Sequence record: OK254197.1
Strand: one strand, 5' to 3'
DNA: 64,000 nucleotides
Source of the DNA: Escherichia phage PNJ1902
The notes below the pieces were generated by a model, which saw only the letters and a program-made list of their open reading frames with translations, ran no database searches and was not told the origin of the DNA. Shown one piece after another: positions 1 through 64,000 of the stretch. The number at the start of each line of letters is the position of its first letter. The stretch's first letter is position 1. The translations under genes were made by a program, and so were the position numbers.

Positions 1-197
1 TTGACCCAACTAATTGAGACAACATTGATATTCTACCTCTAATAGGATAGAGCTTGTATGGTAATTCTTTCCGTTTCTCAAATAGAATAAGTCTACGTTG
101 AGAAAACGTGCCAGGCAACTTCCTGTTATCTAGCACATATTTATTATACCTTGTTGTAATTACGGAATAATCACCTTCTTGCTCAATTGATACAAAC

Positions 198-218
198 GCC
201 CGTAAAGCATATACGGGC
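198..218 (-). terminator. Hairpin downstream of DNA polymerase gene (possible intrinsic terminator)
   Basis: GCCCGTA...TACGGGC 7-bp stem immediately 3' of the minus-strand pol stop; weak T-run. Confidence 0.3.
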
Positions 219-227
219 AATTTGAAA

Positions 228-2795
228 TCAAGCACCGAGAATCCTTCTCACGTTATCCAAATCTTTACATACAGCAATAAACTTATCATCCTTGTATTTG
301 CTATGATCTGGATGCTCTTTATCCATTGCAGCTAGTTTCTTATACTCGAACTCTGCATCAAGTAATACACCCTTGACATAACGAGTATATTCATCATCAT
401 CAATACAAGCGATTGATGGGTGCTGTTTCTTCATCTTACCACAAGAGTAGTCACGAGAACCTCCAGCTTCAGAATCTGAATCAATACCAATCGGACAGCC
501 AGGAATACTGATACCACGGTCTTTCTGAATATTACGAATCAGGATTTCATTGTATTGATCAATCAAGTCTTCACGAACAATAGCAACCACGGAGTCGTGA
601 ACCAGCATAACAATCTTCATCTCTTGTTCTAGGCCAAGAGAAATGATCTCATTATCTGCGTCTACAGCACCTAAAAGGAGACTATCAGAAGAAGCAGACT
701 GAATGATTGCGTTAAATCCAGAACGAATTTCTTCACCCTGAACACCACGGTCTTCGGAATGAATATTATGCAGACGACGCTTACGACCAAAGTGGCTATA
801 GATAAATCCATGATTCTTGATCTGATCGTGGCACTTATCAATCCAACGCTTAAGCTGTGGGAACTGACCGAAGTAAGTTTCAATGTACTCTTTAGCATCT
901 GCAACAGTACACTCTACAAACGGTTCGCCTGTCTTAGCAGCCTGCTCCAGAAGAGCTTCGTTAACAGAATGAGCTACTTTAGCTGGGCCAGAACCATATA
1001 GAATACCAAAGGTGATTGCTTTAGCTGCTTGACGCAGAGCTGGGAATAACTTTTTAACATCACGAGGCTCGCATTGGAGTTTAAATACCATGTGTGCGAT
1101 GTTAGAGTGGAAGTCAGGGTATTTATCAGGTTCATTTCTCATGTTGATAAATACTTGTTGCATATTTCTATCACCAGATAGAACAGCAGCATAATAAACT
1201 TCCGCAGTTGTTAAGTCCCATGCGATTACACGATACCCAGGAGGAGCTACTACACAACCCTTGATAATAGATTCATCACGAGGTAACTGTTGCAGGTTCA
1301 GTTTACCAGAAGAACTCAGACGACCAGAAGTAGTCATATGTTCGTGGAAACCAGTACGAATGCAACCATCAGCATCAATACTCAGAAGAATTTTCTCAAC
1401 GTAAGTAGAGATCAGCTTAGTCAGCTTACGAATCTCTAGTAGAGTCTTAGCAATTGGATGCTGCGTAGACAATTCGTTCAGAGCTTCTGCATCTGTAGAG
1501 TCTGCTCCAGTATCCGTCAATTTACCTGTTGGAGTTAAGCCAACATAGTCAAACAGAAGAACACGGAGTTGTTTAACAGAGTTTGGGTTAAACGCTTCGT
1601 TCTGATCCTTCTCTAGCTGAACGACTTCTGGATAAGTATACAGCTTCTCACGAGCTTTATTCAGATTATGGGTTAACTGGTACTGAGCTTCTTTTAAACG
1701 ATCAATAGAAATAGGTACACCACGATCCTCAACACGCTGGAGAAATACGCAACCAGGCATTAGAACATCATAATACAGACTGCAAAGTTTTTCATTCTTC
1801 TCAATTTTTGGTAAGAAGAAGTTGTGCAAACGTATAGTGGCATCGGTATCTTTTGCAGCGTAAGGCCACATAATATCAAACGGAATTAAATCATAGGTGA
1901 AATCTTCTTTCTTGATTTTATGTGTTTTGCAGTAATCATCCTTGAACTTATCTAGTTCAAAGTCATAGTCACCCATATCGGTATACTTCATTGCTAAAGA
2001 TTTCAAGCCATGAGTACCACGACGCTCATCTAGAACATAATGCTGCAACATGGTATCATGGAGCCTACGTTCTTTATGTGCTTTATCAAAAGTAAGTCCC
2101 AGATGGTACTTATAAAAGTGCATATCAAACTTCAAGTTGTGAAAAACAATAATGTGGTTTTCACTATCCAGAATTTTCTGGAGATAATATACTGCAACCT
2201 CTGTGAGACAATCAGAATCGATATATACACCCTGATACTCTTGGTGAGACATAGAAACACCAAGCAGATAACCATCTCGACAGTATAGTGCTGAGGTTTC
2301 GGAGTCGAATGCGACAGGTCCGATAACCATATTATACACCATCTTGATATATTCTTCCGCCTCATCGGGGTCAGTAATAGGACGGTAATCACCAGCTTTT
2401 GCAATCTTCTCACGACCATTGATAATATCGTGGATACTCTCTACTGTTGCATCAAAAACTGGTTTCATTTCAGGCTTAAAGTGTAACTGGGCTGGGCTGA
2501 TACTCGCAATCCAGTTAGCATATCCATTATACTCTACACGTTTACCAGTATAGTCACCGATACCTTTCTTACCTGCAAAATATAGGAAAGGTTCAGCACC
2601 TACTAGTATAACAAAATCATAATCATTCGGATCAAATGGGTTTTCTGGTGTTCCAATAGTAATATGTTTTTTAAGCAAACGACCAGATAACTTCTCGTTA
2701 CACATATGGAATACATCAACTTCCTCGCCATATAGCTGGAAATGTTTATCGTAACGAGTGTTATTTAGAGCTTTATCAACTACTGCGATTTTCAA
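228..2795 (-). CDS. DNA polymerase, family A (Pol I-like) with 3'-5' exonuclease domain
   Basis: 855 aa; position after primase/helicase as in T5; C-terminal palm region with conserved Pol A-type residues (…RRxAKxxxFGxxYG…, HDS/E motif). Confidence 0.85.
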   Translation of the reverse strand: MKIAVVDKALNNTRYDKHFQLYGEEVDVFHMCNEKLSGRLLKKHITIGTPENPFDPNDYDFVILVGAEPFLYFAGKKGIGDYTGKRVEYNGYANWIASISPAQLHFKPEMKPVFDATVESIHDIINGREKIAKAGDYRPITDPDEAEEYIKMVYNMVIGPVAFDSETSALYCRDGYLLGVSMSHQEYQGVYIDSDCLTEVAVYYLQKILDSENHIIVFHNLKFDMHFYKYHLGLTFDKAHKERRLHDTMLQHYVLDERRGTHGLKSLAMKYTDMGDYDFELDKFKDDYCKTHKIKKEDFTYDLIPFDIMWPYAAKDTDATIRLHNFFLPKIEKNEKLCSLYYDVLMPGCVFLQRVEDRGVPISIDRLKEAQYQLTHNLNKAREKLYTYPEVVQLEKDQNEAFNPNSVKQLRVLLFDYVGLTPTGKLTDTGADSTDAEALNELSTQHPIAKTLLEIRKLTKLISTYVEKILLSIDADGCIRTGFHEHMTTSGRLSSSGKLNLQQLPRDESIIKGCVVAPPGYRVIAWDLTTAEVYYAAVLSGDRNMQQVFINMRNEPDKYPDFHSNIAHMVFKLQCEPRDVKKLFPALRQAAKAITFGILYGSGPAKVAHSVNEALLEQAAKTGEPFVECTVADAKEYIETYFGQFPQLKRWIDKCHDQIKNHGFIYSHFGRKRRLHNIHSEDRGVQGEEIRSGFNAIIQSASSDSLLLGAVDADNEIISLGLEQEMKIVMLVHDSVVAIVREDLIDQYNEILIRNIQKDRGISIPGCPIGIDSDSEAGGSRDYSCGKMKKQHPSIACIDDDEYTRYVKGVLLDAEFEYKKLAAMDKEHPDHSKYKDDKFIAVCKDLDNVRRILGA

Positions 2796-2855
2796 ATTTA
2801 ATCTCCTCTTGGTAAGTAAGTATAACTTCAGTGTTTCTTCTCTAACTTACCAATA

Positions 2856-2886
2856 TATTATACCAAATCTTTAAGCGATTCAGCAA
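2856..2886 (-). promoter_or_regulatory. Putative sigma70 promoter for the polymerase gene
   Basis: RC gives TTGCTG-19 nt-TATAAT; lies in 3' end of primase ORF. Confidence 0.35.
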
Positions 2887-3748
2887 CTAAAATTTCAATA
2901 CGTTTTGCTAACATATCAATTTCATCTTTGTTTAAATCACCTGGATCTTTGCCTTCAGGCAGGAGAAAGTTAGCAACTACAGGTGTTAAACGCGTTTTTG
3001 TACGAATTAGCTTGGCCAACGCTTGTGCAGCTTTATTACCAGAAGCATCATTATCTAGTAAGATAACAACAACTTTTACACCAGCAATAATATAAGGACT
3101 GAACTTATCTGCAATGTTATCTGAAGTGAACTGATGTGTACCAAAGCAGCAAGAAGCATAGTCTATACCATTATCCTCTAGGTTCAGCATATCAAAGATA
3201 CCTTCAACTAGAATAAGAACTGGAGTATTATATCGTACAGGGAAAATCGGTGGTGAAACTTGTTTTGGTTTTACTAAGTATTTAGGAGGGGCAGAACTGT
3301 TTATAGAACGACCCAAAAATAGGATATTGCGTCCAACAGCATCTGTGATTGGGAATACAATTCTGCCTTCCCAGTCTGCTTGGTGTTGGAAAGCAAAATA
3401 TTTCTTCAAGGTCTTAGAACTTATACCTCGGAAATCACCTTCGAAAAGGTAAGCAGATTCAGGAATTGCAAGATTTGTAGATCCATTCCTAATCTCTGAA
3501 ATCTTTTTACGTACCTGCGATAGTCTTGGGGACTGTCGGTACTGAGTCTCATTAAAATAATGGTAAATGCTCGGTATACCTTTACCGAAGCCACAACTCA
3601 AGCAGTGCATAATACCTGTTTCAGGATCAATACGCAAACTTGGGTGTTTATCGTCATGATCTGGATTGAGACAACAGATGAGGATGTCCCCACCTGTGTC
3701 TTTATATTCAATGCCTTTCAGATCAAGTAGTTCTGTTATTCTACTCAT
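2858..3748 (-). CDS. DNA primase (zinc-finger + Toprim)
   Basis: 296 aa; CHC2-type Zn motif (HCLSCGFGKG), Toprim E...DxD (EGIFD ... DNDASG). Confidence 0.7.
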   Translation of the reverse strand: MSRITELLDLKGIEYKDTGGDILICCLNPDHDDKHPSLRIDPETGIMHCLSCGFGKGIPSIYHYFNETQYRQSPRLSQVRKKISEIRNGSTNLAIPESAYLFEGDFRGISSKTLKKYFAFQHQADWEGRIVFPITDAVGRNILFLGRSINSSAPPKYLVKPKQVSPPIFPVRYNTPVLILVEGIFDMLNLEDNGIDYASCCFGTHQFTSDNIADKFSPYIIAGVKVVVILLDNDASGNKAAQALAKLIRTKTRLTPVVANFLLPEGKDPGDLNKDEIDMLAKRIEILVAESLKDLV

Positions 3749-5268
3749 ATATCGCTGGCCTGTTCACCTGTTGAATTTTCAGTTTTGTCTTTCTTAGCAC
3801 GTTTAGGTTGAGCTGGCTTATCCTTCTCAATAGGGATAACGAACTCAGCTTCCATTTGAGATATATCTTCCATTGCTAGGTTGGTAGTGTTATCCATTCG
3901 CAGAGTTTCCCAGTTCATTTTAGGCATAAACTTCACGCTATCAGAAGAACGAGTCTTAACGAAGTCAAACATAATAGCACCTTGACCATTATCAGCTTTT
4001 GCAGCATTAAGATTAGCAGCCATGTCAGCGGAATCAAGAATCCCCTTTGACATACGTGTTCTACCGTCTTGATCGATCTGGTAAGGAGCTACACCAGCCA
4101 CGTTATGTTTCTGGCAGATAGATTTGAAAGACGAGCTAACAACCATCTGTTCTTTCCAGTCATACATATCAATGGTTTTAGAGTCTGGAAGTCGGGTTTG
4201 GTTAATATAGTCCAGTAAAGCTACTGTAACTTTATCTCCATATCTAGCAACTAATTTATTTAGTTCTACGTCAACTGTTGTAATAGACAGCTCAGGGTCA
4301 TAAACAATAATCATAGGAGTATGTAGTTCATATCCCTCTATTAGCTTACTCTCCATATCGTAGAAATCGCTCATCTTAGCCATTGTGTACTGTTTAACGA
4401 AGCTATCGAAAAGCTCTTCACCTCCATTAAACATTCTAGCTCTAGTTCTGGCCAATCTCAACAGAGCTGCACCTTCTAGAGTATTATTACGCATTGCTAA
4501 TGCTGATACACCAGCTAACATGGCTAGATTACGTCTAAATACTTCATGTTCTTTCATCTCAATTGAGAAGTATGGAGCAATATCTCCATTCAAATATTGC
4601 TGAACCTGTATGTTTGAACAGATAATGGATTTACCAGTACCACGCCAACCACCAAGCAGTAACGTTTCTGTGCGAGCTAAACCAATTTGAGCGTCGAACT
4701 CATTACAAATACCAAGAGCGATTAAGTTCAGTTTGGTATCTTCTTCTCTCTGGAAAATACGCATGTTATCTGCGTTGAATACTTTTCCAGTATTCGTTAC
4801 TTTCTCTTCTAATTTTAAGTGAAGGGAGGCAACTCGGTTGAGAATTTCTCCCTGATCCAGCATTGTTAAATCTTGAAGCACGTCTGTTTCTAGAAGCTTC
4901 AGGAATAAATCCTGCGTATATTCGGCTTCTAGGACTTCAAGTGCCTGTTCCATGCTCACTTCTGGAATTTGAGTGTTAGCTAAGACGACTAGAGCTTGAG
5001 AAAGGCGGGCGTTCCTATTAGCTTCAAGCATAAGTGCGTCAATGGACGGCATTGTGTTATATTTTTTATAATAATTCTGGACGGCTTGGTAAATTGAGGA
5101 GAAAGCGTCATTAAAATGATCTTTATGCAGTTTTGAGAATGTTTCCAATGCTATTTGCTTCTGTTCGGAAGCTAGAAGCATCTTCAACACTACAGCTTGC
5201 ACGTTAAACAAGGTCATTCTCCTTTGCACGCTTTCGTGCCTTCTAAATGCAAAAAGGGGAAGGAGCAT
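3745..5268 (-). CDS. DnaB-like replicative helicase
   Basis: 507 aa; Walker A GGWRGTGKS; overlaps primase by 4 nt; RBS GGAGG upstream. Confidence 0.65.
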   Translation of the reverse strand: MLLPLFAFRRHESVQRRMTLFNVQAVVLKMLLASEQKQIALETFSKLHKDHFNDAFSSIYQAVQNYYKKYNTMPSIDALMLEANRNARLSQALVVLANTQIPEVSMEQALEVLEAEYTQDLFLKLLETDVLQDLTMLDQGEILNRVASLHLKLEEKVTNTGKVFNADNMRIFQREEDTKLNLIALGICNEFDAQIGLARTETLLLGGWRGTGKSIICSNIQVQQYLNGDIAPYFSIEMKEHEVFRRNLAMLAGVSALAMRNNTLEGAALLRLARTRARMFNGGEELFDSFVKQYTMAKMSDFYDMESKLIEGYELHTPMIIVYDPELSITTVDVELNKLVARYGDKVTVALLDYINQTRLPDSKTIDMYDWKEQMVVSSSFKSICQKHNVAGVAPYQIDQDGRTRMSKGILDSADMAANLNAAKADNGQGAIMFDFVKTRSSDSVKFMPKMNWETLRMDNTTNLAMEDISQMEAEFVIPIEKDKPAQPKRAKKDKTENSTGEQASDI

Positions 5269-5299
5269 AGCCCCCTCCCCTTAGGTTTAATTTACCAGA

Positions 5300-6067
5300 T
5301 TATTCAGCAGCCGCAGCTTTTGCATCCAGTTTAGCACGCTTAGCGGCACCATCATAGTCCTTAGCAACCAGACCACGACGAGACAGCATAGATTTAACAC
5401 CGCGCTCAGACTTACCAGTTTTCTCAGCGATCTCAGCAACAGTCATGTTAACCAGATCCAGACCTTCTAACAGATCTTCACGAGTTTTAGCACTTGAAGT
5501 TTCCTGTACCGGCATAGCAGCGATACGACCTTCACGAAGCAGGCTCAGAGCTTTACCACGGATCTGCTTGATATTACGACCGAAGTGAGCAGCGATAGCT
5601 TCAATAGTAGCACCAGCAACAACCTGATTAACAAAATCAGTTTCTTCATCCGGAGTAAAGGAACGAACAGCGGCAGCTTTTTCGGTTGGCTTAACAGAAG
5701 CGGTCATTTCCAGACTCAGGATCTTACCCTGTACCTGTTTAGCACCGAACTGACCACCAGCTACAGCAGCAGCGATTTCAGCATAGGTATACTGACCAGC
5801 ATGAGCGTTCAGGAAATCAACCAGTTCAGCTTCCTGCTCAGGAGTCCACGGGGATTTCTGTACTTCGTTAGCTTTTTGTACTTCAAAACCTTCTTTACGC
5901 AGTTTAGAGCCAACAGAGCGAGCAGTAACATCTTTGCCAGTTTCAGCAGCCAGTTCAGCAGCGATAGCAGCTACTTGTTCTTGAGAGATTACAGCAACAC
6001 CCAGAGCAGTGGCTTTTGCTTTCAGAGACTCAGTTACACCTTCTACGTTCCAGTTCAGTTTAGACAT
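5300..6067 (-). CDS. Ala/Lys-rich DNA-binding protein (T5 D5-like)
   Basis: 255 aa, repetitive Ala-rich composition; position between ligase and helicase as in T5. Confidence 0.4.
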   Translation of the reverse strand: MSKLNWNVEGVTESLKAKATALGVAVISQEQVAAIAAELAAETGKDVTARSVGSKLRKEGFEVQKANEVQKSPWTPEQEAELVDFLNAHAGQYTYAEIAAAVAGGQFGAKQVQGKILSLEMTASVKPTEKAAAVRSFTPDEETDFVNQVVAGATIEAIAAHFGRNIKQIRGKALSLLREGRIAAMPVQETSSAKTREDLLEGLDLVNMTVAEIAEKTGKSERGVKSMLSRRGLVAKDYDGAAKRAKLDAKAAAAE

Positions 6068-6842
6068 TATTATTTTTCTCCAATAGTTCTTTAATCGACA
6101 GGATTTCTATCCCATTCGTTTCGGCTTTCTTATAAGATGAGGAAGAACGTTTTGATTCATCCTCACAGATTAGGTATTTGACGTCTTTAGTAACGGATTT
6201 CTTAACCGTATACCCTAGACTTTCTAAATAGTTTGTTGCATCCGTTCTATTTGCAAAATCTTGCAAAGATCCGGTAATACATACCGCGATTCCTTTTGGC
6301 TGGGCAACTAATTCATCTGTAATGATGATATTAGCTTTTGCACCTCTGATACCTGTTGAGAATTTCCACGGTAGTTCGATAACATCCTTGCCTTGTGGGG
6401 AATTTAGCCAGGCTTTATAGTTTTCTCCAGCCTTACCGTCAGCCTTCACATCGTGGAAGCTAGTGCAATTTTGGGATAATTTCTTTGCTGCAACCTCTCC
6501 AATTAGAGGGATTCCTAAAGAACCGAGAACTGAACCAAAGTCAATGTCTCCGCGAACTTTAGTATTTAATTCGCTAATTAACTTAGCGGCAACCTTGCTA
6601 CCCACGGCTCTAACCAAATCTTCTTCGGTTAGGTAAAATAGTTCTGAAATCTTCGTCAGCTCCAGCTTCTCAATAGTTTTTGGGCCAAAGCCCTTTAACT
6701 TCATTTTTGAACAGAAGTTCTCAATTAACTTACTTGATTGCGCTGGACAGTTGGACTTATTCCGACAGAATAATTGTCCGTTGACAAGATCTAGCTTAGA
6801 ACCACAAGAGGGACATTGTGTTGGAATTTCGATTTTCATCAA
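6060..6842 (-). CDS. NAD-dependent DNA ligase, C-terminal part (Zn finger, HhH, BRCT-like)
   Basis: 260 aa; CPSCGSKL...C Zn ribbon, HhH-like GFGPKTIEKL. Confidence 0.8.
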   Translation of the reverse strand: MMKIEIPTQCPSCGSKLDLVNGQLFCRNKSNCPAQSSKLIENFCSKMKLKGFGPKTIEKLELTKISELFYLTEEDLVRAVGSKVAAKLISELNTKVRGDIDFGSVLGSLGIPLIGEVAAKKLSQNCTSFHDVKADGKAGENYKAWLNSPQGKDVIELPWKFSTGIRGAKANIIITDELVAQPKGIAVCITGSLQDFANRTDATNYLESLGYTVKKSVTKDVKYLICEDESKRSSSSYKKAETNGIEILSIKELLEKNNNV

Positions 6843-6869
6843 ATTTCTTCCTTATCAATTTATATAAAT

Positions 6870-6898
6870 ATTATAGCAAGTATTTAAGCATTTAGCAA
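6870..6898 (-). promoter_or_regulatory. sigma70 promoter (T5 early type) for ligase C-part gene
   Basis: RC: TTGCTA-17-TATAAT followed by ATAAATTGA leader. Confidence 0.7.
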
Positions 6899-7041
6899 CT
6901 ACAATTTTAACTAACTTTGCTTACCCTCGCCATAACTTTCTATCCCTCAACTGAATGATAATAGTATATACCTAAGCGGCGAAAATGTCAATAACCACTT
7001 TATAATTCCGATATGGTAGATGGGTAGCAAAGGGTTATGTA

Positions 7042-8013
7042 TTAATCGTATACTCGCTCTACGATGCACGGGATTACACCACCAGCACGAATTACTCGAA
7101 TCTGGCAACCGATCTCTAGATCGAGAGAGTTAATATAATCAACGTTATTAAGAGTCGCTTTAACAATTGTAGCATCATCAATAATTACCGGTTCGAAATA
7201 ACCAACTGGAGTTACTTTACCAGAAGCCCCTACCTGCCATTCAACTTTAGTAAGAGTTGTAATCTCGCCTTCTTCATCCTCTTTAATAGCGAATGCTCCA
7301 CGAGGAAATTTATTAGTCCAGCCTTCACGGAAGAATTTGTTGTTGTCATTAATACGAACAACTTTACCATCCGTCGGAATCCATTTAAAGAAGGAACGCA
7401 CATTAACAACTGTTAAGAAGTCCTCATTCTCTAGCCAGAGCATATCTTTTAAATACGATTCTGTAATACCTACAGATTCAGCAGAACACTGGATACCGTA
7501 TGCAACGAAGATTAGACCACCTTCTCCGATACGTTGTACGAAATCATCACTATCTTTGAGGTTAATAGCACCAGAGGCAAAGTTACGTTTATTTTCTACT
7601 TCTTTTGTAATTAGAACTTCACCAGTGATTTGAGTAGGTACTTTTTGGGAAATCTTTTTAGGGATGTTCAGCAATCTTACGTTGCTTGTGACATCATTCC
7701 CTAGAATGCCATTACCACGAGTTAGTGCTTGAACAAATTCGCCATTAATATATAACAGAGAAATCGCACAACCATCTAACTTATCAGTTTCTACCTGACC
7801 TAATGGATTAAACGGAGGTTTATCTCCACGATTATAATAAACTTTCTGTAAAGAATACATACGATACAGATGTGGAATATCTCCCTTAGGCCCAATCTCT
7901 TCTTCTAACGGAAATCTTTTAATCAGACGATCATATTCTTCGTCAGAGATTAAAGACATGCCTTGATAATATGCTTCTTGACAGCGTTTAATAAATTCTT
8001 TTACATTAGTCAT
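7042..8013 (-). CDS. NAD-dependent DNA ligase, N-terminal part (adenylation + OB fold)
   Basis: 323 aa; adenylation motif KLDG (…TDKLDGCAISLLY…). Confidence 0.8.
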   Translation of the reverse strand: MTNVKEFIKRCQEAYYQGMSLISDEEYDRLIKRFPLEEEIGPKGDIPHLYRMYSLQKVYYNRGDKPPFNPLGQVETDKLDGCAISLLYINGEFVQALTRGNGILGNDVTSNVRLLNIPKKISQKVPTQITGEVLITKEVENKRNFASGAINLKDSDDFVQRIGEGGLIFVAYGIQCSAESVGITESYLKDMLWLENEDFLTVVNVRSFFKWIPTDGKVVRINDNNKFFREGWTNKFPRGAFAIKEDEEGEITTLTKVEWQVGASGKVTPVGYFEPVIIDDATIVKATLNNVDYINSLDLEIGCQIRVIRAGGVIPCIVERVYD

Positions 8014-8044
8014 TTATTTATATCTCTCATCAATTTATATAAAT

Positions 8045-8073
8045 ATTATATAATAAAACTGAGTTGAAAGCAA
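8045..8073 (-). promoter_or_regulatory. sigma70 promoter for ligase N-part gene
   Basis: RC: TTGCTT-17-TATAAT, conserved leader ATAAATTGATGAGAG. Confidence 0.7.
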
Positions 8074-8083
8074 ATACATTTAT

Positions 8084-8116
8084 AAAGAAAAAGCCAAGAA
8101 CTAGGCATTCTTGGCT
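8084..8116 (-). terminator. Intrinsic terminator (minus strand)
   Basis: GCCAAGAA...TTCTTGGC hairpin followed on minus strand by T-run. Confidence 0.55.
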
Positions 8117-8409
8117 TTGAGTTCTTCAGCTCGTTTCTGTACTTCATGTAAAACCTCAGATTCACTAAGAATCTGTGTAAACGCATAGAAAAGCTGTGAT
8201 GTTGTTTCTAGGGTGTAAGGAAAAGAGAAGCCAGATTTCGTTGGAAACCATTCATCATTAATATCAAGAAGCCAGTAACGAATACCCATGTATAGATTCC
8301 CACGAAATTCAGATACTGTTAATCTTACTTGTTCTCCCTCCTTCTCCCAGAGTATGATGGACTGGTCATCAACGTGTCCTTCATAGTTTTGATTTACCTG
8401 TTCGCTCAT
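8101..8409 (-). CDS. Hypothetical protein
   Basis: 102 aa ORF in minus-strand operon. Confidence 0.5.
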   Translation of the reverse strand: MSEQVNQNYEGHVDDQSIILWEKEGEQVRLTVSEFRGNLYMGIRYWLLDINDEWFPTKSGFSFPYTLETTSQLFYAFTQILSESEVLHEVQKRAEELKAKNA

Positions 8410-8459
8410 TTACATATCCCAAATACACAAAAAGCCCCATATAGGGGCTAATTGGTTTC

Positions 8460-8756
8460 TTATCGGCCTACTGGAGAAGCACGATCTAACTCTGATTGGA
8501 GGCTAGTCACACGACGGACTTTCTCGACAGGAATAAAACGGAAGCTATCATTAGTACGAGAGAAGACAAGGATCTCATCATCTTTCGCTTTACGAATACG
8601 TTCACGTTTAATACGCTCAGCCAGATATTTATCTTGGGCTGGATCAAATTCCATCGTACCCTGAAGGTACGTGGTTCCTTTCTGACGAAGTTTCTCGTAA
8701 TGAAGATAAAACTCACCAAATTTTTCACATTGTGCGATAATTTCAGCTTTGGTCAT
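8460..8756 (-). CDS. Hypothetical protein
   Basis: 98 aa ORF. Confidence 0.5.
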   Translation of the reverse strand: MTKAEIIAQCEKFGEFYLHYEKLRQKGTTYLQGTMEFDPAQDKYLAERIKRERIRKAKDDEILVFSRTNDSFRFIPVEKVRRVTSLQSELDRASPVGR

Positions 8757-8792
8757 AACTGTGTTCCTTTTGTTGGTGGATTTATCTAAAAA

Positions 8793-9203
8793 TTACTTAG
8801 TGATAGCTCGGATTGCTTCTGCCAGATGAGCGGCTGCTTTACCGGTCAGTTTGTCGATAATTGCATCATCCAGAAAATCTGGTGCTAGGCCAGCATCAGA
8901 GAATGCTGAACGAAGATCGGCATGAGCTTGGGCTTTGGAAGTACGAGAACCACCAGAAGCTTTTTCTCCAGTAGATGCGCTAGATTTAGAAGCAGAGCCA
9001 GCAGCTTTCTTGATATACAAACCTGCTTTAGTCAGCTTCATACGAAAACCGTTCGGAGTTACACCATTTTCCTGGGCAATTTCGCTAACAATTTCCATGC
9101 TAACACCCGGACGTTCATCCTCTGGGAATTGCTCCATACGAGCAACGTATTCGGAAGACATTTTTTCGAACAGTTCATCAGTCCACTGAGTTGGAGTAGT
9201 CAT
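8793..9203 (-). CDS. Hypothetical protein
   Basis: 136 aa ORF preceded by promoter at 9261-9289. Confidence 0.55.
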   Translation of the reverse strand: MTTPTQWTDELFEKMSSEYVARMEQFPEDERPGVSMEIVSEIAQENGVTPNGFRMKLTKAGLYIKKAAGSASKSSASTGEKASGGSRTSKAQAHADLRSAFSDAGLAPDFLDDAIIDKLTGKAAAHLAEAIRAITK

Positions 9204-9260
9204 ATTTTATATTTCCTTAATTAAGAATTAAACAGAATAGTTCTTTCAAACTATGAGAAT

Positions 9261-9289
9261 ATTATATCAAGAATTATAGGATTAAGCAA
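9261..9289 (-). promoter_or_regulatory. sigma70 promoter
   Basis: RC: TTGCTT-17-TATAAT. Confidence 0.65.
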
Positions 9290-9309
9290 CTGAAATTTTT
9301 CGGTAACTG

Positions 9310-9564
9310 CTACACATCTAGCTCAACAATCTCCCAATCATCCGCTAGAGCTTCTTCTAGAGTAAGGTTTACTTGACGGATAAGTGGGGATTCCATACCG
9401 TTCTCCCACACATGTTCAGTCACTGTACCCTGCTCTACGTTAAATTCTAAAACCACTGTAAAGTGTTTATTATTTTCCCAGCAATCTCGCTGGAGATATT
9501 TTACGTCCCCAGCTTTCAGCAAATCTGTTAGCTTACTCACGGCGTTTTCCTTTTTCTTTATCAA
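9310..9564 (-). CDS. Hypothetical protein
   Basis: 84 aa ORF. Confidence 0.45.
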   Translation of the reverse strand: MIKKKENAVSKLTDLLKAGDVKYLQRDCWENNKHFTVVLEFNVEQGTVTEHVWENGMESPLIRQVNLTLEEALADDWEIVELDV

Positions 9565-10237
9565 ATTTCAAGGCAGCCTTAACAGCTTCATTAATTAATG
9601 AAATTACTTCTTCACGAGTCCACTTGTACCCTAGAGATTTTACGTCAACCCCTAATTTTTCCAGATGTTTAACAGAAGCCAGCTCGTAATTCATATAATG
9701 GACGTTCTGTTGTTTGCCTTCTGATAGAAGCCATACACGATAGCAACCAACAGGATTATCCATTGCTTTTTTGATTTCACCAATACACTGGTATCCAGGA
9801 ACCCAAACAAGCTCACCAACTGCAAATTCTTCTGCTACAGCATCATCAGGAATAATTGGAGGATTCAATGGATCTACAATATCGTTCAAACGAAGTAGAG
9901 CACCATATCGTTCCAGAACAGATTTAACCATTGCTACAGAGCGGTAATTACGATCGGCAATTTCTTCGAAAGAATCACCAGATAAATACTGCTCAATAAC
10001 GTTAGCTAACTCAATGCCTTCAATGAGTGTGCCACGTTTCTTTTTCTTCATTTCGGCAACTTGAATCTGGCGGTCTTGCCATTCTTCAATCATCCTTTCC
10101 ATAGTTGGATTGGATGATACGCCGAGCATTTCACATGCTGCTTTCTTAGTACCACCGTTCTCCAGATGCTCTATAACCTTTTTAAAGACTTCATCCGGGA
10201 TTTCATGGATATGTTTCTTTCTACGAGAACCAGCCAT
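9533..10237 (-). CDS. HTH-containing hypothetical protein
   Basis: 234 aa; N-terminal helix-turn-helix-like segment; first gene after PN25-type promoter. Confidence 0.55.
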   Translation of the reverse strand: MAGSRRKKHIHEIPDEVFKKVIEHLENGGTKKAACEMLGVSSNPTMERMIEEWQDRQIQVAEMKKKKRGTLIEGIELANVIEQYLSGDSFEEIADRNYRSVAMVKSVLERYGALLRLNDIVDPLNPPIIPDDAVAEEFAVGELVWVPGYQCIGEIKKAMDNPVGCYRVWLLSEGKQQNVHYMNYELASVKHLEKLGVDVKSLGYKWTREEVISLINEAVKAALKFDKEKGKRRE

Positions 10238-10268
10238 ATTTAAACTCCTCTCTCAAATTTATGAATCT

Positions 10269-10297
10269 ATTATACAGAAAAATTTTCCTGAAAGCAA
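10269..10297 (-). promoter_or_regulatory. T5 PN25-type early promoter
   Basis: RC of 10243-10305 reads AAAATTTATTTGCTTTCAGGAAAATTTTTCTGTATAATAGATTCATAAATTTGAGAGAGGAG, matching the published T5 PN25 promoter/leader as I recall it. Confidence 0.85.
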
Positions 10298-10305
10298 ATA
10301 AATTT

Positions 10306-10548
10306 TTACGATTCCTTGAGCAAAGAAGCAAGTTCAGCATAGACTTTATCTAACTCAAAGCCGATGCGAAGAGACACGTTTGTTTTCCGTTGTTTAAGTA
10401 ACCACTCGGATATGTTAGGGATGCCAGCTAATCTATGTGGTACCACCCTACATAGCTTCTCCGAAGTGTCGTAAACAGGAACTTTACGCTCTTTTACTGG
10501 GAACTTCCTTGTTTCCCATTTTTTATTCTTCACTGTCATTTCTAGCAC
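10306..10548 (-). CDS. Hypothetical protein
   Basis: 80 aa ORF between PN25 region and helicase gene. Confidence 0.35.
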   Translation of the reverse strand: MLEMTVKNKKWETRKFPVKERKVPVYDTSEKLCRVVPHRLAGIPNISEWLLKQRKTNVSLRIGFELDKVYAELASLLKES

Positions 10549-13312
10549 CTAGCTCTGCCATTGCTTCATCATGCATATGTTTCTCCTCATCAGTCATAAA
10601 CTTATATGGGATTGGCATACACTCGATTTTACAATAGGTTCTGTACCAGTCTACAATATTCTCCGTGTTCATATCCTTACCAATACCCATCATACCAAGA
10701 TACATTCTCGCATATTTTGGGTTAGCACTCTGACCTGTTTTAAGGAAGAAATCTTTCTTCTTACCTTTCAGAGCTTCTATGAATGGTTTGATAGTGACAT
10801 TTGAACACTTCTTAATATCTTCCCAGAACATCTCGTGCATTTTATGGAAGAATGCCGCTCGATCATTCGGTTTATCTTTGATATATTGTTCAACGTGCTC
10901 AACTGTTACATCTTTAATAGACTCAAGATGATAGTAGCGAACAAGAAGTAGTTTAGCCTCATACGCATCTGCATGGCGTGGAGCACAATAATCAGGAGTT
11001 GAATACAAAATGGCTTTGATTCGCTCTTCCGTATACTCTTTTCCTGCACCTTCGATAGTTCCCCAGCTTTCACTGAAAATATCAATAGTTGCACCCTGAT
11101 CAAGCAAGTAATAACGTAAGGTACTAGTATAGTTTCTAGATTCCAGCTCTCTACGACGTGCGTATAATTGCTGTGCTAACTCCAGCCAACCTTCATCAAT
11201 GTTATATTGTTCAGAACCTGCGGAGAATCCACTCGTAGATTTATCAATAAAATAATAAATGTTCTGAGCGCCACGGTCGCGCCTGATTGCTTGGAAACGC
11301 ATGTTTGGCGCTTGGTTACTGGTTCTAGTAATAACGAATACGTTATCAAAGTAGTTGAAGTCAACGCCACTCGTTACGGATGGACTACATAATAAGCAAT
11401 CAATTTGTTGATCAATTAGCTCATTAGTTGTGTAATCCAGAATACGTCGAATATCTACATCAGACGTAGAATTTGAGTGGATTTCCTTAACTAGGGCACC
11501 TGTATTACGACGTAATGCCATACCCTTCTCATTCAGTTCATCCGGCCCACAGTCAGATACTAGGATAGATTTCTCACCCATCTCTAGAGAAGTCTGAAGT
11601 GCAACCCAAATACTGGATTCATCCGGGAACTCATAAGCATGAGCTTTTGACAGCATCTTACGGTGATGGTTGTAAAATGCAACCGGTTTATCAAAATCAA
11701 TTAGAGAACCGTAGGCTTCAATCGTCTCAGCACTAATATCACCATCAGATAAGATTACAGTTTTAGCTGTCATGAGGATGTCACGTAGAACTTGAATACA
11801 TTCGCGACGTTGTTTAACAACGGGGGCGAATAATAGATCATTCATTACAGCGTCACATTCATCAATAAAAATGGTGTCTATTTGACCAATAAAACTCTTG
11901 AACTTATGCAAAGAGTGAATAGTTGTGGACATACGGTCAATAGCGCCACGCTTAAAATTAAGCATATCTACAGACTTATCATATTGTCCTGCACTAAATT
12001 TCTTAGCATTTGAAGATACCAGCGCTCTAGTATTTGTAACTGCTAAAAAGTTGCCAGGAAGAACACCTGCGTCCAGCCATTTAGTTACTGCCGTAGTTTT
12101 ACCAGTACCAAGACTTGCCTTAACAAATGTTATATGGCCTTTTGGGGGCACAATGTTAATCTTCAGGTATGGAACTTCTGGTGGAGAATCCACTTCTAAT
12201 TTCTTGAGTGGAACACCTTTCAGATTTAATGGAATCTCACGTTTAGAATTATTAACAAACGCTTTGAGAGCCTGCTTGCGACCGTTATTAAAGTAATCTT
12301 GAATATTACGACTATTATCTTTAGTTGCAATATATTCAGATAAAGCGGGTTTAATCTCACGTTCTAGCCATGCGAAATCAACACCATCCTCTAATGCTCT
12401 ATGGTATAGTTTGGGGATAATACGCAAGTACACCCCATCCTCAGCTTCTTCCAATTCGCTGATGGTTTCTTCTACTTTATCAGACGCGATCTTTTTGCCT
12501 TTAATTTGGTCAAGTAAGGAATAGAATTCCTCTTTAAACTCTCCTCTAGTTGTTTCATAATCAACCAGATTATTGGGCAAATTTACCTTCGAACCTTTAA
12601 CATACACCAGACGTGGCTTACTCTCCGCTTTAAACGGATCTACAATACCATCGCTAAATAAAGGGTCGGCAAAATAGTGAAGCTGGACAGATGAATAATA
12701 AGCTAAGTCGGCAATGTCAAAACCGAATTTTTGCTTACTACTATCGTTGATGGATGTAAATAAGAACTTTAGCTGACCCTGAGTTACCTTGACGTTAGAT
12801 TCTAGCATTAAGTGCATTCGGATACCTGGTTTTAGGCCAGCCGAAGATGATGCATGAGCAATAAACCCTGCATCAAGAGGAAACATGTCCTCACTAATAC
12901 TATTCAACATCTTAATAATGTGGCGGGCCATGCCTACAAGATTAAACTTGTCGTACCCACCGGTATCTAGGATACCATCCACGTCCATAGCAATAATATT
13001 GCTGGGGTTGGATACATTAAAGTTACCTTTCTTACGCCGCACGTTATTTTTAGGTGCAAGACATCGACCTCGTACCGCAACGATATGAGGATCAGACGTT
13101 AAACGTCTCATAAGTGGTAACATTTCGGCAAGGCTTTGCGGGTCATGCTCTTCTATTACATCAAATTTGAAGGGCATAGAGGCTGGTTTACCTTCTGGAT
13201 GCTCTTTCGAGAATCGCTTGGCAAAGGTATAATCCTCCGCTTTGATTTCTCGCCAAATACCTGTTGCTAAATCACGAGAAAATCCGGCGTGACCTTGAAG
13301 AATAGAAAACAC
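10523..13312 (-). CDS. Large SF2-type helicase / putative replication-origin-binding protein
   Basis: 929 aa; Walker A GTGKTT, Walker B-like IFIDECD. Confidence 0.6.
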   Translation of the reverse strand: MFSILQGHAGFSRDLATGIWREIKAEDYTFAKRFSKEHPEGKPASMPFKFDVIEEHDPQSLAEMLPLMRRLTSDPHIVAVRGRCLAPKNNVRRKKGNFNVSNPSNIIAMDVDGILDTGGYDKFNLVGMARHIIKMLNSISEDMFPLDAGFIAHASSSAGLKPGIRMHLMLESNVKVTQGQLKFLFTSINDSSKQKFGFDIADLAYYSSVQLHYFADPLFSDGIVDPFKAESKPRLVYVKGSKVNLPNNLVDYETTRGEFKEEFYSLLDQIKGKKIASDKVEETISELEEAEDGVYLRIIPKLYHRALEDGVDFAWLEREIKPALSEYIATKDNSRNIQDYFNNGRKQALKAFVNNSKREIPLNLKGVPLKKLEVDSPPEVPYLKINIVPPKGHITFVKASLGTGKTTAVTKWLDAGVLPGNFLAVTNTRALVSSNAKKFSAGQYDKSVDMLNFKRGAIDRMSTTIHSLHKFKSFIGQIDTIFIDECDAVMNDLLFAPVVKQRRECIQVLRDILMTAKTVILSDGDISAETIEAYGSLIDFDKPVAFYNHHRKMLSKAHAYEFPDESSIWVALQTSLEMGEKSILVSDCGPDELNEKGMALRRNTGALVKEIHSNSTSDVDIRRILDYTTNELIDQQIDCLLCSPSVTSGVDFNYFDNVFVITRTSNQAPNMRFQAIRRDRGAQNIYYFIDKSTSGFSAGSEQYNIDEGWLELAQQLYARRRELESRNYTSTLRYYLLDQGATIDIFSESWGTIEGAGKEYTEERIKAILYSTPDYCAPRHADAYEAKLLLVRYYHLESIKDVTVEHVEQYIKDKPNDRAAFFHKMHEMFWEDIKKCSNVTIKPFIEALKGKKKDFFLKTGQSANPKYARMYLGMMGIGKDMNTENIVDWYRTYCKIECMPIPYKFMTDEEKHMHDEAMAELGARNDSEE

Positions 13313-13810
13313 AACAATACTCCTGTGTTGGTTAATCGAAAATCTTTTCTTTAGGACTATTCAGAAAGAATAGAACAACTATTACTACTGTTTACGTAAA
13401 CATCAATTATCATCAAGCAATATGAATAAGTTATCATATCTCAGTGCTGTGCTCTCTTCGCTCATATACAGAATAGAACCTAGGTCATTGGCCGCTAAGC
13501 CGATTCTATTTGTCCTCACTATCCTATTGGTAGGTGACTACTGTACGTGCCGCCATTCGCTGCTCTTTTCGTTCGCACCCCCATATAAAGCTCTGCCTAT
13601 ATAACGAGCTAAATATGCACGGTTTGGATTTACCTTTCCGAATTCAGGGTACACAGATCACTTAATTGAAGATTAACTAATGCAATATAAACACTAGTAA
13701 TAGTTAAAACAACCCTTAATGGGGCAGCCTAACTGTTCCGTATCGCGGATTGTAAACAAGAAAAATTAGCAAAATCAATTTTTACTAATGTCTCTCAATT
13801 CAATATAAAT

Positions 13811-13839
13811 ATTATATCAAGATTTTGGGCATCCGGCAA
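13811..13839 (-). promoter_or_regulatory. sigma70 promoter
   Basis: RC: TTGCCG-17-TATAAT; fires toward helicase gene across ~480 nt ORF-poor leader. Confidence 0.55.
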
Positions 13840-13933
13840 GTAAAATTTTCCGGATGGTGCTATCAGTGTCTTTGAGCATAGAGAAAACCGAGCCAAAATG
13901 ACTCGGTAATCAGAGTTCAGCTAATAAAAATCA

Positions 13934-14323
13934 TTAGTCATTTAATCCCGGAACATAGATCCCAACACGGCTTAACTGTTCTTTAGCTTCTGCGAGAATA
14001 TCTGGAGTGTACTCCCAAATATCATCTTCCACCTGTAAAAGATGGGGCGAACAACCGTCACCAGGCACACGACATATGGCCAAACCACGTGGATGGAATA
14101 TAGAGAAGTTTAGGGCAACAATTAAACCCATAGCGGACAATTCATTCCAGTCCATCTCCCACTCCCTGGCATATCCAGATAGGAAAACGCCAATGCATGG
14201 ATCATCTATTTGCTGCTCAGGAAAAGTGAAGGAGGCTTGTCTTACCCCCAACCAACGTTGTAGCAGCTTCTCCGCACGTTTCACCAAACTAGGGTCAATC
14301 TGACGCCAATATACTTGTTCCAT
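13934..14323 (-). CDS. Hypothetical protein (paralog of 14333-14761)
   Basis: 129 aa; shares PCIG ... MGLxxALN(F/Y) ... (Y/M)(V/I)PGL motifs with neighbour. Confidence 0.55.
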   Translation of the reverse strand: MEQVYWRQIDPSLVKRAEKLLQRWLGVRQASFTFPEQQIDDPCIGVFLSGYAREWEMDWNELSAMGLIVALNFSIFHPRGLAICRVPGDGCSPHLLQVEDDIWEYTPDILAEAKEQLSRVGIYVPGLND

Positions 14324-14332
14324 TCTGCCTCC

Positions 14333-14761
14333 TTAAGCAGTTAAACCTGGGATCATATACCCGAAACGGCGAAGTTTCTGAATCCCCTCATTTACTTCTT
14401 CCGGTGAGTAAGACCAACCATAACGTTCATTAACCTGAAAACCAGGAGATTCACTAGTTTTATAGTTAACAACGAGGCGATGCTTAACAGGCATAAACAG
14501 CTTATAATTTAACGCAAAAACTAAGCCCATTTCGTCTAACTCTTTCCAGCCGACAATCTCTTCAAGACCCTCCTCTACCTGAACAATTAAACCAATACAG
14601 GGAGCCTCATCAATATCATCTTTAAAAGCAAAGGAGATTTCGTTATTCTCACACCATATTTTCAAGGAATTAATAGCCTCATTATACAGGCTAGAGGGGA
14701 GAGTACGCCAAAAGTTAACTAAAATTGGGTTAACTTCTTTAGAGAAGACATTATTGAACAT
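14333..14761 (-). CDS. Hypothetical protein (paralog of 13934-14323)
   Basis: 142 aa; same motif set as neighbour. Confidence 0.55.
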   Translation of the reverse strand: MFNNVFSKEVNPILVNFWRTLPSSLYNEAINSLKIWCENNEISFAFKDDIDEAPCIGLIVQVEEGLEEIVGWKELDEMGLVFALNYKLFMPVKHRLVVNYKTSESPGFQVNERYGWSYSPEEVNEGIQKLRRFGYMIPGLTA

Positions 14762-14763
14762 AT

Positions 14764-15270
14764 TTACACCTTAAATTGTTGTAAGGATTTACACATTTCA
14801 AGATCTGGGCTAAATTCTAGCATATAGCTAACAGCTTTTAAATCTTGAAGATTTATCCCAGTCCTACCGTTGACTATAACCGTTGGATACTGATACATCA
14901 TAGCACCCGCATCATCAAGCACACACCAATGTTTGAGCTTATGATTTTCAACAAAGCGAAGAACAGAATTACCCCTAGATAATCCACCCCCAGTAAAATC
15001 CGTTGTACCAAGAAAACGATCGATAAGACCTAATCTGGTCATAATCTGAACGTTCTCCATTTCATTTCTGACAGAAAACCAAGATGATACTCCAACAATC
15101 ATTATCGGAGAAGGACGAATAAAGTCCTGAAAAGCCTTGAGAAGCGGTTTGAAAACCCAATCACTTCCAAAGAAAATCTTTTCATCATCAGGTGCATGAT
15201 GGTGGGAGATGCTCGAATTGAGCACCCCATCAATATCTAGAAAAATAATTGGAGTATTACTTATTTCCAT
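14764..15270 (-). CDS. HAD-superfamily phosphatase-like protein
   Basis: 168 aa; N-terminal FLDIDGVL (DxDG motif I) and VLDDAG (motif IV-like). Confidence 0.5.
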   Translation of the reverse strand: MEISNTPIIFLDIDGVLNSSISHHHAPDDEKIFFGSDWVFKPLLKAFQDFIRPSPIMIVGVSSWFSVRNEMENVQIMTRLGLIDRFLGTTDFTGGGLSRGNSVLRFVENHKLKHWCVLDDAGAMMYQYPTVIVNGRTGINLQDLKAVSYMLEFSPDLEMCKSLQQFKV

Positions 15271-15466
15271 TTTTGTTCCTTTCTAAGAACGTATCATACT
15301 CAACCGTATCAACATATATAACACCATAGTCATCGGATTTATAGTCCATTTCCCACAGCTCACAGCGATAGCACCAACTACCATCCGCCCACACAAATAT
15401 ATCATCGGGATGTGTATACACAGGTTTAACTATGGACATATCTGTTTCCCTTGCTTCTCGACACAT
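15257..15466 (-). CDS. Hypothetical protein
   Basis: 69 aa ORF. Confidence 0.4.
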   Translation of the reverse strand: MCREARETDMSIVKPVYTHPDDIFVWADGSWCYRCELWEMDYKSDDYGVIYVDTVEYDTFLERNKNGNK

Positions 15467-16262
15467 AAGGTCTACCCTCTAAATGAGCTTCTACACGAGC
15501 AATAAAATTAGGGTCACTAAAAGCATCTACCGCACCTTTACTCCAGTAGGGGATACCACGTTCTTCTAGCTGGTACATCTCACTACGAGTCATACCTTGA
15601 TAGCCCGGTTCCGCCGCTAGGGCACTATCATAGTAGTTAACAACCATAAGTTTCGCAGCAGTCAAATTAAGAACAGGAAATAATTCCCAGTAGAAGTTAA
15701 TTACTTGGTTAGAGCAACCAACCACAATGATCATATCTTGACTGGTAATACCATCAAAAACATTATACATTTCTGCGTATGCAGGAGCATGCTCCCCAAA
15801 GAAGATTACATTAGGTTTAACCCATTTATAATCATCTGGGTCAATAGAATTGTATCCTACATCAATAATCCGTTTATTGCTACTATTGTAGCTATCAGCT
15901 ACAACAACCTCTTTTAAATATCCGTGAATGTGCAGAATGTCACTATGTGGAACGCCAGCACGCTCAATAAGGTCATCAACGTTGGTAGTCAAGTTTACTA
16001 CTTGACCTGGATATTGTTTATACCATTCACCAATACGCAAATGCGCAAGATTGGGTTCAACAGTTTTTAGCTCTTCACGACGCTTGTTGTAAAACATATG
16101 GGTTTTATGGTAAAAATTACCACGAAAGGCATGAATATTACATACTTCTTCTAGGTCATAATCATCCCACAGTGCTTTACCACTAGCAGTATCAGTACGA
16201 AAAGCTCGTACACCACTTTCAACACTCAAACCTGCACCGCTAATAATAATTAATCTACGCAT
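15426..16262 (-). CDS. Sir2 (sirtuin)-family protein, apparently lacking Zn-binding cysteines
   Basis: 278 aa; GAGLSVESGVRAFR (sirtuin GAGISxxSGIPxFR), TNVDDL, catalytic-type HG; no CxxC pairs. Confidence 0.6.
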   Translation of the reverse strand: MRRLIIISGAGLSVESGVRAFRTDTASGKALWDDYDLEEVCNIHAFRGNFYHKTHMFYNKRREELKTVEPNLAHLRIGEWYKQYPGQVVNLTTNVDDLIERAGVPHSDILHIHGYLKEVVVADSYNSSNKRIIDVGYNSIDPDDYKWVKPNVIFFGEHAPAYAEMYNVFDGITSQDMIIVVGCSNQVINFYWELFPVLNLTAAKLMVVNYYDSALAAEPGYQGMTRSEMYQLEERGIPYWSKGAVDAFSDPNFIARVEAHLEGRPYVSRSKGNRYVHS

Positions 16263-16476
16263 TTTTCACCTGTTCTCTGAAGTTTTGCCCAATACTGTCT
16301 AATAGCTCAGCTAATTCTTTATTGCCTTTCTCCATGAAGGTATTGGCAATAACTTCTAGCATAGTAGCGCAGGATTCAACACCATCCTTATAGCCAGTCT
16401 CCCAGTGCTGCATTAATGCGTTTTCCAAAGCGGAGTTTAAACCCTTATCTGGCAGCATCAGCTTCGAGAATGCCAT
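16255..16476 (-). CDS. Hypothetical protein
   Basis: 73 aa ORF. Confidence 0.4.
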   Translation of the reverse strand: MAFSKLMLPDKGLNSALENALMQHWETGYKDGVESCATMLEVIANTFMEKGNKELAELLDSIGQNFREQVKNA

Positions 16477-16648
16477 AAAGTTTCTCCTCTAGTTCCATAA
16501 CACGATTTTCATAAGAGGCACGCAACTTTTCAATTGCCAGCGCACGCACTGTAACCTCATTAGAATTAATAGCTAACTGGGCCAGGTCTTCTGTTTCCAT
16601 ACGTCCGTTGTAAATTAAGCGATATTTAAGATGTTTTACGTTTTTCAT
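16445..16648 (-). CDS. Hypothetical protein
   Basis: 67 aa ORF. Confidence 0.4.
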   Translation of the reverse strand: MKNVKHLKYRLIYNGRMETEDLAQLAINSNEVTVRALAIEKLRASYENRVMELEEKLYGILEADAAR

Positions 16649-16657
16649 TCTTGTTCC

Positions 16658-16939
16658 TTAGTTCTGTACTGTAAACTCATTCTTATCACAGTGAGCATAA
16701 TAATACCCATACATACGATAAATTTTCACAGCCTTAGTAGACCCCTTCGATTCTTCATAATCAATCCAGAGCCACTTGTCTTTACCTACATAATGTACCC
16801 GAAACTTCTTAACTTTCTTATCATTCCATGTTGCAACAACACGACGATAATCAAATCCTCCCAACCAATCTAGAGCCTTACGTTCTTCGCTAGGCTCTCC
16901 AAAATGGGAGACATCTACTTTAGGAAGCAACTCACTCAT
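16658..16939 (-). CDS. Hypothetical protein
   Basis: 93 aa ORF, first gene after promoter 16968-16996. Confidence 0.5.
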   Translation of the reverse strand: MSELLPKVDVSHFGEPSEERKALDWLGGFDYRRVVATWNDKKVKKFRVHYVGKDKWLWIDYEESKGSTKAVKIYRMYGYYYAHCDKNEFTVQN

Positions 16940-16967
16940 AGCTTTCTCCTCTCAAATTTATAAATCT

Positions 16968-16996
16968 ATTATATATAAATTTTTGGCTGAAAGCAA
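16968..16996 (-). promoter_or_regulatory. sigma70 promoter (T5 early type)
   Basis: RC: TTGCTT-17-TATAAT + ATAAATTTGAGAGGAG leader. Confidence 0.7.
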
Positions 16997-17038
16997 ATAA
17001 AATAAAAGCCAGGTCGACTAGCAACCCGGCTGATTAGC

Positions 17039-18913
17039 TTATTTAGCTCGAATATCCTGATGTTTCACCCTGCCCATCACCTCGTGCTGTTTGCCGGGGT
17101 TAAATGGACGAGCACCCGGATTTCCAAGATACCCACAAACTCGACGAGTTACTTCAAGAGTTTCGGGGTCATGATTACCACAGATAGGGCACTTAAATCC
17201 ATCTTCGGATGCTATTGTTTCACCTAAGAATCCACATTTACCACAAGAATCCACTGGGGTATTAATACCGAAATAATGAACCTTACTAGCAGCATAATTA
17301 ATAACCCATTCCAGTGCATCTGGGAATCGTTTCATATCCGGTAGTTCTACATAGGAAATGCACCCACCAGAAGCAATAGGAGTAAAGTTAGATTCATAAT
17401 CAAATTTCACATTGGGAGCAACTTTACGTTCTACATCAAGGTGGTGCGAGTTAGTGTAGTATCCTTTGGACAGAATATCTTCATGCTCTGGGAAATATTC
17501 ACGGTCTAGACGACAAAAACGGTCACATAGGGATTCTGATGGTGTAGCATACAGGCTATAACCTAATTTAGTTTCTTCCTTCTTCTGATCGACTCTATCC
17601 CGCATGTATTGCAATACACGCTGAACAAACTTGATGCAGGTCTCGGACATTGTGTCTACCTCTTTGCCAAACATGAACTGTAGCATTTCATGGCAACCAA
17701 TATACCCTAGAGATACAGAAGCACGGTTATAGAAATGATCGAATACATATTCATCAGGCCCCAAGCGTAACCCAAAGGCTCCTGACATATAGAGGATAGG
17801 TGCAGCTTTAGCTTGAATGTATTTTAAGCGATCAACTCTCCATTCCAACGCTTTTAATGCTGTATCCACACGTAGCTCAAGCAAATCAAAGAATAGATCA
17901 ATATTTCCTTCAGCTTCGATAGCAATTCTAGGCAAGTTTACAGAAACAACACCTAAGTTATTACGACCGGCAGTTTCACCATCTTCTGTAGCAGCTAGGA
18001 ATGAACGGCAGCCCATAGAAACTTTGTAGTCTCCAGTAACCTCTACAACCTTGTCATAGCTGATATAATCTGGATACATACGTTCAGCAGTACATTTCAT
18101 AGCTAACTTCTTGATGTCATAATTAACATCTCCTGGTTTCATATTTACTCCATCACGAAGTACAAATACCAGTTTCGGGAAGATAGCTGTACGTTTATTG
18201 ATACCTAAACCATCCATGCGTACTTTCAGTATTGCTTTCTGTACTAGACGTGCTTCCCAAGAAGTTCCTAGACCAAAACCAAAGGTAATAAATGGACTCT
18301 GACCATTAGAGTTGAACATGGTATTGATTTCATATTCTAAACCCTGACAAGCGTCATAGACTTCTTTTTCAGTCATCTCCGTAGCCATTACGGATGCTTT
18401 GGCTTCATCCTTAGTCCAACGTTTTGCAAACGCATGATTTTTATCATAGGATTTACGTACATAAGGGGCTAATACTTCATCAAGGCGATCTACAGAAGTA
18501 CCACCATACTGATGGGAGCTAACCTGAGTGATAATCTGAGCAGTAATAGCCGCCGCAGTAGTGATAGAGTTTGGAGTGCTAATTTCAGCATTACCAACCT
18601 TCATACCATTCTTCAACATATCTTCCAGAGCTACCAGACAACAGTTAGTCATACCTAATGCAGCATAATCAGCATCATGGAAATGAATATCCCCAATCAT
18701 ATGAGCATTTCGAATCTGAATTGGCATTTCTTCTAGAATCAGATACTTACTCAATTCACCTGCAAGCATATCCCTTTGTGTAGGGAAACGTTCTGAGGGT
18801 TTATTAGCATTATTAAACAGCAGCTCTTCATCTGCTGACCCTTCGATAATCTCTTTGCAGTTTCTAATTAACGCCTGCATTTCTTTATACTTTAATTCTT
18901 CATTGCGATTCAT
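17039..18913 (-). CDS. nrdD: Anaerobic ribonucleoside-triphosphate reductase (class III)
   Basis: 624 aa; C-terminal glycyl-radical motif RVCGYLG and Zn-ribbon CGKCGF...CPICG. Confidence 0.8.
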   Translation of the reverse strand: MNRNEELKYKEMQALIRNCKEIIEGSADEELLFNNANKPSERFPTQRDMLAGELSKYLILEEMPIQIRNAHMIGDIHFHDADYAALGMTNCCLVALEDMLKNGMKVGNAEISTPNSITTAAAITAQIITQVSSHQYGGTSVDRLDEVLAPYVRKSYDKNHAFAKRWTKDEAKASVMATEMTEKEVYDACQGLEYEINTMFNSNGQSPFITFGFGLGTSWEARLVQKAILKVRMDGLGINKRTAIFPKLVFVLRDGVNMKPGDVNYDIKKLAMKCTAERMYPDYISYDKVVEVTGDYKVSMGCRSFLAATEDGETAGRNNLGVVSVNLPRIAIEAEGNIDLFFDLLELRVDTALKALEWRVDRLKYIQAKAAPILYMSGAFGLRLGPDEYVFDHFYNRASVSLGYIGCHEMLQFMFGKEVDTMSETCIKFVQRVLQYMRDRVDQKKEETKLGYSLYATPSESLCDRFCRLDREYFPEHEDILSKGYYTNSHHLDVERKVAPNVKFDYESNFTPIASGGCISYVELPDMKRFPDALEWVINYAASKVHYFGINTPVDSCGKCGFLGETIASEDGFKCPICGNHDPETLEVTRRVCGYLGNPGARPFNPGKQHEVMGRVKHQDIRAK

Positions 18914-18942
18914 TATACTCTCCTTCTCTAACTAAGACTACT

Positions 18943-18971
18943 ATTATAACTCATTCGAGGGCGGATGTCAA
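18943..18971 (-). promoter_or_regulatory. Consensus sigma70 promoter for nrdD
   Basis: RC: TTGACA-17-TATAAT. Confidence 0.7.
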
Positions 18972-19022
18972 CAATATTTTACTATAAAGTTCTGTAACAT
19001 GATCTGAGTCAAAAAATTTTAT

Positions 19023-19051
19023 TTGCCAATCTCTATTAAAAATTGTATAAT
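19023..19051 (+). promoter_or_regulatory. sigma70 promoter
   Basis: TTGCCA-17-TATAAT. Confidence 0.55.
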
Positions 19052-19163
19052 CACGCACTCGTGCACGCGATATAAAATGATTATCTAGTATCACACATCT
19101 CACGTTAAAAGCAAGCAAATTTTTTATTTAAATGCAATATCATAGGCTTATTTAAAATTGTAG

Positions 19164-19192
19164 TTGCTTTTTACTGTATATATTGGTATAAT
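19164..19192 (+). promoter_or_regulatory. sigma70 promoter for phoH operon
   Basis: TTGCTT-17-TATAAT. Confidence 0.65.
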
Positions 19193-19256
19193 ATATTTGT
19201 AAGTTGATAAACAAGATCTTTTTGTTGATCCTCTGTTAGCGAAGTACACTATAGGA

Positions 19257-20018
19257 GTGTTATTTATGGGAAAAGCACGTCAAAAAAGAGAGAACCGCAA
19301 TGGTTCAAGAAAGCGTGGCAACAAATATGAGAACAACGTAATTCAGGCTGATTTTTCTAATGATTACGCTAATCCAGTTGCTAAATCCCTAGTAGGTAAA
19401 AACCGCGAGCAAAAATCATATATCAATATGATCAAGAACAACACAGTGACTGTGGGTATCGGTGAGCCGGGTACTGGTAAAACCTTTATTCCGTCCGTTC
19501 TTGCAGCTCAGGAACTCGTAGACATTCACTCAGATATTGAGCAAGTGATCCTCGTACGTCCTAATGAACCTCTAGGTAAGTCTCTTGGTATGCTTCCTGG
19601 TGATCTAGCGGAAAAGCTAGAGCCTTGGTTGGAACCAATAGCTGATGGTATGAAATGGGCCATCGGCGATCATGCATATAAGGGATATGTCGAACGTCAG
19701 AAAATTAAATTTTTGGCTATCGAACATGCTCGTGGCAGAACTTTCAACAACTCCTATGTAATTGTCGATGAAGCTCAGAATATTTCCGTTGAGGCAATGA
19801 TTTGTCTCCTAACTCGTGTAGGACAAGACTGCCGTTTAATTATCTGCGGAGATATAGCTCAGAAAGACATTAAAGGTGACTCAGGTCTAGCACTCCTTAT
19901 GGAAGTCTATGAAAAATACGAAAATGCCCCATTCTCAATGATCGAATTGATTGATAACGTTCGTTCTGCTGAGTCTAAAGCATTCTATGACATTTTTAAA
20001 GACATGGGGAAGGTGTAA
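19257..20018 (+). CDS. phoH: PhoH-like ATPase
   Basis: 253 aa; Walker A GEPGTGKT; Walker B VIVDEAQN. Confidence 0.8.
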   Translation: MLFMGKARQKRENRNGSRKRGNKYENNVIQADFSNDYANPVAKSLVGKNREQKSYINMIKNNTVTVGIGEPGTGKTFIPSVLAAQELVDIHSDIEQVILVRPNEPLGKSLGMLPGDLAEKLEPWLEPIADGMKWAIGDHAYKGYVERQKIKFLAIEHARGRTFNNSYVIVDEAQNISVEAMICLLTRVGQDCRLIICGDIAQKDIKGDSGLALLMEVYEKYENAPFSMIELIDNVRSAESKAFYDIFKDMGKV

Positions 20019-20019
20019 T

Positions 20020-20262
20020 ATGGGAAACGTCGTTCATCTGAGCCGTAAAACTAAAATACATCGTACTTCACTGAGTGCTGCTAATATGATTACACGTAAG
20101 GAAGGGGAAGAAAGTCCTAAGACAACCCTAGCGTGGAAAATTGTAACCTCAAATCCAAATAAACCATTCAATTATAACGAGCTGAGCACCTCCATAGATA
20201 TTCTATTAAAAGAGGCAGCTAGAGCTAAAGTAATTGAACAAGCTAAAAAGCTAGACTGGTAA
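20020..20262 (+). CDS. Hypothetical protein
   Basis: ~80 aa; ATG overlapping phoH stop; table ORF 19951 has a longer, probably spurious N-terminus. Confidence 0.45.
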   Translation: MGNVVHLSRKTKIHRTSLSAANMITRKEGEESPKTTLAWKIVTSNPNKPFNYNELSTSIDILLKEAARAKVIEQAKKLDW

Positions 20263-20268
20263 TATACA

Positions 20269-20301
20269 GGGCCTGGGTATGAAAATACCCGGGCCTTTTC
20301 T
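20269..20301 (+). terminator. Intrinsic terminator
   Basis: GGGCCTGGGTAT...ATACCCGGGCC hairpin + TTTTCT. Confidence 0.65.
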
Positions 20302-20383
20302 ATCAGAAAATTTTATTTGCCTAATGACCGATAATAAAGTAGAATATTCCTTAAATCCTGATAACTATAAAAAGGAAAGCCAA

Positions 20384-22714
20384 ATGAGCCATCGCATTGA
20401 AAAAGTAATTAAACGTGACGGTACTGTAGAAGACTTTGCTCCCGAAAAAATCAATGGTTGGGCAGAGTATGGTTGCAAAACAGTTGATGTAAGTTGGTCA
20501 GCCATTACTATGGCTGCTCAAAAAACTCTGCCTAAAGGGGTTGTAGATTCCGACACTCTGATGGATGCATTAATTAAAGCTGCTGAAAGTCTTATTAAAG
20601 ATAATCCAGCATATGATGTGCCAGCAAAGGAATTACGTCTTGCGCAAATGCGTAAACGCCTTTATGATTCTTTCGAACCACCTTCTCTACGCTTCTTCCA
20701 TGATCACATGGTTAGCGTAGGTGCATGGGAAGACATGAGTGCATGGATTACCGATGAGCAATTTGAAGCTCTGAATCAAGTTATCGACCATGATCGTGAT
20801 CGTCTTTTTACTAGTGGTGGACTGAAACAGTTCTTTGATAAGTATTCCCGTCGTAACATAGCCACTGGTGAAATTTATGAAACTCCGCAGTTTGCCTACA
20901 TGGGTATGGCAATGGCGATGTTATCTCAACCTAACTGGACAATTCTAGATGCAATCGACCTCTACAACGCAATGTCACTCCACAAAATCAACGTTCCTAC
21001 GCCGCCACTGGTTGGTCTGCGCTCTAGTGACCGTGGATTTGCTAGTTGCTGTCTCGTGGATTCCACTGACACGTTGGATTCAATCGACACCGCCGAGCAC
21101 ATCGTCTTCAAAATGGTCGCAGCCAGAGCGGGAATCGGGTATCATCTTGAAAGCCGATCAATTGCTGATCCGGTGCGAAATGGGGCATTCCCGCATTCCG
21201 GAAAACTGCCATATTATCGACACATTGACCGCTCAGTAAAGGCCAATACTCAGCAAACTCGTGGTGGTTCTGCCACAGTGTCTTATCCGTACTTCGACCC
21301 TGAAATCATTCAATTGATGCAGGTTAAGCAACAACGTGCTACAGATGAGAATAAAATCGATAAGATGGATTATTCTCTGAGCTTTAACAATCTTTTGTTA
21401 AAACGTTATCTTAAAAACGAAGATATTACGCTAATGTCATACTTCTATGCTCCAGAAGTTCATGAAGCGTTTTATAGTGATGACGAGGCTAAATTTGAAG
21501 AAATCTACGTGGCAGCGGAGAAACGTGTGGCATCTCTTACAAAGATCGACCACGAAGGAAAAACAGTTCCTGCAGCTCCTAAAGTCTCTGCAAAAGAAAT
21601 CCTAGATACTTGGCTACGTATCCGAATGGAAACAGGACGTATGTATGCTCACCACATTGGGGAATCTAATCGTCACGGTAACTTCCTTGATCCGATCCGT
21701 ATGACAAACCTTTGTGTTGAAATTACTCAGCCTACACGCCCGTTCCATCACATTACAGAGCTGTACAAGACAAAAGAGCAGCTTGATCAAATGAAGCCGG
21801 AGGATATTGGTGAAGTATCTCTGTGTAACTTAGGTGGTGTTGTACTTGGACGCATGGAATCTCTGGCTGAGTGGGAAAAAACTTGCTACATCCTTCTGAA
21901 ATTCGTTGATACAATTATTGAAATTCAGGATTATCCGTTCCCAACTATGGAATATACGGCTAAGAAACGTCGTAATGTTGGTATTGGCCTGATGAACGCA
22001 GCAGGTGCAATGGCAGCAGAAGGTCTGGCTTACGAAGGTATTGAAGCTCGTAACTGGATTCACCGTGAGGCTGAAAAACTGTCTTACTTCCTGCATAAAG
22101 CCTCTGTACGCCTAGCTAAAGAACAGGGTGCATGTGAGTGGTTTGATCGTACTAAACCATCTAAAGGAATCCTGGTAATCGACACGTACAAGAAAACTGT
22201 TGATGAACTGGTATCCGTAGGTCTAGAAATGGATTGGGAGTCTCTGCGTGCAGATATTCTGAAATATGGTATGCGTAACTCTGTTCTGACTGCTCAGATG
22301 CCAGGAGAAAGTTCTTCTGTTCTGTTAGGTGTTACTAACTCTATCGAACCACCTCGTAAGATTGTATCTATCAAGGGTAGTGCAGTAAATAAAGTAATTG
22401 CAATTGCTCCAGGTGCAACCGATTGGGAAACGTTAATGAGCTATAAACTGGCTTATGATGTAGATCGTATCGAGTGGATCAAGTGGGTAGCAACTATGCA
22501 GAAATTCTTCAGTCAGTCTATCAGTACGAATATGTACTATGACTACACCAAGTTTGAGAATGAAATCATTCCTGGCCCAGTAGTAGTTCGTGATTTCATG
22601 ACTGCTGTTAAGTATGGATGGAAAACTTGGTATTATGCTAACTTCAATACCGCAAATGGTGGAGGTGCTGGAGAAGAAGCAGCCGGTTGTGCATCCGGTG
22701 GTTGTACTATTTAA
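20384..22714 (+). CDS. nrdA: Ribonucleoside-diphosphate reductase large subunit (class Ia)
   Basis: ~776 aa from ATG at 20384 (MSHRIEKVIKRDGT ATP-cone start) with RBS AAAGGAAAG; catalytic-site cysteines present. Confidence 0.85.
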   Translation: MSHRIEKVIKRDGTVEDFAPEKINGWAEYGCKTVDVSWSAITMAAQKTLPKGVVDSDTLMDALIKAAESLIKDNPAYDVPAKELRLAQMRKRLYDSFEPPSLRFFHDHMVSVGAWEDMSAWITDEQFEALNQVIDHDRDRLFTSGGLKQFFDKYSRRNIATGEIYETPQFAYMGMAMAMLSQPNWTILDAIDLYNAMSLHKINVPTPPLVGLRSSDRGFASCCLVDSTDTLDSIDTAEHIVFKMVAARAGIGYHLESRSIADPVRNGAFPHSGKLPYYRHIDRSVKANTQQTRGGSATVSYPYFDPEIIQLMQVKQQRATDENKIDKMDYSLSFNNLLLKRYLKNEDITLMSYFYAPEVHEAFYSDDEAKFEEIYVAAEKRVASLTKIDHEGKTVPAAPKVSAKEILDTWLRIRMETGRMYAHHIGESNRHGNFLDPIRMTNLCVEITQPTRPFHHITELYKTKEQLDQMKPEDIGEVSLCNLGGVVLGRMESLAEWEKTCYILLKFVDTIIEIQDYPFPTMEYTAKKRRNVGIGLMNAAGAMAAEGLAYEGIEARNWIHREAEKLSYFLHKASVRLAKEQGACEWFDRTKPSKGILVIDTYKKTVDELVSVGLEMDWESLRADILKYGMRNSVLTAQMPGESSSVLLGVTNSIEPPRKIVSIKGSAVNKVIAIAPGATDWETLMSYKLAYDVDRIEWIKWVATMQKFFSQSISTNMYYDYTKFENEIIPGPVVVRDFMTAVKYGWKTWYYANFNTANGGGAGEEAAGCASGGCTI

Positions 22715-22723
22715 TAAAAACAA

Positions 22724-22750
22724 GGAGATCTTCGGGTCTCCTTTTTCTTT
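22724..22750 (+). terminator. Intrinsic terminator
   Basis: GGAGATCTTCGGGTCTCC hairpin + TTTTTCTTT. Confidence 0.65.
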
Positions 22751-22820
22751 GAAATTTTACTTGCTAATCGCTACCAGATTTGCTATAATATTCCTGAAAT
22801 AGTGAGAAAGAGGAAAATCA

Positions 22821-23966
22821 ATGACTACTTTACTAAACCTGAATTGGGATCATACTAACGCTGACCTTTTCCTGGGAGATTCTCTCGGTATCGCAGATTA
22901 TGTACGTGTAGCACACCCAGAACTAGAACGTCTAGCACTTTTGCAACGCTCTCAATTTTGGACTGAAACTGAAATCAGTCTAGAAGCAGATAAGAAACAA
23001 TGGCCTAATCTCCCACGTGAAATTCAGGAAATTACACTCCTGAACTTAGCATGGCAGACTCAAACTGATTCCTTTATCAGTCGTGCTCCTGAAGCAGCTA
23101 TTATGCCGCTTGTAAGTCGTCCAGAATTGGAAGGTATGCTCAAACAGTGGAGCTATTTTGAAGACCTGCATAGTCGTGCTTATAGCAATATTATTCGTAA
23201 TGTGCTAACTGATCCAGCAGAATTTATTGATTCTGTAACCAAAAACCAAGAAGCATTCGCACGCATCGCTGATTCTGTTGAACTATTCGATGAACTGTAC
23301 CAGTTAGGTCAGTATTTCATCGCAGTACGCGATCATCGTGGTGACAATACATATCCAGAAACTGAGTTCCCTGAAGTTAAACGTGAAACTCAGGCTAAAC
23401 TATTAGACGCTTACTTTGCGATCTACGGTCTGGAAGCAATGCAGTTTTACGCATCCTTTGCATGTACCTTTGCATTAGCAGAAAACGATATTCTGCAAGG
23501 TATTGCTAAAAATCTGCAATTAATCGCTAAAGATGAAGCTCTGCACACTCAGATGTCCAAAGCAATCATCCAGATTATGTTTCAACAATTTGACAAAGAT
23601 CTGGTAGAGGAAGCAGTGGCTAAAGCACCAGCACAGCTCCTGAAAACTCTGAAAACTGAAATTGAATGGGGTCATTTCATTTTCAAAGGTCGTAGTCTGA
23701 TTGGCTTGAATGCAGAACTTCTAGAAGAATATCTGTACTTTGTGGGGCGTAATGCATTTATGCACATCGGTGTAGAATGGCCAAGTAACCTGCCGGTAAT
23801 CACCAAGAACCCTATTCCATGGATCATGAACTGGTTGGATACCACTTCTTTACAGCCTGCTCCACAAGAAATCCAGATTGGTGCAGCATATCGTGTAGGT
23901 CAGGTAACTGAGACCTCTACTGATACTCTGAAAGATCTGGGCAATGAATTTGGAGATTTCTTATGA
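22821..23966 (+). CDS. nrdB: Ribonucleoside-diphosphate reductase small subunit
   Basis: 381 aa; di-iron ligand pattern and position after nrdA. Confidence 0.8.
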   Translation: MTTLLNLNWDHTNADLFLGDSLGIADYVRVAHPELERLALLQRSQFWTETEISLEADKKQWPNLPREIQEITLLNLAWQTQTDSFISRAPEAAIMPLVSRPELEGMLKQWSYFEDLHSRAYSNIIRNVLTDPAEFIDSVTKNQEAFARIADSVELFDELYQLGQYFIAVRDHRGDNTYPETEFPEVKRETQAKLLDAYFAIYGLEAMQFYASFACTFALAENDILQGIAKNLQLIAKDEALHTQMSKAIIQIMFQQFDKDLVEEAVAKAPAQLLKTLKTEIEWGHFIFKGRSLIGLNAELLEEYLYFVGRNAFMHIGVEWPSNLPVITKNPIPWIMNWLDTTSLQPAPQEIQIGAAYRVGQVTETSTDTLKDLGNEFGDFL

Positions 23967-24496
23967 TAACGGCATTATATGCAGTTGGGCCGAATGGGGA
24001 GTTCGGCCTCCGAGGTAAACTCCCCTGGGGTTCCTTCAAAGAAGAACTAGATGCTTTCTACTCTCAACTGGACGTGTTGAACCCAGATAACATCATCATT
24101 GGTGCGGGCACTTATTTAGCACTTCCAGAAGTTGTTCGGCAACGTATGATTGGAGAATCTGACCTCTTTATTCGTGCGGATCGTCCTCTGCCTGATGATA
24201 TTAAACATGGTATTTACACTCCAATTTCTAAGATTGGGGATACATTACCTACATTCTTAAAAGATCAACAGACAGTGGTTTTAGGTGGCGCAACATTATT
24301 GTACGAAATGTATATTCATGGACATATTGAAAGTGCTTTTGTATCCACAATCTTTAGTAATCAAAAACTAGAGGCAGATGTACATCTGGATAATACGATT
24401 CTAGATTACAACTATGAATCTACTCGTTTAGTTTACGCAACTGGCGCAAACAGTGATAACAGCCTGCGATTTGTACAGGAATTGGTTACTTATTAA
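23963..24496 (+). CDS. Dihydrofolate reductase
   Basis: 177 aa; overlaps nrdB stop; sits between nrdB and thymidylate synthase. Confidence 0.65.
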
Positions 24497-25350
24497 TGGA
24501 TCAGTATATCGAAGTTGGAAAACGTATTCTATCAGAGGGTCAGTGGGTAACGAATCCTAGAACAGGGGTTCGTTGCCTAACTATTATTGACGCAGATTTT
24601 ACTTTTAACGTAGGTGCAGGTGAATTCCCCCTTATTACTACCCGTAAGGCGTTTGCAAAACAAGCAATAATGGAAATGATTGGGTATCTACGTGGATATG
24701 ACTCAGCAGCACAATTCCGCGCTATTGGTGTTAACACATGGAATGCTAATGCAAATGAAAACTTAGCTTGGCTAGACAATCCATACCGTAAAGGTGAGGA
24801 TGATATGGGGCGAGTCTATGGTGTTCAAGGACGTCAGTGGACTAATTCCGATGGTCTTATGTTTGACCAACTAGCCAAGATTTATCATAATCTGAAGAAG
24901 GGCATTGATGATCGTGGGGAAATTCTAACATTCTGGAATCCGGGAGAGTTCTCAAAGGGTTGCTTACGTCCATGTATGCACACTCATCAGTTCTCTATTT
25001 TGGGAGATACATTATACCTGAACTCTTTCCAGAGATCTAATGACTTCCTGTTAGGCCAAGTATTTAACATGGTTCAGTGCTATACGCTTCTAGCATTAAT
25101 GGCACAGATTACAGGCCTTAAACCAGGAATTGCACGCCAGAAGATTATCAATCTTCATATCTATGAGGATCAGTATAATGTTTTGATGGAGCATAAGCAA
25201 TTCGATCGTGAACCTTTTGCACATCCTACTCTAGAAATCAATCCAAATATCCGAACTCTGGAGGATGTATTGACCTGGGTAAGTAAGGATGATTTTACTG
25301 TCCGTGGTTACGAACACCACCCTGCTATTGCATATCCATTCACTGTGTAA
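24496..25350 (+). CDS. Thymidylate synthase
   Basis: 284 aa; active-site region CLRPCMHT... Confidence 0.75.
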
Positions 25351-25356
25351 TTTAAA

Positions 25357-25380
25357 TAGCCCTTCGGGGCTATTATATTT
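25357..25380 (+). terminator. Intrinsic terminator
   Basis: TAGCCCTTCGGGGCTA hairpin + T-rich tail. Confidence 0.55.
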
Positions 25381-25443
25381 AAATTTCATTTGCTTATTTA
25401 GTGAAATTTAAATATAATATATTTTATAAATTGGAGGCATATA

Positions 25444-25725
25444 ATGATCTCAGCCAAAGAAGCTCAAGAACTTGCAGGATTAACAGAAGTACCTGCATTT
25501 CTAAAGTTTATAGAAGAAAAGATCGTAGAAGCTGCTAAGTCTGGAAATACAGAAGTAATTATTCGAGATAATCCTTACGCTAGGTGGCTATATAATCCTA
25601 GAGAAATGCCAGGAGCAGCTAAATCGGTACTAAAAACCTTATCGGATAAGGGGTATCATATCTCTCAATACTACCGAGAAGCTGCCTTTGTAGACATGGG
25701 TCTTAAAATTAGTTGGGAGGTATAA
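25444..25725 (+). CDS. Hypothetical protein
   Basis: 93 aa ORF. Confidence 0.5.
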   Translation: MISAKEAQELAGLTEVPAFLKFIEEKIVEAAKSGNTEVIIRDNPYARWLYNPREMPGAAKSVLKTLSDKGYHISQYYREAAFVDMGLKISWEV

Positions 25726-26201
25726 TGTCGGTTTTCCACATTTACACAGATGGTGCTTGTAAGTCTAACCCAGGTCCAGGTGCTTGGGGTTTTATTGTCT
25801 ATAATGATAACGACGATCGTTTAGGTTCTAAATCTGGTTATAATCCTAAAACTACAAATAATGAGATGGAACTCACAGCTATTGTAGAGGCTTTACGTTG
25901 GTCTGTTAAAAAAGATAATAGACCAATTGCTATCTATACTGACTCTGCTTATTGCAAAAATGGCATGGAAAGTTGGATGTTTTCTTGGCAAAGGAAAGGC
26001 TGGAAGAAAGCAGATGGTGAAGCTCCTCTTAATCTAGAACTTTGGCAGGAAGCATTTAAATTAACACAGCAGTATATCAACTTTCATAATACTAACCCTA
26101 CCTTTATTAAGGTTAAAGGACACTCTGGTATTAGTGGTAATGAAGCTGTAGATGCATTGTGTAATACAGTTATTACTGAAGCTGAAATGGCTGAGATGTA
26201 A
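25725..26201 (+). CDS. Ribonuclease H
   Basis: ~158 aa from ATG 25725 (RBS GGGAGG); MSVFHIYTDGACKSNPGPGAWG... RNase HI N-terminus. Confidence 0.75.
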   Translation: MSVFHIYTDGACKSNPGPGAWGFIVYNDNDDRLGSKSGYNPKTTNNEMELTAIVEALRWSVKKDNRPIAIYTDSAYCKNGMESWMFSWQRKGWKKADGEAPLNLELWQEAFKLTQQYINFHNTNPTFIKVKGHSGISGNEAVDALCNTVITEAEMAEM

Positions 26202-26221
26202 TAAATAAATTAAAAATTCAC

Positions 26222-26250
26222 TTGCTTAAAGCCCTCTAATTTAGTATAAT
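26222..26250 (+). promoter_or_regulatory. sigma70 promoter (T5 early type)
   Basis: TTGCTT-17-TATAAT preceded by AAAAATTCA. Confidence 0.65.
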
Positions 26251-26277
26251 ATTCGTATTGAAAGTGAGGAGGGCTTT

Positions 26278-26562
26278 ATGCGGATTTATAACTCAAATTC
26301 ATTAGGATTTAAGCCATTGAGAAAACGTGCACAATCACCTCGTCAAATAAGAAAGGCTAATATTGGTGAGCCAGAAACACGTCTTCCACCTCCTCCAGAG
26401 CAACGTTTAGTTTATCTGGACGAAGAGTTAGCTGAACGCGAAAGAAAAGCTCAAGAAGAGATTGAGCGTAAGAAAATGTGTACTGCTCCAGCCTACTCCA
26501 AAGGAGCTTATCAGTATATCTATACAGCCGAGGAGGCTAAAGATGCGGGGCGTAAAAAATGA
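26278..26562 (+). CDS. Hypothetical protein
   Basis: 94 aa ORF. Confidence 0.5.
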   Translation: MRIYNSNSLGFKPLRKRAQSPRQIRKANIGEPETRLPPPPEQRLVYLDEELAERERKAQEEIERKKMCTAPAYSKGAYQYIYTAEEAKDAGRKK

Positions 26563-27008
26563 AGATTACCGAATTTAAAGGTACTTATAGTTTCTTATCT
26601 AACTTTTATTTATCACCAATTACTTTCGAATACCTAAACGAGATATGGCATGCTGATACTGTAGAACATGCTTTTCAGGCTATGAAATCCGACCAAAAAG
26701 ATGATGTAGCTCATGTACTGCGCTCCCTAAATGCAGGAGTTGCCAAACGTAGAGGACGTAAATTAACTCTACGCTCTGACTGGGATAAGGTAAAAGATGA
26801 TGTAATGCTAGAGCTTTTACGGTTAAAGTTTGCAATCCCTGATTTGAGAGACAAACTGTTAGCAACAAAAAATGCAACTTTGATCGAAGGAAATACCTGG
26901 GGAGATACATATTGGGGTGTTTGCCGAGGCATCGGGGATAATACTCTAGGTGTTCTTTTGATGCAGGTAAGGTCTGAAATTAAAAGAAGCTTACAGTTAA
27001 TAAATTAA
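26559..27008 (+). CDS. NADAR/YbiA-like domain protein
   Basis: 149 aa; LSNFY...HAFQAMK motifs typical of the YbiA/NADAR family. Confidence 0.5.
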   Translation: MKITEFKGTYSFLSNFYLSPITFEYLNEIWHADTVEHAFQAMKSDQKDDVAHVLRSLNAGVAKRRGRKLTLRSDWDKVKDDVMLELLRLKFAIPDLRDKLLATKNATLIEGNTWGDTYWGVCRGIGDNTLGVLLMQVRSEIKRSLQLIN

Positions 27009-27016
27009 AAATTCAT

Positions 27017-27045
27017 TTGCTAAATGCTTCAAATTCTCGTATAAT
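27017..27045 (+). promoter_or_regulatory. sigma70 promoter (T5 early type)
   Basis: TTGCTA-17-TATAAT. Confidence 0.7.
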
Positions 27046-27083
27046 ATACTTCATAAATTGATAAACAAAAAGGAAAACAAATA

Positions 27084-27599
27084 ATGGCTAAGCAGAAAAA
27101 CGCAAAAACTCAAGCAGCTCCGGCAGTTAAAACTTTCCCGCAGACCGAGGCTAATCGCAAAGCTCGCCTGGAACGTCACCTGCGTAAGCATCCTACCGAT
27201 ACCCAGGCTGCGCAAGCACTGAATAATCCGGCTCCGATTCGTCAGAAGCCTAAAGCTAAAAATGCCACCCGTAAATCCTACAAAATGGTTATGTATGTAG
27301 AAAATTACGGCCACAAATCTGTCCCAGTTTCCCTGAGCTTTAACGCTGGGGCTGAATTGTTCTCTCGTAATGGTATGTCTATGAAAGACTATGAGAAGGC
27401 AGTTAACCAGAAGCGTAAACCAACAGCAGATGTATTGCGCGATACTCGTGGACAGTTTGGTTCTGTTAAGCCAAATATCTTTGGCGTAGAGTATAGTAAA
27501 GATAATGTTCGTGCTCTGTGTTACGGTGTAGGCATTAAGTTCACGGGTGATTCTGCTTGTAAATCTGCTAAACCAGCTCGTAAGCGTAAAGCGAAGTAA
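27084..27599 (+). CDS. Basic hypothetical protein
   Basis: 171 aa, Lys/Arg-rich termini. Confidence 0.55.
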   Translation: MAKQKNAKTQAAPAVKTFPQTEANRKARLERHLRKHPTDTQAAQALNNPAPIRQKPKAKNATRKSYKMVMYVENYGHKSVPVSLSFNAGAELFSRNGMSMKDYEKAVNQKRKPTADVLRDTRGQFGSVKPNIFGVEYSKDNVRALCYGVGIKFTGDSACKSAKPARKRKAK

Positions 27600-27609
27600 T
27601 AGATAAATA

Positions 27610-27623
27610 GGGGCGAAAGCCCC
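27610..27623 (+). terminator. GC hairpin (weak terminator candidate)
   Basis: GGGGCGAAAGCCCC, no clear T-run. Confidence 0.3.
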
Positions 27624-27663
27624 TACAATCGATTAATTCTCTAACTAATCAAGGATATTTTTT

Positions 27664-27879
27664 ATGTTCTCTAAGAAACCACGTTCTGTTACTGAAATTG
27701 TTGCTTCCTTTACCACTATCACTGATGAGCTTCAAGCTCGTATTGAGGCTGATCAAAAAATCGCAGCTGATATTCAGAAACAGCAGGAAGAACTCGCTTT
27801 AAAGTTGGCTGAAACTAACAAGAGTGAAAAATCTGCCCAAACTATTATGGAAAATATCCTTAAACTGCTGGGCAAGTGA
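27664..27879 (+). CDS. Hypothetical protein
   Basis: 71 aa ORF. Confidence 0.45.
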   Translation: MFSKKPRSVTEIVASFTTITDELQARIEADQKIAADIQKQQEELALKLAETNKSEKSAQTIMENILKLLGK

Positions 27880-27887
27880 TTTAAATC

Positions 27888-27908
27888 AGGGGGCAAAAGC
27901 CCCTCTTA
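27888..27908 (+). terminator. Hairpin terminator candidate
   Basis: AGGGGGCAAAAGCCCCT + CTTATTT. Confidence 0.4.
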
Positions 27909-27920
27909 TTTGGAGAAACT

Positions 27921-28142
27921 ATGCGTAATTTTGTAGCAAAGAATGATTTTAACCGTGCTAGCACCCATAAGTCAGCTAGGGATTATACACGACTTTCTAG
28001 TCATGAGGTAATGGATTTAGCAGTGGATGAGTTAGACTTAGATGACCCCTATATGGAAGAGAACTGGGATGTCAGTGAGGATATGCTTCCTGGTTTTAAA
28101 GACCCCAAGAAGTGGGAGTCTATTAAAGAGACAGCTCTTTAA
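27921..28142 (+). CDS. Hypothetical protein
   Basis: 73 aa ORF. Confidence 0.45.
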   Translation: MRNFVAKNDFNRASTHKSARDYTRLSSHEVMDLAVDELDLDDPYMEENWDVSEDMLPGFKDPKKWESIKETAL

Positions 28143-28170
28143 TAGTTTTCTACACAATAAAGGATAAGTT

Positions 28171-28872
28171 ATGAAAGTAAAACCATTTGGTATGCTAGAT
28201 ATTGAATCTCTAGGAACTCCAGGAGATTGTGGTACTACTCATATCGCAATGCCTTCTTTCGCTTTTGTGGCTATGCATGGAATTGATAAAGACCCTGATC
28301 TAGTATTTGTTACTTTGGATGTGCAAGATCAACTTAATTCTGGTGCCAAAGTTACAGCATCTACTCTAGCATTCTGGATGGATCAAGCTAAAAATAGTCC
28401 GTCTGCTATCCACATTATGGAAGCTATGAAGGAACGTAATCCAAAACTGATTGCCTTCCAAAATGGTAAACATCATTGCACTAATAAATTAGGCTCAAAC
28501 TATGCTGCCTTCTCTATGGCTCAAAATATTATGGAGTTGGCTCTAGGCGAAAATGCTTTGTATTATGGCAATGGCCCAGAGTTTGATATGACTATCTACT
28601 CTGCAAATACGTTCCATGCTGGAACCAATGAAGAGGTAGTTCCGTGGAAATTCTGGAATTTGGGCAATGTTCGATCTCTTCGTAATCTCTGGATGCAAGC
28701 TGGATACAGTTATAAAGCTCTAGAGACCGAAGGTATTAGCTGGGCAATAGCTAAAATGGAGAAGATGGACACTATTCGTTATGGGATCTATCCGGTTAAG
28801 CACGACCCAGCATTCGATGCCTTAGTTGAGAGCTATTGTGTTGCAGCTATGATCGAAAAAATGAAAATTTGA
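28171..28872 (+). CDS. Putative DEDDh-type 3'-5' exonuclease
   Basis: 233 aa; Exo I-like LDIES and Exo III-like HDPAFDAL motifs. Confidence 0.45.
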   Translation: MKVKPFGMLDIESLGTPGDCGTTHIAMPSFAFVAMHGIDKDPDLVFVTLDVQDQLNSGAKVTASTLAFWMDQAKNSPSAIHIMEAMKERNPKLIAFQNGKHHCTNKLGSNYAAFSMAQNIMELALGENALYYGNGPEFDMTIYSANTFHAGTNEEVVPWKFWNLGNVRSLRNLWMQAGYSYKALETEGISWAIAKMEKMDTIRYGIYPVKHDPAFDALVESYCVAAMIEKMKI

Positions 28873-28873
28873 T

Positions 28874-28902
28874 TTGCTTCCGGCTCCAAAATTCTGTATA
28901 AT
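28874..28902 (+). promoter_or_regulatory. sigma70 promoter (T5 early type)
   Basis: TTGCTT-17-TATAAT. Confidence 0.65.
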
Positions 28903-28942
28903 ATATTCATAAATTTGAGAAAACAATAAAAGGAAAACAAAT

Positions 28943-29125
28943 ATGCCAGTATCTAAAAATGTTCGTAAAAATGGTAAGAAAGCTACTCGTGATCTGGGTA
29001 TCCGTCGTATGGCTGAACGTCAATCAGGTATCCAGAAAATCTTTAATCTACTAAATCGTGCTAATCCTAAAATTGATAACAGTAACGATACTGTTCTGCG
29101 CACTCTGCTGGCAATTGGTCTGTAA
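28943..29125 (+). CDS. Hypothetical protein
   Basis: 60 aa ORF. Confidence 0.4.
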   Translation: MPVSKNVRKNGKKATRDLGIRRMAERQSGIQKIFNLLNRANPKIDNSNDTVLRTLLAIGL

Positions 29126-29178
29126 TAGACCAAATTTAAACAAATTCAAATCTCAAACTTCATATAAGGAAGCAAATA

Positions 29179-29817
29179 ATGACTACTCGTATTTCTAAAA
29201 CTCGTGCTCTGGCAACTATCAAATCTCTGGAAGCTAAAATCCGTAAAGCTACTGAACAGCAGCTTCTGATCGCTGTTGGTGAAGGTAAGGATAAAAACCA
29301 GGTTGTAGTTGGCGCTGCAATCGAAGTAGCCGATCTGTCTACTCGTATTAAGACTGATTTCCAGTCTCTGCTGGATATGATGTCTAAGCGTGATAGTATC
29401 AAATCTGCTCTGATTAAGAGCAATGCAGAAACAATCGTTGAGATTGGTTCTCGTAAGATGACTGTTGCGGAAGCAATTGAAGCTAAGCGTTCTATGGAGC
29501 TTAAAGCTCAGCTGCTGGCTAACATGCGTAAGCAGTTCCATGCCGCTACGGTTAAGTTTAATACGCAGAAAGCACAGTTTGACGCTAAATATGAGCGTTT
29601 GCAGGATAGCATGGCTACCCGCGATAAGAAAACTTCCGAAGATGAAGTTAAAATGCAGCTCAACCTGCTGGAACTCAAGAATACTCCATTCTTGATTGAT
29701 CCGCTGGAACTGGAGAAGCTGATTAAGCAGCATGACGAGGAATACCAGGACTTTGCAACAAATGTTGACTTTGTTCTGTCCGAGTCTAACGCCTCTACCT
29801 TCATTGAAGTAGAGTAA
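29179..29817 (+). CDS. Coiled-coil hypothetical protein
   Basis: 212 aa; overlapping reverse-strand ORFs judged spurious. Confidence 0.55.
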   Translation: MTTRISKTRALATIKSLEAKIRKATEQQLLIAVGEGKDKNQVVVGAAIEVADLSTRIKTDFQSLLDMMSKRDSIKSALIKSNAETIVEIGSRKMTVAEAIEAKRSMELKAQLLANMRKQFHAATVKFNTQKAQFDAKYERLQDSMATRDKKTSEDEVKMQLNLLELKNTPFLIDPLELEKLIKQHDEEYQDFATNVDFVLSESNASTFIEVE

Positions 29818-30200
29818 TAATTTAAAAGCTAGTAAATCGGTAGACGAAAGCCTAAGCATCTTACCTCGCAGCAGCGGTTGAAATACGAGGTTAAATAAGA
29901 CCGCTGACCATACTATAAAGTATAATCTATTGGAGATTATGTTTATTACACCAGCCTTTTAAGCTGACACGTAAGAACAAAGCGTCGTTGATATTACCGA
30001 CACAACTTCAAAGATCAACATTTAAGTATGAAAGCTGAAAAGTTTAAAGAACTCAAACTTCTAAACTTCTAAAGCTAAAAGATGCAAAGTATTCGTTGAT
30101 GATTCAAACCCTAGATCAAAGGTACATGGCTCATAAGATATGGCCTGTGGCGCCTCTAGGCTGTTTATCGGTTTACTAGTTTCACAATTTAAAAATGTAT

Positions 30201-30229
30201 TTGCTAATCTACTAAATTATATGTATAAT
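30201..30229 (+). promoter_or_regulatory. sigma70 promoter (T5 early type)
   Basis: TTGCTA-17-TATAAT. Confidence 0.65.
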
Positions 30230-30259
30230 ATATTTTTAAATTGATGAAACGAGGCTATT

Positions 30260-30577
30260 ATGACTTTTCATATTTTGATTGATGATGTGCGTAATCTTCA
30301 CGGAATGGACATTATCATTCGAACCCCAGAAGCCGCTGTAGAGTTTCTGAATAAAACTGATACCACAGGCCATTTTGTTTATATGGATAATGACTTGGCT
30401 GTAGATGGTATGGAAGGTTATCAAATTCTTCGTTTACTCTTAGAATTTGGGCAGAGACCAAAGAAAGTGGTACTAGTAACCTCGAACCCAGTAGCTAAGC
30501 AAAATATGCGTAATGATTTGCTTGACTTAGGGTATAAAGAAAATCCCAATCGTGTTGAATATGATTGGCAGGAGTAA
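30260..30577 (+). CDS. Stand-alone receiver (CheY-like) domain protein
   Basis: 105 aa; DD near N-terminus, central Asp, VVLVTS and downstream Lys consistent with receiver fold. Confidence 0.4.
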   Translation: MTFHILIDDVRNLHGMDIIIRTPEAAVEFLNKTDTTGHFVYMDNDLAVDGMEGYQILRLLLEFGQRPKKVVLVTSNPVAKQNMRNDLLDLGYKENPNRVEYDWQE

Positions 30578-30582
30578 AAAGA

Positions 30583-31032
30583 ATGAAGGCAGCTTTGCTT
30601 TTAGTAGCTGCCCTTACCTTCAGCTTTAGTAGTCAGGCATCGCACGATGCAAAAGAAATAGATTGCATTGCTAAAAATATCTATTTCGAGAGTCGTGGTG
30701 AGGGCATAAAGGGAATGACGGCGATTGCACATGTTACTAAAAACCGTGTAAACTCCGGTAAATTCCCAGATTCCTACTGTAAAGTAGTATATCAGTCTAA
30801 CCAGTTCTCTTGGGTATCTAAGAGACCAAAAGTTGATAAAACCGATGAGGCTTGGCAAACAGCCAAGAATTTAGCTAGAGTGATATACTACGTTGATTTA
30901 CCACAAGATCCTACACATGGAGCACTATACTTCCATAGTGGTAAAGATAAACCTTATTGGACAAAGAAGTTTAAGAAAACAACTAAGATTAAGGGACATA
31001 CGTTTTATAAACCTGTTGTCACTAAAACTTAA
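30583..31032 (+). CDS. Secreted SleB-like cell-wall hydrolase
   Basis: ~149 aa from ATG 30583; signal peptide then NIYFESRGEG...AHV..NR motif. Confidence 0.6.
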   Translation: MKAALLLVAALTFSFSSQASHDAKEIDCIAKNIYFESRGEGIKGMTAIAHVTKNRVNSGKFPDSYCKVVYQSNQFSWVSKRPKVDKTDEAWQTAKNLARVIYYVDLPQDPTHGALYFHSGKDKPYWTKKFKKTTKIKGHTFYKPVVTKT

Positions 31033-31040
31033 AAATTTAC

Positions 31041-31069
31041 TTGCTTAAATACTTAAATTTCTGTATAAT
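31041..31069 (+). promoter_or_regulatory. sigma70 promoter (T5 early type)
   Basis: TTGCTT-17-TATAAT. Confidence 0.65.
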
Positions 31070-31100
31070 ACTTCCATAAACTAATGAGAGGAAGCGAAAT

Positions 31101-31271
31101 ATGAAATCAGTTGTAATTATTGGTGTTAACACTCGCGGTATTCGTACTACGAAAACTGTTAAAACATCTAACGTGGCTGAAATTACTACTAACCCTAAAA
31201 AGTTTGATTTCGCCAAAGTCTCGGCAGTTATGACAGAACAATCTTTTAACCAAGCGTTAGGAATGAAATAA
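31101..31271 (+). CDS. Small hypothetical protein
   Basis: 56 aa ORF with RBS GAGGAAG, below 60-aa table cutoff. Confidence 0.4.
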   Translation: MKSVVIIGVNTRGIRTTKTVKTSNVAEITTNPKKFDFAKVSAVMTEQSFNQALGMK

Positions 31272-31714
31272 TGGAAGAGAATATTTTAGATGTTTTGCGT
31301 AGAGCTTTGCAGGATTCTAAGTTTAATGGTTCTGATAAAGAAGTCGCTAAAAGCTACCAGACCATAATCGGGGATCTTCAGCGTATTGATAAAGATTTCA
31401 TCACTTCTGAACAATTTGTGTCTTATCTCAAAGCTCAACTAAAAAGCATTAACCAGATGAAAGCTAAACTTCATGGTCAAGATCTTGATAGTTATAGCTT
31501 GCAGTCTGCTCAGTATGAGTACATTCTAAATAAATGGTTGCAGGAGTATCTGCCTCCTCAGTTATCTGATACTGAGATTCGTAAATACTTTGCAGAATTA
31601 GTTAAGCTAAACCCTGGAATTACAAAGGGTATGCTGATGAAAGCGATTAAGGAAGAATTTCCTGGGCGTTATGATGGCGGTACTGCTGCTCAGATTGCTG
31701 GCGAATTTAATTAA
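31271..31714 (+). CDS. GatB/YqeY-domain protein
   Basis: 147 aa; C-terminal ...MLMKAIKEEFPGRYDGGTAAQIAGEF typical of YqeY family. Confidence 0.5.
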   Translation: MEENILDVLRRALQDSKFNGSDKEVAKSYQTIIGDLQRIDKDFITSEQFVSYLKAQLKSINQMKAKLHGQDLDSYSLQSAQYEYILNKWLQEYLPPQLSDTEIRKYFAELVKLNPGITKGMLMKAIKEEFPGRYDGGTAAQIAGEFN

Positions 31715-31722
31715 AAATTTAT

Positions 31723-31751
31723 TTGCTAAATGCCTTTAAATTCTGTATAAT
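31723..31751 (+). promoter_or_regulatory. sigma70 promoter (T5 early type)
   Basis: TTGCTA-17-TATAAT; fires into ~800-bp ORF-free segment. Confidence 0.7.
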
Positions 31752-31973
31752 ATATTCATAAATTAGGGAACAGCGAGCCGATTACGCTGAGTGCAGAATC
31801 CCAACCGGAGCGCATTGAATAGAGTCGGTGGGTTAGTTGTAAAACTAGTACACAGGGGGCGGCAATCCCGGTTAGTGGCTAGAACGTGTAAAATGAGGCG
31901 TCTGAAACCTCTCCCCTAAACTCTTCTCTAATTTATAAATAGTGGGGTGTGGAAATCACTTATGTAGTAACAC

Positions 31974-32047
31974 TGCCGTCCTAGTATAATTGGTATTATC
32001 AAGCCGTAACTGGTGGAAGATGTAGGTTCGAATCCTACGGTCGGTAA
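31974..32047 (+). ncRNA. tRNA-like element (degenerate)
   Basis: GTAGGTTCGAATCCTAC T-arm and 6/7 bp acceptor pairing, tRNA-sized, but no clean D or anticodon arm. Confidence 0.25.
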
Positions 32048-32548
32048 GAACTGGATAACTGGTGCTTTTAATGTAAAAGCTTCCGAGGTTAGTTGCGCAC
32101 TGCCTAAACCACGCGGTAGTTGGTTCCAGACTAGCCAACCAGTCTGCTGAATAGTTTTATTACGATTTAACTATGTCCAGACTAAAGAAGAACTTTAGAA
32201 GGTATTCTAGGATAGTGAAGTTCTTTCTCCATATCGGAGTAGTTTTTCAAGCTATCCACAAAGTGGGAAATGCTGACATGAGAGATGTCACTAATGGTGC
32301 ACAATAGCACAGGTAATTCGCGATAATTCCTGTTGAGTAGCAGCAAAAGGCGGGAAGTCATGACCCCAAGCCTAACCGAGTCCTCAATATACCGCAGGAC
32401 ATAACCACTAAGTCACCCTGACTTAAACTGGAAAATAATAGACGTTACCGTATTTTGTCTTGAAATACTTAATGAGTGAGACTTATGACTCTCCCGGTAT
32501 CGTCTGTATTTTTAAGAGTTTTTACGAGAGTTCTTAAAAATACTTAAA

Positions 32549-32623
32549 CGGGGTGTAGTCTAAGGGAGAGGCAGGAGTCTTCTAAATTCCTTTATGCAGG
32601 TTCGAATCCTGTCACCTCGGCCA
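32549..32623 (+). tRNA. tRNA-Arg (anticodon UCU), tentative
   Basis: Hand fold: acceptor CGGGGTG/CACCTCG, anticodon stem GGAGT/ATTCC loop CTTCTAA, T-arm GCAGG-TTCGAAT-CCTGT, encoded CCA. Confidence 0.45.
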
Positions 32624-32657
32624 ATTTTATTAACTGTAACTAAAACAAAGGAAATAT

Positions 32658-33605
32658 ATGTTTGCTACTAAAAACACTAAAGAACTGACTTATGAGCAAA
32701 AATTAATGCGTAATATCAAACGTTGGGGTATTGGGGCTGCAGTTGGTTTGGTAGGTTTAGTTCTGGCTCTTAACTCTTACACTGTTGTTCAAGACGGTAC
32801 TGTTAAAACCCAGACTTTCCTGGGTAAAGTTGACCCTAGCCCAGTATTACCCGGCTTTCATATTGTAAATCCTTTTGCTTCTTTCGATACTTTTAGTACT
32901 AAAGATATTGCTCTAAAATTAGATAAACTTCAGGTTCCTAGTCAGGATAAGTTTAAATCCACTGTTGACCTGACTGTTATGTTGCAGTTTGATGGTTCTA
33001 AGGCACCGATTAACCGTATTAATGCAGGTACTCAGGATCAAGCATTAGACAAATATGTAACTGAAAAATTACTGTCTACTATTCGTGAGTTTGGTAAGTC
33101 TGTACCTAAAGCACAAGATTTATTTGATGCTAAAATTCAGGCTCAATTGCAAACCGCAATTCAACAGGAAGTTGAAGAGTATGCACGCCCATATGGTTAC
33201 ACAGTTAAGCAGGTGTTTCTTCAGGATATTACTTTGCCACCGGTAATCATGGAACAGGTACAGAATACCAAAGTTCGTGAAGAGCAAGTTAACGCTGCGA
33301 AAGCTGAACTTGCCCGCGTTGAACAGGAAGCACAGCAAAAAGTTAAACAAGCAGAAGCAGATCGTGAAGCTCGCAACAACCAAGCTATTGCTAATGAACG
33401 TGACGCAGATGCTAAACTGTACGCAGCTAAGAAAGAAGCTGAAGCTAACGCCGCACTGCAACGTACCATTACTCCTGAGATGATTCGTTGGAAACAACTG
33501 GAAGTTGAAATGATTCGTGCTCAGAAGTATCAAGGTGGTGTACCTCAGACTGTAGTTGGCACTGGCTATGATGGTCAAATGATTATGGATATGCGTAACA
33601 AGTAA
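32658..33605 (+). CDS. SPFH/band-7 (prohibitin-like) membrane protein
   Basis: 315 aa; N-terminal TM helix, SPFH-like core, C-terminal Ala/Gln/Glu coiled coil. Confidence 0.55.
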   Translation: MFATKNTKELTYEQKLMRNIKRWGIGAAVGLVGLVLALNSYTVVQDGTVKTQTFLGKVDPSPVLPGFHIVNPFASFDTFSTKDIALKLDKLQVPSQDKFKSTVDLTVMLQFDGSKAPINRINAGTQDQALDKYVTEKLLSTIREFGKSVPKAQDLFDAKIQAQLQTAIQQEVEEYARPYGYTVKQVFLQDITLPPVIMEQVQNTKVREEQVNAAKAELARVEQEAQQKVKQAEADREARNNQAIANERDADAKLYAAKKEAEANAALQRTITPEMIRWKQLEVEMIRAQKYQGGVPQTVVGTGYDGQMIMDMRNK

Positions 33606-33630
33606 TAGTTACACGTAATCTTCGAACTAA

Positions 33631-33662
33631 GCCCGCGTTTTCTCCGAGAGCGCGGGCTTTTC
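33631..33662 (+). terminator. Intrinsic terminator
   Basis: GCCCGCG...CGCGGGC hairpin + TTTT. Confidence 0.7.
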
Positions 33663-33683
33663 TGTATTTAAGGCAAAAGAAAA

Positions 33684-33712
33684 AGCCCCTAAGTCTTTCG
33701 ACTAGGGGCTTT
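33684..33712. terminator. Bidirectional hairpin terminator candidate
   Basis: AGCCCCTAAG...CTAGGGGCT flanked by A-run upstream and T downstream; lies between convergent genes. Confidence 0.5.
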
Positions 33713-33929
33713 ACTGTTTGGTTCTTTAGAACCATATACTCTTGTTACAGCAACCACCCATACGGGAGGCCAATCTTGACTGAAAATCTACTCTAGGGGG
33801 CAGGATAAGAGTAGGCTTAAAGGCAAACGGATTGAACGCCGGTATTTGCGTAAACATTGCTGGAGAGCAACAACGTGCTACAGGCATTGGGCAGCACGAA
33901 ACAGATTTTCTGCAACACATAATTCCTCC

Positions 33930-34346
33930 TTAGGAGTTATTACCACCATTTTGAGCTTTTGCAACTTGGCTTTGGCAGAAGCTATTAAACTTACCCATAA
34001 GTGATACAAGCTGCTTCCCATCCTCTGTCTTTGCGAAGTCTTCGAAAAGGGCTAGTACTGCCTGTCCTTCCGCAGAAACCTGCGGTTGTTGGGTTTGTTG
34101 CTGAACTTGCTGCTGCGGCATCTGTTGCTGCATTTGTTGGGGCATTTGCGACTGCCCGCTCATTTGCTGCATCATTTGCATAGGACTCACACTTCCAGGG
34201 TTTTGCTGGAGTTGTTGCTGCATCTGTTGCGCTTCTGCTAAACGCTGTTGCAATTGTTGTAAGTAGGGGTTATCCAGACCCGGAATGGGCTGCTGGGAGC
34301 CCATACTTTGATTAAGTCCGTTATTTACAAAACCATATTTACTCAT
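33930..34346 (-). CDS. Gln-rich low-complexity protein
   Basis: 138 aa; long Q/M-rich repeats. Confidence 0.45.
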   Translation of the reverse strand: MSKYGFVNNGLNQSMGSQQPIPGLDNPYLQQLQQRLAEAQQMQQQLQQNPGSVSPMQMMQQMSGQSQMPQQMQQQMPQQQVQQQTQQPQVSAEGQAVLALFEDFAKTEDGKQLVSLMGKFNSFCQSQVAKAQNGGNNS

Positions 34347-34367
34347 AATGGGCTCCTCCCCTTAATA

Positions 34368-35354
34368 TTAAGCCGGCAGTTTAGCCTGCAGACCAGCCAG
34401 AGTCTGAGTGATAGCACCAAGACTTAAAGCGATTTGATTAATTACCTGACCGTTAGCACCACTACCCGCAGCGATTGCTTCACGTAGGCGACATGCGTCT
34501 AACTCGTCCTGGATACGTGCAGTAGTTACACCAGCGATCGCAGTCTGAAGTTCACAGCAACATTCAGCGATCTGACGTTCCAGAGAGTTCTGGTTAGCAC
34601 ACATCTGAGCCTGAACAGCGGCAAACTGGTTATTAGTTTGTAAAGTCTGCTGGAAAGCGATCTGTGCAGAATCAAACTTATCTTGTGCACGAGCTATCTG
34701 GTTAGCTGCGAAAGATTGATCAATCTGGCGAGAAAGATCGAACTGACCCTGAATAACGTTGCGAGTTTCCTGGCAGATCTGATTAGACAGATTAGCACCT
34801 GTACCATAGATCGTAGTTAGTACAGACTGAGTATCACGGCTCTGGTTTTGGGATGTCTGGCTAAAACCATTGTTAACTGCGCTTAAAACAGCCCCAGTAC
34901 CCTGGTTAGCTTCTGTACGAGTAGTGTTAATAGCTGCTAGAATACTAGCGGTATCTTGATTCTGAAGTACTGCATCAACTGCGCTACCATCACCAACTAC
35001 ACCACGTCCACCGAATCCACCGAAACCACCGAATCCGCCTGTTAATAGAGCACCGATTAGGATAGCTCCGAATAGTCCCATACCTTCACCACCGAAAGCA
35101 CCTGCGTTTGCTGGGTAACCACCTAGTAGGCCAGGGAAGCCACTAGTGAATACGTTTACTGGTTCTTGCATTTTATGTTTTCCATGTTTATGACAATGTT
35201 CATCATCGTCATCTTCTTCATCATCATGTTCACGATGTTTTTCTTCGTAGGCTCTGACCTTCTCCCACTTTTTCTTATCTGATTCCTCGTGACGGTGCAG
35301 TTCTGCTGCAACGCTAGCGACGGTCTCAGGACTCTTAGCTACTTCTTCTGTCAT
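34368..35354 (-). CDS. Gly-rich membrane-associated hypothetical protein
   Basis: 328 aa; acidic/His-rich N-terminus, GGFGGFGGFGG glycine-zipper segment, Q/A-rich coiled region. Confidence 0.5.
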   Translation of the reverse strand: MTEEVAKSPETVASVAAELHRHEESDKKKWEKVRAYEEKHREHDDEEDDDDEHCHKHGKHKMQEPVNVFTSGFPGLLGGYPANAGAFGGEGMGLFGAILIGALLTGGFGGFGGFGGRGVVGDGSAVDAVLQNQDTASILAAINTTRTEANQGTGAVLSAVNNGFSQTSQNQSRDTQSVLTTIYGTGANLSNQICQETRNVIQGQFDLSRQIDQSFAANQIARAQDKFDSAQIAFQQTLQTNNQFAAVQAQMCANQNSLERQIAECCCELQTAIAGVTTARIQDELDACRLREAIAAGSGANGQVINQIALSLGAITQTLAGLQAKLPA

Positions 35355-35419
35355 TTTTTAACACCTCCTAGTATATAGAAAATGTGTGTCTCTTTGATCA
35401 CTCATCCATAACATATACT

Positions 35420-35447
35420 TTACACTACCCCAACAAAAATGTCAAGG
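35420..35447 (-). promoter_or_regulatory. Putative sigma70 promoter
   Basis: RC: TTGACA-17-TAAAGT. Confidence 0.35.
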
Positions 35448-35561
35448 GGTCTTTAAAAATTGCCCCCGGATTTTTAGTGGGGTCACAAATTTTGGTCCTC
35501 ACCACTTATCTGCTACCCTTAAGTGCCCTATGATTTTCCTCTAAAAAGTTAAAAATTTTGA

Positions 35562-35590
35562 TTGCTTGAATGCTAAATTCTCTGTATAAT
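35562..35590 (+). promoter_or_regulatory. sigma70 promoter (T5 early type)
   Basis: TTGCTT-17-TATAAT + ATAAATTTGAGAGAGG leader. Confidence 0.7.
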
Positions 35591-35620
35591 ATATCTATAA
35601 ATTTGAGAGAGGAATAAGAT

Positions 35621-36139
35621 ATGAATGTTGATGAGCTAACACAGCACCTCTTATCTAGAGGATTTGATACAGATAAATATCATTGCTGGTTAAGCCCGGA
35701 AGGGTGGCTAACAGTCCCATTGTATGACTTCTCTGGGATGTTGCGGGGCTATCAGACGTATAATCCTTCTGCTCCAAAAGGGCATGGTAAGTGCCCCTTT
35801 GAGGCTAAATATTTTACCTACTCCACTACACAGTGTGTATGGGGACTAGAAACTCTCAATGGAGATGAAAAAGTAGTATTGATTGCTGAATCTGTATTTA
35901 AGGCAGTTGCATTACATAATGCTGGTTATCCAGCCCTAGCAATGTTGGGTTCTACCCCAGGAAAAGCGTTATTAAAGCAACTGAAATTACTACCTTTTAA
36001 ATTGGTAGCTGTCGGGGATAATGATCCTGCGGGTGAAAAATTTGCTAGAAAATTGAACGGCTTTGTTTCTCCTGTAGATGTGGATGAGATGTCTACCGAA
36101 AACTTGAAAAATTTTCTTGCTATGAAGCTAAATTTCTAA
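35621..36139 (+). CDS. Toprim-domain protein
   Basis: 172 aa; conserved Glu (LIAES) and DxD (GDNDPAG). Confidence 0.5.
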   Translation: MNVDELTQHLLSRGFDTDKYHCWLSPEGWLTVPLYDFSGMLRGYQTYNPSAPKGHGKCPFEAKYFTYSTTQCVWGLETLNGDEKVVLIAESVFKAVALHNAGYPALAMLGSTPGKALLKQLKLLPFKLVAVGDNDPAGEKFARKLNGFVSPVDVDEMSTENLKNFLAMKLNF

Positions 36140-36160
36140 TATAATATATCTTATAAATTC

Positions 36161-36249
36161 GGAAGAATAGCATAACGGTATTGCAGCAGATTGCTAATCT
36201 GTCGGTTTGAAATATAGCCTTGTGGGTTCGATTCCCACTTCTTCCGCCA
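36161..36249 (+). tRNA. tRNA-Ser (anticodon GCU), class II
   Basis: Hand fold: acceptor GGAAGAA/TTCTTCC, loop TTGCTAA, long variable arm, T-arm GTGGG-TTCGATT-CCCAC, CCA encoded. Confidence 0.55.
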
Positions 36250-36255
36250 GATTTT

Positions 36256-36333
36256 GGTTCTCAAGCTCATATGGTATGAGCACCCGGCTCATAACCGGAA
36301 GGTACGTAGGTTCGAATCCTCGGGGAGCCACCA
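36256..36333 (+). tRNA. tRNA with CAU anticodon (Met/Ile2), tentative
   Basis: Acceptor GGTTCTC/GGGAGCC (2 GU), loop CTCATAA, TTCGAAT T-loop with weak 3-bp T-stem. Confidence 0.45.
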
Positions 36334-36351
36334 ATTAAATAGAGGTCACAA

Positions 36352-36540
36352 ATGGATCTATATATAGTTTATGTTGTGTTTATTCAAGATAGAGAATACC
36401 CGGATGAATATAAAAAAGGATATAGGCTAGCCAGAGCTACCTCTGAAGCCCAAGCTATGGATAAAGTGGCAGATTATATGATTACGGTAGAAAACGTACA
36501 CTATATAGACTACCTCGAAGCCTCAAAAGTAATTGACTAA
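36352..36540 (+). CDS. Hypothetical protein
   Basis: 62 aa ORF. Confidence 0.45.
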   Translation: MDLYIVYVVFIQDREYPDEYKKGYRLARATSEAQAMDKVADYMITVENVHYIDYLEASKVID

Positions 36541-36549
36541 GGAGACTAT

Positions 36550-36735
36550 ATGTCCAAGTTTCAAGAACTCAAGCAAGAGCTAGAAGAATGTGCCTGCCCT
36601 GAGTGTAGGGGAATTGGTGAAAGTTCTGATGCAGAAGCAGGAGATACTTTTTGCAATATCTGGGTTTGCCCAAATTGCAGTGGTACAGGTATTAATCCTA
36701 ACTGTGGTATTTCCCTAGATATTGAACGAGGATAA
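36550..36735 (+). CDS. Cys-rich small protein
   Basis: 61 aa; CxxC...CxxC pattern. Confidence 0.45.
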   Translation: MSKFQELKQELEECACPECRGIGESSDAEAGDTFCNIWVCPNCSGTGINPNCGISLDIERG

Positions 36736-36836
36736 TACCTATGAAACTAAAAGATTATTATATTGGTTGGTTTGTGGGACTAGTAGTAGGATTTTCACTA
36801 GGCTATAATATGTATCAACTAATAAACTGATTACAC

Positions 36837-36913
36837 GGGGGTGTAATCGAATTGGCATAGGTACTGGACTTAAAATTCAGGTTTTGTGGGTTCGAATCCC
36901 ACCACCCCTACCA
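36837..36913 (+). tRNA. tRNA with apparent UAA anticodon but class I (short variable arm) architecture
   Basis: Acceptor GGGGGTG/CACCCCT, anticodon stem CTGGA/TTCAG loop CTTAAAA, 5-nt variable loop, T-arm GTGGG-TTCGAAT-CCCAC, CCA encoded. Confidence 0.45.
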
Positions 36914-37088
36914 AATTAAGGAAATAAGATGTATAGACATCCACCTCCGCCAACACGTCGTTCTAGGGAAGTTATCCTCATGGAATTGACTAAAAACTTC
37001 AAGGCAACTCTTGAAGACAGAGATCTAGGCACGGATGAAGACATTGATTTTATTTGTAGACTATTAAAGATGAAACTGGAGAAAAAAC

Positions 37089-37295
37089 ATGGCTAATCCT
37101 GAAATTACAGCACAACGTTTCATGCTTAAAGGCATGATTGCTGAGGCAGGTATAACTCAAGAGGTTGCAGATTTTCATAAGCAATTTCTTGACATTATAA
37201 CTCTAGCTAAAGAGACTGGAGAAAAAGAGCATGGAGCGGCAATTATGGCTATATCTCTTATTAGTCTAGACTTGGCTGAAGAATCTGGAATTTAG
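37089..37295 (+). CDS. Hypothetical protein
   Basis: 68 aa ORF. Confidence 0.45.
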   Translation: MANPEITAQRFMLKGMIAEAGITQEVADFHKQFLDIITLAKETGEKEHGAAIMAISLISLDLAEESGI

Positions 37296-37325
37296 CTCCT
37301 CCAAACAGAATTTTTAAAAATGTAC

Positions 37326-37355
37326 TTGCCTTTTGCTTTAAATTTCTGATATAAT
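37326..37355 (+). promoter_or_regulatory. sigma70 promoter
   Basis: TTGCCT-18-TATAAT. Confidence 0.6.
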
Positions 37356-37385
37356 AGTTATATAAATTGATGAAGGAGTTAATGA

Positions 37386-37661
37386 ATGCAAAATCGTGTT
37401 ATAGCAGCTGGTATTGAAAGTGCAATCTGTAAATCCTGGGAAGGCTGGGAAGGTGAGATTGAATGGCTTTATTTCTACGATGTAGAACTTCTGCCGGAAA
37501 TTAAAGCTAAATGTATTGAAGCTGGCATGGCTCCAGATGCAAAAGCTGATATTGATATTTCAATGTCTGAACTTAAAGGTCGTGTAATTACTGTTAGTGA
37601 TGAGGGCGAAGAAGTTTTCGAACTTCCGTTCTCCTTAACTGTCGCTCCTAAGTTCGACTAA
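37386..37661 (+). CDS. Hypothetical protein
   Basis: 91 aa ORF with RBS AAGGAG. Confidence 0.5.
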   Translation: MQNRVIAAGIESAICKSWEGWEGEIEWLYFYDVELLPEIKAKCIEAGMAPDAKADIDISMSELKGRVITVSDEGEEVFELPFSLTVAPKFD

Positions 37662-37692
37662 CTAATACAGCACTGAGCAAGTTCTTTAAAAT

Positions 37693-37726
37693 TTGACTTG
37701 CTCAGTGCCTTAAAACTTGGTATAAT
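37693..37726 (+). promoter_or_regulatory. sigma70 promoter driving tRNA cluster
   Basis: TTGACT/TTGCTC-17-TATAAT. Confidence 0.65.
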
Positions 37727-37793
37727 AGTTATCTAATTTGGAAACATATTTAAAAGTGTTTAAATTAGAATTTTTTTGAATACTTCTAAATAT

Positions 37794-37881
37794 GGGGAAA
37801 TATTCTGTAAGTGGTAGCAGAGCTGACTGTAAATCAGTTGTCATTGCGACTCGGGTGGTTCGACTCCATCTTTCCCCACCA
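37794..37881 (+). tRNA. tRNA-Tyr (anticodon GUA), class II
   Basis: Acceptor GGGGAAA/TTTCCCC, loop CTGTAAA, ~15-nt variable arm, T-loop TTCGACT, CCA. Confidence 0.6.
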
Positions 37882-37887
37882 ATTTAA

Positions 37888-37964
37888 GTCCTGTTAGACA
37901 AACTGGTAAAGTCACTACCCTTTCAAGGTAGGATTTGCGGGTTCGATCCCCGCACAGGACGCCA
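37888..37964 (+). tRNA. tRNA-Glu (anticodon UUC)
   Basis: Acceptor GTCCTGT/ACAGGAC, anticodon stem CTACC/GGTAG loop CTTTCAA, T-arm GCGGG-TTCGATC-CCCGC, CCA. Confidence 0.65.
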
Positions 37965-37972
37965 ATTCCTGC

Positions 37973-38049
37973 ATTCCTAGAGTGTTACTGGACAGCATGT
38001 CGGTCTCCAAAACCGTACGGTCTAGGTTCGAGTCCTAGTAGGTTTGCCA
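37973..38049 (+). tRNA. tRNA-Trp (anticodon CCA), acceptor stem with two U-U mismatches
   Basis: Anticodon arm CGGTCTCCAAAACCG as in E. coli tRNA-Trp; T-arm CTAGG-TTCGAGT-CCTAG; acceptor ATTCCTA/TAGGTTT. Confidence 0.5.
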
Positions 38050-38055
38050 AAATTT

Positions 38056-38130
38056 GCACCTTTAGCTGAGATGGATTAGCGCTTGCCTGAAGAGCTTGAG
38101 AGGTTCGTTCGATACGAACAGGGTGCACCA
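38056..38130 (+). tRNA. tRNA-Phe (anticodon GAA), tentative
   Basis: Acceptor GCACCTT/AGGGTGC, loop CTGAAGA at canonical position, anticodon stem with two U-U mismatches, T-arm GTTCG-TTCGATA-CGAAC. Confidence 0.45.
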
Positions 38131-38147
38131 ATTTGAAGGAGCTGCTT

Positions 38148-38420
38148 ATGCATCCTGAAAACTTCTTTATTTACTGCGCGGATAAGTCGCTGAAACGTAG
38201 AATTAACAAAGTCTATCATTATCGTGCTAGTCAACAGCCTTATGTATACGCTTTTGACGGTGATCACATTCCATTAGAACAATTATCTTGTGATTACATG
38301 ATATTGAAGAACTTTGACGAGACAAAGATCTCAAGCGTTCACAATCGACAGAATCCATTAACGTGGAAATATAAGAAGAAAAAGAAAGGCATCAAATTCT
38401 TAAAAAATGTAGTTGCTTAG
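38148..38420 (+). CDS. Hypothetical protein
   Basis: ~90 aa from ATG 38148 with RBS AAGGAG (table start 38133 is TTG). Confidence 0.5.
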   Translation: MHPENFFIYCADKSLKRRINKVYHYRASQQPYVYAFDGDHIPLEQLSCDYMILKNFDETKISSVHNRQNPLTWKYKKKKKGIKFLKNVVA

Positions 38421-38441
38421 TTTCCAAAAGTTCTGTATAAT
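38413..38441 (+). promoter_or_regulatory. sigma70 promoter
   Basis: TTGCTT-17-TATAAT. Confidence 0.65.
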
Positions 38442-38489
38442 AATTACATAAATTGAACTGGAGAAGCAACATGATAGAATAAGATAAAT

Positions 38490-38565
38490 CGACCGTTGGC
38501 TGAATGGCTTAGGCGAAGGATTGCAAATCCTTTTTATGTGAGTTCAAATCTCATGCGGTCGTCCA
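38490..38565 (+). tRNA. tRNA-Cys (anticodon GCA)
   Basis: Acceptor CGACCGT/GCGGTCG, anticodon stem AAGGA/TCCTT loop TTGCAAA, T-loop TTCAAAT, CCA. Confidence 0.6.
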
Positions 38566-38717
38566 ATTTGCTGAAAGAATTGTTTTAACAATTCAGGCAC
38601 GCGTAGGAACACTGTCTCCGTAATTGAAAGATGAGGCACGGTTTGGAGAGGTATGCCGCTACACGCTACGGTGCTAACTCCGTCTAGGTGAAAATCCTAG
38701 TCAGCAATATAAATTTA

Positions 38718-38800
38718 GGGTCGTTAGCCAAGCGGTTTGGCGGTGGACTGTTAATCCATGTCGAAAGACAACGTAGGTTCGAATCCTACACGGCCCGCCA
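38718..38800 (+). tRNA. tRNA with class II architecture (13-nt variable arm, G73) but apparent GUU anticodon
   Basis: Acceptor GGGTCGT/ACGGCCC, 3-bp D stem, anticodon stem GTGGA/TCCAT loop CTGTTAA, variable hairpin GTC-GAAA-GAC, T-arm GTAGG-TTCGAAT-CCTAC. Confidence 0.4.
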
Positions 38801-38902
38801 AATTCTGTGTAGAGTTAAGTAAACCGGTAGCCAACCAGCTATCATTGCTGACATCGAATTCAGCCACAGATACCATTTTCATTAATAACTGAGGAAACAA
38901 GC

Positions 38903-39088
38903 ATGTCCAAGAATGTAATTGCGCAGCTAGAAGTTCATCGTGATAGCACTATCAACAATATTGAAGTTGAGAAGAAATACATCGAAGAACTTAAACATGA
39001 TATACTAGTAAGTCTTAATCGTCTTAATGTACGAAAAGAGTTTCTTAAGGAACTTAATGCAGCTATTGAAAAACTCAAAGCTGAGTAA
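38903..39088 (+). CDS. Hypothetical protein
   Basis: 61 aa ORF with RBS GAGGAAACAAGC. Confidence 0.45.
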   Translation: MSKNVIAQLEVHRDSTINNIEVEKKYIEELKHDILVSLNRLNVRKEFLKELNAAIEKLKAE

Positions 39089-39097
39089 ATGAATTAT

Positions 39098-39174
39098 GCG
39101 ACAGGGGCTGGCTTGGTAATGGTACTCCCCTGTCACGGGAGAGAATGTGGGTTCGAATCCCATCGGTCGCGCCA
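39098..39174 (+). tRNA. tRNA-Asp (anticodon GUC)
   Basis: Anticodon stem CTCCC/GGGAG loop CTGTCAC, T-arm GTGGG-TTCGAAT-CCCAT, CCA. Confidence 0.6.
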
Positions 39175-39200
39175 AATTAAACTAGCACGAGAAATATGCT

Positions 39201-39548
39201 ATGATTAATGCTAAAGAAGAGTTGTTACTTGCCCTAAAGAATACTAATTCTGAAGTTAAGTGTATTAAGATAGAATTCGGTTATTATGGAGACAAAGAAG
39301 TTTGGGTATTGCCCGTAGGTTATACAGAAAAAGATATTGAAGATTTTCTAAATAATCTAGACTTTAAATATGACTCGGGTTTCGGTGGACAATTGCTTTA
39401 TGGTAACGTATGGTTTACTGATGGAACTTGGTTAGAACGTGGTGAATATGATGGTTCTGAATGGTGGGAGTATAAGACTACACCAGCAATCCCTGAGGAA
39501 TGCCGAACAATTAATGGTGAAGTAGATAATACTTTACGGTTAAACTAA
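39201..39548 (+). CDS. Hypothetical protein
   Basis: 115 aa ORF. Confidence 0.55.
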   Translation: MINAKEELLLALKNTNSEVKCIKIEFGYYGDKEVWVLPVGYTEKDIEDFLNNLDFKYDSGFGGQLLYGNVWFTDGTWLERGEYDGSEWWEYKTTPAIPEECRTINGEVDNTLRLN

Positions 39549-39553
39549 TAAAA

Positions 39554-39660
39554 TTTCAGTGCAGAACACGGAGCTAGCAATTCGGAAGTGCTGACTCATG
39601 ATAAGCTGCCTATGTACTTGCGAAGCGGTCGTGTCCAAGACTCGGACTCTTGCACTGAAA
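39554..39660 (+). ncRNA. Hairpin-closed structured element (candidate small RNA)
   Basis: 10-bp terminal inverted repeat TTTCAGTGCA/TGCACTGAAA enclosing ~87 nt, no ORF. Confidence 0.3.
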
Positions 39661-39670
39661 ACAATCAAAC

Positions 39671-39791
39671 ATTCTAGCGTGGTTGATGGGGAAACCAGCT
39701 TGGCTAGGGCAGAAGCTCGTTCGATTCGAGTGAAAGAATGGTTCTCGTAAGTCCGCACAAGTGATAACAGGTTCGAGTCCTGTCTAGAATG
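39671..39791 (+). ncRNA. tRNA-like cloverleaf with ~48-nt insertion in the anticodon loop
   Basis: Perfect 7-bp acceptor ATTCTAG/CTAGAAT, D stem TGGT/ACCA, anticodon stem GCTTG/CAAGT enclosing 55 nt, T-arm ACAGG-TTCGAGT-CCTGT. Confidence 0.4.
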
Positions 39792-39806
39792 ACACTATAA
39801 AGTTTA

Positions 39807-39920
39807 CTTATTATGTAGGTTCCGATAGATCGGCGGGTCTATTCTGGCATTTAAGAGAGGTCTCGCAAACTTCTTTGTCAGCCGTGGGGTTGGTAGCCTC
39901 CAGGTGGCCTACACAATAAG
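39807..39920 (+). ncRNA. Hairpin-closed structured element (candidate small RNA)
   Basis: 13-bp inverted repeat CTTATTATGTAGG/CCTACACAATAAG (12/13 match) enclosing ~88 nt with internal CCGATAGATCGG hairpin. Confidence 0.3.
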
Positions 39921-39940
39921 TAAATTTATTAAAAATTCAT

Positions 39941-39969
39941 TTGCTATTCTGCTTAATTCTCTGTATAAT
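39941..39969 (+). promoter_or_regulatory. sigma70 promoter (T5 early type)
   Basis: TTGCTA-17-TATAAT. Confidence 0.7.
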
Positions 39970-40001
39970 ATATTTTATAAAGTGAAGAGAAGGAAAGCAA
40001 A

Positions 40002-40160
40002 ATGAAACACAAGATAGCTCAAGTTTTTATGGCATTATGGTGTATGCCAGTAGCTATAACAGCATTTAATCTAGATACTTTTACTATAGAAGAAAAATGT
40101 ATCGGGTTAGTTAGCGGCTTTAGTATGCTGGGCTTATCCTTGTTGTGGTTGAAGAAATAA
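40002..40160 (+). CDS. Small hydrophobic protein
   Basis: 52 aa ORF with RBS AGGAAAG, hydrophobic core; below table cutoff. Confidence 0.4.
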   Translation: MKHKIAQVFMALWCMPVAITAFNLDTFTIEEKCIGLVSGFSMLGLSLLWLKK

Positions 40161-40164
40161 TATT

Positions 40165-40242
40165 CTCCGTGTAGCTCAGTTTGGCCAGAGCGTTTCGTTT
40201 GGGGCGATAGGGTCGGGGGTTCAAATCCTCCCACGGAGACCA
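40165..40242 (+). tRNA. tRNA-Pro (anticodon UGG)
   Basis: Acceptor CTCCGTG/CACGGAG, D arm GCTC...GAGC, loop TTTGGGG, T-loop TTCAAAT, CCA. Confidence 0.55.
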
Positions 40243-40248
40243 AACAAT

Positions 40249-40326
40249 TGCGGGTTAGATCTCTGGTAGAGATCGCTAGTCTCATAAGCTAGAAAGAGGT
40301 AGGTTCGATTCCTGCACCCGCTTCCA
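40249..40326 (+). tRNA. tRNA with CAU anticodon and unpaired 1:72 (initiator-like), tentative
   Basis: Acceptor TGCGGGT/ACCCGCT with U1-U72 mismatch, D stem GATC/GATC, anticodon stem CTAGT/GCTAG loop CTCATAA, CCA. Confidence 0.5.
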
Positions 40327-40346
40327 TTTTAATAGAGGATTTCGAA

Positions 40347-40514
40347 ATGAAAGTATTTCGATTAGTAGTAAGTGACAAACGTTTAGGTAAGAATACATCA
40401 AAATCCTTAATCGCTCATTACGGTAAAAATTGGGATGAAGTAATGGCAGAGTTTAATACTAATCACCCTTACTTGAAAGTTCACTCTATTAAAGAAGTAT
40501 ACAATGGTTACTAA
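40347..40514 (+). CDS. Small hypothetical protein
   Basis: 55 aa ORF with RBS GAGGA; below table cutoff. Confidence 0.35.
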   Translation: MKVFRLVVSDKRLGKNTSKSLIAHYGKNWDEVMAEFNTNHPYLKVHSIKEVYNGY

Positions 40515-40515
40515 T

Positions 40516-40594
40516 AGATCGCTAGCTCAATAGGTTTAGTAGCATCCGACTTTTAATCGGAAGGTTCTGGGTTCGAGTCCCAGGCGATCTACCA
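40516..40594 (+). tRNA. tRNA-Lys (anticodon UUU)
   Basis: Acceptor AGATCGC/GCGATCT, anticodon stem TCCGA/TCGGA loop CTTTTAA, T-arm CTGGG-TTCGAGT-CCCAG, CCA. Confidence 0.6.
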
Positions 40595-40612
40595 ATTTCA
40601 AGAAAAACGCAG

Positions 40613-40641
40613 TTGCTTGATGCTTAATTTCTTGTTATAAT
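40613..40641 (+). promoter_or_regulatory. sigma70 promoter
   Basis: TTGCTT-17-TATAAT; followed by ~230 nt ORF-free transcribed spacer. Confidence 0.65.
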
Positions 40642-40879
40642 ATTTATATAAATTGATGAGGAGAGATCCTCATCATAGTTCACTAAGGTATTAGCTCGAC
40701 CTAGGACTGGCTGCCAAAAAGCACGATCCCTTCTACTTGGGAGAAGTTCTAGATTAGTCCACTAGATTCAGCGGCAACTGAATAGTGTATCGGGTTTGCG
40801 AGATGACGCAGTTCCTTCCGCTCGAAGCGAAGGTGCTGTAGTTACGCCGAGCTAATAGCCTTAGTAAACTAAAGATTTT

Positions 40880-40954
40880 GGGCGGTTAGTTTATCTGGGA
40901 AAATACCTGACTTGCACTCAGGAGTGAGGAGTTCGACTCTCCTACTGTCCACCA
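40880..40954 (+). tRNA. tRNA-Ala (anticodon UGC)
   Basis: Anticodon stem CCTGA/TCAGG loop CTTGCAC, T-arm AGGAG-TTCGACT-CTCCT, CCA. Confidence 0.6.
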
Positions 40955-40972
40955 AATTAAAGGGTATGTAGT

Positions 40973-41473
40973 ATGAAGGTAGCTAAAAATGGGAGAAAAG
41001 ATAACTTAAATGAGTTAGAAATATTCCTCCACAATAACAAACTAGACGTAACCGCTAGTAATTACATGCAAATAGCTCTATGGTATAATGGGTATATAGT
41101 TAGGAAGGCCAATCCTAGTAAGGATAAGAAGTCAAATACATACCAAAAGAGACTAGAGCATAGCTATCAAAGATCCCTAAGAGTAGTACAGCTTTATTGT
41201 TATATCAATAATATAAATAATAAGCTGGGATATATTTATATAATATCTAATCCAGCTTTTCCAGGCTGGTTTAAAGTAGGAGCAGCCAAAGATGCTGAGA
41301 CTAGATTAAATACCTATCAAACATACTCCCCTTTTCGGGACTATGTATTAGAGTATTATAAACTAGTAGATAATTATGAACTCAAAGAAAAAGAAATCCT
41401 AAGTTCTTTTTCATCTAGAAATAATGAGTGGGTTCATGCTCCACTTGAAGAAATAATTGCTTGCGTGGCGTAA
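40973..41473 (+). CDS. T5orf172-domain (GIY-YIG-like) protein
   Basis: 166 aa; GYIYIISNP...KVGAA...RLNTYQT motif; 3' end overlaps tRNA-Leu start by ~15 nt. Confidence 0.55.
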   Translation: MKVAKNGRKDNLNELEIFLHNNKLDVTASNYMQIALWYNGYIVRKANPSKDKKSNTYQKRLEHSYQRSLRVVQLYCYINNINNKLGYIYIISNPAFPGWFKVGAAKDAETRLNTYQTYSPFRDYVLEYYKLVDNYELKEKEILSSFSSRNNEWVHAPLEEIIACVA

Positions 41474-41541
41474 TTGGTAGACGCGCGATCCTTAGGAGTT
41501 CGTGTTAATTCGTGTGGGTTCGAGTCCCTCCGCAAGCACCA
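41459..41541 (+). tRNA. tRNA-Leu (anticodon UAG), class II
   Basis: Perfect acceptor GCTTGCG/CGCAAGC, Leu-type D arm, loop CTTAGGA, long variable arm, A73, CCA. Confidence 0.55.
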
Positions 41542-41653
41542 AATTTGATGGTCAGAGTAAATTAAACCTACTATCTCGGTTGAGCTGTTTTAATGGGTTC
41601 GAATCCCAGCGAGGCGTAACTGCCTGGTGTGATAGGGGCATCATCTTATTATT

Positions 41654-41744
41654 GGAAGAGCAAATCGAATTGGCGACGAAAACCGCTTGGAAAGTGGCTG
41701 ACTGGTAAAACGGCTTGAGAGTTCAAATCTCTCCTCTTCCGCCA
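41654..41744 (+). tRNA. tRNA-Ser (anticodon GGA), class II
   Basis: Acceptor GGAAGAG/CTCTTCC, loop TTGGAAA, ~18-nt variable arm, T-arm GAGAG-TTCAAAT-CTCTC, G73, CCA. Confidence 0.5.
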
Positions 41745-41757
41745 AACAATTTATATG

Positions 41758-41851
41758 GTAGGTCAATCCAACGGCTGGCGCTGGACTCCGACTTGAAATC
41801 GGTTGATCGTAGTGATACGGTGTAAGGGTTCGATCCCCTTACCTACCTCCA
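41758..41851 (+). tRNA. tRNA-Ser (anticodon UGA), class II
   Basis: Perfect acceptor GGTAGGT/ACCTACC, loop CTTGAAA, long variable arm, T-loop TTCGATC, CCA. Confidence 0.5.
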
Positions 41852-41856
41852 AATCT

Positions 41857-41988
41857 TGAAGTATGCCGGAATTGGTAGACGGGGCTGCCTAAAAGGTTTA
41901 TAGAGAACATCCACTCTCTACAACATACCTCATAAAGCGGCTGAGATAAATGGTCTATCTCGTGAAGGTTCAAGTCCTTCTGCTTCTT
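41857..41988 (+). ncRNA. Class II tRNA-like cloverleaf with ~41-nt insertion in the anticodon loop
   Basis: Acceptor TGAAGTA/TGCTTCT (6/7, U1-U72), U8-G9, Leu-type D arm, anticodon stem GCTGC/GCGGC enclosing 48 nt, variable hairpin GAGATA...TATCTC, T-arm GAAGG-TTCAAGT-CCTTC; no encoded CCA. Confidence 0.4.
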
Positions 41989-42102
41989 GATACATCTATG
42001 GCTCAAAGTGTAACGGTGCTATTTGATGCTCTTAGTAAGACTTCCCCGACATGCGTTCGGGAGTAAGCTGCTAAGGCTAGGGTAGAAGAGTTTCGGAGAG
42101 CC

Positions 42103-42222
42103 GCCACAATTGAAAATTCGTACTCGTCTTGAGCTGCGTGCAATAGGAGATAACTTGATTAGTATTCTAGAACATGCTAATTGAGGAAGGTTTCGCTAAC
42201 CCTGCGAGTTTTCAATTGTGGC
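42103..42222 (+). ncRNA. Hairpin-closed structured element abutting tRNA-His
   Basis: 14-bp perfect inverted repeat GCCACAATTGAAAA/TTTTCAATTGTGGC enclosing ~92 nt; right arm overlaps tRNA-His 5' end. Confidence 0.3.
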
Positions 42223-42294
42223 TATATCATAATTGGTTAATGATCCTGATTGTGAATCAGGCCTATGTGGATTCGAATTCCACTAGCCACCCCA
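42218..42294 (+). tRNA. tRNA-His (anticodon GUG)
   Basis: Perfect acceptor GTGGCTA/TAGCCAC, anticodon stem CCTGA/TCAGG loop TTGTGAA, T-arm GTGGA-TTCGAAT-TCCAC, C73, CCA. Confidence 0.6.
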
Positions 42295-42319
42295 AATTAA
42301 CTTAAATAGGAAATAAAAT

Positions 42320-42514
42320 ATGGCTGATTTCTGCAAACAATGCTCCATTGATATGTGGGGCAGAGATACTGGTGATCTTTCTGGTTTGATTACAGAAGCT
42401 GAAGTTAAAGAAGGCTACGGTGCTGTTGTGATTTGCGAGGGATGCGGAGTTATTCGAGTAGATCATGAAGGCAAACGTTTGGAAGAATCTGAGCCAACAA
42501 CAATTTTTCCGTAG
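42320..42514 (+). CDS. Cys-rich small protein
   Basis: 64 aa; CxxC...CxxC; RBS GGAAATAAAATATG. Confidence 0.5.
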   Translation: MADFCKQCSIDMWGRDTGDLSGLITEAEVKEGYGAVVICEGCGVIRVDHEGKRLEESEPTTIFP

Positions 42515-42526
42515 AATAAAAATTAT

Positions 42527-42602
42527 TGGGATGTAGATCAATTGGCAGATCGTCGGCCTCTGACTCCGAAGGTTCCACGTTCGATCCGTGGCATCCCAGC
42601 CA
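42527..42602 (+). tRNA. tRNA-Gln (anticodon CUG)
   Basis: Perfect acceptor TGGGATG/CATCCCA, D stem GATC/GATC, loop CTCTGAC, T-arm CCACG-TTCGATC-CGTGG, CCA. Confidence 0.6.
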
Positions 42603-42608
42603 AATAAT

Positions 42609-42684
42609 TGGAGAGTAGTGTAACGGTTAGCACAACGGCCTTTGACTCCGTTAATGGTAGGTTCGATTCCTCCTTCTCCAGCCA
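42609..42684 (+). tRNA. tRNA-Gln (anticodon UUG)
   Basis: Acceptor TGGAGAG/TTCTCCA, anticodon stem ACGGC/TCCGT loop CTTTGAC, T-loop TTCGATT, CCA. Confidence 0.55.
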
Positions 42685-42692
42685 AACAATAA

Positions 42693-42768
42693 GCGGTTAA
42701 GCACACGGGTTGTGCCGCAGGCCTTCCAAGCCTCGCTGAGTAGGGTTCGATTCCCTCTAGCCGCTCCA
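42693..42768 (+). tRNA. tRNA-Gly (anticodon UCC)
   Basis: Anticodon arm GGCCTTCCAAGCC as in E. coli tRNA-Gly(UCC), 3' end GCTCCA. Confidence 0.6.
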
Positions 42769-42784
42769 ACTTTAAGGAAACGTT

Positions 42785-43039
42785 ATGCACGTTTTTGAAT
42801 TTCGTAATAAAAGTACCGATAAACGAGTTATTGTTATTGGGGAAACATACCGAGCATACGAACAAACTGACGGCTCTGTTATCCTGAATGATGAGAAAGG
42901 AGGTTTTAGCTTTTATCCAGAAGAACCTTATGAAGAGTTTCGAAAACAATTTAACCTAGACTGGAGAAAGCATTTAAACACTGTTGCTTCATCTGTAATA
43001 CTGCCAACTACCAGTACTGAGTCCTCTAATGGCCGATAA
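42785..43039 (+). CDS. Hypothetical protein
   Basis: 84 aa ORF with RBS AAGGAAACG. Confidence 0.5.
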   Translation: MHVFEFRNKSTDKRVIVIGETYRAYEQTDGSVILNDEKGGFSFYPEEPYEEFRKQFNLDWRKHLNTVASSVILPTTSTESSNGR

Positions 43040-43193
43040 CCTAAAAGTAAAGATCGATAAACAAAAGAAACGTGTAGAAGTAGAGATTGGTGAAGAACGT
43101 GTAGCCTTCACCTTTGAATTTCTACAACAAATGGCAATGACAGTTATGACTGACAAGTCTCCTATTATTGAAAAAGAAATCCCGTTGGAATAA
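43029..43193 (+). CDS. Small hypothetical protein
   Basis: 54 aa ORF overlapping previous stop; below table cutoff. Confidence 0.35.
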   Translation: MADNLKVKIDKQKKRVEVEIGEERVAFTFEFLQQMAMTVMTDKSPIIEKEIPLE

Positions 43194-43201
43194 CGGGTTC
43201 T

Positions 43202-43288
43202 GCTGGGTTGGCAGAATGGTTGAATGCACCTGATTTGTAATCAGGAGGAGTAATCCCGTTGCAGGTTCGAATCCTGTGCCCAGCACCA
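43202..43288 (+). tRNA. tRNA with class II architecture (15-nt variable arm, A73) but apparent UGU anticodon
   Basis: Acceptor GCTGGGT/GCCCAGC, 3-bp D stem with 11-nt loop, anticodon stem CCTGA/TCAGG loop TTTGTAA, T-arm GCAGG-TTCGAAT-CCTGT, CCA. Confidence 0.4.
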
Positions 43289-43302
43289 ATTTAAGGATTA
43301 GT

Positions 43303-43470
43303 ATGTTTAAACTCCTAGTAGTTATCTGGTATAGCCAATCAAACAGAGCTAATACCTCTCACGTTATAGACTTTAATACTAAAAATGAAGCTGAAGAAGC
43401 ATATGCTAATTTAATACAACGTAATAAAGAATCTCGTAGTATAGTTTATGAAGTGACTAAACTTTATTAA
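43303..43470 (+). CDS. Hypothetical protein
   Basis: 55 aa from ATG 43303 with RBS AAGGA. Confidence 0.4.
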   Translation: MFKLLVVIWYSQSNRANTSHVIDFNTKNEAEEAYANLIQRNKESRSIVYEVTKLY

Positions 43471-43478
43471 AAATTCAT

Positions 43479-43507
43479 TTGCCTTCTCTCTTATTTCTTG
43501 TTATAAT
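43479..43507 (+). promoter_or_regulatory. sigma70 promoter (T5 early type)
   Basis: TTGCCT-17-TATAAT + ATAAATTAATGAGAGG leader. Confidence 0.65.
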
Positions 43508-43537
43508 ATTTATATAAATTAATGAGAGGGAAACCAA

Positions 43538-43831
43538 ATGAAACGTTATCTTTCTGTTATGTTCCAAACTGGTGGTCAACGCTATACTTATGAATTTCCT
43601 AGCTCTTGGAAGATCAAAGAAGGTGATCAAGTAGTAGTGTTAACACCGCGCGAGGGTTTCAAGGTAGTAACGGTTAAGCAAGTATTTCCAAAAGATCGTG
43701 AACCAGCTAAAGGCATTCGCTATAAGATGATTCATGGTGTAGTTCGTCAAGTACCACGAGCGGAAGTCGAAATCAAAGTAGATAAAGATGGTAAACTTAA
43801 ATATACCTCTTGCTTAGACGAGTTGCTATAA
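43538..43831 (+). CDS. Hypothetical protein
   Basis: 97 aa ORF. Confidence 0.55.
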   Translation: MKRYLSVMFQTGGQRYTYEFPSSWKIKEGDQVVVLTPREGFKVVTVKQVFPKDREPAKGIRYKMIHGVVRQVPRAEVEIKVDKDGKLKYTSCLDELL

Positions 43832-44037
43832 TGAGAATTACTTTCACAGAAAAGATTATGGGTAATGGTGTTATGATCATTACCGCATGGGATGGTAATC
43901 AGTGGTGTAGTGTTTCAGGTATTAAGCCTGAAGAACAAACACTAGAAAATATCTCAAAGATTAAGCGAAGAATGGCAGAACGTGCACGACTTCCAGGTGC
44001 GCCTAGAAATGGTAAACGTTCTGCAATTAAATATTAA
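43831..44037 (+). CDS. Hypothetical protein
   Basis: 68 aa from ATG 43831 (TAATG overlap). Confidence 0.45.
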   Translation: MRITFTEKIMGNGVMIITAWDGNQWCSVSGIKPEEQTLENISKIKRRMAERARLPGAPRNGKRSAIKY

Positions 44038-44038
44038 T

Positions 44039-44115
44039 GCTTCGGTAGCTTAGCGATCTAAAGCACTCGGCTGATAACCGAGAGATCGGGGGTTTAAATC
44101 CCTCCCGGAGTACCA
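44039..44115 (+). tRNA. tRNA-Ile (anticodon GAU)
   Basis: Acceptor GCTTCGG/CCGGAGT, anticodon stem CTCGG/CCGAG loop CTGATAA, unusual T-loop TTTAAAT, CCA. Confidence 0.55.
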
Positions 44116-44211
44116 AATTTAGGAATTAAGACTATGCGTCCAGGAAAGTTTAAAAAAGCTAATTGGTCTAAAGAGTATAAAGAATACTTACTTAGTCTAG
44201 TAAAACATAAC

Positions 44212-44287
44212 AGTTAGTTGGCAGAGTGGTTATGCACCTCCTTCATACGGAGCGACTACAGTGGTTCAAATCCACTACTAACTACCA
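44212..44287 (+). tRNA. tRNA with CAU anticodon (Met or Ile2)
   Basis: Perfect acceptor AGTTAGT/ACTAACT, loop TTCATAC, T-arm AGTGG-TTCAAAT-CCACT, CCA. Confidence 0.55.
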
Positions 44288-44324
44288 TTAAAATAGCTAG
44301 AGATAGCTAAATTTAGGAGCAGCT

Positions 44325-44519
44325 ATGTTAACAATTAAAATAATGTCAGCCAAGAATGGTGAACATATCCATACGGGCAAAAGCGTAAGCTTTAATCCTA
44401 GAAATAAGAGATTGGCTATAGTTGGAGTAGATCAAGCCATCTTTTTAAAAGAAGATGAAGTAGCATACGTCATGAACCAAACTGGTAAGACAGTTTCCGT
44501 ATACTATGGAAAAGTATAA
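44325..44519 (+). CDS. Hypothetical protein
   Basis: 64 aa ORF with RBS AGGAGC. Confidence 0.5.
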   Translation: MLTIKIMSAKNGEHIHTGKSVSFNPRNKRLAIVGVDQAIFLKEDEVAYVMNQTGKTVSVYYGKV

Positions 44520-44561
44520 AGAATAAAGAGCTGAGCCAAATTCTAACATCGGGGAGATCTA

Positions 44562-44930
44562 ATGAAAGCATATCAAAATCTTAAATCTGGCGTAATTAAC
44601 CTTGTTCATGAAAATCAGATTATTCAGCTATACTCCGACAATGGTGAACTTAAACAGAAAGTTCTAGTTGAAGATCTAGAAGGTATCACACCACAATTCG
44701 ATCCCGAAGCCTTCCGTGAAGTCAAAGTGGAAGTCGCCCCTCAAATCGAAGGTGGTCAGCACCTAAATGTCAATGTGTTAAGCCGTGATCAGCTTTTGGA
44801 TGCGCAGAAACATCCTGAAAAATATCCTCAGTTGACCATCCGTGTTTCCGGGTACGCTGTACGTTTTAATGCACTGACTCGTGAACAGCAGAACGACGTT
44901 ATTAGTCGTACATTTACTCAGGCGATGTAA
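44562..44930 (+). CDS. Hypothetical protein
   Basis: 122 aa ORF with RBS GGGGAG. Confidence 0.55.
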
Positions 44931-45011
44931 TGGGGTTTGGATACGATTTCTACCAGCTACGCAAGGTAGTCGAGCAAACTCCATTTATCTCCCAAGTTTT
45001 AGGAGAAATGT

Positions 45012-45317
45012 GTGGATCGAGCATTAAGACGCCATCACCGGCAACGTGTGAAGAACAACCGCAAGAAGTATTGGACAGTCTTTCCACATGAAGAAAGCCC
45101 TAAGCGGTTAGGTATTGTCACTACTACTCCTTGCATCTGTTCTTGTTGGATGTGTGGGAACCCTCGCAAATACTATAAGAATAGTAAAGCAGGCATGAAA
45201 ACCTCGGAGATCCGGAAAATGGAAGCGATGATTGCTGACATCACCTATACTGGTGGTATTTCAAATGATGAATTTGATGGCTTCGTGGCGTTCGAAGATG
45301 AACGCCCCGATCTGTAA
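45012..45317 (+). CDS. Cys-containing hypothetical protein
   Basis: 101 aa; probable GTG start 6 nt after AGGAG. Confidence 0.5.
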   Translation: MDRALRRHHRQRVKNNRKKYWTVFPHEESPKRLGIVTTTPCICSCWMCGNPRKYYKNSKAGMKTSEIRKMEAMIADITYTGGISNDEFDGFVAFEDERPDL

Positions 45318-45326
45318 TTAATAACA

Positions 45327-45362
45327 AACCCCAGCTATTGAATAAGTAGTCTGGGGTTTTTC
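45327..45362 (+). terminator. Intrinsic terminator
   Basis: AACCCCAG...CTGGGGTT hairpin + TTTTCT. Confidence 0.65.
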
Positions 45363-45438
45363 TGTATAAAGGTACATAATATATGTATAATAAAATTCAT
45401 CCACATTAGGTTAATTTAAAAGACTTAATGGAGGTAAT

Positions 45439-45786
45439 ATGAGCCGTACTTACCGTAAACAATCTGGTGATCAGTGGTGGAAGTCTAAAGAACAATTCTC
45501 TCAAGAATATTCTTTCCTCAAAGAAAATGGCTACTGGATTCGTGTTATTTATGCCAAATCTTGGGATGACATCAAGAAAGAAATGAAGGAAGCAACCATT
45601 CGTAATGAGAAAAAGGATGGTTATAACTGGAATTCTATTAGTAAGAATGTTAAGTGGCATTCTAATAAAATGGTTCGTCAAGGGAATCGTCAAGAACTCC
45701 ACCGCGTGATGAAAGATCCAGAAAATTATGACTATAATCGCGATCATGACATGCGTAAGCGTGGATTATGGTGGTGCTATGACTAA
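45439..45786 (+). CDS. Hypothetical protein
   Basis: 115 aa ORF with RBS GGAGGT. Confidence 0.55.
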   Translation: MSRTYRKQSGDQWWKSKEQFSQEYSFLKENGYWIRVIYAKSWDDIKKEMKEATIRNEKKDGYNWNSISKNVKWHSNKMVRQGNRQELHRVMKDPENYDYNRDHDMRKRGLWWCYD

Positions 45787-45803
45787 ATTCTGAAATAATT
45801 CAT

Positions 45804-45832
45804 TTGCTAAACCTCTCTTTTCTTGCTATAAT
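45804..45832 (+). promoter_or_regulatory. sigma70 promoter (T5 early type)
   Basis: TTGCTA-17-TATAAT. Confidence 0.7.
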
Positions 45833-45862
45833 ATGTTTATAAATTGATGAGAGAGGTTTGAA

Positions 45863-46144
45863 ATGAAAACTCGTCTAGACTGTGCTGTTCATGTTCTTGA
45901 ACATGATGTTGCAGGAACCTGTATGTCTTACCACGAAGCAGGTCGTTTAATTAAAGAACGTGTGGCAGATGTGTGCGGATTGAAGATTACTGCTGAGGAA
46001 GCTGATGATCTTTTAGGCCAAGCACTGGAGAAAACCGAAATGTTTCTCTGCGATTCTTGTTCTTGGTGGTGTGAAGCTCACGAACGTTCTTTCAACGATT
46101 ATGATGTATGTCGTGACTGTAGTGGGGAGGATGAAGATGAATAA
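45863..46144 (+). CDS. Cys-rich (Zn-binding-like) small protein
   Basis: 93 aa; CDSCSWWC ... CRDC. Confidence 0.5.
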   Translation: MKTRLDCAVHVLEHDVAGTCMSYHEAGRLIKERVADVCGLKITAEEADDLLGQALEKTEMFLCDSCSWWCEAHERSFNDYDVCRDCSGEDEDE

Positions 46145-46436
46145 GTTTATTATTGCACTGGTGATCTCCGCAGTTAGTTTAGGTTCTCTAGCGTCTACCA
46201 AAGTTTCTATGAAAAATGGCAGTGTTAAAGTCCAACAGAACGGCATTATTACCGAGTATGGTAAAGTTCGTGATGTTAAGGAACGTAATGGTAAAGTAGA
46301 AATCTATACTAATAAAAACTTCTCTACTCCAGCCGTTACTATTAGCAAACGCGGTGAAATAACCACTCAACGTACTAATAGCTCCAGTTCTTTTACTTGT
46401 CGTTATGATTGCGACTTTGAAGGTGAAGATGAATAA
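46137..46436 (+). CDS. Secreted/lipoprotein-like small protein
   Basis: ~99 aa from ATG 46137; N-terminal signal peptide. Confidence 0.5.
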   Translation: MNKFIIALVISAVSLGSLASTKVSMKNGSVKVQQNGIITEYGKVRDVKERNGKVEIYTNKNFSTPAVTISKRGEITTQRTNSSSSFTCRYDCDFEGEDE

Positions 46437-46824
46437 TTTAGACCCTAGAATTAAATTTGCAATTACAGAAATCCAAGATCAAATTGATGAGGATTTCACT
46501 GTTTGGTCAAGGTCTGGTAATGGAGAATATTGCCAGCTTTATAGTATGAAAATGGGTATCTCAATTGAGCTTAATATCAACTCTGAAGGTAGAGTAGAAG
46601 CCCGACCCATGTTCAGTGTTCCAGGCTTCTCTGGATTTGTTGCAGGTATAAAATTGTGTCTACCAAATAACCATCTTCATCGAGTTATTTGTCAGCTAGA
46701 GACTATTAAGCATTTCTTACCAGAAGGTAACATTAATGACTACTACCATGAAGTTGTAGCAGCTCATATGATGAAAGAAACTAAACGTAGGAGAGAAGAA
46801 CGTGAAAAGACTAAACATCAATAG
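46429..46824 (+). CDS. Hypothetical protein
   Basis: 131 aa from ATG 46429 overlapping previous stop. Confidence 0.5.
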   Translation: MNNLDPRIKFAITEIQDQIDEDFTVWSRSGNGEYCQLYSMKMGISIELNINSEGRVEARPMFSVPGFSGFVAGIKLCLPNNHLHRVICQLETIKHFLPEGNINDYYHEVVAAHMMKETKRRREEREKTKHQ

Positions 46825-47098
46825 CACGGTGCAGATTCCAGCAACTAAGGATGTTTTAACATTCCTACGTAGTGAGAATACCCAGTTTTGGCATGACTAT
46901 ATTCAGGAAAATAAAAATAATCCAGATGTAGTTGCCTTTGCCAAAAAACGTATCGAAGAATATAAAGATCCAGAGATTAAAGATGGGATGATTACTATGC
47001 AATTGTGGGTAGCCATGAATACGTTTGGACCCACTATGAGTCTAGGAGTTACTCCACTGTTTACTAATATTCTAATTAATGAAAAGGATCTGAAATGA
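46802..47098 (+). CDS. Hypothetical protein
   Basis: 98 aa ORF (possible GTG start). Confidence 0.45.
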   Translation: MKRLNINSTVQIPATKDVLTFLRSENTQFWHDYIQENKNNPDVVAFAKKRIEEYKDPEIKDGMITMQLWVAMNTFGPTMSLGVTPLFTNILINEKDLK

Positions 47099-47379
47099 TT
47101 ATCTCTCCATTTGCTCTTTGGTTCGTCATTGGATCTATAGTAGCTATTTACAGCTTGGTTGATGATCTGTATATTTCTAAGAATAAAGATGTAATATTAT
47201 ACGTTATACATAAAACTCGACCGTTAGATCTGTCTCCTCTTGATGATAAAACATTACTCAGATGTGCTAGATCTATGATATTTATTGTGGATATTCTTCT
47301 AGGCCCAACATCTGTGTTTTTCTTTTATAGAAAAACTCGTAATATGAAAAAATTTAAAGCTGAAATGCAGAATACCTAA
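47095..47379 (+). CDS. Small membrane protein
   Basis: 94 aa with two hydrophobic segments. Confidence 0.5.
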   Translation: MIISPFALWFVIGSIVAIYSLVDDLYISKNKDVILYVIHKTRPLDLSPLDDKTLLRCARSMIFIVDILLGPTSVFFFYRKTRNMKKFKAEMQNT

Positions 47380-47489
47380 AGAACTCGCGTAGGACCGAGT
47401 TGCGTCACCTGCAACTGTTACGGATAAGGGAGTCGTGCCCCTTAGTGCGGTAAGTGGTGAGGTGGCTGCTAGCCCTAACTGGAGATAAT

Positions 47490-47834
47490 ATGACTATATT
47501 ACTAATTCTTGTTACAACCTGGTTTTTAATCAGTGCTGGATATGCGATAGCTATTATTAGACATTTGGATGAATATTCTGCTGAATGGTTTGTTAAGTAT
47601 CTACGTATTGATGATCAAGAACAGAAGTTTAAAGATGAAAAGCAGAAAAAAGCAGTAAATAATATGACAGCCAAAGAATACTTGTTCTACATGCGTATTG
47701 TAGGGTTCTTTGGACTATTAGTTGCTGGCCCAATTGGTTCCACCATTGCTCCATATAAGGAAACAGTTGCTGACATCAAATTGTGGAGAAATGCAGGGGT
47801 ACTGCACAAAGCTAGAAAAACTAATATTACATAA
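47490..47834 (+). CDS. Membrane protein
   Basis: ~114 aa from ATG 47490 (RBS GGAGATAAT); hydrophobic helices. Confidence 0.5.
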   Translation: MTILLILVTTWFLISAGYAIAIIRHLDEYSAEWFVKYLRIDDQEQKFKDEKQKKAVNNMTAKEYLFYMRIVGFFGLLVAGPIGSTIAPYKETVADIKLWRNAGVLHKARKTNIT

Positions 47835-47877
47835 GATTGACACTAAGTCAACTTACTAGCAAAAGCAAATAATGACA

Positions 47878-47915
47878 AAGCCCAGCCTGCACTTTTGCGA
47901 CTGGGCTATTTTTAT
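47878..47915 (+). terminator. Intrinsic terminator
   Basis: AGCCCAGC...GACTGGGCT hairpin + ATTTTTAT. Confidence 0.65.
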
Positions 47916-47928
47916 AATAAAATTTTAG

Positions 47929-47957
47929 TTGCTTAGATGCCCAAACTTTTGTATAAT
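47929..47957 (+). promoter_or_regulatory. sigma70 promoter (T5 early type)
   Basis: TTGCTT-17-TATAAT. Confidence 0.7.
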
Positions 47958-47988
47958 ATGTTTATAGATTGAGGCAAGAGGATTAAAT

Positions 47989-48687
47989 ATGAGGATTATT
48001 TCTAAGTTCGCCGATGTGTATGATTTGCAGAACAGTTTGTTCGACCCAGATCGTGTGTGGGAACGTAAAACTGAGGAGTTACTGGTTAAAGTAACTGATG
48101 ATGCAGAAAAGAACATTGTGCATACTCGCCAGGTATTTCGTGATGGTTCGCTATCTTTCCATGGTGATTTCGAATATTTTGTAAACCCACTATTTGTTGC
48201 AGGTGAAGTTTACTGGTTACACGAGCTGTACTGCTGGCATCCAGCATTTAGCTTCAAAACGTTTAATCTCGACACTATGTTCGATAAAATGGAAGAGATG
48301 GGATTGCATGCTCGCTCTTACTTAATGGATAAGAGTCGTGGAGATGTTCGTGAAACAATGCGTGATTTGCTCGCTGAAGCAAAACCTAAAGCAGAACGTA
48401 TCTTATCCGAACTGCGTGTACCGATTGCATATGTGAAAGGTATTAAAAAGAACGATAACGATGATGTTCGTAACTTCGTGATTCAGACTAACATTCGTTT
48501 CCATCAGTCAGGTATTCCGTGGCAGGAAATTGAAAGTAACTTATACCGTTTACACCAAGTTCTCGAACAGTATATCTTCGGTGTACTAGGAACTGGTGAG
48601 CCTGATATGATTAAAGTATCAGATAAAGACAGGTTAGCAGCGCATGGATTTGATACAAAAACTTCTTTCAGGAATATGGCACGGTAA
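47989..48687 (+). CDS. Hypothetical protein
   Basis: 232 aa ORF with RBS AAGAGGA. Confidence 0.6.
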   Translation: MRIISKFADVYDLQNSLFDPDRVWERKTEELLVKVTDDAEKNIVHTRQVFRDGSLSFHGDFEYFVNPLFVAGEVYWLHELYCWHPAFSFKTFNLDTMFDKMEEMGLHARSYLMDKSRGDVRETMRDLLAEAKPKAERILSELRVPIAYVKGIKKNDNDDVRNFVIQTNIRFHQSGIPWQEIESNLYRLHQVLEQYIFGVLGTGEPDMIKVSDKDRLAAHGFDTKTSFRNMAR

Positions 48688-49093
48688 GTGGTATATCCTG
48701 GGAGCAGGTCTAGCGATAGGCATCGGGTTCGGTGCTTATCACTTAGTAGATAGAGTGGAGACTTTAGCGGGAGATCTTGCAGTAGCTACTAAAAAGATCT
48801 CTTCTCTAGAGACTTCCCTTAATAAGGTGAAAGCTGAAAGCGAACTTCGTGAGACTAGAATGAATCAGTATTTCACAATGAATAATATTTCGCAAGCAGA
48901 TCTAGACAAAAAGATTAAGCAGCTAGATAAAGCTCTTAGTCGTCAAGATGTTATCGCTGCAAAGCCTGGATTGGTAACATTAATTGCTAAAAAGCAGAAT
49001 AAAGAGTTCGAGGAAAGATTAGCATGTTTAACTGGAAACTTGGAGTACTGCTCGCAGCCACAATCACAATCACAGGCTGTGCAGAAGAAATAA
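48644..49093 (+). CDS. Membrane-anchored coiled-coil protein
   Basis: 149 aa; N-terminal TM helix. Confidence 0.45.
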   Translation: MDLIQKLLSGIWHGKWYILGAGLAIGIGFGAYHLVDRVETLAGDLAVATKKISSLETSLNKVKAESELRETRMNQYFTMNNISQADLDKKIKQLDKALSRQDVIAAKPGLVTLIAKKQNKEFEERLACLTGNLEYCSQPQSQSQAVQKK

Positions 49094-49377
49094 AACCAGA
49101 GCCATCTCATGAGTTAAAGCAAGCTCATGTAGACTGGCCTAAAGGACTTCAACCTTGTAGCTTTGACTTTAAGTTTGAAAAGAAATTAGCTACAAATGGA
49201 GAAGATGGCGTAGTAGTTGTTATACCATACAAAGATTGGAATGCAAAAGCAAAATGTGAGGAAGCAGTTTACTCTTACATTTCACGACTGACTGGTATGG
49301 TCTGCTTCTATCGTCAAGATTTACAAGAAAAACGTTGCTTAGTTTACTATCCACCCATTACAAATAGGAAAGATTAA
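49024..49377 (+). CDS. Putative lipoprotein
   Basis: 117 aa; signal peptide with lipobox ITGC. Confidence 0.5.
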   Translation: MFNWKLGVLLAATITITGCAEEIKPEPSHELKQAHVDWPKGLQPCSFDFKFEKKLATNGEDGVVVVIPYKDWNAKAKCEEAVYSYISRLTGMVCFYRQDLQEKRCLVYYPPITNRKD

Positions 49378-50129
49378 TGTCAGTATTAGTCGGTTTACAT
49401 GGTGAAGCTGGTTCGGGAAAAGATACCGTTGCAAAATTAATTATCGATTGGTGTAATGACACATATCCAACGTGTTTATCACGTCGTTACAGTTTTGCTA
49501 AGCCCGTTTATGAACTTGCATCTGTAATCCTCGGTGTAACTCCAGAGTTTCTAGGAGAGCGCAAGGGAAAAGAGATTGACCAATGGTTTACGGTCACACA
49601 ATCTCAATTGGAGCGAGCCAGAGATGTGTGGTTTAAGTACGGTATCGATAAGTTTGAAGATTTCTCGTACGTTTGGCCTATTTTTGAGGAAAAATATCTT
49701 AATCCTCAACAACTTATCTCAGAGAGTAAAGAAGACGGACTTTATAGTTTATTTATTTCTCCGAGAAAAATGTTACAGCTCGTAGGGACAGAGCTAGGAA
49801 GGCAGCTGGTGCATGAACGCATTTGGCTCATAATTCTGGAGCAATCCATCGCTAAAGACGACCCAGATGTCGCCGTAATAACAGATGTTAGATTCCCCAA
49901 TGAAGGAGAGTTACTCAGAGAAACAAACCATTTAGATATGGATTCTTTGATAGTAAATGTAGTGCCCGCTGAGCAGAAGTTCACTATTAAATCAGATCAT
50001 CCATCTGAAAGTGGTATTCCTGCAAAATATATTACTCACGAATTAGTTAATAAATTCGATGGTATCAATAACCTTAAACTAGAAGTTTATAACTTCTGTG
50101 ACTTAGAGCTAGAACCACTAGTTGGATAA
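49377..50129 (+). CDS. Deoxynucleoside monophosphate kinase-like P-loop protein
   Basis: 250 aa; Walker A GEAGSGKDT at N-terminus. Confidence 0.55.
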   Translation: MSVLVGLHGEAGSGKDTVAKLIIDWCNDTYPTCLSRRYSFAKPVYELASVILGVTPEFLGERKGKEIDQWFTVTQSQLERARDVWFKYGIDKFEDFSYVWPIFEEKYLNPQQLISESKEDGLYSLFISPRKMLQLVGTELGRQLVHERIWLIILEQSIAKDDPDVAVITDVRFPNEGELLRETNHLDMDSLIVNVVPAEQKFTIKSDHPSESGIPAKYITHELVNKFDGINNLKLEVYNFCDLELEPLVG

Positions 50130-50141
50130 TCAAGGATCGCT

Positions 50142-50741
50142 ATGACTAATAAAAAAGAAGAAAAGACTAACCTGTTTCACTCCATTCGCCAATCTAATGA
50201 GTATACCTTTTTCTTTGATGAAGAATTAGGCCCGCCGGATGAATACCGTGATTTATCAATGGTACTTATGCAGGCACATGAGGACGACGAAATTAATCTG
50301 ATGATTAATGGCCCGGGTGGTTATGTTGATACTGCTGCACAGTTATCTAACTTAATTGCTAATTGCCGTGGAACAGTTATAGGACATCTGGTTGGTCCTA
50401 GTGCTTCTGCTTACTGCACAATTTTCCTATCCTGTCATGGATGGGTAGTACATCCACATGCTACGCTAATGGGACACACGTTCTCTGGCGGATTCTGTGA
50501 GAAGGGTCAAGAAATCAAGAAAGCCTATGAATCTTACAACAAGTTCGTAGAAGATATGATGTTAGATGTCTACTATCCGTTCTTCTCAATAGACGAAATC
50601 GACGAGATGGTAAAAGACAACAAAAATATCTATCTAGATAGCAAAGAAATCCATAAGCGTATTGAAATCTTGGCAAAATATCGATCTGAGCAATATAATA
50701 AAGCCCAGTTACCTCAACCAGAAGAGCATAACGAAGGGTAA
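50142..50741 (+). CDS. ClpP-like serine protease
   Basis: 199 aa; INGPGGYV (ClpP INSPGG-like), downstream Ser and His. Confidence 0.55.
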   Translation: MTNKKEEKTNLFHSIRQSNEYTFFFDEELGPPDEYRDLSMVLMQAHEDDEINLMINGPGGYVDTAAQLSNLIANCRGTVIGHLVGPSASAYCTIFLSCHGWVVHPHATLMGHTFSGGFCEKGQEIKKAYESYNKFVEDMMLDVYYPFFSIDEIDEMVKDNKNIYLDSKEIHKRIEILAKYRSEQYNKAQLPQPEEHNEG

Positions 50742-50750
50742 GTAATTTTA

Positions 50751-50784
50751 AGCCAGGGTTTAACGACCCTGGCTTTTCTTTTAT
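50751..50784 (+). terminator. Intrinsic terminator
   Basis: AGCCAGGG...CCCTGGCT hairpin + TTTTCTTTT. Confidence 0.7.
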
Positions 50785-50897
50785 CTAAAATTCTTCTTGA
50801 CAACGACAAAATTTTATGCTCCAGAAGTGATCTTTAAAAACACATTGTAATTTTCCTCCAAAATTAGTATAATGGTACTGGTTAGAGGAGGTTACAA

Positions 50898-51554
50898 TTG
50901 GAAAAGTTCTTACAATTATTAACGGTACTGCTCCAAGAAGCGAAAGATCCAGCATCGCTTCTTAAACGTCTGCTAACTATCTTAGTTGCTGTCATTATTT
51001 TCTTATTTGTTAGTAATACTAGTGAGGTGATGTCATTCTTAAAGACTTTCTCCACGTCTGCGGTTCTACAGGATGTTCAAACTCAAAGGATAGATAACTT
51101 TCCTAATGTAGCTAGAGAAAAGAGCATGGTACTCTTTTCTCAAACGGGTGCGGATGCTGTTTTTGTCGTCAAGTATAAACCCGATGCCATTAATGATTAT
51201 TCTAACATTATTGCATGGGAAAGCAATGCGCAATTAGATAGGGCTGACTTGGCCGATAAAGCGGTAAATAAAACGTCTGAGCTATATAGACGTCACTTGG
51301 AAGGCTTTAACTACGCATCGGATTTAAGTGTAAAAGTAAATAAATACATGGGGTTAAATATACCTGCGTTTAAGAACGTTACTTTTAATTACATATACAC
51401 TTGTCCGTATTTCAATCTAAACAATATCTATGCTGGATATATTGGTATTGCTTGGAAAGATAATCCTGTAGATGCAGCCGATTCTGAGAAATTTAACGAG
51501 TATTTAACAAAGCTCTGTTCCCCACAACAGAGATCTTTAGGTAGATCAATATGA
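50898..51554 (+). CDS. Putative holin
   Basis: 218 aa; N-terminal TM segment; immediately upstream of and overlapping endolysin gene. Confidence 0.55.
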   Translation: MEKFLQLLTVLLQEAKDPASLLKRLLTILVAVIIFLFVSNTSEVMSFLKTFSTSAVLQDVQTQRIDNFPNVAREKSMVLFSQTGADAVFVVKYKPDAINDYSNIIAWESNAQLDRADLADKAVNKTSELYRRHLEGFNYASDLSVKVNKYMGLNIPAFKNVTFNYIYTCPYFNLNNIYAGYIGIAWKDNPVDAADSEKFNEYLTKLCSPQQRSLGRSI

Positions 51555-51964
51555 GTTTTAAATTTGGTAAAAATAGCGAAAAACAATTAGCTACCGTTAA
51601 GCCAGAGCTACAAAAAGTAGCTCGTAGAGCTTTAGAATTATCTCCGTATGATTTCACGATCGTACAGGGTATTCGTACAGTAGCACAAAGTGCCCAGAAT
51701 ATCGCTAATGGTACTTCATTTTTAAAAGATCCTAGTAAAAGCAAGCATATTACTGGGGATGCACTTGATTTTGCTCCATACATTAATGGCAAAATTGATT
51801 GGAATGATTTAGAAGCATTTTGGGCAGTTAAAAAGGCTTTTGAACAAGCTGGTAAAGAACTAGGCATTAAACTTCGCTTTGGTGCTGATTGGAATGCTTC
51901 GGGAGATTATCATGATGAAATAAAACGTGGTACCTATGATGGCGGTCATGTCGAACTAGTTTAA
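51551..51964 (+). CDS. Endolysin, L-alanyl-D-glutamate peptidase (M15 family)
   Basis: 137 aa; Zn-ligand pattern H-x6-D (HITGDALD) and C-terminal GGH. Confidence 0.75.
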   Translation: MSFKFGKNSEKQLATVKPELQKVARRALELSPYDFTIVQGIRTVAQSAQNIANGTSFLKDPSKSKHITGDALDFAPYINGKIDWNDLEAFWAVKKAFEQAGKELGIKLRFGADWNASGDYHDEIKRGTYDGGHVELV

Positions 51965-51975
51965 TTAATAACTTA

Positions 51976-51998
51976 GGCGGGAATATTCCCGCCTTTTT
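51976..51998 (+). terminator. Intrinsic terminator
   Basis: GGCGGGAATATTCCCGCC + TTTTT. Confidence 0.75.
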
Positions 51999-52041
51999 AG
52001 GCAAAGGGGGCTTTAATAATTTTTGAAGATAGGAGAAAGCC

Positions 52042-52458
52042 ATGTTTGCAGAACTATTCACTATGATGCTGCTAGGTATCTGGAAAATAAGTCTAGTAGT
52101 ATTCGTTTTAATGATAGTCTTTACTATCCTTGCATTAACTACCCGAAATAGCTTATTAATAAAGGTTATTCACGGACTAGAGTATATAATTATGGGTTCA
52201 TTCGGCGTTTGTAAATGCAATTGCCATAGAGATACGAAATATTGTTGGTTATGGATGGAACTAGAGAATCCTATATCCATAGCTTTGGCTGTTTCATTCG
52301 GCATGATTCTTATGGCCCTTACTCTAGCATTAATACCTTTGATGTTAGCTGGGGGAGTTACAGCGTATTTCACCCTTTTCTCCCCGATACTTATGTACTC
52401 AATTTACCCAATAACTATGTATCTAGTTAGGAAAAGATTTATACATACAGTAGATTAA
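52042..52458 (+). CDS. Multi-pass membrane protein
   Basis: 138 aa; several hydrophobic helices. Confidence 0.5.
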   Translation: MFAELFTMMLLGIWKISLVVFVLMIVFTILALTTRNSLLIKVIHGLEYIIMGSFGVCKCNCHRDTKYCWLWMELENPISIALAVSFGMILMALTLALIPLMLAGGVTAYFTLFSPILMYSIYPITMYLVRKRFIHTVD

Positions 52459-52471
52459 GATAAAAAAGTAG

Positions 52472-52500
52472 TTGACTTTTAGCCCTAGTTATTATATAAT
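52472..52500 (+). promoter_or_regulatory. sigma70 promoter
   Basis: TTGACT-17-TATAAT. Confidence 0.7.
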
Positions 52501-52533
52501 ATATACATAAATTAGTTAAGAGAGGTATATATT

Positions 52534-52965
52534 ATGTCTGATCGTTTCTATACTCAAATGGCGGAACATTTTCGTATACCACATTACGAGCTAAACATTG
52601 CACTCCGTGATCATGACTCTCCTGAGTACAAAAAGCTCGAAAAGAAAGCGGAAAAATCTATTGATACAAAGGTAGGTGCATCTATGTCTAAGGGCAAAAA
52701 GTTAACTCGTCTTGATCTTAATAAAATTTTAACTGAACTTTTGGGTACTGATATTGAAGGTGCTAAATTACCGCTTCTTGTACTAGAGACTATGATTAAA
52801 AAGGTCAAAAATAAAGAGTATAAAAAGGTAGAAGTCCCAGAAGGCAGATTGAAGGCTCCTTATCAGGAAGCATTAACCGAGTGTTTGGGTGTAAATCTTG
52901 ATCTAAGCACCGCAACCGTAAAAACTATGAAAAACTTCTTAGAGGCCATTAATAACTATGAGTAA
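52534..52965 (+). CDS. Hypothetical protein
   Basis: 143 aa ORF with RBS AGAGAGG. Confidence 0.55.
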   Translation: MSDRFYTQMAEHFRIPHYELNIALRDHDSPEYKKLEKKAEKSIDTKVGASMSKGKKLTRLDLNKILTELLGTDIEGAKLPLLVLETMIKKVKNKEYKKVEVPEGRLKAPYQEALTECLGVNLDLSTATVKTMKNFLEAINNYE

Positions 52966-53248
52966 ATTAGTATATCTATTGAAAGGTTCCACTTGCAATC
53001 CTTGCAAAATGTTTGAGCCAGTATTTGATAAAGTAGTCAATGACTATAATTTGGAAATCCATAAAGAGACTGATAATACAGAATTAATGCAGAAATTTGG
53101 TGTGCGCCAAGTTCCTGTAGTAGTTCTGGCAGATCGCTTACCTAATGGTCGAGTAGAAGCTAATCATATTCTGATTGGACGTCAGCTTCGTAAAGAAACT
53201 ATGCACGAAGCTATTAAAAATTTCCTGGATGATAATCCAGAGGACTAA
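52958..53248 (+). CDS. Thioredoxin/glutaredoxin-like protein
   Basis: 96 aa; CNPC redox motif near N-terminus. Confidence 0.5.
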   Translation: MSKLVYLLKGSTCNPCKMFEPVFDKVVNDYNLEIHKETDNTELMQKFGVRQVPVVVLADRLPNGRVEANHILIGRQLRKETMHEAIKNFLDDNPED

Positions 53249-53255
53249 TAAACAA

Positions 53256-53286
53256 AGCCTGATCTTAGCTGATCAGGCTTTTATTT
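53256..53286 (+). terminator. Intrinsic terminator
   Basis: AGCCTGATC...GATCAGGCT hairpin + TTTATTTT. Confidence 0.65.
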
Positions 53287-53289
53287 TAC

Positions 53290-53318
53290 TTGCTTTTTGC
53301 TAAAAATTTTGGTATAAT
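53290..53318 (+). promoter_or_regulatory. sigma70 promoter
   Basis: TTGCTT-17-TATAAT. Confidence 0.6.
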
Positions 53319-53345
53319 AATTATATAAATTGATTGGAGGATTAA

Positions 53346-53591
53346 ATGTTAGCGGAACAAGCAAAACGTTTAGCCAGGATAAATAGAGCTACACTCCTTA
53401 AGAGCAGAAAGAAACCATATAAATACGTTAAAAAGAGAATAGTTTCTTCTGTGGAGATTGGGGGTTCTTTTGTACAGTTTAATCGTGATGAAATTAGTTA
53501 TGAAGCTATAAAAGCCCTATATAAAGAGGGTTATAATCTCCAACTATCTAATGATTATGGCACAACTATTTTAACTGTTATTTGGGAATAA
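53346..53591 (+). CDS. Hypothetical protein
   Basis: 81 aa ORF with RBS GGAGGA. Confidence 0.5.
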   Translation: MLAEQAKRLARINRATLLKSRKKPYKYVKKRIVSSVEIGGSFVQFNRDEISYEAIKALYKEGYNLQLSNDYGTTILTVIWE

Positions 53592-54457
53592 TTATGAAAA
53601 AAGAATTTAATGTACATAAAACTCTAGTAGTGCCGGATGACGCCAACTTGTTTTTCGTTGGTGATATTCATGGATGCAACGATTTACTAGAAGATGCGTT
53701 GAAATTAGCTGGGTATAATAGCAAAAAAGATTATGTAGTATGTGTTGGTGACTTAATTGACCGAGGCACACAAAACTTACAAGTTTTAGCCAAATTCCTG
53801 TATAATCCACGTTTTATTAGTGTCCGTGGTAATCATGACCAATTTATGATTGTAGGAGATTGGGCTAATTGGATGTATAATGGTGGTATGTGGGCCATGA
53901 ATGAACTAGATGCAGACACCATTAAAAATATTGCCGAAGATATGGCTGAAAAAATGCCAGTATTCCTAACTGTTAGACATCGTGGTAAGAAATTTGGTGT
54001 TGTTCACGGTGGTGTACCTTTTACATACAAAGAATGTGGTAATGAAGTAGAAACCCCAGTATGGGATAATCTTATTGCACAAGTAGAAGCAGCTAAGGAA
54101 GACCCACATGACCATCCTGGATACCATATTGAACCATATTTATGGGATCGAGATGTAATCCAAGAAATAGGCTTCTACTTGTCCAAAAATAGTGAGGAAC
54201 ACCCGTATTTCCAGCGTTATGCAGGATTTAAAGAAAAATACATGGTAGAAGTGCCAGAAGTTAAAGGTGTAGATTTCGTGTTTCACGGACATACTGGAGT
54301 TCCTTACCCACTTCTTTATAAGAACCGTGTTTATCTTGATACTGGCGGTGTTTTCAACGGGCAGTTGACGGTTGCGCAAGTTAACGATGAAACTGGCAAA
54401 ATCACCACATTTACCACACTCCGGGAAGATAGCTGTGGTGTACAGAGGGTTCTTTAA
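53582..54457 (+). CDS. Ser/Thr protein phosphatase (calcineurin-like metallophosphoesterase)
   Basis: 291 aa; GDIHG, GDLIDRG, GNHD motifs. Confidence 0.75.
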   Translation: MGIIMKKEFNVHKTLVVPDDANLFFVGDIHGCNDLLEDALKLAGYNSKKDYVVCVGDLIDRGTQNLQVLAKFLYNPRFISVRGNHDQFMIVGDWANWMYNGGMWAMNELDADTIKNIAEDMAEKMPVFLTVRHRGKKFGVVHGGVPFTYKECGNEVETPVWDNLIAQVEAAKEDPHDHPGYHIEPYLWDRDVIQEIGFYLSKNSEEHPYFQRYAGFKEKYMVEVPEVKGVDFVFHGHTGVPYPLLYKNRVYLDTGGVFNGQLTVAQVNDETGKITTFTTLREDSCGVQRVL

Positions 54458-54978
54458 TGAAAGTTTGTTTTTGGAGTGATCTCCACTTGGGGCATGCAAA
54501 TATTACTAAATTCAGACCAATCTTCTCTACTATGGAAGAGCATGACGAATTTATTATGGATACTATTACATCCGTGAAAGATAAGCGTACAGTATTCTAT
54601 ATTTTAGGAGACGCATTTGTATCTAGAAATGGTTTGGAAAAGTTCGAAAAACTCTTTGGCAATGTTAGAACTACGTTAGTTTTGGGAAACCACGACTTAG
54701 AACGAGAAGGATTATCTTTCAAAGACTTAATAGGGGTTGTAGATAACGTACAATCACTAGTTAAGTATAAAAACTTCTGGCTTTCCCATGCTCCAATACA
54801 CCATGGGGAGCTGAGGGGTAAGAAGAACTTACATGGGCATACTCACTTTGAGCTAATGGGGGATCCTCGTTATATTAACGTTTGTGTCGAGTATGCAAAA
54901 TCACCAGTACGTCTGGAAGACATCATGAGTGGTAAGTATACCTCACATGATAAAACTAGCTGGATGTTAAATGTCTAA
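54457..54978 (+). CDS. Calcineurin-like metallophosphoesterase
   Basis: 173 aa; GDAFVSRNG, GNHD, HGHTH motifs. Confidence 0.6.
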   Translation: MKVCFWSDLHLGHANITKFRPIFSTMEEHDEFIMDTITSVKDKRTVFYILGDAFVSRNGLEKFEKLFGNVRTTLVLGNHDLEREGLSFKDLIGVVDNVQSLVKYKNFWLSHAPIHHGELRGKKNLHGHTHFELMGDPRYINVCVEYAKSPVRLEDIMSGKYTSHDKTSWMLNV

Positions 54979-55086
54979 GTATATAGCTGAGGCTATTATT
55001 AAACGAATCATACAAGCGATAGCAATACTTATAATCATTTGTATTGCTATTGGTACAGGATTAGGCATTTTAATTAAAAGTTTTAT

Positions 55087-55115
55087 TTGCTAAAATGCTT
55101 AAGTTTCTGTATAAT
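55087..55115 (+). promoter_or_regulatory. sigma70 promoter (T5 early type)
   Basis: TTGCTA-17-TATAAT. Confidence 0.7.
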
Positions 55116-55145
55116 TACTTTATAAATTGATGAGAAGGAATCAAA

Positions 55146-55577
55146 ATGAACAAAGTTGATAAAGCTCTAGTTTTCGCAGCAGCAGATAAGTTTGAACAAG
55201 TTAAGGCAACTTTCCGAACCTTGTTCCAGTCTTACGTTCAGGATAAGTCTAATCCTATCTCTGAACGTTTGATGGTCTGGGAATGTCATGCTTGCAATGC
55301 CCTATTAATTGCGGATTATCGTAGCGATATAGATAAAGATCTGTGCGAAATTCTTATCGCTGAGGAGGCAGAACGTTATCAGTTAATCTCTTTCCAAGAT
55401 TTGGCGGAGCATATCATTCCTGATGATCTTTGGGATAAATACTATGGGGATCCTGAAGATGAAGGAATGACTCCAGAAGCCTGTATTGAGCTAATCTGCA
55501 AAAATCATCCTGAAATTGCAGAGAAATTTGAAAAAGTTTTTGCTTCTGAGTTCTCCGGCGTTGTTAACGATTGGTAA
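55146..55577 (+). CDS. Hypothetical protein
   Basis: 143 aa ORF with RBS GAAGGAA. Confidence 0.55.
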   Translation: MNKVDKALVFAAADKFEQVKATFRTLFQSYVQDKSNPISERLMVWECHACNALLIADYRSDIDKDLCEILIAEEAERYQLISFQDLAEHIIPDDLWDKYYGDPEDEGMTPEACIELICKNHPEIAEKFEKVFASEFSGVVNDW

Positions 55578-55594
55578 GTAATTAAAAAATTCAG

Positions 55595-55623
55595 TTGCTT
55601 TAAGCCTTAAAATTCTGTATAAT
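55595..55623 (+). promoter_or_regulatory. sigma70 promoter (T5 early type)
   Basis: TTGCTT-17-TATAAT. Confidence 0.7.
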
Positions 55624-55655
55624 AAGTTCATAAATTAATGAGAGAGGAAATTCTA

Positions 55656-55907
55656 ATGGAAAACATGACTAAAAACGAAATGGCTAACGTTCTGGCAATT
55701 CTCCTCGACATGCAGGGTTTTGAGGGTCAGCTCATGAAGATGTCTATTCCGGCAATGAAAAAGATGTATGATTCTCTAAATAAGAATGCTATGGCATTCA
55801 ACCTCGCAAAACAGGAAGCACGTTTTGCGAAAGAACATCAGGCTACTGCTGAACGCCGTGCAGCATCTTTTGAGCGTGAAGTTAAGCAACTGAAAGGTAA
55901 GAAATAA
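55656..55907 (+). CDS. Hypothetical protein
   Basis: 83 aa from ATG 55656. Confidence 0.5.
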   Translation: MENMTKNEMANVLAILLDMQGFEGQLMKMSIPAMKKMYDSLNKNAMAFNLAKQEARFAKEHQATAERRAASFEREVKQLKGKK

Positions 55908-56070
55908 TGGAAAGAGTATCAATCTCAATACTGTCATTCCTTATAGGAATACTAATATATAATATAGTTGCTCTTAATGTACACTTAACTGAGGTAGACA
56001 AATCTCTCCATGAGTTAAATGTAGAAATGTGTAAATTAGTCCCGGATAACGAAAAATGTAGGGGTACTTA

Positions 56071-56352
56071 ATGTTAATTGAAATTCTTATTGGATTGCTA
56101 GTGCTTATGACACTAGTAGCTATAGGTGGGATTATTGGTATTGTAAGCATACGAAAAAATATGGAGAGTATGCTTATTACTAATAGTGGACTTCATTGCC
56201 GCTTAATAGAACAAGAACAAGATATTGAACTAGCGCAAAGACGCTCAGATATTCTAAAAGAAAAACTAAACAATATTGAAGCAATAGCTGGGAATACAAA
56301 ATTACCTAATAAAGTAATGCGTGCACAGATAATTACGGAGATTAAAAAATGA
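56071..56352 (+). CDS. Small membrane protein
   Basis: 93 aa; N-terminal TM helix. Confidence 0.45.
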   Translation: MLIEILIGLLVLMTLVAIGGIIGIVSIRKNMESMLITNSGLHCRLIEQEQDIELAQRRSDILKEKLNNIEAIAGNTKLPNKVMRAQIITEIKK

Positions 56353-56594
56353 TGATGTTTATTCTAGCGTTTTATCTAATTGTGGTTGGTGTACTGGTTA
56401 CTAAGTATCACACATGGGCACCAAAGAATGTTGTTAAGGTAGCTTTATTTGTTATTCCAGTTCCACTTATTATCTTTTCTATGCTACTGGTAATGTTAGT
56501 TGGTAAAGTAACAAAAACCGATATTAAACGAATTGCGGATGAATTGCAACAGTCTTGTGATATGGTAGAGGACATTCTTAAAGATGAAGCTTAA
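56349..56594 (+). CDS. Small membrane protein
   Basis: 81 aa; two hydrophobic segments. Confidence 0.45.
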   Translation: MMMFILAFYLIVVGVLVTKYHTWAPKNVVKVALFVIPVPLIIFSMLLVMLVGKVTKTDIKRIADELQQSCDMVEDILKDEA

Positions 56595-56910
56595 TTTTAA
56601 TGAATTAAATACCTTACATGAGATATTACAGTTTGTGAATAATAATATTAGTATTCCAGATAATACATTAGAAGTTCTCATGTTAATCGAGAAAAAGGTA
56701 GGGATTGAAATTGAGGACTCTTGGAAACCACTTTCTGTATTAACACCTCTTAATATGAAAGTGATAGTTAAAAATATCGATACTGGTGAAGAATGTAAGA
56801 TGATTCGTAAAGAGCTAGCTGATAGTTATTCACCAAAGTCTGTAGTAATGTATCATGATGACACACCTAAGGTTCTACAGACAGCTAATTACGTATGGCG
56901 TCTCCCATGA
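56584..56910 (+). CDS. Hypothetical protein
   Basis: 108 aa ORF. Confidence 0.5.
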   Translation: MKLNFNELNTLHEILQFVNNNISIPDNTLEVLMLIEKKVGIEIEDSWKPLSVLTPLNMKVIVKNIDTGEECKMIRKELADSYSPKSVVMYHDDTPKVLQTANYVWRLP

Positions 56911-57009
56911 TTGATTTAGTACCAATTACTGCGGGGCTATTAGCACTATTAGTGCTTGCAGTTTTTATTATAGTGGAGCAGGCCAAAGTAATAAGGAGAC
57001 TTAAAAACA

Positions 57010-57210
57010 ATGATAAAACGTCTTGTTTATCAGGCACCAAAGATTGTAACTGAGTATTTTGTATTACTGCCTCAGATTGTATTTCTAACAGCATTATTTA
57101 ATATACTTTTTCGACATCTAGGAATAACAGAAAATATCTTCTACACTTCTGGACTACTTCCTTTTATGTACGAAGGCATCATCGTGGCAATTAACGGAGT
57201 TCGTAAATGA
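57010..57210 (+). CDS. Small membrane protein
   Basis: 66 aa ORF. Confidence 0.4.
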   Translation: MIKRLVYQAPKIVTEYFVLLPQIVFLTALFNILFRHLGITENIFYTSGLLPFMYEGIIVAINGVRK

Positions 57211-57668
57211 CAGCACTACAACAACTACAGAATTACTGGTTTGATAACCAATTTAACGATCTCTTCATCCAGTTGTTTGTCGAAACGAACGGACGCTTCA
57301 ACTACCGATTCTTTAATAAGTTTCACGAAACAAAATTCTCGCATACAGAAATTAATACAGCGATCCAAGACCTAACTGGTTCTAAAGTAGTTCAATATCG
57401 TGAAGTAGACTTTACACCAGATTGTTTTGGGTTTGAATTGTTTAAGAAAGCATATAAATTTGGTAAGTTTGAGGATGCTCGTCAATGGGTTCATGATTTC
57501 TGGTACAACACTGATATTGTTCCTAGTCGTGTACTGATTCTTAACTGGATTGCTAAACAACATCCGCCTAAAGCTCAATCGTCCTTCTTACCAACTGACA
57601 CAGGAAACCTCTACCATGACAGAAAAGAAAAATCCATTGCTGGAGCAGATGAAGGAATGGGAGAGTAA
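57207..57668 (+). CDS. Hypothetical protein
   Basis: 153 aa ORF. Confidence 0.55.
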   Translation: MTALQQLQNYWFDNQFNDLFIQLFVETNGRFNYRFFNKFHETKFSHTEINTAIQDLTGSKVVQYREVDFTPDCFGFELFKKAYKFGKFEDARQWVHDFWYNTDIVPSRVLILNWIAKQHPPKAQSSFLPTDTGNLYHDRKEKSIAGADEGMGE

Positions 57669-57987
57669 TATTGAATCTGGTCTAGTAGACGGAGAAGATA
57701 TTGTTAACTCCATGTTAGAAGTAACAATAGATAATATTGATCCTATTTTGGCCAGTGAAACTTCAGATCTTATAGGACTTTCTATTGCATTTGATTCTTT
57801 GGGTCGGTTAGCCTTAGATGACGAAGAGATAACTAAAGAAGATCTTGCGAAGGCCATGGATATGGCTATTGTAGCTTACATTAGTAAACGCACTGATGAA
57901 CTCGGCAAACAGATCAAAAAGCGTGATACAACATTAAATCTTATGGAAACGGCCACTATTTTAAGAAGTGGTAAACAACTTCATTAA
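57616..57987 (+). CDS. Hypothetical protein
   Basis: ~123 aa from ATG 57616. Confidence 0.45.
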   Translation: MTEKKNPLLEQMKEWESNIESGLVDGEDIVNSMLEVTIDNIDPILASETSDLIGLSIAFDSLGRLALDDEEITKEDLAKAMDMAIVAYISKRTDELGKQIKKRDTTLNLMETATILRSGKQLH

Positions 57988-57994
57988 TTCTAGA

Positions 57995-58026
57995 GGCCAG
58001 GACTTAATTGTTCTGGCCTTTTGTGT
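57995..58026 (+). terminator. Intrinsic terminator
   Basis: GGCCAG...CTGGCC hairpin + TTTTGTGTTT. Confidence 0.6.
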
Positions 58027-58041
58027 TTCAAGGAACTTCAG

Positions 58042-58245
58042 ATGCAAGTATATGTACTTACTAGAGATATAAATGAGTATAATCAGGATGGTGAATATTT
58101 TGTAAAGGTATTCGCTGAAAAGCCAAGTAAACAACAATTATTAGATGCTGGAGTACCAGAAGACCAGGCTAAGTGTATACTACAAGATAAAGAATTTACT
58201 GGTGATGCTTACGAATGTTTCTACCTTAGCTGTGAGAATATCTAA
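58042..58245 (+). CDS. Hypothetical protein
   Basis: 67 aa from ATG 58042. Confidence 0.45.
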   Translation: MQVYVLTRDINEYNQDGEYFVKVFAEKPSKQQLLDAGVPEDQAKCILQDKEFTGDAYECFYLSCENI

Positions 58246-58246
58246 T

Positions 58247-58693
58247 ATGAGAGAAAAAGTAAATGAATTACTAATCGAGGAAGCTAACAACTTTCCAATA
58301 AACAGGTTTATCAAATCGGATGGATCTATTAATAGAACTAAGATTAAGCAGCTACATCCTGACTTTCAACAAGAAGCACTAAACCTTATATTTATCAAGA
58401 AAGCTATTGCAGTTCATGGAGCTTTCTTTGGATATGAGCGTGTAAATTACAAAACAATGCAACAGCAAGTCGAGATCTATTGTCCAGATCATGATGGTTA
58501 TTACTGGCAAACTGCTAGATCTCATTTAGAAGGGCATGGTTGTCGACTGTGTGCACACAAGGTTGTGCAGCGTGTCACAGATTATGGAACCTATACCGTA
58601 CCAGCATGTTATCATAAATTTGTAGTTGACGATAATCATATAGTTTGGTATAATAAGTTTTCAAAGTTAAGAATGGAGATAAATAGTGAGTAG
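58247..58693 (+). CDS. Hypothetical protein, paralog of N-terminal half of 60714-61442
   Basis: ~148 aa; shared stretch KQLHPDFQQEALNLIFI...GYERVNYKT...QTARSHLEGHGC. Confidence 0.55.
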   Translation: MREKVNELLIEEANNFPINRFIKSDGSINRTKIKQLHPDFQQEALNLIFIKKAIAVHGAFFGYERVNYKTMQQQVEIYCPDHDGYYWQTARSHLEGHGCRLCAHKVVQRVTDYGTYTVPACYHKFVVDDNHIVWYNKFSKLRMEINSE

Positions 58694-58976
58694 CTATATT
58701 ATATGGTCAAATCCATTAGCAGCACTTAGTAACAAACTATTTAAAACAACATGGGGCTATAATGAAATAGACTTAAGCAGTCGCCCCATACCAAATACAT
58801 GCTCTCTAGTCCCAGATCTGTATAAAGTAGTAATAAATAACGTAGAATATTTGGTTGACGAATTTGACAGAAGGTATATACTAGAGTGCATTTATGATAA
58901 CAATACATCAATGAATGAACTAATAGATCATGCCCAAATGTGTGATAAAAGCTGGATGTTAATATGGAAATCATAG
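58686..58976 (+). CDS. Hypothetical protein
   Basis: 96 aa ORF. Confidence 0.45.
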   Translation: MSSYIIWSNPLAALSNKLFKTTWGYNEIDLSSRPIPNTCSLVPDLYKVVINNVEYLVDEFDRRYILECIYDNNTSMNELIDHAQMCDKSWMLIWKS

Positions 58977-59197
58977 CAATTATTTTAGTAGTTATGTTAT
59001 TCATCGTAGTACTTGTATCTTTTGCTATTATGCGTAGAGCTAGAGAACTAGCAGAAGATCTAATAAAATTACGTGGTGAGGTAGCGGGTCTAAAACTACA
59101 ACGTGAAGCTCTCAAGCTATTCGTAGCTCAAGGTAGTGTAGAGCATACAGCAGAAGACTTCATCATATATCTCAAACGTTACATGGGAGTTAAATAA
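58964..59197 (+). CDS. Small membrane protein
   Basis: 77 aa; N-terminal TM helix. Confidence 0.45.
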   Translation: MEIIAIILVVMLFIVVLVSFAIMRRARELAEDLIKLRGEVAGLKLQREALKLFVAQGSVEHTAEDFIIYLKRYMGVK

Positions 59198-59382
59198 TGG
59201 AAACTCTTTTTCTTTTAATGCTCGTAGGTTCTCTGTTACTAATACTAGCACTTCTACTAATCTGCAACATTCTTAACAACAAGAATCTAGAATTAAAGTG
59301 TGAGAACCAAATCCTTAATCGTGAACTTAAACAATATAACATCGCAGCCCATAAACTATTAGACAAACTGGAGAATAAATAA
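59197..59382 (+). CDS. Small membrane protein
   Basis: 61 aa; hydrophobic N-terminus. Confidence 0.4.
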   Translation: METLFLLMLVGSLLLILALLLICNILNNKNLELKCENQILNRELKQYNIAAHKLLDKLENK

Positions 59383-59996
59383 TGTTTACACAACAACCTA
59401 TTCAAGTAGTACCAGACCATGAACTGAACACATGGGATTATAGCTTTAAAGATTTAATTGCTACTGTACAATTCAAATCTATGAAGCTAACATTTGCACA
59501 CAATGACCTTAGAGCCTGTAAAGATCTTGAAAGTAAGCTCGAAGATGCTCGTAAGATTTTTGGCAAGGCTCGCATCCCAGCTGATAATCTAATTAACGCA
59601 TTAATCGATGCAGGGTACAAACTTGTGAAGACTGAGGTGAACCGCCCTAGTACTCCAGTGACTATTAGAGATCCGTGGCAGTCAGGGACAATCTCAATGC
59701 TGAATAACTCCGATAAAAGATTAATGTCGGATTTGCACAATGTTCCTTGTGGGGGTGTGGTAAGTAGTACGCAGTCATATAAGTTTGCGGAAGATTACGG
59801 CCCTTCTGTACAGTTGAAACATACTCAAGAAGCTTTTGAATCTGATATGCAAAGCGTAGCACCTGCGGATGCTGGAGTTTCTAGGAGTTCTGTTTGTACT
59901 ATTCATTTTAATAATCCTAGTAAACATGGAAGTTTAGAGGATGCTATTATGGAGGCGTTGGGAGCTGCTCTTAATGAAGATAAGAGAGGTAATTAA
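59382..59996 (+). CDS. Hypothetical protein
   Basis: 204 aa ORF. Confidence 0.55.
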   Translation: MFTQQPIQVVPDHELNTWDYSFKDLIATVQFKSMKLTFAHNDLRACKDLESKLEDARKIFGKARIPADNLINALIDAGYKLVKTEVNRPSTPVTIRDPWQSGTISMLNNSDKRLMSDLHNVPCGGVVSSTQSYKFAEDYGPSVQLKHTQEAFESDMQSVAPADAGVSRSSVCTIHFNNPSKHGSLEDAIMEALGAALNEDKRGN

Positions 59997-60721
59997 TGAG
60001 TATAAAAAAGAATTTAGCAGAGATTATTAAGTTAGCTAGAGCTTGTAATGGGAAATATGTTTCTCAGCTTAATGAACTAGAGGCACATGCAGTAGCATTT
60101 TGTGCAGAGTTTTATCCTGCATACCTTAATGCTAGTGGACAGCCCAAATATAATAAAGATGCAGGAGAAGTTACGTTAGCTCCTTCATATATTAGCTTGC
60201 GTCGTCTAATCCAAACTGTTGATCCTACTATTAAAGGATTCTCAGCAGATTCATTCCACGTCTTTGCAGATAAAGAACTCCCGTATTTTAAAGAAGGAAA
60301 TGCAAAGTCATGTTTAGAATGTTATCCAAATATTCTGATGATTCCTCAAAAGCAATGTAAATACGATCATCTTCCTAGACTTACAAAGAAAGTAGAACCA
60401 CCTTATTCTTCTCTATCTGAATTAAAGCTAGGAATTGTATCTACACTTGCGCAGGTTCATCTAAGTATAGTTGACGACTCAACAACATCTAATCCTATTC
60501 TAGATGCTGCACACTTTGAAATTTTACGTGATCCTGAACAAGCTAGAAAAGTTGCAAAGTCTGTTAAGTTTGATATATCAACAATTCTTGACACTAAACA
60601 AGAAACTAGACCTAGAGGAAGTGTAGATTATTCTGCACTAAATTCCGAGTCATCTTATTTAGCAACATTCCTTTTCATGGCGTCAAAAGGGGTTATTCTA
60701 AAGGTTAATAAAGATGGATGA
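59996..60721 (+). CDS. Hypothetical protein
   Basis: 241 aa ORF. Confidence 0.55.
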   Translation: MSIKKNLAEIIKLARACNGKYVSQLNELEAHAVAFCAEFYPAYLNASGQPKYNKDAGEVTLAPSYISLRRLIQTVDPTIKGFSADSFHVFADKELPYFKEGNAKSCLECYPNILMIPQKQCKYDHLPRLTKKVEPPYSSLSELKLGIVSTLAQVHLSIVDDSTTSNPILDAAHFEILRDPEQARKVAKSVKFDISTILDTKQETRPRGSVDYSALNSESSYLATFLFMASKGVILKVNKDG

Positions 60722-61442
60722 TTTACGTGCTGAAATTAATAAAAAGCTACGCGAGGAAGCCAGGAGGTTTCCTCTTAAAAACTTTTTGAAGTCAAATGGC
60801 TCTACTAATATAACGAAGATTAGGCAACTTCACCCTGACTTCCAACAAGAGGCCTTAAACCTTATCTTTATTAGGAAAGCTTTAAAAGTCCAGAAAGAAG
60901 AGTATGGGTATGAAAGAGTTAATTATAAGACAGCCAATCAGTTAGTAGAGATATGGTGCTATAAACACAAAGGATACTTTATGCAAACTGCTAGATCTCA
61001 CCTAGATGGGCACGGTTGTTTACAATGTGCTAGAGAAAGCAACCTCAATACACCTATCGAGAAACCGGAAGTAGAAGAAGATGTTCAGTTCCCCACATAT
61101 CTCTATATCTTCTCTAATAAAGATCAGTCTAGGAAGAAATTAAAGACAAAGATTGGGGTTTCTAGAGAGCCACATCAAAGGTTTAAGAATCTAGAGTATG
61201 ATAAATTACGTGTGCCGGGTTTTGAAGATATGGAAGTATTTGGTATCTACCAATATAAGAAAGGATCGAAAGAACTCGCTTACAAAATAGAACACCAAGC
61301 ACATAAATTTTTCGAGAATAAATTTGCTAATCATTATAAATTCGATGGAGCAAAAGAGATATTCAACATTAAAGCTGTAGAGGCAGAAGAATATCTATTA
61401 AGTCAAGGTTGCATAAAAATTTACCCAACTCCAAACTCATGA
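60714..61442 (+). CDS. Two-domain protein: N-terminal domain paralogous to 58247-58693 plus C-terminal T5orf172 (GIY-YIG-like) domain
   Basis: 242 aa; C-terminal YLYIFSN...KIGVSREP...RFKNL motif. Confidence 0.55.
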   Translation: MDDLRAEINKKLREEARRFPLKNFLKSNGSTNITKIRQLHPDFQQEALNLIFIRKALKVQKEEYGYERVNYKTANQLVEIWCYKHKGYFMQTARSHLDGHGCLQCARESNLNTPIEKPEVEEDVQFPTYLYIFSNKDQSRKKLKTKIGVSREPHQRFKNLEYDKLRVPGFEDMEVFGIYQYKKGSKELAYKIEHQAHKFFENKFANHYKFDGAKEIFNIKAVEAEEYLLSQGCIKIYPTPNS

Positions 61443-61469
61443 CAAAAATTTAAAAGTAACGAAATTTGC

Positions 61470-61499
61470 TTGACATTCGTGAGAATAATGTGTTATAAT
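61470..61499 (+). promoter_or_regulatory. Consensus sigma70 promoter firing into the repeat locus
   Basis: TTGACA-18-TATAAT, no ORF downstream. Confidence 0.55.
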
Positions 61500-61851
61500 A
61501 ATCTCATAGATTAAAAACATCAACTTGTTTTTACCTCTAGGCCGTAGATTTACATCATTCCTCGTAGGAAAACACTTGATGACGGTTCTGCTCGCAGGTT
61601 CTCGTCAATTGTTCTTCCACACCGAGACTTAGGAGGATGTATCAAATCGCACGCGCCTAGAGGGGCTAACTCTCATGAAATGGGGGTATATTTACTTTTA
61701 AATAACTAAAAATATTTAAAGGCAATATCTGTGTTCAAGATGATACACCGGTTGCCTCTCATCTGCTAGGATGGCACAACACTTTCTCCTAGACTCCTAA
61801 GTTTCTAGGAATAGTTGAACACTACCTCTAGCGTTTACACTAAACTTTAAA

Positions 61852-62587
61852 TCGGATTTGCACATGTTCTAGGGCAGTTTTTCACCTACTATAAATATCC
61901 TAGGCCGGTTTTCCTATACAGGGCGGTTATGGGGAGGGCGGTTATTTCTAGACAACATTTTTTGAAAACACATTTCTGGATTTTACTGTCGGATTTGCAC
62001 ATTGTGTTTCTAGAAATTTATGGTCGGATTTGCACAATTGCCTAAGTTTTTAGGAACATATAATCTCCTGAAAATGGCAGCATTATTTCGGGCCGAAGGC
62101 CCATGTTTGCCTGAGTTTTTGGAGCCACAGAAATTTTCACTTGTCAAACTATTTTGCCCCATTTTGCTAATAAAATTTTACTTTATCTCCTCTAATCTCA
62201 AATTAACCTAAATCTTCTCAACTCTTCCCCAAAATCCCCGCAAATCGGGTGCCCCGCACCAAACATGCGCCCCTCCAGTTTCTCCTCTTATTTTCTCTCG
62301 CTCTCTCATCTTCTCCCCAAACCCACACAATCACACACCCTCCAATCGAAGTCACAAAAATCTTGTCGGATTCGCACATCTTAATCCTAGAAAAACCATG
62401 TCGGATTTGCACATACCCCACAGGATTCGAACGCAGTTCGTGATTGCTGGAGTTTTTGGGAAAATTCATTGTCGGATTTGCACACTATAAAAATTTTTCG
62501 GGTCGGATTTGCACACTACCAAAAATTGTCGGATTCGCACATACACGCCCGCACGTAACACCCGTGGAGCAATGTCGGATTTGCACA
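61852..62587 (+). repeat. Array of 9 direct repeats GTCGGATT(T/C)GCACA
   Basis: Copies at 61852, 61988, 62023, 62365, 62400, 62471, 62502, 62528, 62574, all same orientation. Confidence 0.8.
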
Positions 62588-62616
62588 AAAGCGCAGGGCA
62601 ATTGCCCTGCGCTAAA

Positions 62617-62830
62617 ATACGAATGATAATAAGAATCATTCTCATTTAAAAAGCGGAATGAGAATGATAATAATTCGCATTTAGAAAGTGAAATGATAAT
62701 CATTATCATTTAAAAAGCGGAATGATTCTCATTTAAGAAGTGAAACGATTCTCATTTAAGAAGTGAAACGATTCTCATTTAGAAAGTGAAATGCAAATGA
62801 TAATGATTCTCATTTAAGAATGGAAGTGAG
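62617..62830 (+). repeat. Tandem ~22-bp repeats (GATTCTCATTTAAGAAGTGAAAC-like)
   Basis: At least 8 imperfect copies; two identical adjacent units around 62727-62772. Confidence 0.7.
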
Positions 62831-62847
62831 AAACACTATTATTTAAG

Positions 62848-62929
62848 TTATCCACAGACTTATCAACAGCACGATTTGACTTGACAAAATTCTAGCCGTT
62901 TTGAAGCGTTATCAACAGACTTATCCACA
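62848..62929 (+). promoter_or_regulatory. Cluster of four DnaA-box-like 9-mers
   Basis: TTATCCACA at 62848 and 62921; TTATCAACA at 62860 and 62909; same orientation. Confidence 0.55.
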
Positions 62930-63150
62930 GCTTATCCTACTGTATAAATATACAGTATTCCTACGCAGCGAATAATTCTAATATACCGCTAAAACGCTCT
63001 CAAACGCATTCTAACGCGTTTAATTTTGTTGGGGATACTAAAACAAGGGCAAAATTGGAGGAGGCTTGAAAATTAGTTAGCCCGCTAACGATCACACAAG
63101 GCGACACGTAACACCCTAACCATTAGCAGGCTAACCATCGCGGGCGCGGT

Positions 63151-63173
63151 CAAATGAGAATGATTCTCATTTG
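63151..63173. repeat. Perfect 23-bp palindrome
   Basis: CAAATGAGAAT-G-ATTCTCATTTG. Confidence 0.7.
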
Positions 63174-63213
63174 AGAATTGGGGGCACTTCCAGATAGTTG
63201 CGCCCCGTGATTA

Positions 63214-63408
63214 TTAGTCGGGTAGTCGATGCGTGATTTTTTCCTCCTCCCCATAGGAATCTACCAAATACTGATAATAACCATCGTGATCATAAATCAC
63301 TTTATCATAATCGCCACGCTCGACCGCTTGTCGGTTTTCCGGCGTATCGGGCACGTAAAAAATATCAACCATTGTACTAGTTTTGGTTACAACAATTTTA
63401 TTGCTCAT
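63214..63408 (-). CDS. Hypothetical protein
   Basis: 64 aa ORF beyond the repeat locus. Confidence 0.4.
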   Translation of the reverse strand: MSNKIVVTKTSTMVDIFYVPDTPENRQAVERGDYDKVIYDHDGYYQYLVDSYGEEEKITHRLPD

Positions 63409-63681
63409 AATAACGCCCTAGTAAATATATTTTTGCCAATAGTGGCGAACGTTATCGCCACCAGCGGAATCATTAGCGGCCTTACTATTACCAACGAAAG
63501 TATATAATCTCATTAGTATTATTTTCCTTGCATTAATTTATATATAACGAACATCCCGCAAAACTGCCCTAATATAGTGCAGACAACAAGGGATAACACA
63601 ATATTGCCGATCATGTTATAAGTAACCATACCAGTAATAAGGGATAGCGCATACCCTAGCAAAGCAATATAAACAGCCATA

Positions 63682-63978
63682 TTATTTACCTATTTTTCGA
63701 AACGCTGTTTCAATACTATCAGCCGTGGATTGAATATATGCGCCTTTCATTATCAGGCGCTCAGTGCATACTTTACGGAAAATATTAATAAAATCATCTT
63801 CATTTTCTGCGATTAATGCCTCACCCATAACCTGAACGTCGCAAGATGCAAAGGTCAAAAATTGAAACGCTAGTTCACGGGCAACGACCGCATTGATTTT
63901 ATAATGCGCCTTTCCCTCGTAAATATTAATAACGCCCTTATATGCTGGCGAAAGCTGGTTTAAATAGTTTGCTAACAA
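63682..63978 (-). CDS. Hypothetical protein
   Basis: 98 aa ORF. Confidence 0.45.
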   Translation of the reverse strand: MLANYLNQLSPAYKGVINIYEGKAHYKINAVVARELAFQFLTFASCDVQVMGEALIAENEDDFINIFRKVCTERLIMKGAYIQSTADSIETAFRKIGK

Positions 63979-64000
63979 TGCCGGGCGGCAGTTAGCAACA

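Follow-up and report, generated by a model that had tools for sequence, protein, structure and literature searches.

A sigma-70-type promoter in the genome of Escherichia phage PNJ1902 (OK254197.1) is, judging from its sequence, probably functional; we give a probability of about 0.6 to the reading that its product is a discrete, structured small non-coding RNA of approximately 170–200 nt, extending from 61506 to about 61699. The source phage is T5-like (Tequintavirus). The 64,000-nt stretch that was analysed is referred to here as the window, and its plus strand corresponds to the minus strand of T5. As a gene, the RNA unit is not previously described in the annotations that we checked or in Rfam.

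Promoter and untranslated interval

The features of the promoter, the predicted RNA and the genes upstream are as follows; letters denote sequence types of the RNA unit, which are discussed below.

59996..60721, plus strand: fast-evolving early gene, PHROG 8993, which co-diverges with the RNA; its T5 counterpart by position is T5.018 (PHROG 8583)
60714..61442, plus strand: T5orf172-type homing-endonuclease ORF between the PHROG 8993 gene and the RNA promoter; absent in Spc35
61470..61475, plus strand: −35 hexamer TTGACA; most relatives have TTGACA or TTGACG, the type C version has TTGCAT
61491..61499, plus strand: extended −10, TGt-TATAAT; ‘ATGT’ followed by TATAAT or TATCAT is kept in 17/17 distinct promoter versions
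61506..61699, plus strand: predicted small non-coding RNA, type A, ~194 nt; MFE −64.2 kcal/mol, z −5.8
61512..61533, plus strand: P1, 5′ hairpin of 8 bp; two-sided changes at three pairs among types B, C, F and G
61534..61663, plus strand: P2, long irregular hairpin of ~50 bp and 130 nt; at its base CCUCUAGGC pairs with GCCUAGAGG
61669..61699, plus strand: P3, terminator-like hairpin (61669–61687, ΔG −7.2 kcal/mol) and U-rich tail UAUAUUUACUUUU

The first-pass annotation had described TTGACA, an 18-nt spacer and TATAAT at this site, and all three are present (61470–61475 and 61494–61499 for the hexamers), together with a TG at 61491–61492. It had also called this the closest match to consensus in the window. 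The match is indeed 12/12, but it is not the sole best one: the minus strand has another 12/12 site (−35 at 18971), whose spacer is the optimal 17 bp and which precedes a 624-aa ORF. From base composition, about 0.1 such sites are expected per 64 kb. Among the 17 promoter versions the hexamers and the TG are conserved, and the spacers, 17–18 nt long, are unrelated in sequence. A spacing within 16–18 bp, a TG-extended −10 and elements that are kept while their surroundings drift are all features of a sigma-70 promoter. The layout TATAAT-N6-A(+1)UAxAUU agrees with that of annotated T5 early promoters; this conserved 5′ leader is common to ordinary T5 mRNA promoters and is uninformative about the function of the RNA. 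Transcription would start at the A seven nucleotides past the −10, and the 3′ end would fall within the U-rich tail. A 12-nt perfect inverted repeat (61448–61459 and 61692–61703) brackets the promoter and the RNA, and is probably due to chance because it co-varies in SP01 and not in SP3 or SE11.

Some 1.7 kb beyond the promoter had been described as free of any plausible ORF. This holds: the interval 61443–63213 (~1.77 kb) contains no ORF longer than 83 aa, and none of its ORFs has a Pfam or PHROG match. A CDS is likewise absent from the homologous interval in 3/3 T5 records, and for Davison (bioRxiv 10.1101/866236) it is a non-coding stretch of 1662 bp. An earlier account of the T5 injection-stop and repeat region, as cited, is that of Heusterspreute et al. 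(1987). The untranslated interval of 1.66–1.77 kb, the repeats and the DnaA boxes described for T5 by Davison (2020, bioRxiv 10.1101/866236) recur in the present phage. The difference is that the injection-stop literature handles the interval as cis-acting DNA, whereas the RNA unit occupies its right-hand 250 bp, outside the terminal repeat; the words “promoter” and “transcript” have zero occurrences in the text of the preprint. The further statement that the promoter has no coding target is thus right as to the ORFs and wrong as to the target, since a conserved structured RNA unit lies directly downstream.

Within the unit itself the reading frame is not conserved, there being a 1-nt indel between type A members. 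A 35-aa ORF beginning with TTG (61525–61632) was rejected as a 1-nt indel disrupts its frame in Spc35, and types E and G have lost the sole recurrent mini-ORF, an MKWGYIYF-type one in the terminator.

Predicted RNA and its sequence types

The idea that the promoter gives rise to a non-coding RNA is therefore supported in a changed form, with a short, discrete structured RNA of ~190 nt taking the place of a 1.7-kb transcript. The fold of 61506–61699 ranks in the top 0.6% among 194-nt windows taken across the whole window. The P3 hairpin has eight pairs, three of them G-C and three G-U, and its tail is an interrupted U-tract. Terminator-like matches over the whole window are no commoner than in shuffled sequences. 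The predicted transcript may be longer than ~194 nt, because the terminator hairpin is weak in 7/8 types (−2.4 to −8.7 kcal/mol), the U-tracts are interrupted and such matches do not rise above shuffles.

At one and the same site in Tequintavirus and Epseptimavirus we found at least eight sequence types of the unit, most of which cannot be aligned with one another. All share an architecture in which a long hairpin is followed by a terminator-like one, and in seven of the eight a 5′ hairpin stands ahead of them; type H shows none when folded from its assumed start. A hairpin of 95–149 nt occupies the P2 position in 8/8 types despite unalignable apical sequence, and P3 has a G5 run and a U-rich tail in every type, with hairpin energies from −2.4 to −18.3 kcal/mol. 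Compared with shuffles, the folds have z values of −3.8 to −7.1 across the eight types (0/150 shuffles equally stable). The T5 counterpart has a z of −6.3, against −5.8 here, though the sequences are unalignable. In all 25 unique sequences (25/25) the sense strand has the more stable fold, by 2–15 kcal/mol over the antisense. By eye, types A, D and H show several CsrA-like GGA motifs and types B, C, F and G few.

Changes within types are compensatory or lead to wobble pairs, although covariation inside any one type is thin and its power modest. In type D, 99.8% of 567 cells are paired, with three two-sided changes, three one-sided changes to wobble and one broken cell; slid controls give only 0–1 such pairs. 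Bas33 (HildyBeyeler) is among the phages with the type D form. The double changes of type D split the sequences 4:4 and may perhaps represent a single event in one lineage. A covariance model built from types B, C, F and G only matches exactly 61506–61699 of the type A sequence (56 bits, E 1.4e-11) and recovers type E at full length (E 4e-6). Types D and H are missed by this model, so the homology of the eight types rests on position and architecture. No further match to the model was found in the window or in T5 1–50 kb, and a BLAST search of T5 1–50 kb with the T5 unit likewise returned nothing alike.

Searches of IMG/VR, metagenomes and 185,579 species genomes for the conserved motifs revealed no instance of the unit beyond the T5-like phages; the motif matches outside this group are chance, AT-rich ones that the covariance model rejects. 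The flanking proteins that served as anchors occur only in Markadamsvirinae, so that within the Demerecviridae the anchored search covered this subfamily. Neither at gathering nor at permissive thresholds does the unit match Rfam 15, which includes 6S, pRNA, Y RNA and known phage sRNAs; its best scores are 13–17 bits, compared with gathering scores of 39–60. The T5 version gives no Rfam match, and at gathering thresholds the whole window yields tRNAs only. The unit is missing from the annotations of T5, BF23, DT57C and Stitch that we checked. The T5 and BF23 literature searched, a search that did not extend to the older promoter maps of the Bujard laboratory, mentions neither a promoter nor an RNA here. 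The T5 record lists eight stable RNAs, all in the tRNA region and none at 10,645–10,879. These RNAs (NC_005859: RNAI, RNAIII, RNAIV, RNA1, RNA2, RNA2H, RNA3 and RNAX) resemble the unit in being T5-encoded, non-coding, ~70–720 nt long and of a function not known, but they are embedded in tRNA operons in the tRNA cluster (28–41.5 kb), whereas the T5 unit, at 10,645–10,879, is unannotated and has its own consensus promoter and terminator-like end.

Three known RNA systems invite comparison. The λ pR′-tR′ ‘6S’ transcript is 194 nt long and, like the HK022 put RNAs, combines a strong factor-independent promoter with a structured RNA of ~190 nt and then a terminator. Both, however, are operon leaders from which downstream genes are reached by antitermination, and we rejected a terminated leader of this kind as no co-oriented gene lies within 1.7 kb and the ORFs that come next are convergent. 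The pRNA of the φ29 family is ~170 nt long, is encoded near the genome end behind a strong early promoter, and diverges in sequence while its secondary structure is kept. The unit is like it in size, promoter, near-end position and divergence under a kept fold. It differs in that pRNA works for a protein-primed packaging motor that has no terminase, packaging in T5-like phages relies on a conventional terminase, and Rfam, which holds pRNA, has no match to the unit. Bacterial 6S RNA is similar in being a largely double-stranded rod of ~185 nt, and titration of the polymerase early in infection is conceivable. In 6S RNA, however, the two ends of the molecule are paired with each other and an open promoter is imitated by a large bubble at the centre, whereas the unit has separate end hairpins and no conserved central bubble is predicted; RF00013 gave no match to it, even at E up to 10.

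The RNA also shares its divergence with a neighbour. Identities among the proteins encoded at the PHROG 8993 position mirror the relationships of the RNA types. The protein has no Pfam match and no PDB relative, its homologues are confined to T5-like phages, and its AlphaFold model (pLDDT 54) is unusable. A comparison of T5.018 with the PHROG 8993 family by hhalign gave a probability of only 6.8%, though some motifs look alike. At type D loci the upstream gene ends in a hairpin of its own ahead of the promoter.

The path towards the terminal repeat and the DnaA boxes

Beyond the unit, the following features lie between the promoter and the end of the untranslated interval.

61734..62130, plus strand: conserved non-coding block with GGGCGGTTAT iterons, CTAG motifs and three TCGGATTTGCACA copies, from an alignment of 43 relatives
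61852..62588, unstranded: the direct repeat TCGGATTTGCACA, known in T5 as ‘direct repeat D’, in nine copies that extend across the repeat boundary
62075..62122, unstranded: nearly invariant hairpin GGCAGC..GGGCCGAAGGCCC..UGCC with A-run and U-run flanks, abutting the inner boundary of the left terminal repeat
62150..62400, plus strand: C-rich, G-poor untranslated tract, Rho-loading-like, with a GC skew of −0.63 to −0.74, just inside the terminal repeat
62847..62931, unstranded: two pairs of DnaA or DnaA-like boxes (TTATCCACA, TTATCAACA) in the injection-stop region (Davison, bioRxiv 10.1101/866236)

The direct repeats and paired DnaA boxes that the first-pass annotation placed downstream are there, at 61852–62588 and at 62847–62870 and 62908–62931, respectively. 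Its proposal that the transcript passes through them is not supported for the main product, since three plus-strand obstacles intervene: the hairpin at 61669–61699, that at 62075–62122 and the 250-nt tract at 62150–62400. The hairpin at 62075–62122 is a candidate bidirectional terminator. An AT-rich repeat block (62600–62850), with the iterons and the DnaA boxes, lies 1.1–1.4 kb past the promoter and behind these three termination signals, and a transcript that reaches the DnaA boxes is unlikely. Some read-through is possible because the first terminator is weak (−7.2 kcal/mol, with an interrupted U-tract), and the block at 61734–62130 may be the body of such a read-through transcript.

By homology, the boundary of the terminal repeat falls at approximately 62115–62125 (Spc35 9573, T5 10219, BF23 9743, Stitch 9982). 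The unit is thus ~420 bp outside the left terminal repeat and therefore enters only with the second-step DNA. For the same reason the promoter is absent from the cell during the injection pause and has no action on the pause itself.

Proposed mode of action and alternative explanations

We propose that the RNA would be transcribed independently as a short 5′ hairpin, an irregular hairpin of 95–150 nt and, before a U-rich tail, a weak hairpin resembling an intrinsic terminator. Its gene, directly past the last leftward early gene, would be among the earliest second-step DNA to enter, and the consensus −35 and extended −10 should be readable by unmodified host sigma-70 polymerase. RNase III possibly processes the long helix before the RNA acts. 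The RNA would then act in trans by its shape, as a protein-binding or decoy RNA, instead of by base pairing, because no antisense target is found close by, in half of the phage genome or in E. coli, the apical sequence is free to vary while the helix is kept, and the unit co-diverges with the early gene. We infer the timing of expression, and also the protein-binding or decoy mode, the latter by exclusion only.

Candidate targets were at chance level when the RNA was compared with the window, T5 1–50 kb, 1.9 kb downstream in each type and all complete E. coli genomes. The seed and target expected of a trans-acting, base-pairing sRNA did not emerge from these comparisons, in which short seeds are still possible. 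A 17-nt match between the T5 RNA and T5 10,320–10,336 (E 0.004 for the local region) was dismissed because it is limited to some type D genomes and occurs in no other type. A cis-antisense or type I toxin-antitoxin arrangement was also rejected; the sole ORF on the opposite strand, of 31 aa (61550–61645), is non-hydrophobic and non-conserved.

Transcription itself, and not its product, might be what matters at this locus, in that its passage across the repeats and the DnaA boxes would switch on or clear a locus that is origin-like or bound by protein, or would yield RNA antisense to the convergent pre-early operon and so contribute to its shut-off, with the structured 5′ part serving as a leader, possibly a polymerase-modifying one. 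Transcription-activated origins are established for phages λ and T4. Here, 1.7 kb with iterons and DnaA boxes lies ahead of the promoter, the first terminator is a weak one, the pre-early genes beyond the interval run convergently, and a promoter that arrives only with second-step DNA would make a natural timer. We nevertheless consider this explanation unlikely: P3, the invariant boundary hairpin with its U-run and the 250-nt C-rich tract all precede the DnaA boxes, no genes in the same orientation follow, a 130-nt helix kept through eight types is needless for mere read-through, and the T5 origins have been mapped near the genome centre (Davison, bioRxiv 10.1101/866236). It is similarly improbable that the unit is a 3′ end module of the leftward early operon, that is, a terminator, stabiliser or RNase III site comparable to λ sib or the T7 R sites, to which the promoter is secondary. 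In every version the hexamers and the TG persist although the spacer varies freely, a hairpin of its own follows the upstream stop codon at the type D loci and precedes the promoter, and homing-endonuclease genes have been inserted between gene and unit with the promoter-RNA cassette undisturbed. What speaks for such a module is that no terminator separates the ORFs at 59996–61442 from the unit in the window, so that early mRNAs should run into it, and that the unit co-diverges with the upstream gene; long near-perfect helices are, moreover, RNase III substrates.

A longer functional transcript of ~620 nt, from 61506 to ~62125, would end at the boundary hairpin, and either this RNA or its transcription could have a role in repeat duplication, concatemer cutting or the resumption of DNA transfer. 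In T7, by way of analogy only, DNA maturation is connected with a pause of transcription at the concatemer junction. The plus strand of 61700–62130 is structured beyond shuffles (z −3.45) and the antisense is not (z −0.35), most one-sided changes in the long-range pairing that is predicted there turn A-U into G-U, and the invariant hairpin with its A- and U-runs lies 0–10 bp from the boundary, downstream of a weak P3. Two-sided covariation is, however, nearly absent (just 3/59 predicted pairs, with a covariation term of −0.9), the conserved motifs are iterated and variable in copy number, like protein-binding iterons, and G/T-rich repeats alone are able to give strand-asymmetric folding, which leaves this transcript quite unlikely in our estimate. 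Very unlikely is a role of the long inverted repeat as DNA, be it a cruciform, a protein-binding palindrome or a target for recombination or an endonuclease, with promoter and terminator incidental. The region is rich in palindromes and repeats with presumed DNA-level roles and homing-endonuclease genes are inserted adjacent to the unit, but the sense strand folds better in 25/25 sequences, each structure contains 2–7 G-U pairs that would be mismatches in DNA, and the three one-sided changes of type D allow wobble pairing in the sense strand and not in the antisense. Furthermore, the arms are wholly different between types, whereas a protein site would conserve its sequence.

Returning to the discrete structured RNA, at least eight types with a preserved fold and a fast-evolving neighbour form the pattern expected of determinants of host interaction or competition. 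One improbable extension is that the RNA and the PHROG 8993/T5.018 protein form a type-specific ribonucleoprotein module, first expressed on second-step entry, that governs exit from the pre-early phase, or that a read-through form helps to make the terminal repeat. If such a module did exist, its possible roles would include pre-early shut-off, protection of the incoming DNA, and exclusion of, or competition with, other T5-like phages or the defences of the host. Recent T5 papers regard the restart of transfer and pre-early shut-off as still poorly understood. The two-step infection of T5 would then gain an RNA player in a process whose restart and class switching are so far mechanistically unexplained. 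Were the RNA unexpressed, the conservation of promoter and fold would need an explanation at the level of DNA. For nearly 40 years the left-end untranslated region of T5, a classic model phage, has been studied solely as cis-acting DNA, with the injection stop, the repeats and the DnaA boxes as the subjects. The RNA gene, if real, would be a new product in a well-studied genome, situated exactly where the DNA injected first meets that injected second.

Promoter and surrounding locus

The TTGACA-18-TATAAT promoter at 61470-61499 (+ strand), to which the first-pass annotation drew attention, was confirmed: between TTGACA (61470-61475) and TATAAT (61494-61499) there are 18 nt, the last three being TGT. 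It is a real and non-random feature. Weak promoter-like matches in the region are at chance level (35 versus 28.8 ± 5.6 in shuffles), but a 12/12 match to the sigma-70 consensus is expected only about 0.1 times per 64 kb. It is not uniquely the closest consensus match in the window, as had been stated, because the minus strand has another 12/12 site, with 17 bp between its hexamers (-35 at 18971). That site is back to back with an 11/12 sigma-70 site on the plus strand (19023-19051), and the pair (approximately 18943-19051) probably corresponds in position to the divergent P12/P15a region of T5.

Promoter-proximal and related features
18943-18971, minus strand: second 12/12 site, TTGACA-17-TATAAT, facing a 624-aa ORF (17039-18913)
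60714-61442, + strand: T5orf172-type homing endonuclease ORF, without counterpart in Spc35
63214 onward, minus strand: pre-early genes

A sequence search with 61300-63300 matched over 450 genomes of T5-like phages, among which Salmonella phages SP01, PH204 and Spc35 are nearest (93-95% identity). Spc35 and T5 are matched on their minus strand, so the + strand of the window runs leftward in T5 coordinates. The gene order is tRNA cluster (21 tRNAs), leftward early genes, untranslated region and pre-early genes. Homology (Spc35 9573, T5 10219, BF23 9743, Stitch 9982) puts the inner limit of the left terminal repeat near 62115-62125, so that the promoter lies some 650 bp outside the repeat; it is 27 nt past the point where the last ORF of the + strand (60714-61442) stops.

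IMG/VR, metagenomes and GenBank supplied T5-like loci in which seventeen distinct versions of the promoter occur. In all of them the -35 is TTGACA, TTGACG or TTGCAT, the spacer is 17-18 nt long and ends in ATGT, and the -10 is TATAAT or TATCAT, while the remaining spacer sequence is unrelated from one version to the next. By this comparison the promoter is under selection. The layout of the -10, 6-nt discriminator and A-start leader (A-U-A/G-x-A/G-U-U) is that of the annotated T5 early promoters, and by analogy we place the putative transcription start at A61506. Unlike those promoters, which have TTGCTT as the -35, this one has a consensus -35, and it is without the upstream A-tract and ATATT discriminator that characterize the early class (Klimuk et al.).

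A conserved structured unit downstream

The promoter had been described as followed by about 1.7 kb without a plausible ORF, and this holds: ORFs in 61443-63213 are at most 83 aa long and have no Pfam or PHROG match. The homologous T5 interval carries no annotated CDS in three T5 records, and has been described as 1662 untranslated bp with 97 stop codons (Davison, 10.1101/866236).

When the window is aligned with T5, Spc35 and SP01, the promoter and everything from 61734 onward can be aligned, but the approximately 190 nt between them are wholly different in T5, apart from the same G5 run and U-rich signature at the end. Folded as RNA, 61506-61700 gives -64.2 kcal/mol (z -5.8), and its non-homologous T5 counterpart -63.9 kcal/mol (z -6.3). 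In both, the predicted structure opens with a short 5' hairpin, continues into a single long irregular hairpin and closes with a terminal hairpin that precedes U-rich sequence.

Predicted fold of the unit (61506-61699)
61512-61533, + strand: P1, 5' hairpin
61534-61663, + strand: P2, long irregular hairpin
61669-61687, tail to 61699, + strand: P3, terminal hairpin, also flagged as terminator-like by a consensus scan

Folds as good occur in only 27 of 4254 sliding 194-nt windows (whole window, either strand), and the G+C content of the unit is just 41%. Other 194-nt windows with predicted folds of unusual stability (-64 to -76 kcal/mol) are located at 5127-5440 (-), 22917-23140 (-), 33541-33830 (+), 34051-34300 (+) and 48571-48850 (+); some, in or near the tRNA cluster, may be T5 "stable RNAs" without Rfam coverage.

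At least 36 unique versions of the unit, in eight sequence types (A-H; the window is A and T5 is D), were recognized. All types have the long and terminal hairpins, and all but one of the eight also have a separate 5' hairpin; P2 spans 95-149 nt with 35-53 bp. The z-scores of the types lie between -3.8 and -7.1, and in 150 dinucleotide shuffles the native stability was never reached. Apical loops vary freely, being CUCG, UUCG, UUUG, GUA or UCC within type A.

A covariance model trained on types B, C, F and G only recovered the window unit, its ends just as predicted (61506-61699, 56 bits, E 1.4e-11), and also type E (E 4e-6); it detected no further copy in either the window or T5 1-50 kb. Types D and H were not recovered, and it is their identical position, promoter, architecture and 3' signature that would relate them to the others. 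The eight type D sequences give 567 pair cells, 99.8% of them standard and one broken. Two-sided changes affect three pairs (U-A to C-G, A-U to U-A and A-U to G-C), and three one-sided changes are to or from wobble; controls with the partner slid by 1-3 columns gave, with one exception, no two-sided changes. These double changes split the sequences 4:4 and may represent a single lineage event. Three covarying pairs in P1 extend across types B, C, F and G. Overall the covariation statistics are modest, and the strongest argument for an RNA is that a helix of about 130 nt persists while its sequence gets replaced.

The promoter-sense strand out-folds its complement by 2-15 kcal/mol in all 25 unique sequences tested, and each structure includes 2-7 G-U pairs; both features argue for RNA rather than a DNA cruciform. 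The unit is not coding: the only 35-aa ORF contains a 1-nt indel difference among type A members, and a recurrent 8-codon mini-ORF within P3 is missing from types E and G. We favor a discrete RNA gene, to which we assign a probability of about 0.6.

Extent of transcription toward the terminal repeat

The first-pass annotation envisaged a transcript crossing the direct repeats and DnaA boxes. The features that it would encounter beyond the unit are as follows.

Features between the unit and the DnaA boxes
62075-62122: hairpin GGCAGC..GGGCCGAAGGCCC..UGCC, with an A-run on one side and a U-run on the other, hardly varying among 43 relatives
62150-62400, + strand: C-rich, G-poor untranslated 250-nt tract just inside the terminal repeat (GC skew -0.63 to -0.74)
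62847: start of the DnaA boxes

P3 has a predicted free energy of -7.2 kcal/mol in the window, -2.4 to -8.7 in representatives of six other types and -18.3 in type C, and the U-tracts after it are interrupted. By these predictions it would be a weak terminator, and some read-through is therefore plausible. The hairpin at 62075-62122 is separated by 0-10 bp from the inner repeat boundary and is a candidate bidirectional terminator, or a signal tied to repeat formation. A C-rich, G-poor composition is typical of Rho loading sites, which the 62150-62400 tract (G-rich on the other strand) appears to resemble. With these obstacles on the + strand ahead of 62847, a transcript reaching the DnaA boxes is unlikely to be the main product.

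A longer RNA nevertheless stays in play, because the conserved block 61700-62130 folds strand-specifically (z -3.45 on the + strand versus -0.35 on the complement). Two-sided covariation there is almost nil (RNAalifold), and the conserved motifs behave like iterons of variable copy number. The folding could belong to a functional read-through RNA or only to G/T-rich iterons. The predicted long-range pairing joins CUGCUAGGAUGGCACAACACUUUCU with GGGCGGUUAU iterons through many G-U pairs. An GGGCGGTTAAT(A) iteron upstream of the invariant GGGCGGTTATnGGGAGGGCGGTTAT is present in 1 to 5 copies depending on the phage (columns 190-245 of the alignment of relatives downstream of the unit; loci L065, L044 and L080); copy-number variation is frequent in protein-binding iterons. 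The most stable 200-nt fold of the whole window (63040-63260, minus strand, -83.9 kcal/mol, z -6.4) is located just 3' of the last pre-early ORF (63214-63408, minus), in the region homologous to the T5 injection-stop (iss), and could be a 3' UTR structure, a terminator or another RNA.

Neighboring gene, spread and possible function

The unit adjoins a fast-evolving early gene (PHROG 8993; 59996-60721, + strand). Identity of this protein is 50% between types A and E, 72-83% between B and F, and 61% between C and G, as against 32-51% for all remaining type pairs; these values parallel the sharing of basal P2 sequence among the RNA types. PHROG 5271, the next gene over, shows 57-97% identity in the same phages. 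Types D and H adjoin T5.018 (PHROG 8583) instead, whose resemblance to PHROG 8993 proteins, in their N-terminal half, is weak and unproven. The unit co-diverges with the upstream gene and forms with it a fast-evolving protein-plus-RNA module, though linkage alone could explain the congruence. The neighboring protein gave no functional clue.

The insertion point of the 60714-61442 ORF is exactly the junction of the PHROG 8993 gene with the promoter, where type B loci have a different 118-aa endonuclease-like ORF. The 60714-61442 ORF is paralogous to the endonuclease-type ORF 58145-58693, with which it shares an N-terminal PHROG 4605 domain; the T5orf172 domain is in 60714-61442 only. Type D loci such as T5 (L003) share an 8-bp hairpin (GTCTCGGT..ACCGAGAC), conserved among them, in the stretch from the T5.018 stop codon to the promoter; it is absent from the type A arrangement of the window.

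Several cassettes are mosaic: DT57C (L024/L076) joins a type C promoter version to a type B body, locus L044 a type B body to a type A terminator, and L064 a type F body to a type B terminator. The 35-40-nt AT-rich linker past the terminator also has three alternative forms. Together these indicate recombination between promoter, body and terminator modules. Among the closer Demerecviridae sampled, the unit is present in Tequintavirus and Epseptimavirus genomes and in related metagenomic contigs. In species-representative bacterial genomes the scans turned up nothing beyond AT-rich pattern matches at chance level, which the covariance model rejected.

No opposite-strand gene overlaps the unit, and when the window, T5 1-50 kb, the regions downstream of each type and 5,426 E. 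coli genomes were searched, complementarity to it did not exceed chance. Ordinary T5-type mRNA promoters have the same conserved 5' leader, so that leader is no specific seed. On our best reading, unmodified host polymerase would make the structured RNA as soon as second-step DNA enters, and the RNA might then act by its shape on a protein, as binding partner or decoy, possibly after RNase III cleavage; in this particular mode of action our confidence is low.

Neither the window nor the T5 version matched Rfam 15 at permissive thresholds, and at gathering thresholds the whole window yielded tRNAs only. The T5 reference record annotates eight "stable RNAs with unknown functions," many terminators and, counting its first 50 kb only, about thirty promoters, but neither the promoter (10,851-10,879) nor the RNA (10,844-10,645, minus strand); all eight stable RNAs lie in the tRNA cluster (28-41.5 kb). 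T5 ATCC, T5 st0, BF23 (2023), DT57C, Stitch and twelve more records have nothing or an obviously spurious small CDS at the site. The promoter and RNA are unmentioned in the T5/BF23 literature covered, which did not include older promoter-mapping work, so that earlier in vitro detection of the promoter is possible.

Half of the initial interpretation was right: the promoter is not without a target, as a structured unit directly follows, and the suggestion of a non-coding RNA stands, in the form of a small RNA gene. The target is probably a small RNA gene, conserved, structured and unannotated, that lies where first-step DNA meets second-step DNA. Existing RNA-seq data allow a direct check of the predicted RNA. 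The computational evidence supports well what would be a new small RNA family: an element of a familiar kind, the phage-encoded small RNA, in a classic model phage.

What the first reader, a model, noticed from the sequence alone, without database searches (positions are those of the whole stretch)
61852..62587. Nine same-orientation copies of a 14-bp motif GTCGGATT(T/C)GCACA in an ORF-free locus
Iterated, spaced direct repeats are typical of protein-binding arrays such as iterons, partition sites or regulator titration sites. They lie just downstream of the last early gene and upstream of DnaA-box-like sites and tandem repeats. In T5 the first-step-transfer/injection-stop region at the edge of the terminal repeat is described as rich in repeats, palindromes and DnaA boxes, and this locus is a candidate for it.
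Basis: partly seen in the sequence, partly recalled or inferred. Interest (0 to 1): 0.75.

Follow-up and report, generated by a model that had tools for sequence, protein, structure and literature searches.

The report
T5 "DRD" repeats at terminal-repeat edge
This is the already catalogued "direct repeat D" array of phage T5 and its relatives: same-direction 14-bp sites straddling the inner edge of the long terminal repeat, next to the injection-stop region, with no known binding partner.

Summary
GTCGGATTYGCACA occurs 8 times exactly, plus one 1-mismatch copy, between 61851 and 62587. All copies are on the + strand, with 0 expected by chance. A tenth copy lies inside an ORF at 59726.

The window is a T5-like phage (Tequintavirus), reverse-complemented relative to the T5 map. 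The array is T5's annotated "direct repeat D copies 1-10" (GenBank AY587007.1), with the same order and nearly the same spacings. It is also the "nine DRD repeats" of Davison's Repeat Region 3.

New here:
- The repeat's physical end maps to window 62122, inside the array (3 copies outside, 6 inside).
- The split recurs in Pectobacterium phage My1, a 123-kb contig and Vibrio phage Athena.
- The motif and its single orientation persist where flanking DNA no longer aligns.
- It is absent from Proteus and Providencia T5-likes and from 100,044 bacterial genomes.

The conservation pattern does not fit a DnaA box. Function remains untested. The best guess is an array of sites for a phage DNA-binding protein acting in second-step DNA transfer (A2 the leading candidate). 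Terminase recognition of the right genome end is a close rival.

The parts
59726..59739 (+). DRD copy 10 (exact), embedded in the ORF 59382..59996 (T5.019 / ORF019 homolog)
   Evidence: T5 annotates the homologous copy in ORF019. The codons TCG-GAT-(TTG/ATG)-CAC show no synonymous change in 26/26 relatives, whereas 69% of comparable codons vary; half of the relatives carry a T>A change in the middle of the motif.
61851..61864 (+). DRD copy 9, degenerate (ATCGGATTTGCACA), outside the terminal repeat
   Evidence: The same A-for-G variant occurs in T5 copy 9. It is present in only some relatives (conservation 0.52).
61988..62001 (+). DRD copy 8, outside the terminal repeat
   Evidence: column conservation 0.99.
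62023..62036 (+). DRD copy 7, outside the terminal repeat, 35 bp after copy 8; ends 85 bp before the repeat edge
   Evidence: column conservation 1.00.
62077..62184 (.). Most conserved block of the locus. It spans the terminal-repeat edge, which is the right physical genome end (between 62121 and 62122: ...TGAGTTTTTG|GAGCCACAGAAATTTTCAC...), and includes the hairpin GGGCCGAAGGCCC at 62092-62104
   Evidence: The T5 right terminus (end of L043) and the SP01 record start (L044) both align from window 62122. Conservation is at least 0.97.
62150..62400 (+). C-rich, G-poor tract just inside the genome end, between the terminus and the six in-repeat copies
   Evidence: GC skew of -0.63 to -0.74.
62365..62378 (+). 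DRD copy 6 (C variant), the first copy inside the terminal repeat, 243 bp from the edge
   Evidence: The distance of 243-245 bp recurs in at least 7 independent records.
62400..62413 (+). DRD copy 5. Its position differs by exactly 10 bp between two groups of relatives (spacings 35/71 or 25/81)
62471..62484 (+). DRD copy 4
62502..62515 (+). DRD copy 3
62528..62541 (+). DRD copy 2 (C variant)
62574..62587 (+). DRD copy 1, the innermost copy, abutting palindrome J
62590..62613 (.). Palindrome AGCGCAGGGCAATTGCCCTGCGCT, equivalent to T5 palindrome J with the major 7.9% single-strand nick site
   Evidence: T5 annotation. AGCGCAGG follows the last DRD copy also in Serratia Kamaji and in contigs L011 and L030.
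62621..62793 (.). AT-rich tandem repeats (periods 23-35), equivalent to the T5 DRC/DRE region
62848..62929 (+). Two pairs of DnaA-type boxes, each pair 3 bp apart (TTATCCACA / TTATCAACA), equivalent to T5 IRC'-spacer-IRD', which the literature favours as the injection-stop core

Best explanation
The locus is the 'direct repeat D' (DRD) array of T5-like phages. It has ten same-orientation copies of aaa-N3-t-[G/A]TCGGAT[T/a][T/c]GCAC[A]-t. Six copies lie in the last 470 bp of the long terminal repeat. Three lie in the first 270 bp of unique DNA beyond it. One lies 2.1 kb further on, inside an early gene. The array sits beside the injection-stop core (palindrome J with the 7.9% nick, AT-rich tandem repeats, paired DnaA boxes).

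I propose that each copy is a binding site for one subunit of a sequence-specific, phage-encoded DNA-binding protein, with the subunits bound head to tail. The array would mark the DNA that is at or just behind the cell envelope when first-step transfer pauses. It would load that protein as the DNA emerges, helping to restart or ratchet second-step transfer. The essential pre-early DNA-binding protein A2, whose target is unknown, is the leading candidate.

What is shown: the identity with DRD, the position relative to the repeat edge, the strict single orientation, and motif-specific conservation at family depth.
What is inferred: that a protein binds, which protein it is, and which process is served.

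Rough confidences: identity with DRD 0.98; protein-binding array 0.75; role in DNA transfer 0.35.
For: Identity:
- T5's annotated DRD copies have the same sequence, order and spacing as the window's copies (137, 35, 342/344, 35/25, 71/81, 31, 26, 46).

Selection on the motif itself:
- All 25 Tequintavirus-like loci keep the array.
- Motif columns are more conserved than the rest of the locus (0.922 vs 0.868, Mann-Whitney p = 0.001).
- Every one of 45 IMG/VR loci with at least 3 copies has all copies on one strand.
- The motif survives where the flanks no longer align: Serratia Kamaji, Klebsiella Sugarlandvirus, Pectobacterium My1 and Vibrio Athena, whose A1 and A2 are 31% and 41% identical to T5's.
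- The information profile has sharp edges, with positions 2-7 and 10-13 nearly invariant.
- Copies can sit 17 bp apart, which fits a small protein footprint.
- No bacterial genome carries two adjacent copies.

Link to DNA transfer:
- The Moscow T5 record places 'iss' over the six in-repeat copies.
- The array starts 4 bp from the 7.9% nick, close to the FST shear point.
- The module order DRD, then tandem repeats, then DnaA boxes is kept from T5 to Vibrio phages.
- A2 is essential, binds DNA, is needed only for second-step transfer, and has no known target.
Against: - No binding experiment exists in the papers I could reach.
- If the 7.9% estimate is exact, the DRD copies are still outside the cytoplasm during the pause and out of A2's reach.
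- Proteus phage Stubb and Providencia PR1 have A1, A2, the long terminal repeat and the non-coding gap, but no DRD and no substitute repeat. DRD is therefore not indispensable, and A2 presence does not track it.
- The repeat end falls inside the array in four lineages. A pure transfer element would not need this.
- The whole non-coding block is fairly conserved (0.87), so the excess conservation of the motif among close relatives is modest.
Confidence: 0.35

Rival explanations
1. The array is a terminase recognition (pac/cos-like) site for making the right genome end. T5 always injects its left end first, so by the usual last-in-first-out rule (established knowledge) packaging should start at the right end, which is the repeat edge at window 62122. 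On this view the small terminase binds the same-orientation DRD copies on both sides of the cut. That sets the polarity of packaging, and perhaps also positions the adjacent 7.9%/99.5% nick.
For: - The physical terminus maps inside the array: 85 bp from the outer pair and 243 bp from the inner six.
- The 243-245 bp distance recurs in at least 7 records.
- The array is split by the repeat end also in My1 (6 in, 3 out; annotated repeat end 12854), in the 123-kb contig (6+6) and in Vibrio Athena.
- The other repeat edge has no such array, which fits a polar start site.
- The block around the cut is the most conserved part of the locus.
- T5 TerS is annotated 'probable sciB' (sci = single-chain interruption), and a major nick site abuts the last DRD copy across genera.
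Against: - Proteus and Providencia T5-likes have homologous TerS and a long terminal repeat but no DRD.
- In those phages the repeat end still lies in the same non-coding gap, so the 'split' may only reflect the array filling that gap.
- The nearest copies lie further from the cut than typical terminase sites do.
- The two T5 termini share no motif.
- The conserved 62077-62184 block could be the whole recognition site.
- Most deposited repeat ends are computational or copied from T5.
Confidence: 0.28
2. The copies are weak DnaA boxes. The 3' half ATTTGCACA is one mismatch from TTWTNCACA. The array would extend host DnaA binding outward from the four strong boxes at 62848-62929, strengthening a membrane-tethered DnaA-DNA complex (Davison's stop model).
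For: - The match is 8/9 (read directly from the sequence).
- The 3' half TTYGCACA is the deepest-conserved part. In Vibrio D25 the 5' half has diverged and one copy is a perfect box, TTTTGCACA.
- The array always lies beside paired consensus DnaA boxes.
- All copies share one orientation, as in the low-affinity arrays of oriC (established knowledge).
Against: - The conservation pattern does not match the box. The box's free position 5 is an invariant G, its T1 is an invariant A, and its critical T4 varies T/C.
- The 5' TCGG, which lies outside any DnaA box, is nearly invariant from T5 to Athena.
- Athena's copies end in GCACC and My1's in GCACT.
- Spacings of 17-137 bp differ from the tight spacing in oriC.
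- PR1 and Stubb keep their DnaA boxes without DRD.
Confidence: 0.1
3. The copies are iterons of a replication origin or copy-control locus. DnaA boxes, AT-rich repeats and direct repeats together form the layout of iteron-type origins, and a phage initiator would bind DRD.
For: - The module order DnaA boxes, AT-rich tandem repeats, same-orientation repeats is present and is conserved to Vibrio phages.
- The arrangement in two clusters resembles origin plus control iteron sets (established knowledge).
Against: - According to Davison's summary, electron microscopy places the T5 origins near the genome centre, and the replication genes arrive only with second-step DNA.
- The spacing is irregular, with no two-turn periodicity.
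- No initiator gene is adjacent: the flanking ORFs have unknown function or encode a homing endonuclease.
- The array is absent in two genera that replicate nonetheless.
Confidence: 0.07
4. The motif acts in RNA. A transcript from the consensus promoter at 61470-61499 would carry GUCGGAUUUGCACA repeats, for example as a sponge for an RNA-binding protein that recognises GGA.
For: - A perfect extended sigma-70 promoter faces the array.
- Its consensus hexamers recur in 9/25 relatives with different spacer sequences.
Against: - No Rfam family reaches threshold.
- The possible UGU...ACA stem is not maintained: G1>A is common and is never compensated at the invariant C13.
- Six of the nine copies lie beyond a conserved hairpin and the repeat edge, more than 850 nt from the promoter.
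- In distant phages the array persists, but I did not see the promoter there.
Confidence: 0.03

Closest known systems
Phage T5 'direct repeat D' copies 1-10 (GenBank AY587007.1; the 'nine DRD repeats' of Repeat Region 3 in Davison, bioRxiv 10.1101/866236)
   Same: Same motif, same ten copies, same degenerate copy 9, and the same 6 + 3 + 1 distribution relative to the left terminal repeat end and ORF019. Spacings are nearly identical, and the neighbours are the same: palindrome J with the 7.9% nick, the DRC/DRE repeats, and the IRC'/IRD' DnaA boxes.
   Different: About 85% DNA identity to T5 across the locus. Copy 5 is shifted by 10 bp (35/71 instead of 25/81). A homing-endonuclease ORF lengthens the distance to copy 10 (2125 vs 1676 bp).
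Phage P1 pac site (clusters of a short repeated element on both sides of the terminase cut) and lambda cosB (terminase R sites beside cosN)
   Same: Repeated short sites arranged asymmetrically on both sides of a sequence-specific genome-end cut. Here the end maps between 3 outer and 6 inner copies. The comparison rests on established knowledge of P1 and lambda.
   Different: The DRD sites are 14 bp long, spread over about 740 bp, and lie 85-243 bp from the cut. No terminase binding has been shown. The phage makes 10-kb direct terminal repeats, not cohesive or headful ends. Two related genera lack the sites.
Phage T7 short-repeat arrays (SRL/SRR) flanking its 160-bp terminal repeat
   Same: Arrays of short direct repeats next to the edge of a direct terminal repeat in a phage that cuts concatemers at fixed ends (established knowledge).
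   Different: T7 has arrays at both repeat edges, on the unique side only. T5-likes have one array, at one edge, lying across it.
Plasmid and phage iterons (for example P1 oriR/incA, F oriS/incC)
   Same: Same-orientation repeats in two clusters, next to AT-rich repeats and DnaA boxes.
   Different: The DRD copies are shorter and irregularly spaced. There is no adjacent initiator gene, and published origin mapping places T5 origins elsewhere.
DnaA boxes (TTWTNCACA)
   Same: The 3' nine bases match 8/9, the copies share one orientation, and true DnaA boxes lie nearby.
   Different: The conservation pattern contradicts the degeneracy of the box, and the invariant 5' TCGG lies outside it.

Membership tests
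T5 direct repeat D (DRD) array of Tequintavirus Repeat Region 3 | Repeat unit TGTGC(A/G)AATCCGAC(A) on the T5 top strand | tested here: met
   All ten annotated T5 copies, reverse-complemented, read [G/A]TCGGATT[T/C]GCACA.
T5 direct repeat D (DRD) array of Tequintavirus Repeat Region 3 | Copy number, order and spacing: six in the left terminal repeat, three just beyond it, one in ORF019 | tested here: met
   Window spacings 2125, 137, 35, 342, 35, 71, 31, 26, 46 against T5 spacings 1676, 137, 35, 344, 25, 81, 31, 26, 46. The repeat end lies at window 62122.
T5 direct repeat D (DRD) array of Tequintavirus Repeat Region 3 | Neighbours: palindrome J with the 7.9% nick site, DRC/DRE tandem repeats, IRC'/IRD' with paired DnaA boxes | tested here: met
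   Palindrome at 62590-62613, tandem repeats at 62621-62793, box pairs at 62848/62860 and 62909/62921.
Injection stop signal (iss) of T5 | Lies in the non-coding end of the left terminal repeat, at about 7.9-8.3% of the genome | tested here: met
   The AY543070 'iss' feature 9140-10149 covers the homologs of copies 1-6.
Injection stop signal (iss) of T5 | Lies to the left of the FST shear point (about 9618 in AY587007) | tested here: not met
   DRD copies 1-9 lie at 9672-10409, to the right of the estimate. The estimate is approximate, so this is not decisive.
Injection stop signal (iss) of T5 | Cis-acting arrest of DNA transfer | not testable with these tools
   Needs phage genetics and blender or qPCR entry assays.
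Terminase recognition site (pac/cos type) | Lies beside the sequence-specific cut that makes a genome end | tested here: met
   The terminus at 62121|62122 lies between copies 7 and 6. The same holds in My1, the 123-kb contig and Athena.
Terminase recognition site (pac/cos type) | Bound by the small terminase and required for packaging | not testable with these tools
   A phyletic test was uninformative: TerS homologs occur in both DRD-positive and DRD-negative genera.
DnaA box | Nine-mer matching TTWTNCACA | tested here: not met
   ATTTGCACA matches 8/9 and ATTCGCACA 7/9. Only the four sites at 62848-62929 fit the consensus or the TTATCAACA variant.
DnaA box | Conservation follows the degeneracy of the box | tested here: not met
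   Box position 5 (N) is an invariant G, position 1 is an invariant A, and position 4 varies T/C. The flanking TCGG is invariant.
Iterons of an iteron-type origin | Regularly phased direct repeats beside an initiator gene, DnaA box and AT-rich region | tested here: inconclusive
   DnaA boxes and an AT-rich region are present. The spacing is irregular. The flanking ORFs show no initiator signature.

The most novel reading that the evidence does not exclude
DRD is the specific recognition element of one conserved phage protein (A2 or the small terminase/sciB) across most Demerecviridae. The nucleoprotein complex it builds across the right edge of the terminal repeat would be the missing cis-acting partner either for restarting second-step DNA transfer or for polar initiation of packaging. 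Loss of the array in the Proteus and Providencia lineages would mark a change in that mechanism.
Probability: 0.3. Interest if true: 0.6.

Novelty: already known. Interest (0 to 1): 0.3.

Why it matters
How T5 stops and restarts DNA entry has been unexplained for more than 50 years. The essential DNA-binding protein A2 still has no known target. The DRD array is a catalogued part of that region to which no function has been assigned.

- The 14-bp motif and its orientation survive from E. coli phages to Vibrio phages.
- The genome end always falls inside the array.
- Two genera manage without the array.

It can now be used as a probe for A2 and terminase binding assays and as a target for repeat-scrambling mutants. 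As a discovery, however, the finding itself is not new.

Tried and rejected
- RNA family search of 61300-63300. Nothing came near threshold; the best match was PrrF at 38 bits against a gathering score of 90, in the AT-rich repeats.
- RNA hairpin or GGA-sponge idea. Rejected because the only possible stem is not maintained by compensatory change.
- DnaA-box reading. Rejected as the main explanation because of the conservation pattern.
- A shared cut-site motif at the two T5 termini. None of 9 bp or more was found.
- Phyletic tests. A2 and TerS are both present in the DRD-negative Proteus phages, so neither presence pattern identifies the binder. An apparent lack of TerS in Proteus when Athena's TerS was the query was a sensitivity artefact, corrected with a T5-type query.
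- A2 fold clues. No Pfam family and no solved structure matched. Structure prediction was not possible because A2 is not encoded in the window.
- Substitute repeats in DRD-negative phages. None above chance in Stubb. PR1 has only an unrelated 8-bp tandem array.
- Scan of 100,044 bacterial and archaeal genomes for two adjacent copies. No hits, so there is no satellite or host counterpart.
- Literature. A full-text search for the motif string found nothing. Davison 2015 could not be read; Wang 2005 and Heusterspreute 1987 are not in open-access PubMed Central and were not looked up. Their statements about DRD are therefore known to me only through the GenBank record and the 2020 preprint.

Full report
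OBSERVATION. The motif GTCGGATTYGCACA has nine exact matches in the window, all on the + strand, where shuffles give none. Eight of them lie in the reported interval: 61988, 62023, 62365, 62400, 62471, 62502, 62528 and 62574. The ninth copy of the locus is a one-mismatch version, ATCGGATTTGCACA, at 61851. The remaining exact match is a tenth copy at 59726, inside the 204-aa ORF 59382..59996. An unbiased 11-mer search of the non-coding gap 61443-63213 returns this motif as the dominant repeat: 9 copies and none on the other strand, against at most 3 copies for any word in shuffles. The last early ORF ends at 61442. AT-rich tandem repeats lie at 62621-62793. Two pairs of DnaA-type boxes lie at 62848/62860 and 62909/62921.

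WHAT GENOME THIS IS. The locus matches 456 phage records, almost all Salmonella or Escherichia T5-like phages. The best matches are 94-95% identical and T5 itself is about 85% identical. The window also carries a cluster of 21 tRNA genes, as T5 does. The window is the reverse complement of the conventional T5 map: early genes run rightward into the locus, and pre-early genes of the terminal repeat run leftward into it.

IT IS ALREADY ANNOTATED. The Hangzhou T5 record AY587007.1 carries features named 'direct repeat D copy 1' to 'copy 10'. Six are in the left terminal repeat (9672-9895), three just beyond its end at 10139 (10225-10409), and one in ORF019 (12073-12086). Read on the other strand, these are the same 14-mer, including the A-for-G variant in copy 9. 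The spacings nearly coincide with the window's: 137, 35, 342/344, 35/25, 71/81, 31, 26 and 46. The Moscow record AY543070.1 annotates 'injection stop signal (iss)' at 9140-10149, which covers the six in-repeat copies, and a major nick next to them. [quoted passage not shown] It then discusses the stop signal only in terms of the neighbouring IRD'-spacer-IRC' inverted repeat with its DnaA boxes and the DRE repeats. It places the approximate shear point (9618) to the left of the DRD copies and admits that its model 'assigns no role' to most of the repeats.

POSITION RELATIVE TO THE GENOME END. The last bases of the T5 record (its right physical terminus) and the first bases of the SP01 record both align starting at window 62122 (...TGAGTTTTTG|GAGCCACAG...). 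Three copies therefore lie outside the repeat, the nearest ending 85 bp from the edge. Six lie inside, the nearest starting 243 bp in. The 243-245 bp distance recurs at the contig ends of at least seven independent records. The stretch around the edge (62077-62184) is the most conserved part of the locus. The 250 bp just inside the edge are extremely C-rich on the + strand. The other edge of the T5 repeat sits in a 40-bp intergenic gap with no repeat array, and the two termini share no motif.

COMPARATIVE EVIDENCE. All 25 T5-like loci retrieved through the ORF that holds copy 10 carry the array on one strand: a pair 35 bp apart, a gap of about 340-380 bp, then five or six copies. In an alignment of these loci (70-96% identical to the window), motif columns are more conserved than the rest (0.922 against 0.868, p = 0.001). 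The whole block is conserved, however, so this is a modest effect. The embedded copy shows no synonymous change in its codons in 26 sequences, while 69% of comparable codons vary; half of the phages carry a T>A change in mid-motif, so this is only suggestive.

The stronger evidence comes from distance. In Serratia phage Kamaji, a Klebsiella Sugarlandvirus, Pectobacterium phage My1 and a 123-kb contig, the flanks no longer align with the window. The motif persists there in clusters, always on one strand. In My1, six copies lie inside the annotated left repeat (which ends at 12854) and three lie 246-430 bp beyond it. Vibrio phage Athena has A1 and A2 proteins only 31% and 41% identical to T5's. 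It has AATCGGATTTGCACCT-type copies at the start of its repeat, three at or before the deposited repeat start and five or six after. These are followed by 15-bp tandem repeats and two GTTATCCACAAC boxes, the same module order as in T5. A second Vibrio clade (D25) has a diverged version that keeps only the 3' half (TTYGCACAT), again followed by AT-rich tandem repeats and DnaA boxes. By contrast, Proteus phage Stubb and Providencia phage PR1 have A1, A2, a long terminal repeat ending in a non-coding gap, and DnaA boxes. They have no DRD and no substitute repeat above chance. No representative bacterial or archaeal genome holds two adjacent copies.

WHAT THE MOTIF LOOKS LIKE. Across lineages the profile is aaa-N3-t-[G/A]TCGGAT[T/a][T/c]GCAC[A/t/c]-t, with sharp edges and with positions 2-7 and 10-13 almost invariant. 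Copies can sit 17 bp apart (My1 and contig L010). In the window's relatives, one copy is displaced by exactly 10 bp between two groups. The 3' nine bases are one mismatch from a DnaA box, but the pattern of conservation contradicts the box. Its free position is an invariant G here, its first T is an invariant A, its critical fourth T varies T/C, and the invariant TCGG lies outside it. The asymmetric unit, the strict single orientation and the small footprint fit head-to-tail binding of a small sequence-specific protein. That is an inference.

MECHANISM. I rank two processes closely.

(a) DNA transfer. The array begins 4 bp from the 7.9% nick, beside the module that the literature favours as the stop signal. 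It is the DNA at or just behind the envelope during the pause, and the first to enter on restart. A2 is an essential DNA-binding protein without a known target. Binding of A2 (or A1-A2) to successive sites as they emerge could restart or ratchet entry.

(b) Packaging. T5 always injects its left end first, so by the usual last-in-first-out rule (established knowledge) packaging should begin at the right end, which maps inside the array in four lineages. Same-orientation sites on both sides of a cut resemble P1 pac or lambda cosB. T5's TerS is annotated 'probable sciB', and a major nick site abuts the last copy in distant genera.

Neither is shown. Stubb and PR1 argue that the array is dispensable for both processes, and the presence of A2 and TerS in those phages means that presence patterns do not identify the binder. 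I give the transfer role 0.35, the packaging role 0.28, weak DnaA boxes 0.10, iterons 0.07 and an RNA-level role 0.03. The remainder is for something not considered.

VERDICT. Interest is moderate to low as a discovery. It is useful as a concrete, testable handle on the unsolved T5 two-step transfer and end-formation problem.

Noticed in passing
window 61470-61499 (+): Perfect extended sigma-70 promoter (TTGACA, 18 nt, TGT-TATAAT) immediately after the last early ORF, reading into the non-coding locus toward the DRD array. Perfect hexamers recur in 9 of 25 relatives with three different spacer sequences, which suggests selection. No ORF longer than 35 aa follows, and a weak terminator-like site lies at 61669-61687. 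It may drive a small non-coding RNA.
   Followed up: partly
window 62150-62400: The first ~250 bp inside the right genome end are extremely C-rich and G-poor on the + strand (GC skew -0.63 to -0.74). This is a strong strand asymmetry between the terminus and the six in-repeat DRD copies.
   Followed up: partly
window 62077-62184: This is the most conserved block of the whole non-coding region. It spans the terminal-repeat edge (62121|62122) and includes a GC hairpin, GGGCCGAAGGCCC, 18 bp outside it. It is a candidate for the actual terminase cut-site signal.
   Followed up: partly
window 61920-61946: A short tandem repeat, AGGGCGGTTAT-GGGG-AGGGCGGTTAT, just outside the terminal repeat and between DRD copies 9 and 8. 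It is at least 97% conserved among 25 relatives and is not among the features annotated in the T5 stretch I read.
   Followed up: no
window 62590-62613; also L152, L011, L030: The palindrome AGCGCAGGGCAATTGCCCTGCGCT (T5 palindrome J, site of the major 7.9% nick) directly follows the innermost DRD copy. The AGCGCAGG junction is kept even in Serratia phage Kamaji and other distant contigs.
   Followed up: partly
window 62365-62484 versus relatives (L125-L149, T5): DRD copy 5 occupies one of two positions exactly 10 bp apart (spacings 35/71 or 25/81) in different relatives. The sum of the two spacings, and so roughly the helical phase, is preserved.
   Followed up: no
window 60714-61442 and 58145-58693: The last early ORF is a T5orf172/GIY-YIG-type homing endonuclease. 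Its N-terminal ~90 residues are paralogous to ORF 58145-58693. Such mobile genes explain why the distance from copy 10 to the array varies between phages.
   Followed up: partly
T5 record AY692264.1 99895-100374 (seen): The small terminase subunit of T5 is annotated 'probable sciB protein'. The sci loci affect the single-chain interruptions, which hints that nicking is coupled to packaging.
   Followed up: no
L159 9615-9690 (Providencia PR1); L160 3965-4197 (Vibrio D25); L156 290-379 (Vibrio Athena): Every T5-like lineage examined except Proteus Stubb (one box at 11277, no tandem array detected) has a block of short tandem repeats next to paired DnaA boxes near the repeat edge, but the repeat unit differs completely between lineages: 8-bp CGTCTRRA in PR1, AT-rich 8/32-bp units in D25, 15-bp units in Athena, and 23-35-bp units in the window. 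The module is conserved but its sequence is not.
   Followed up: partly
window 32549-44287: A cluster of 21 tRNA genes, all on the + strand, as expected for a T5-like early region.
   Followed up: no
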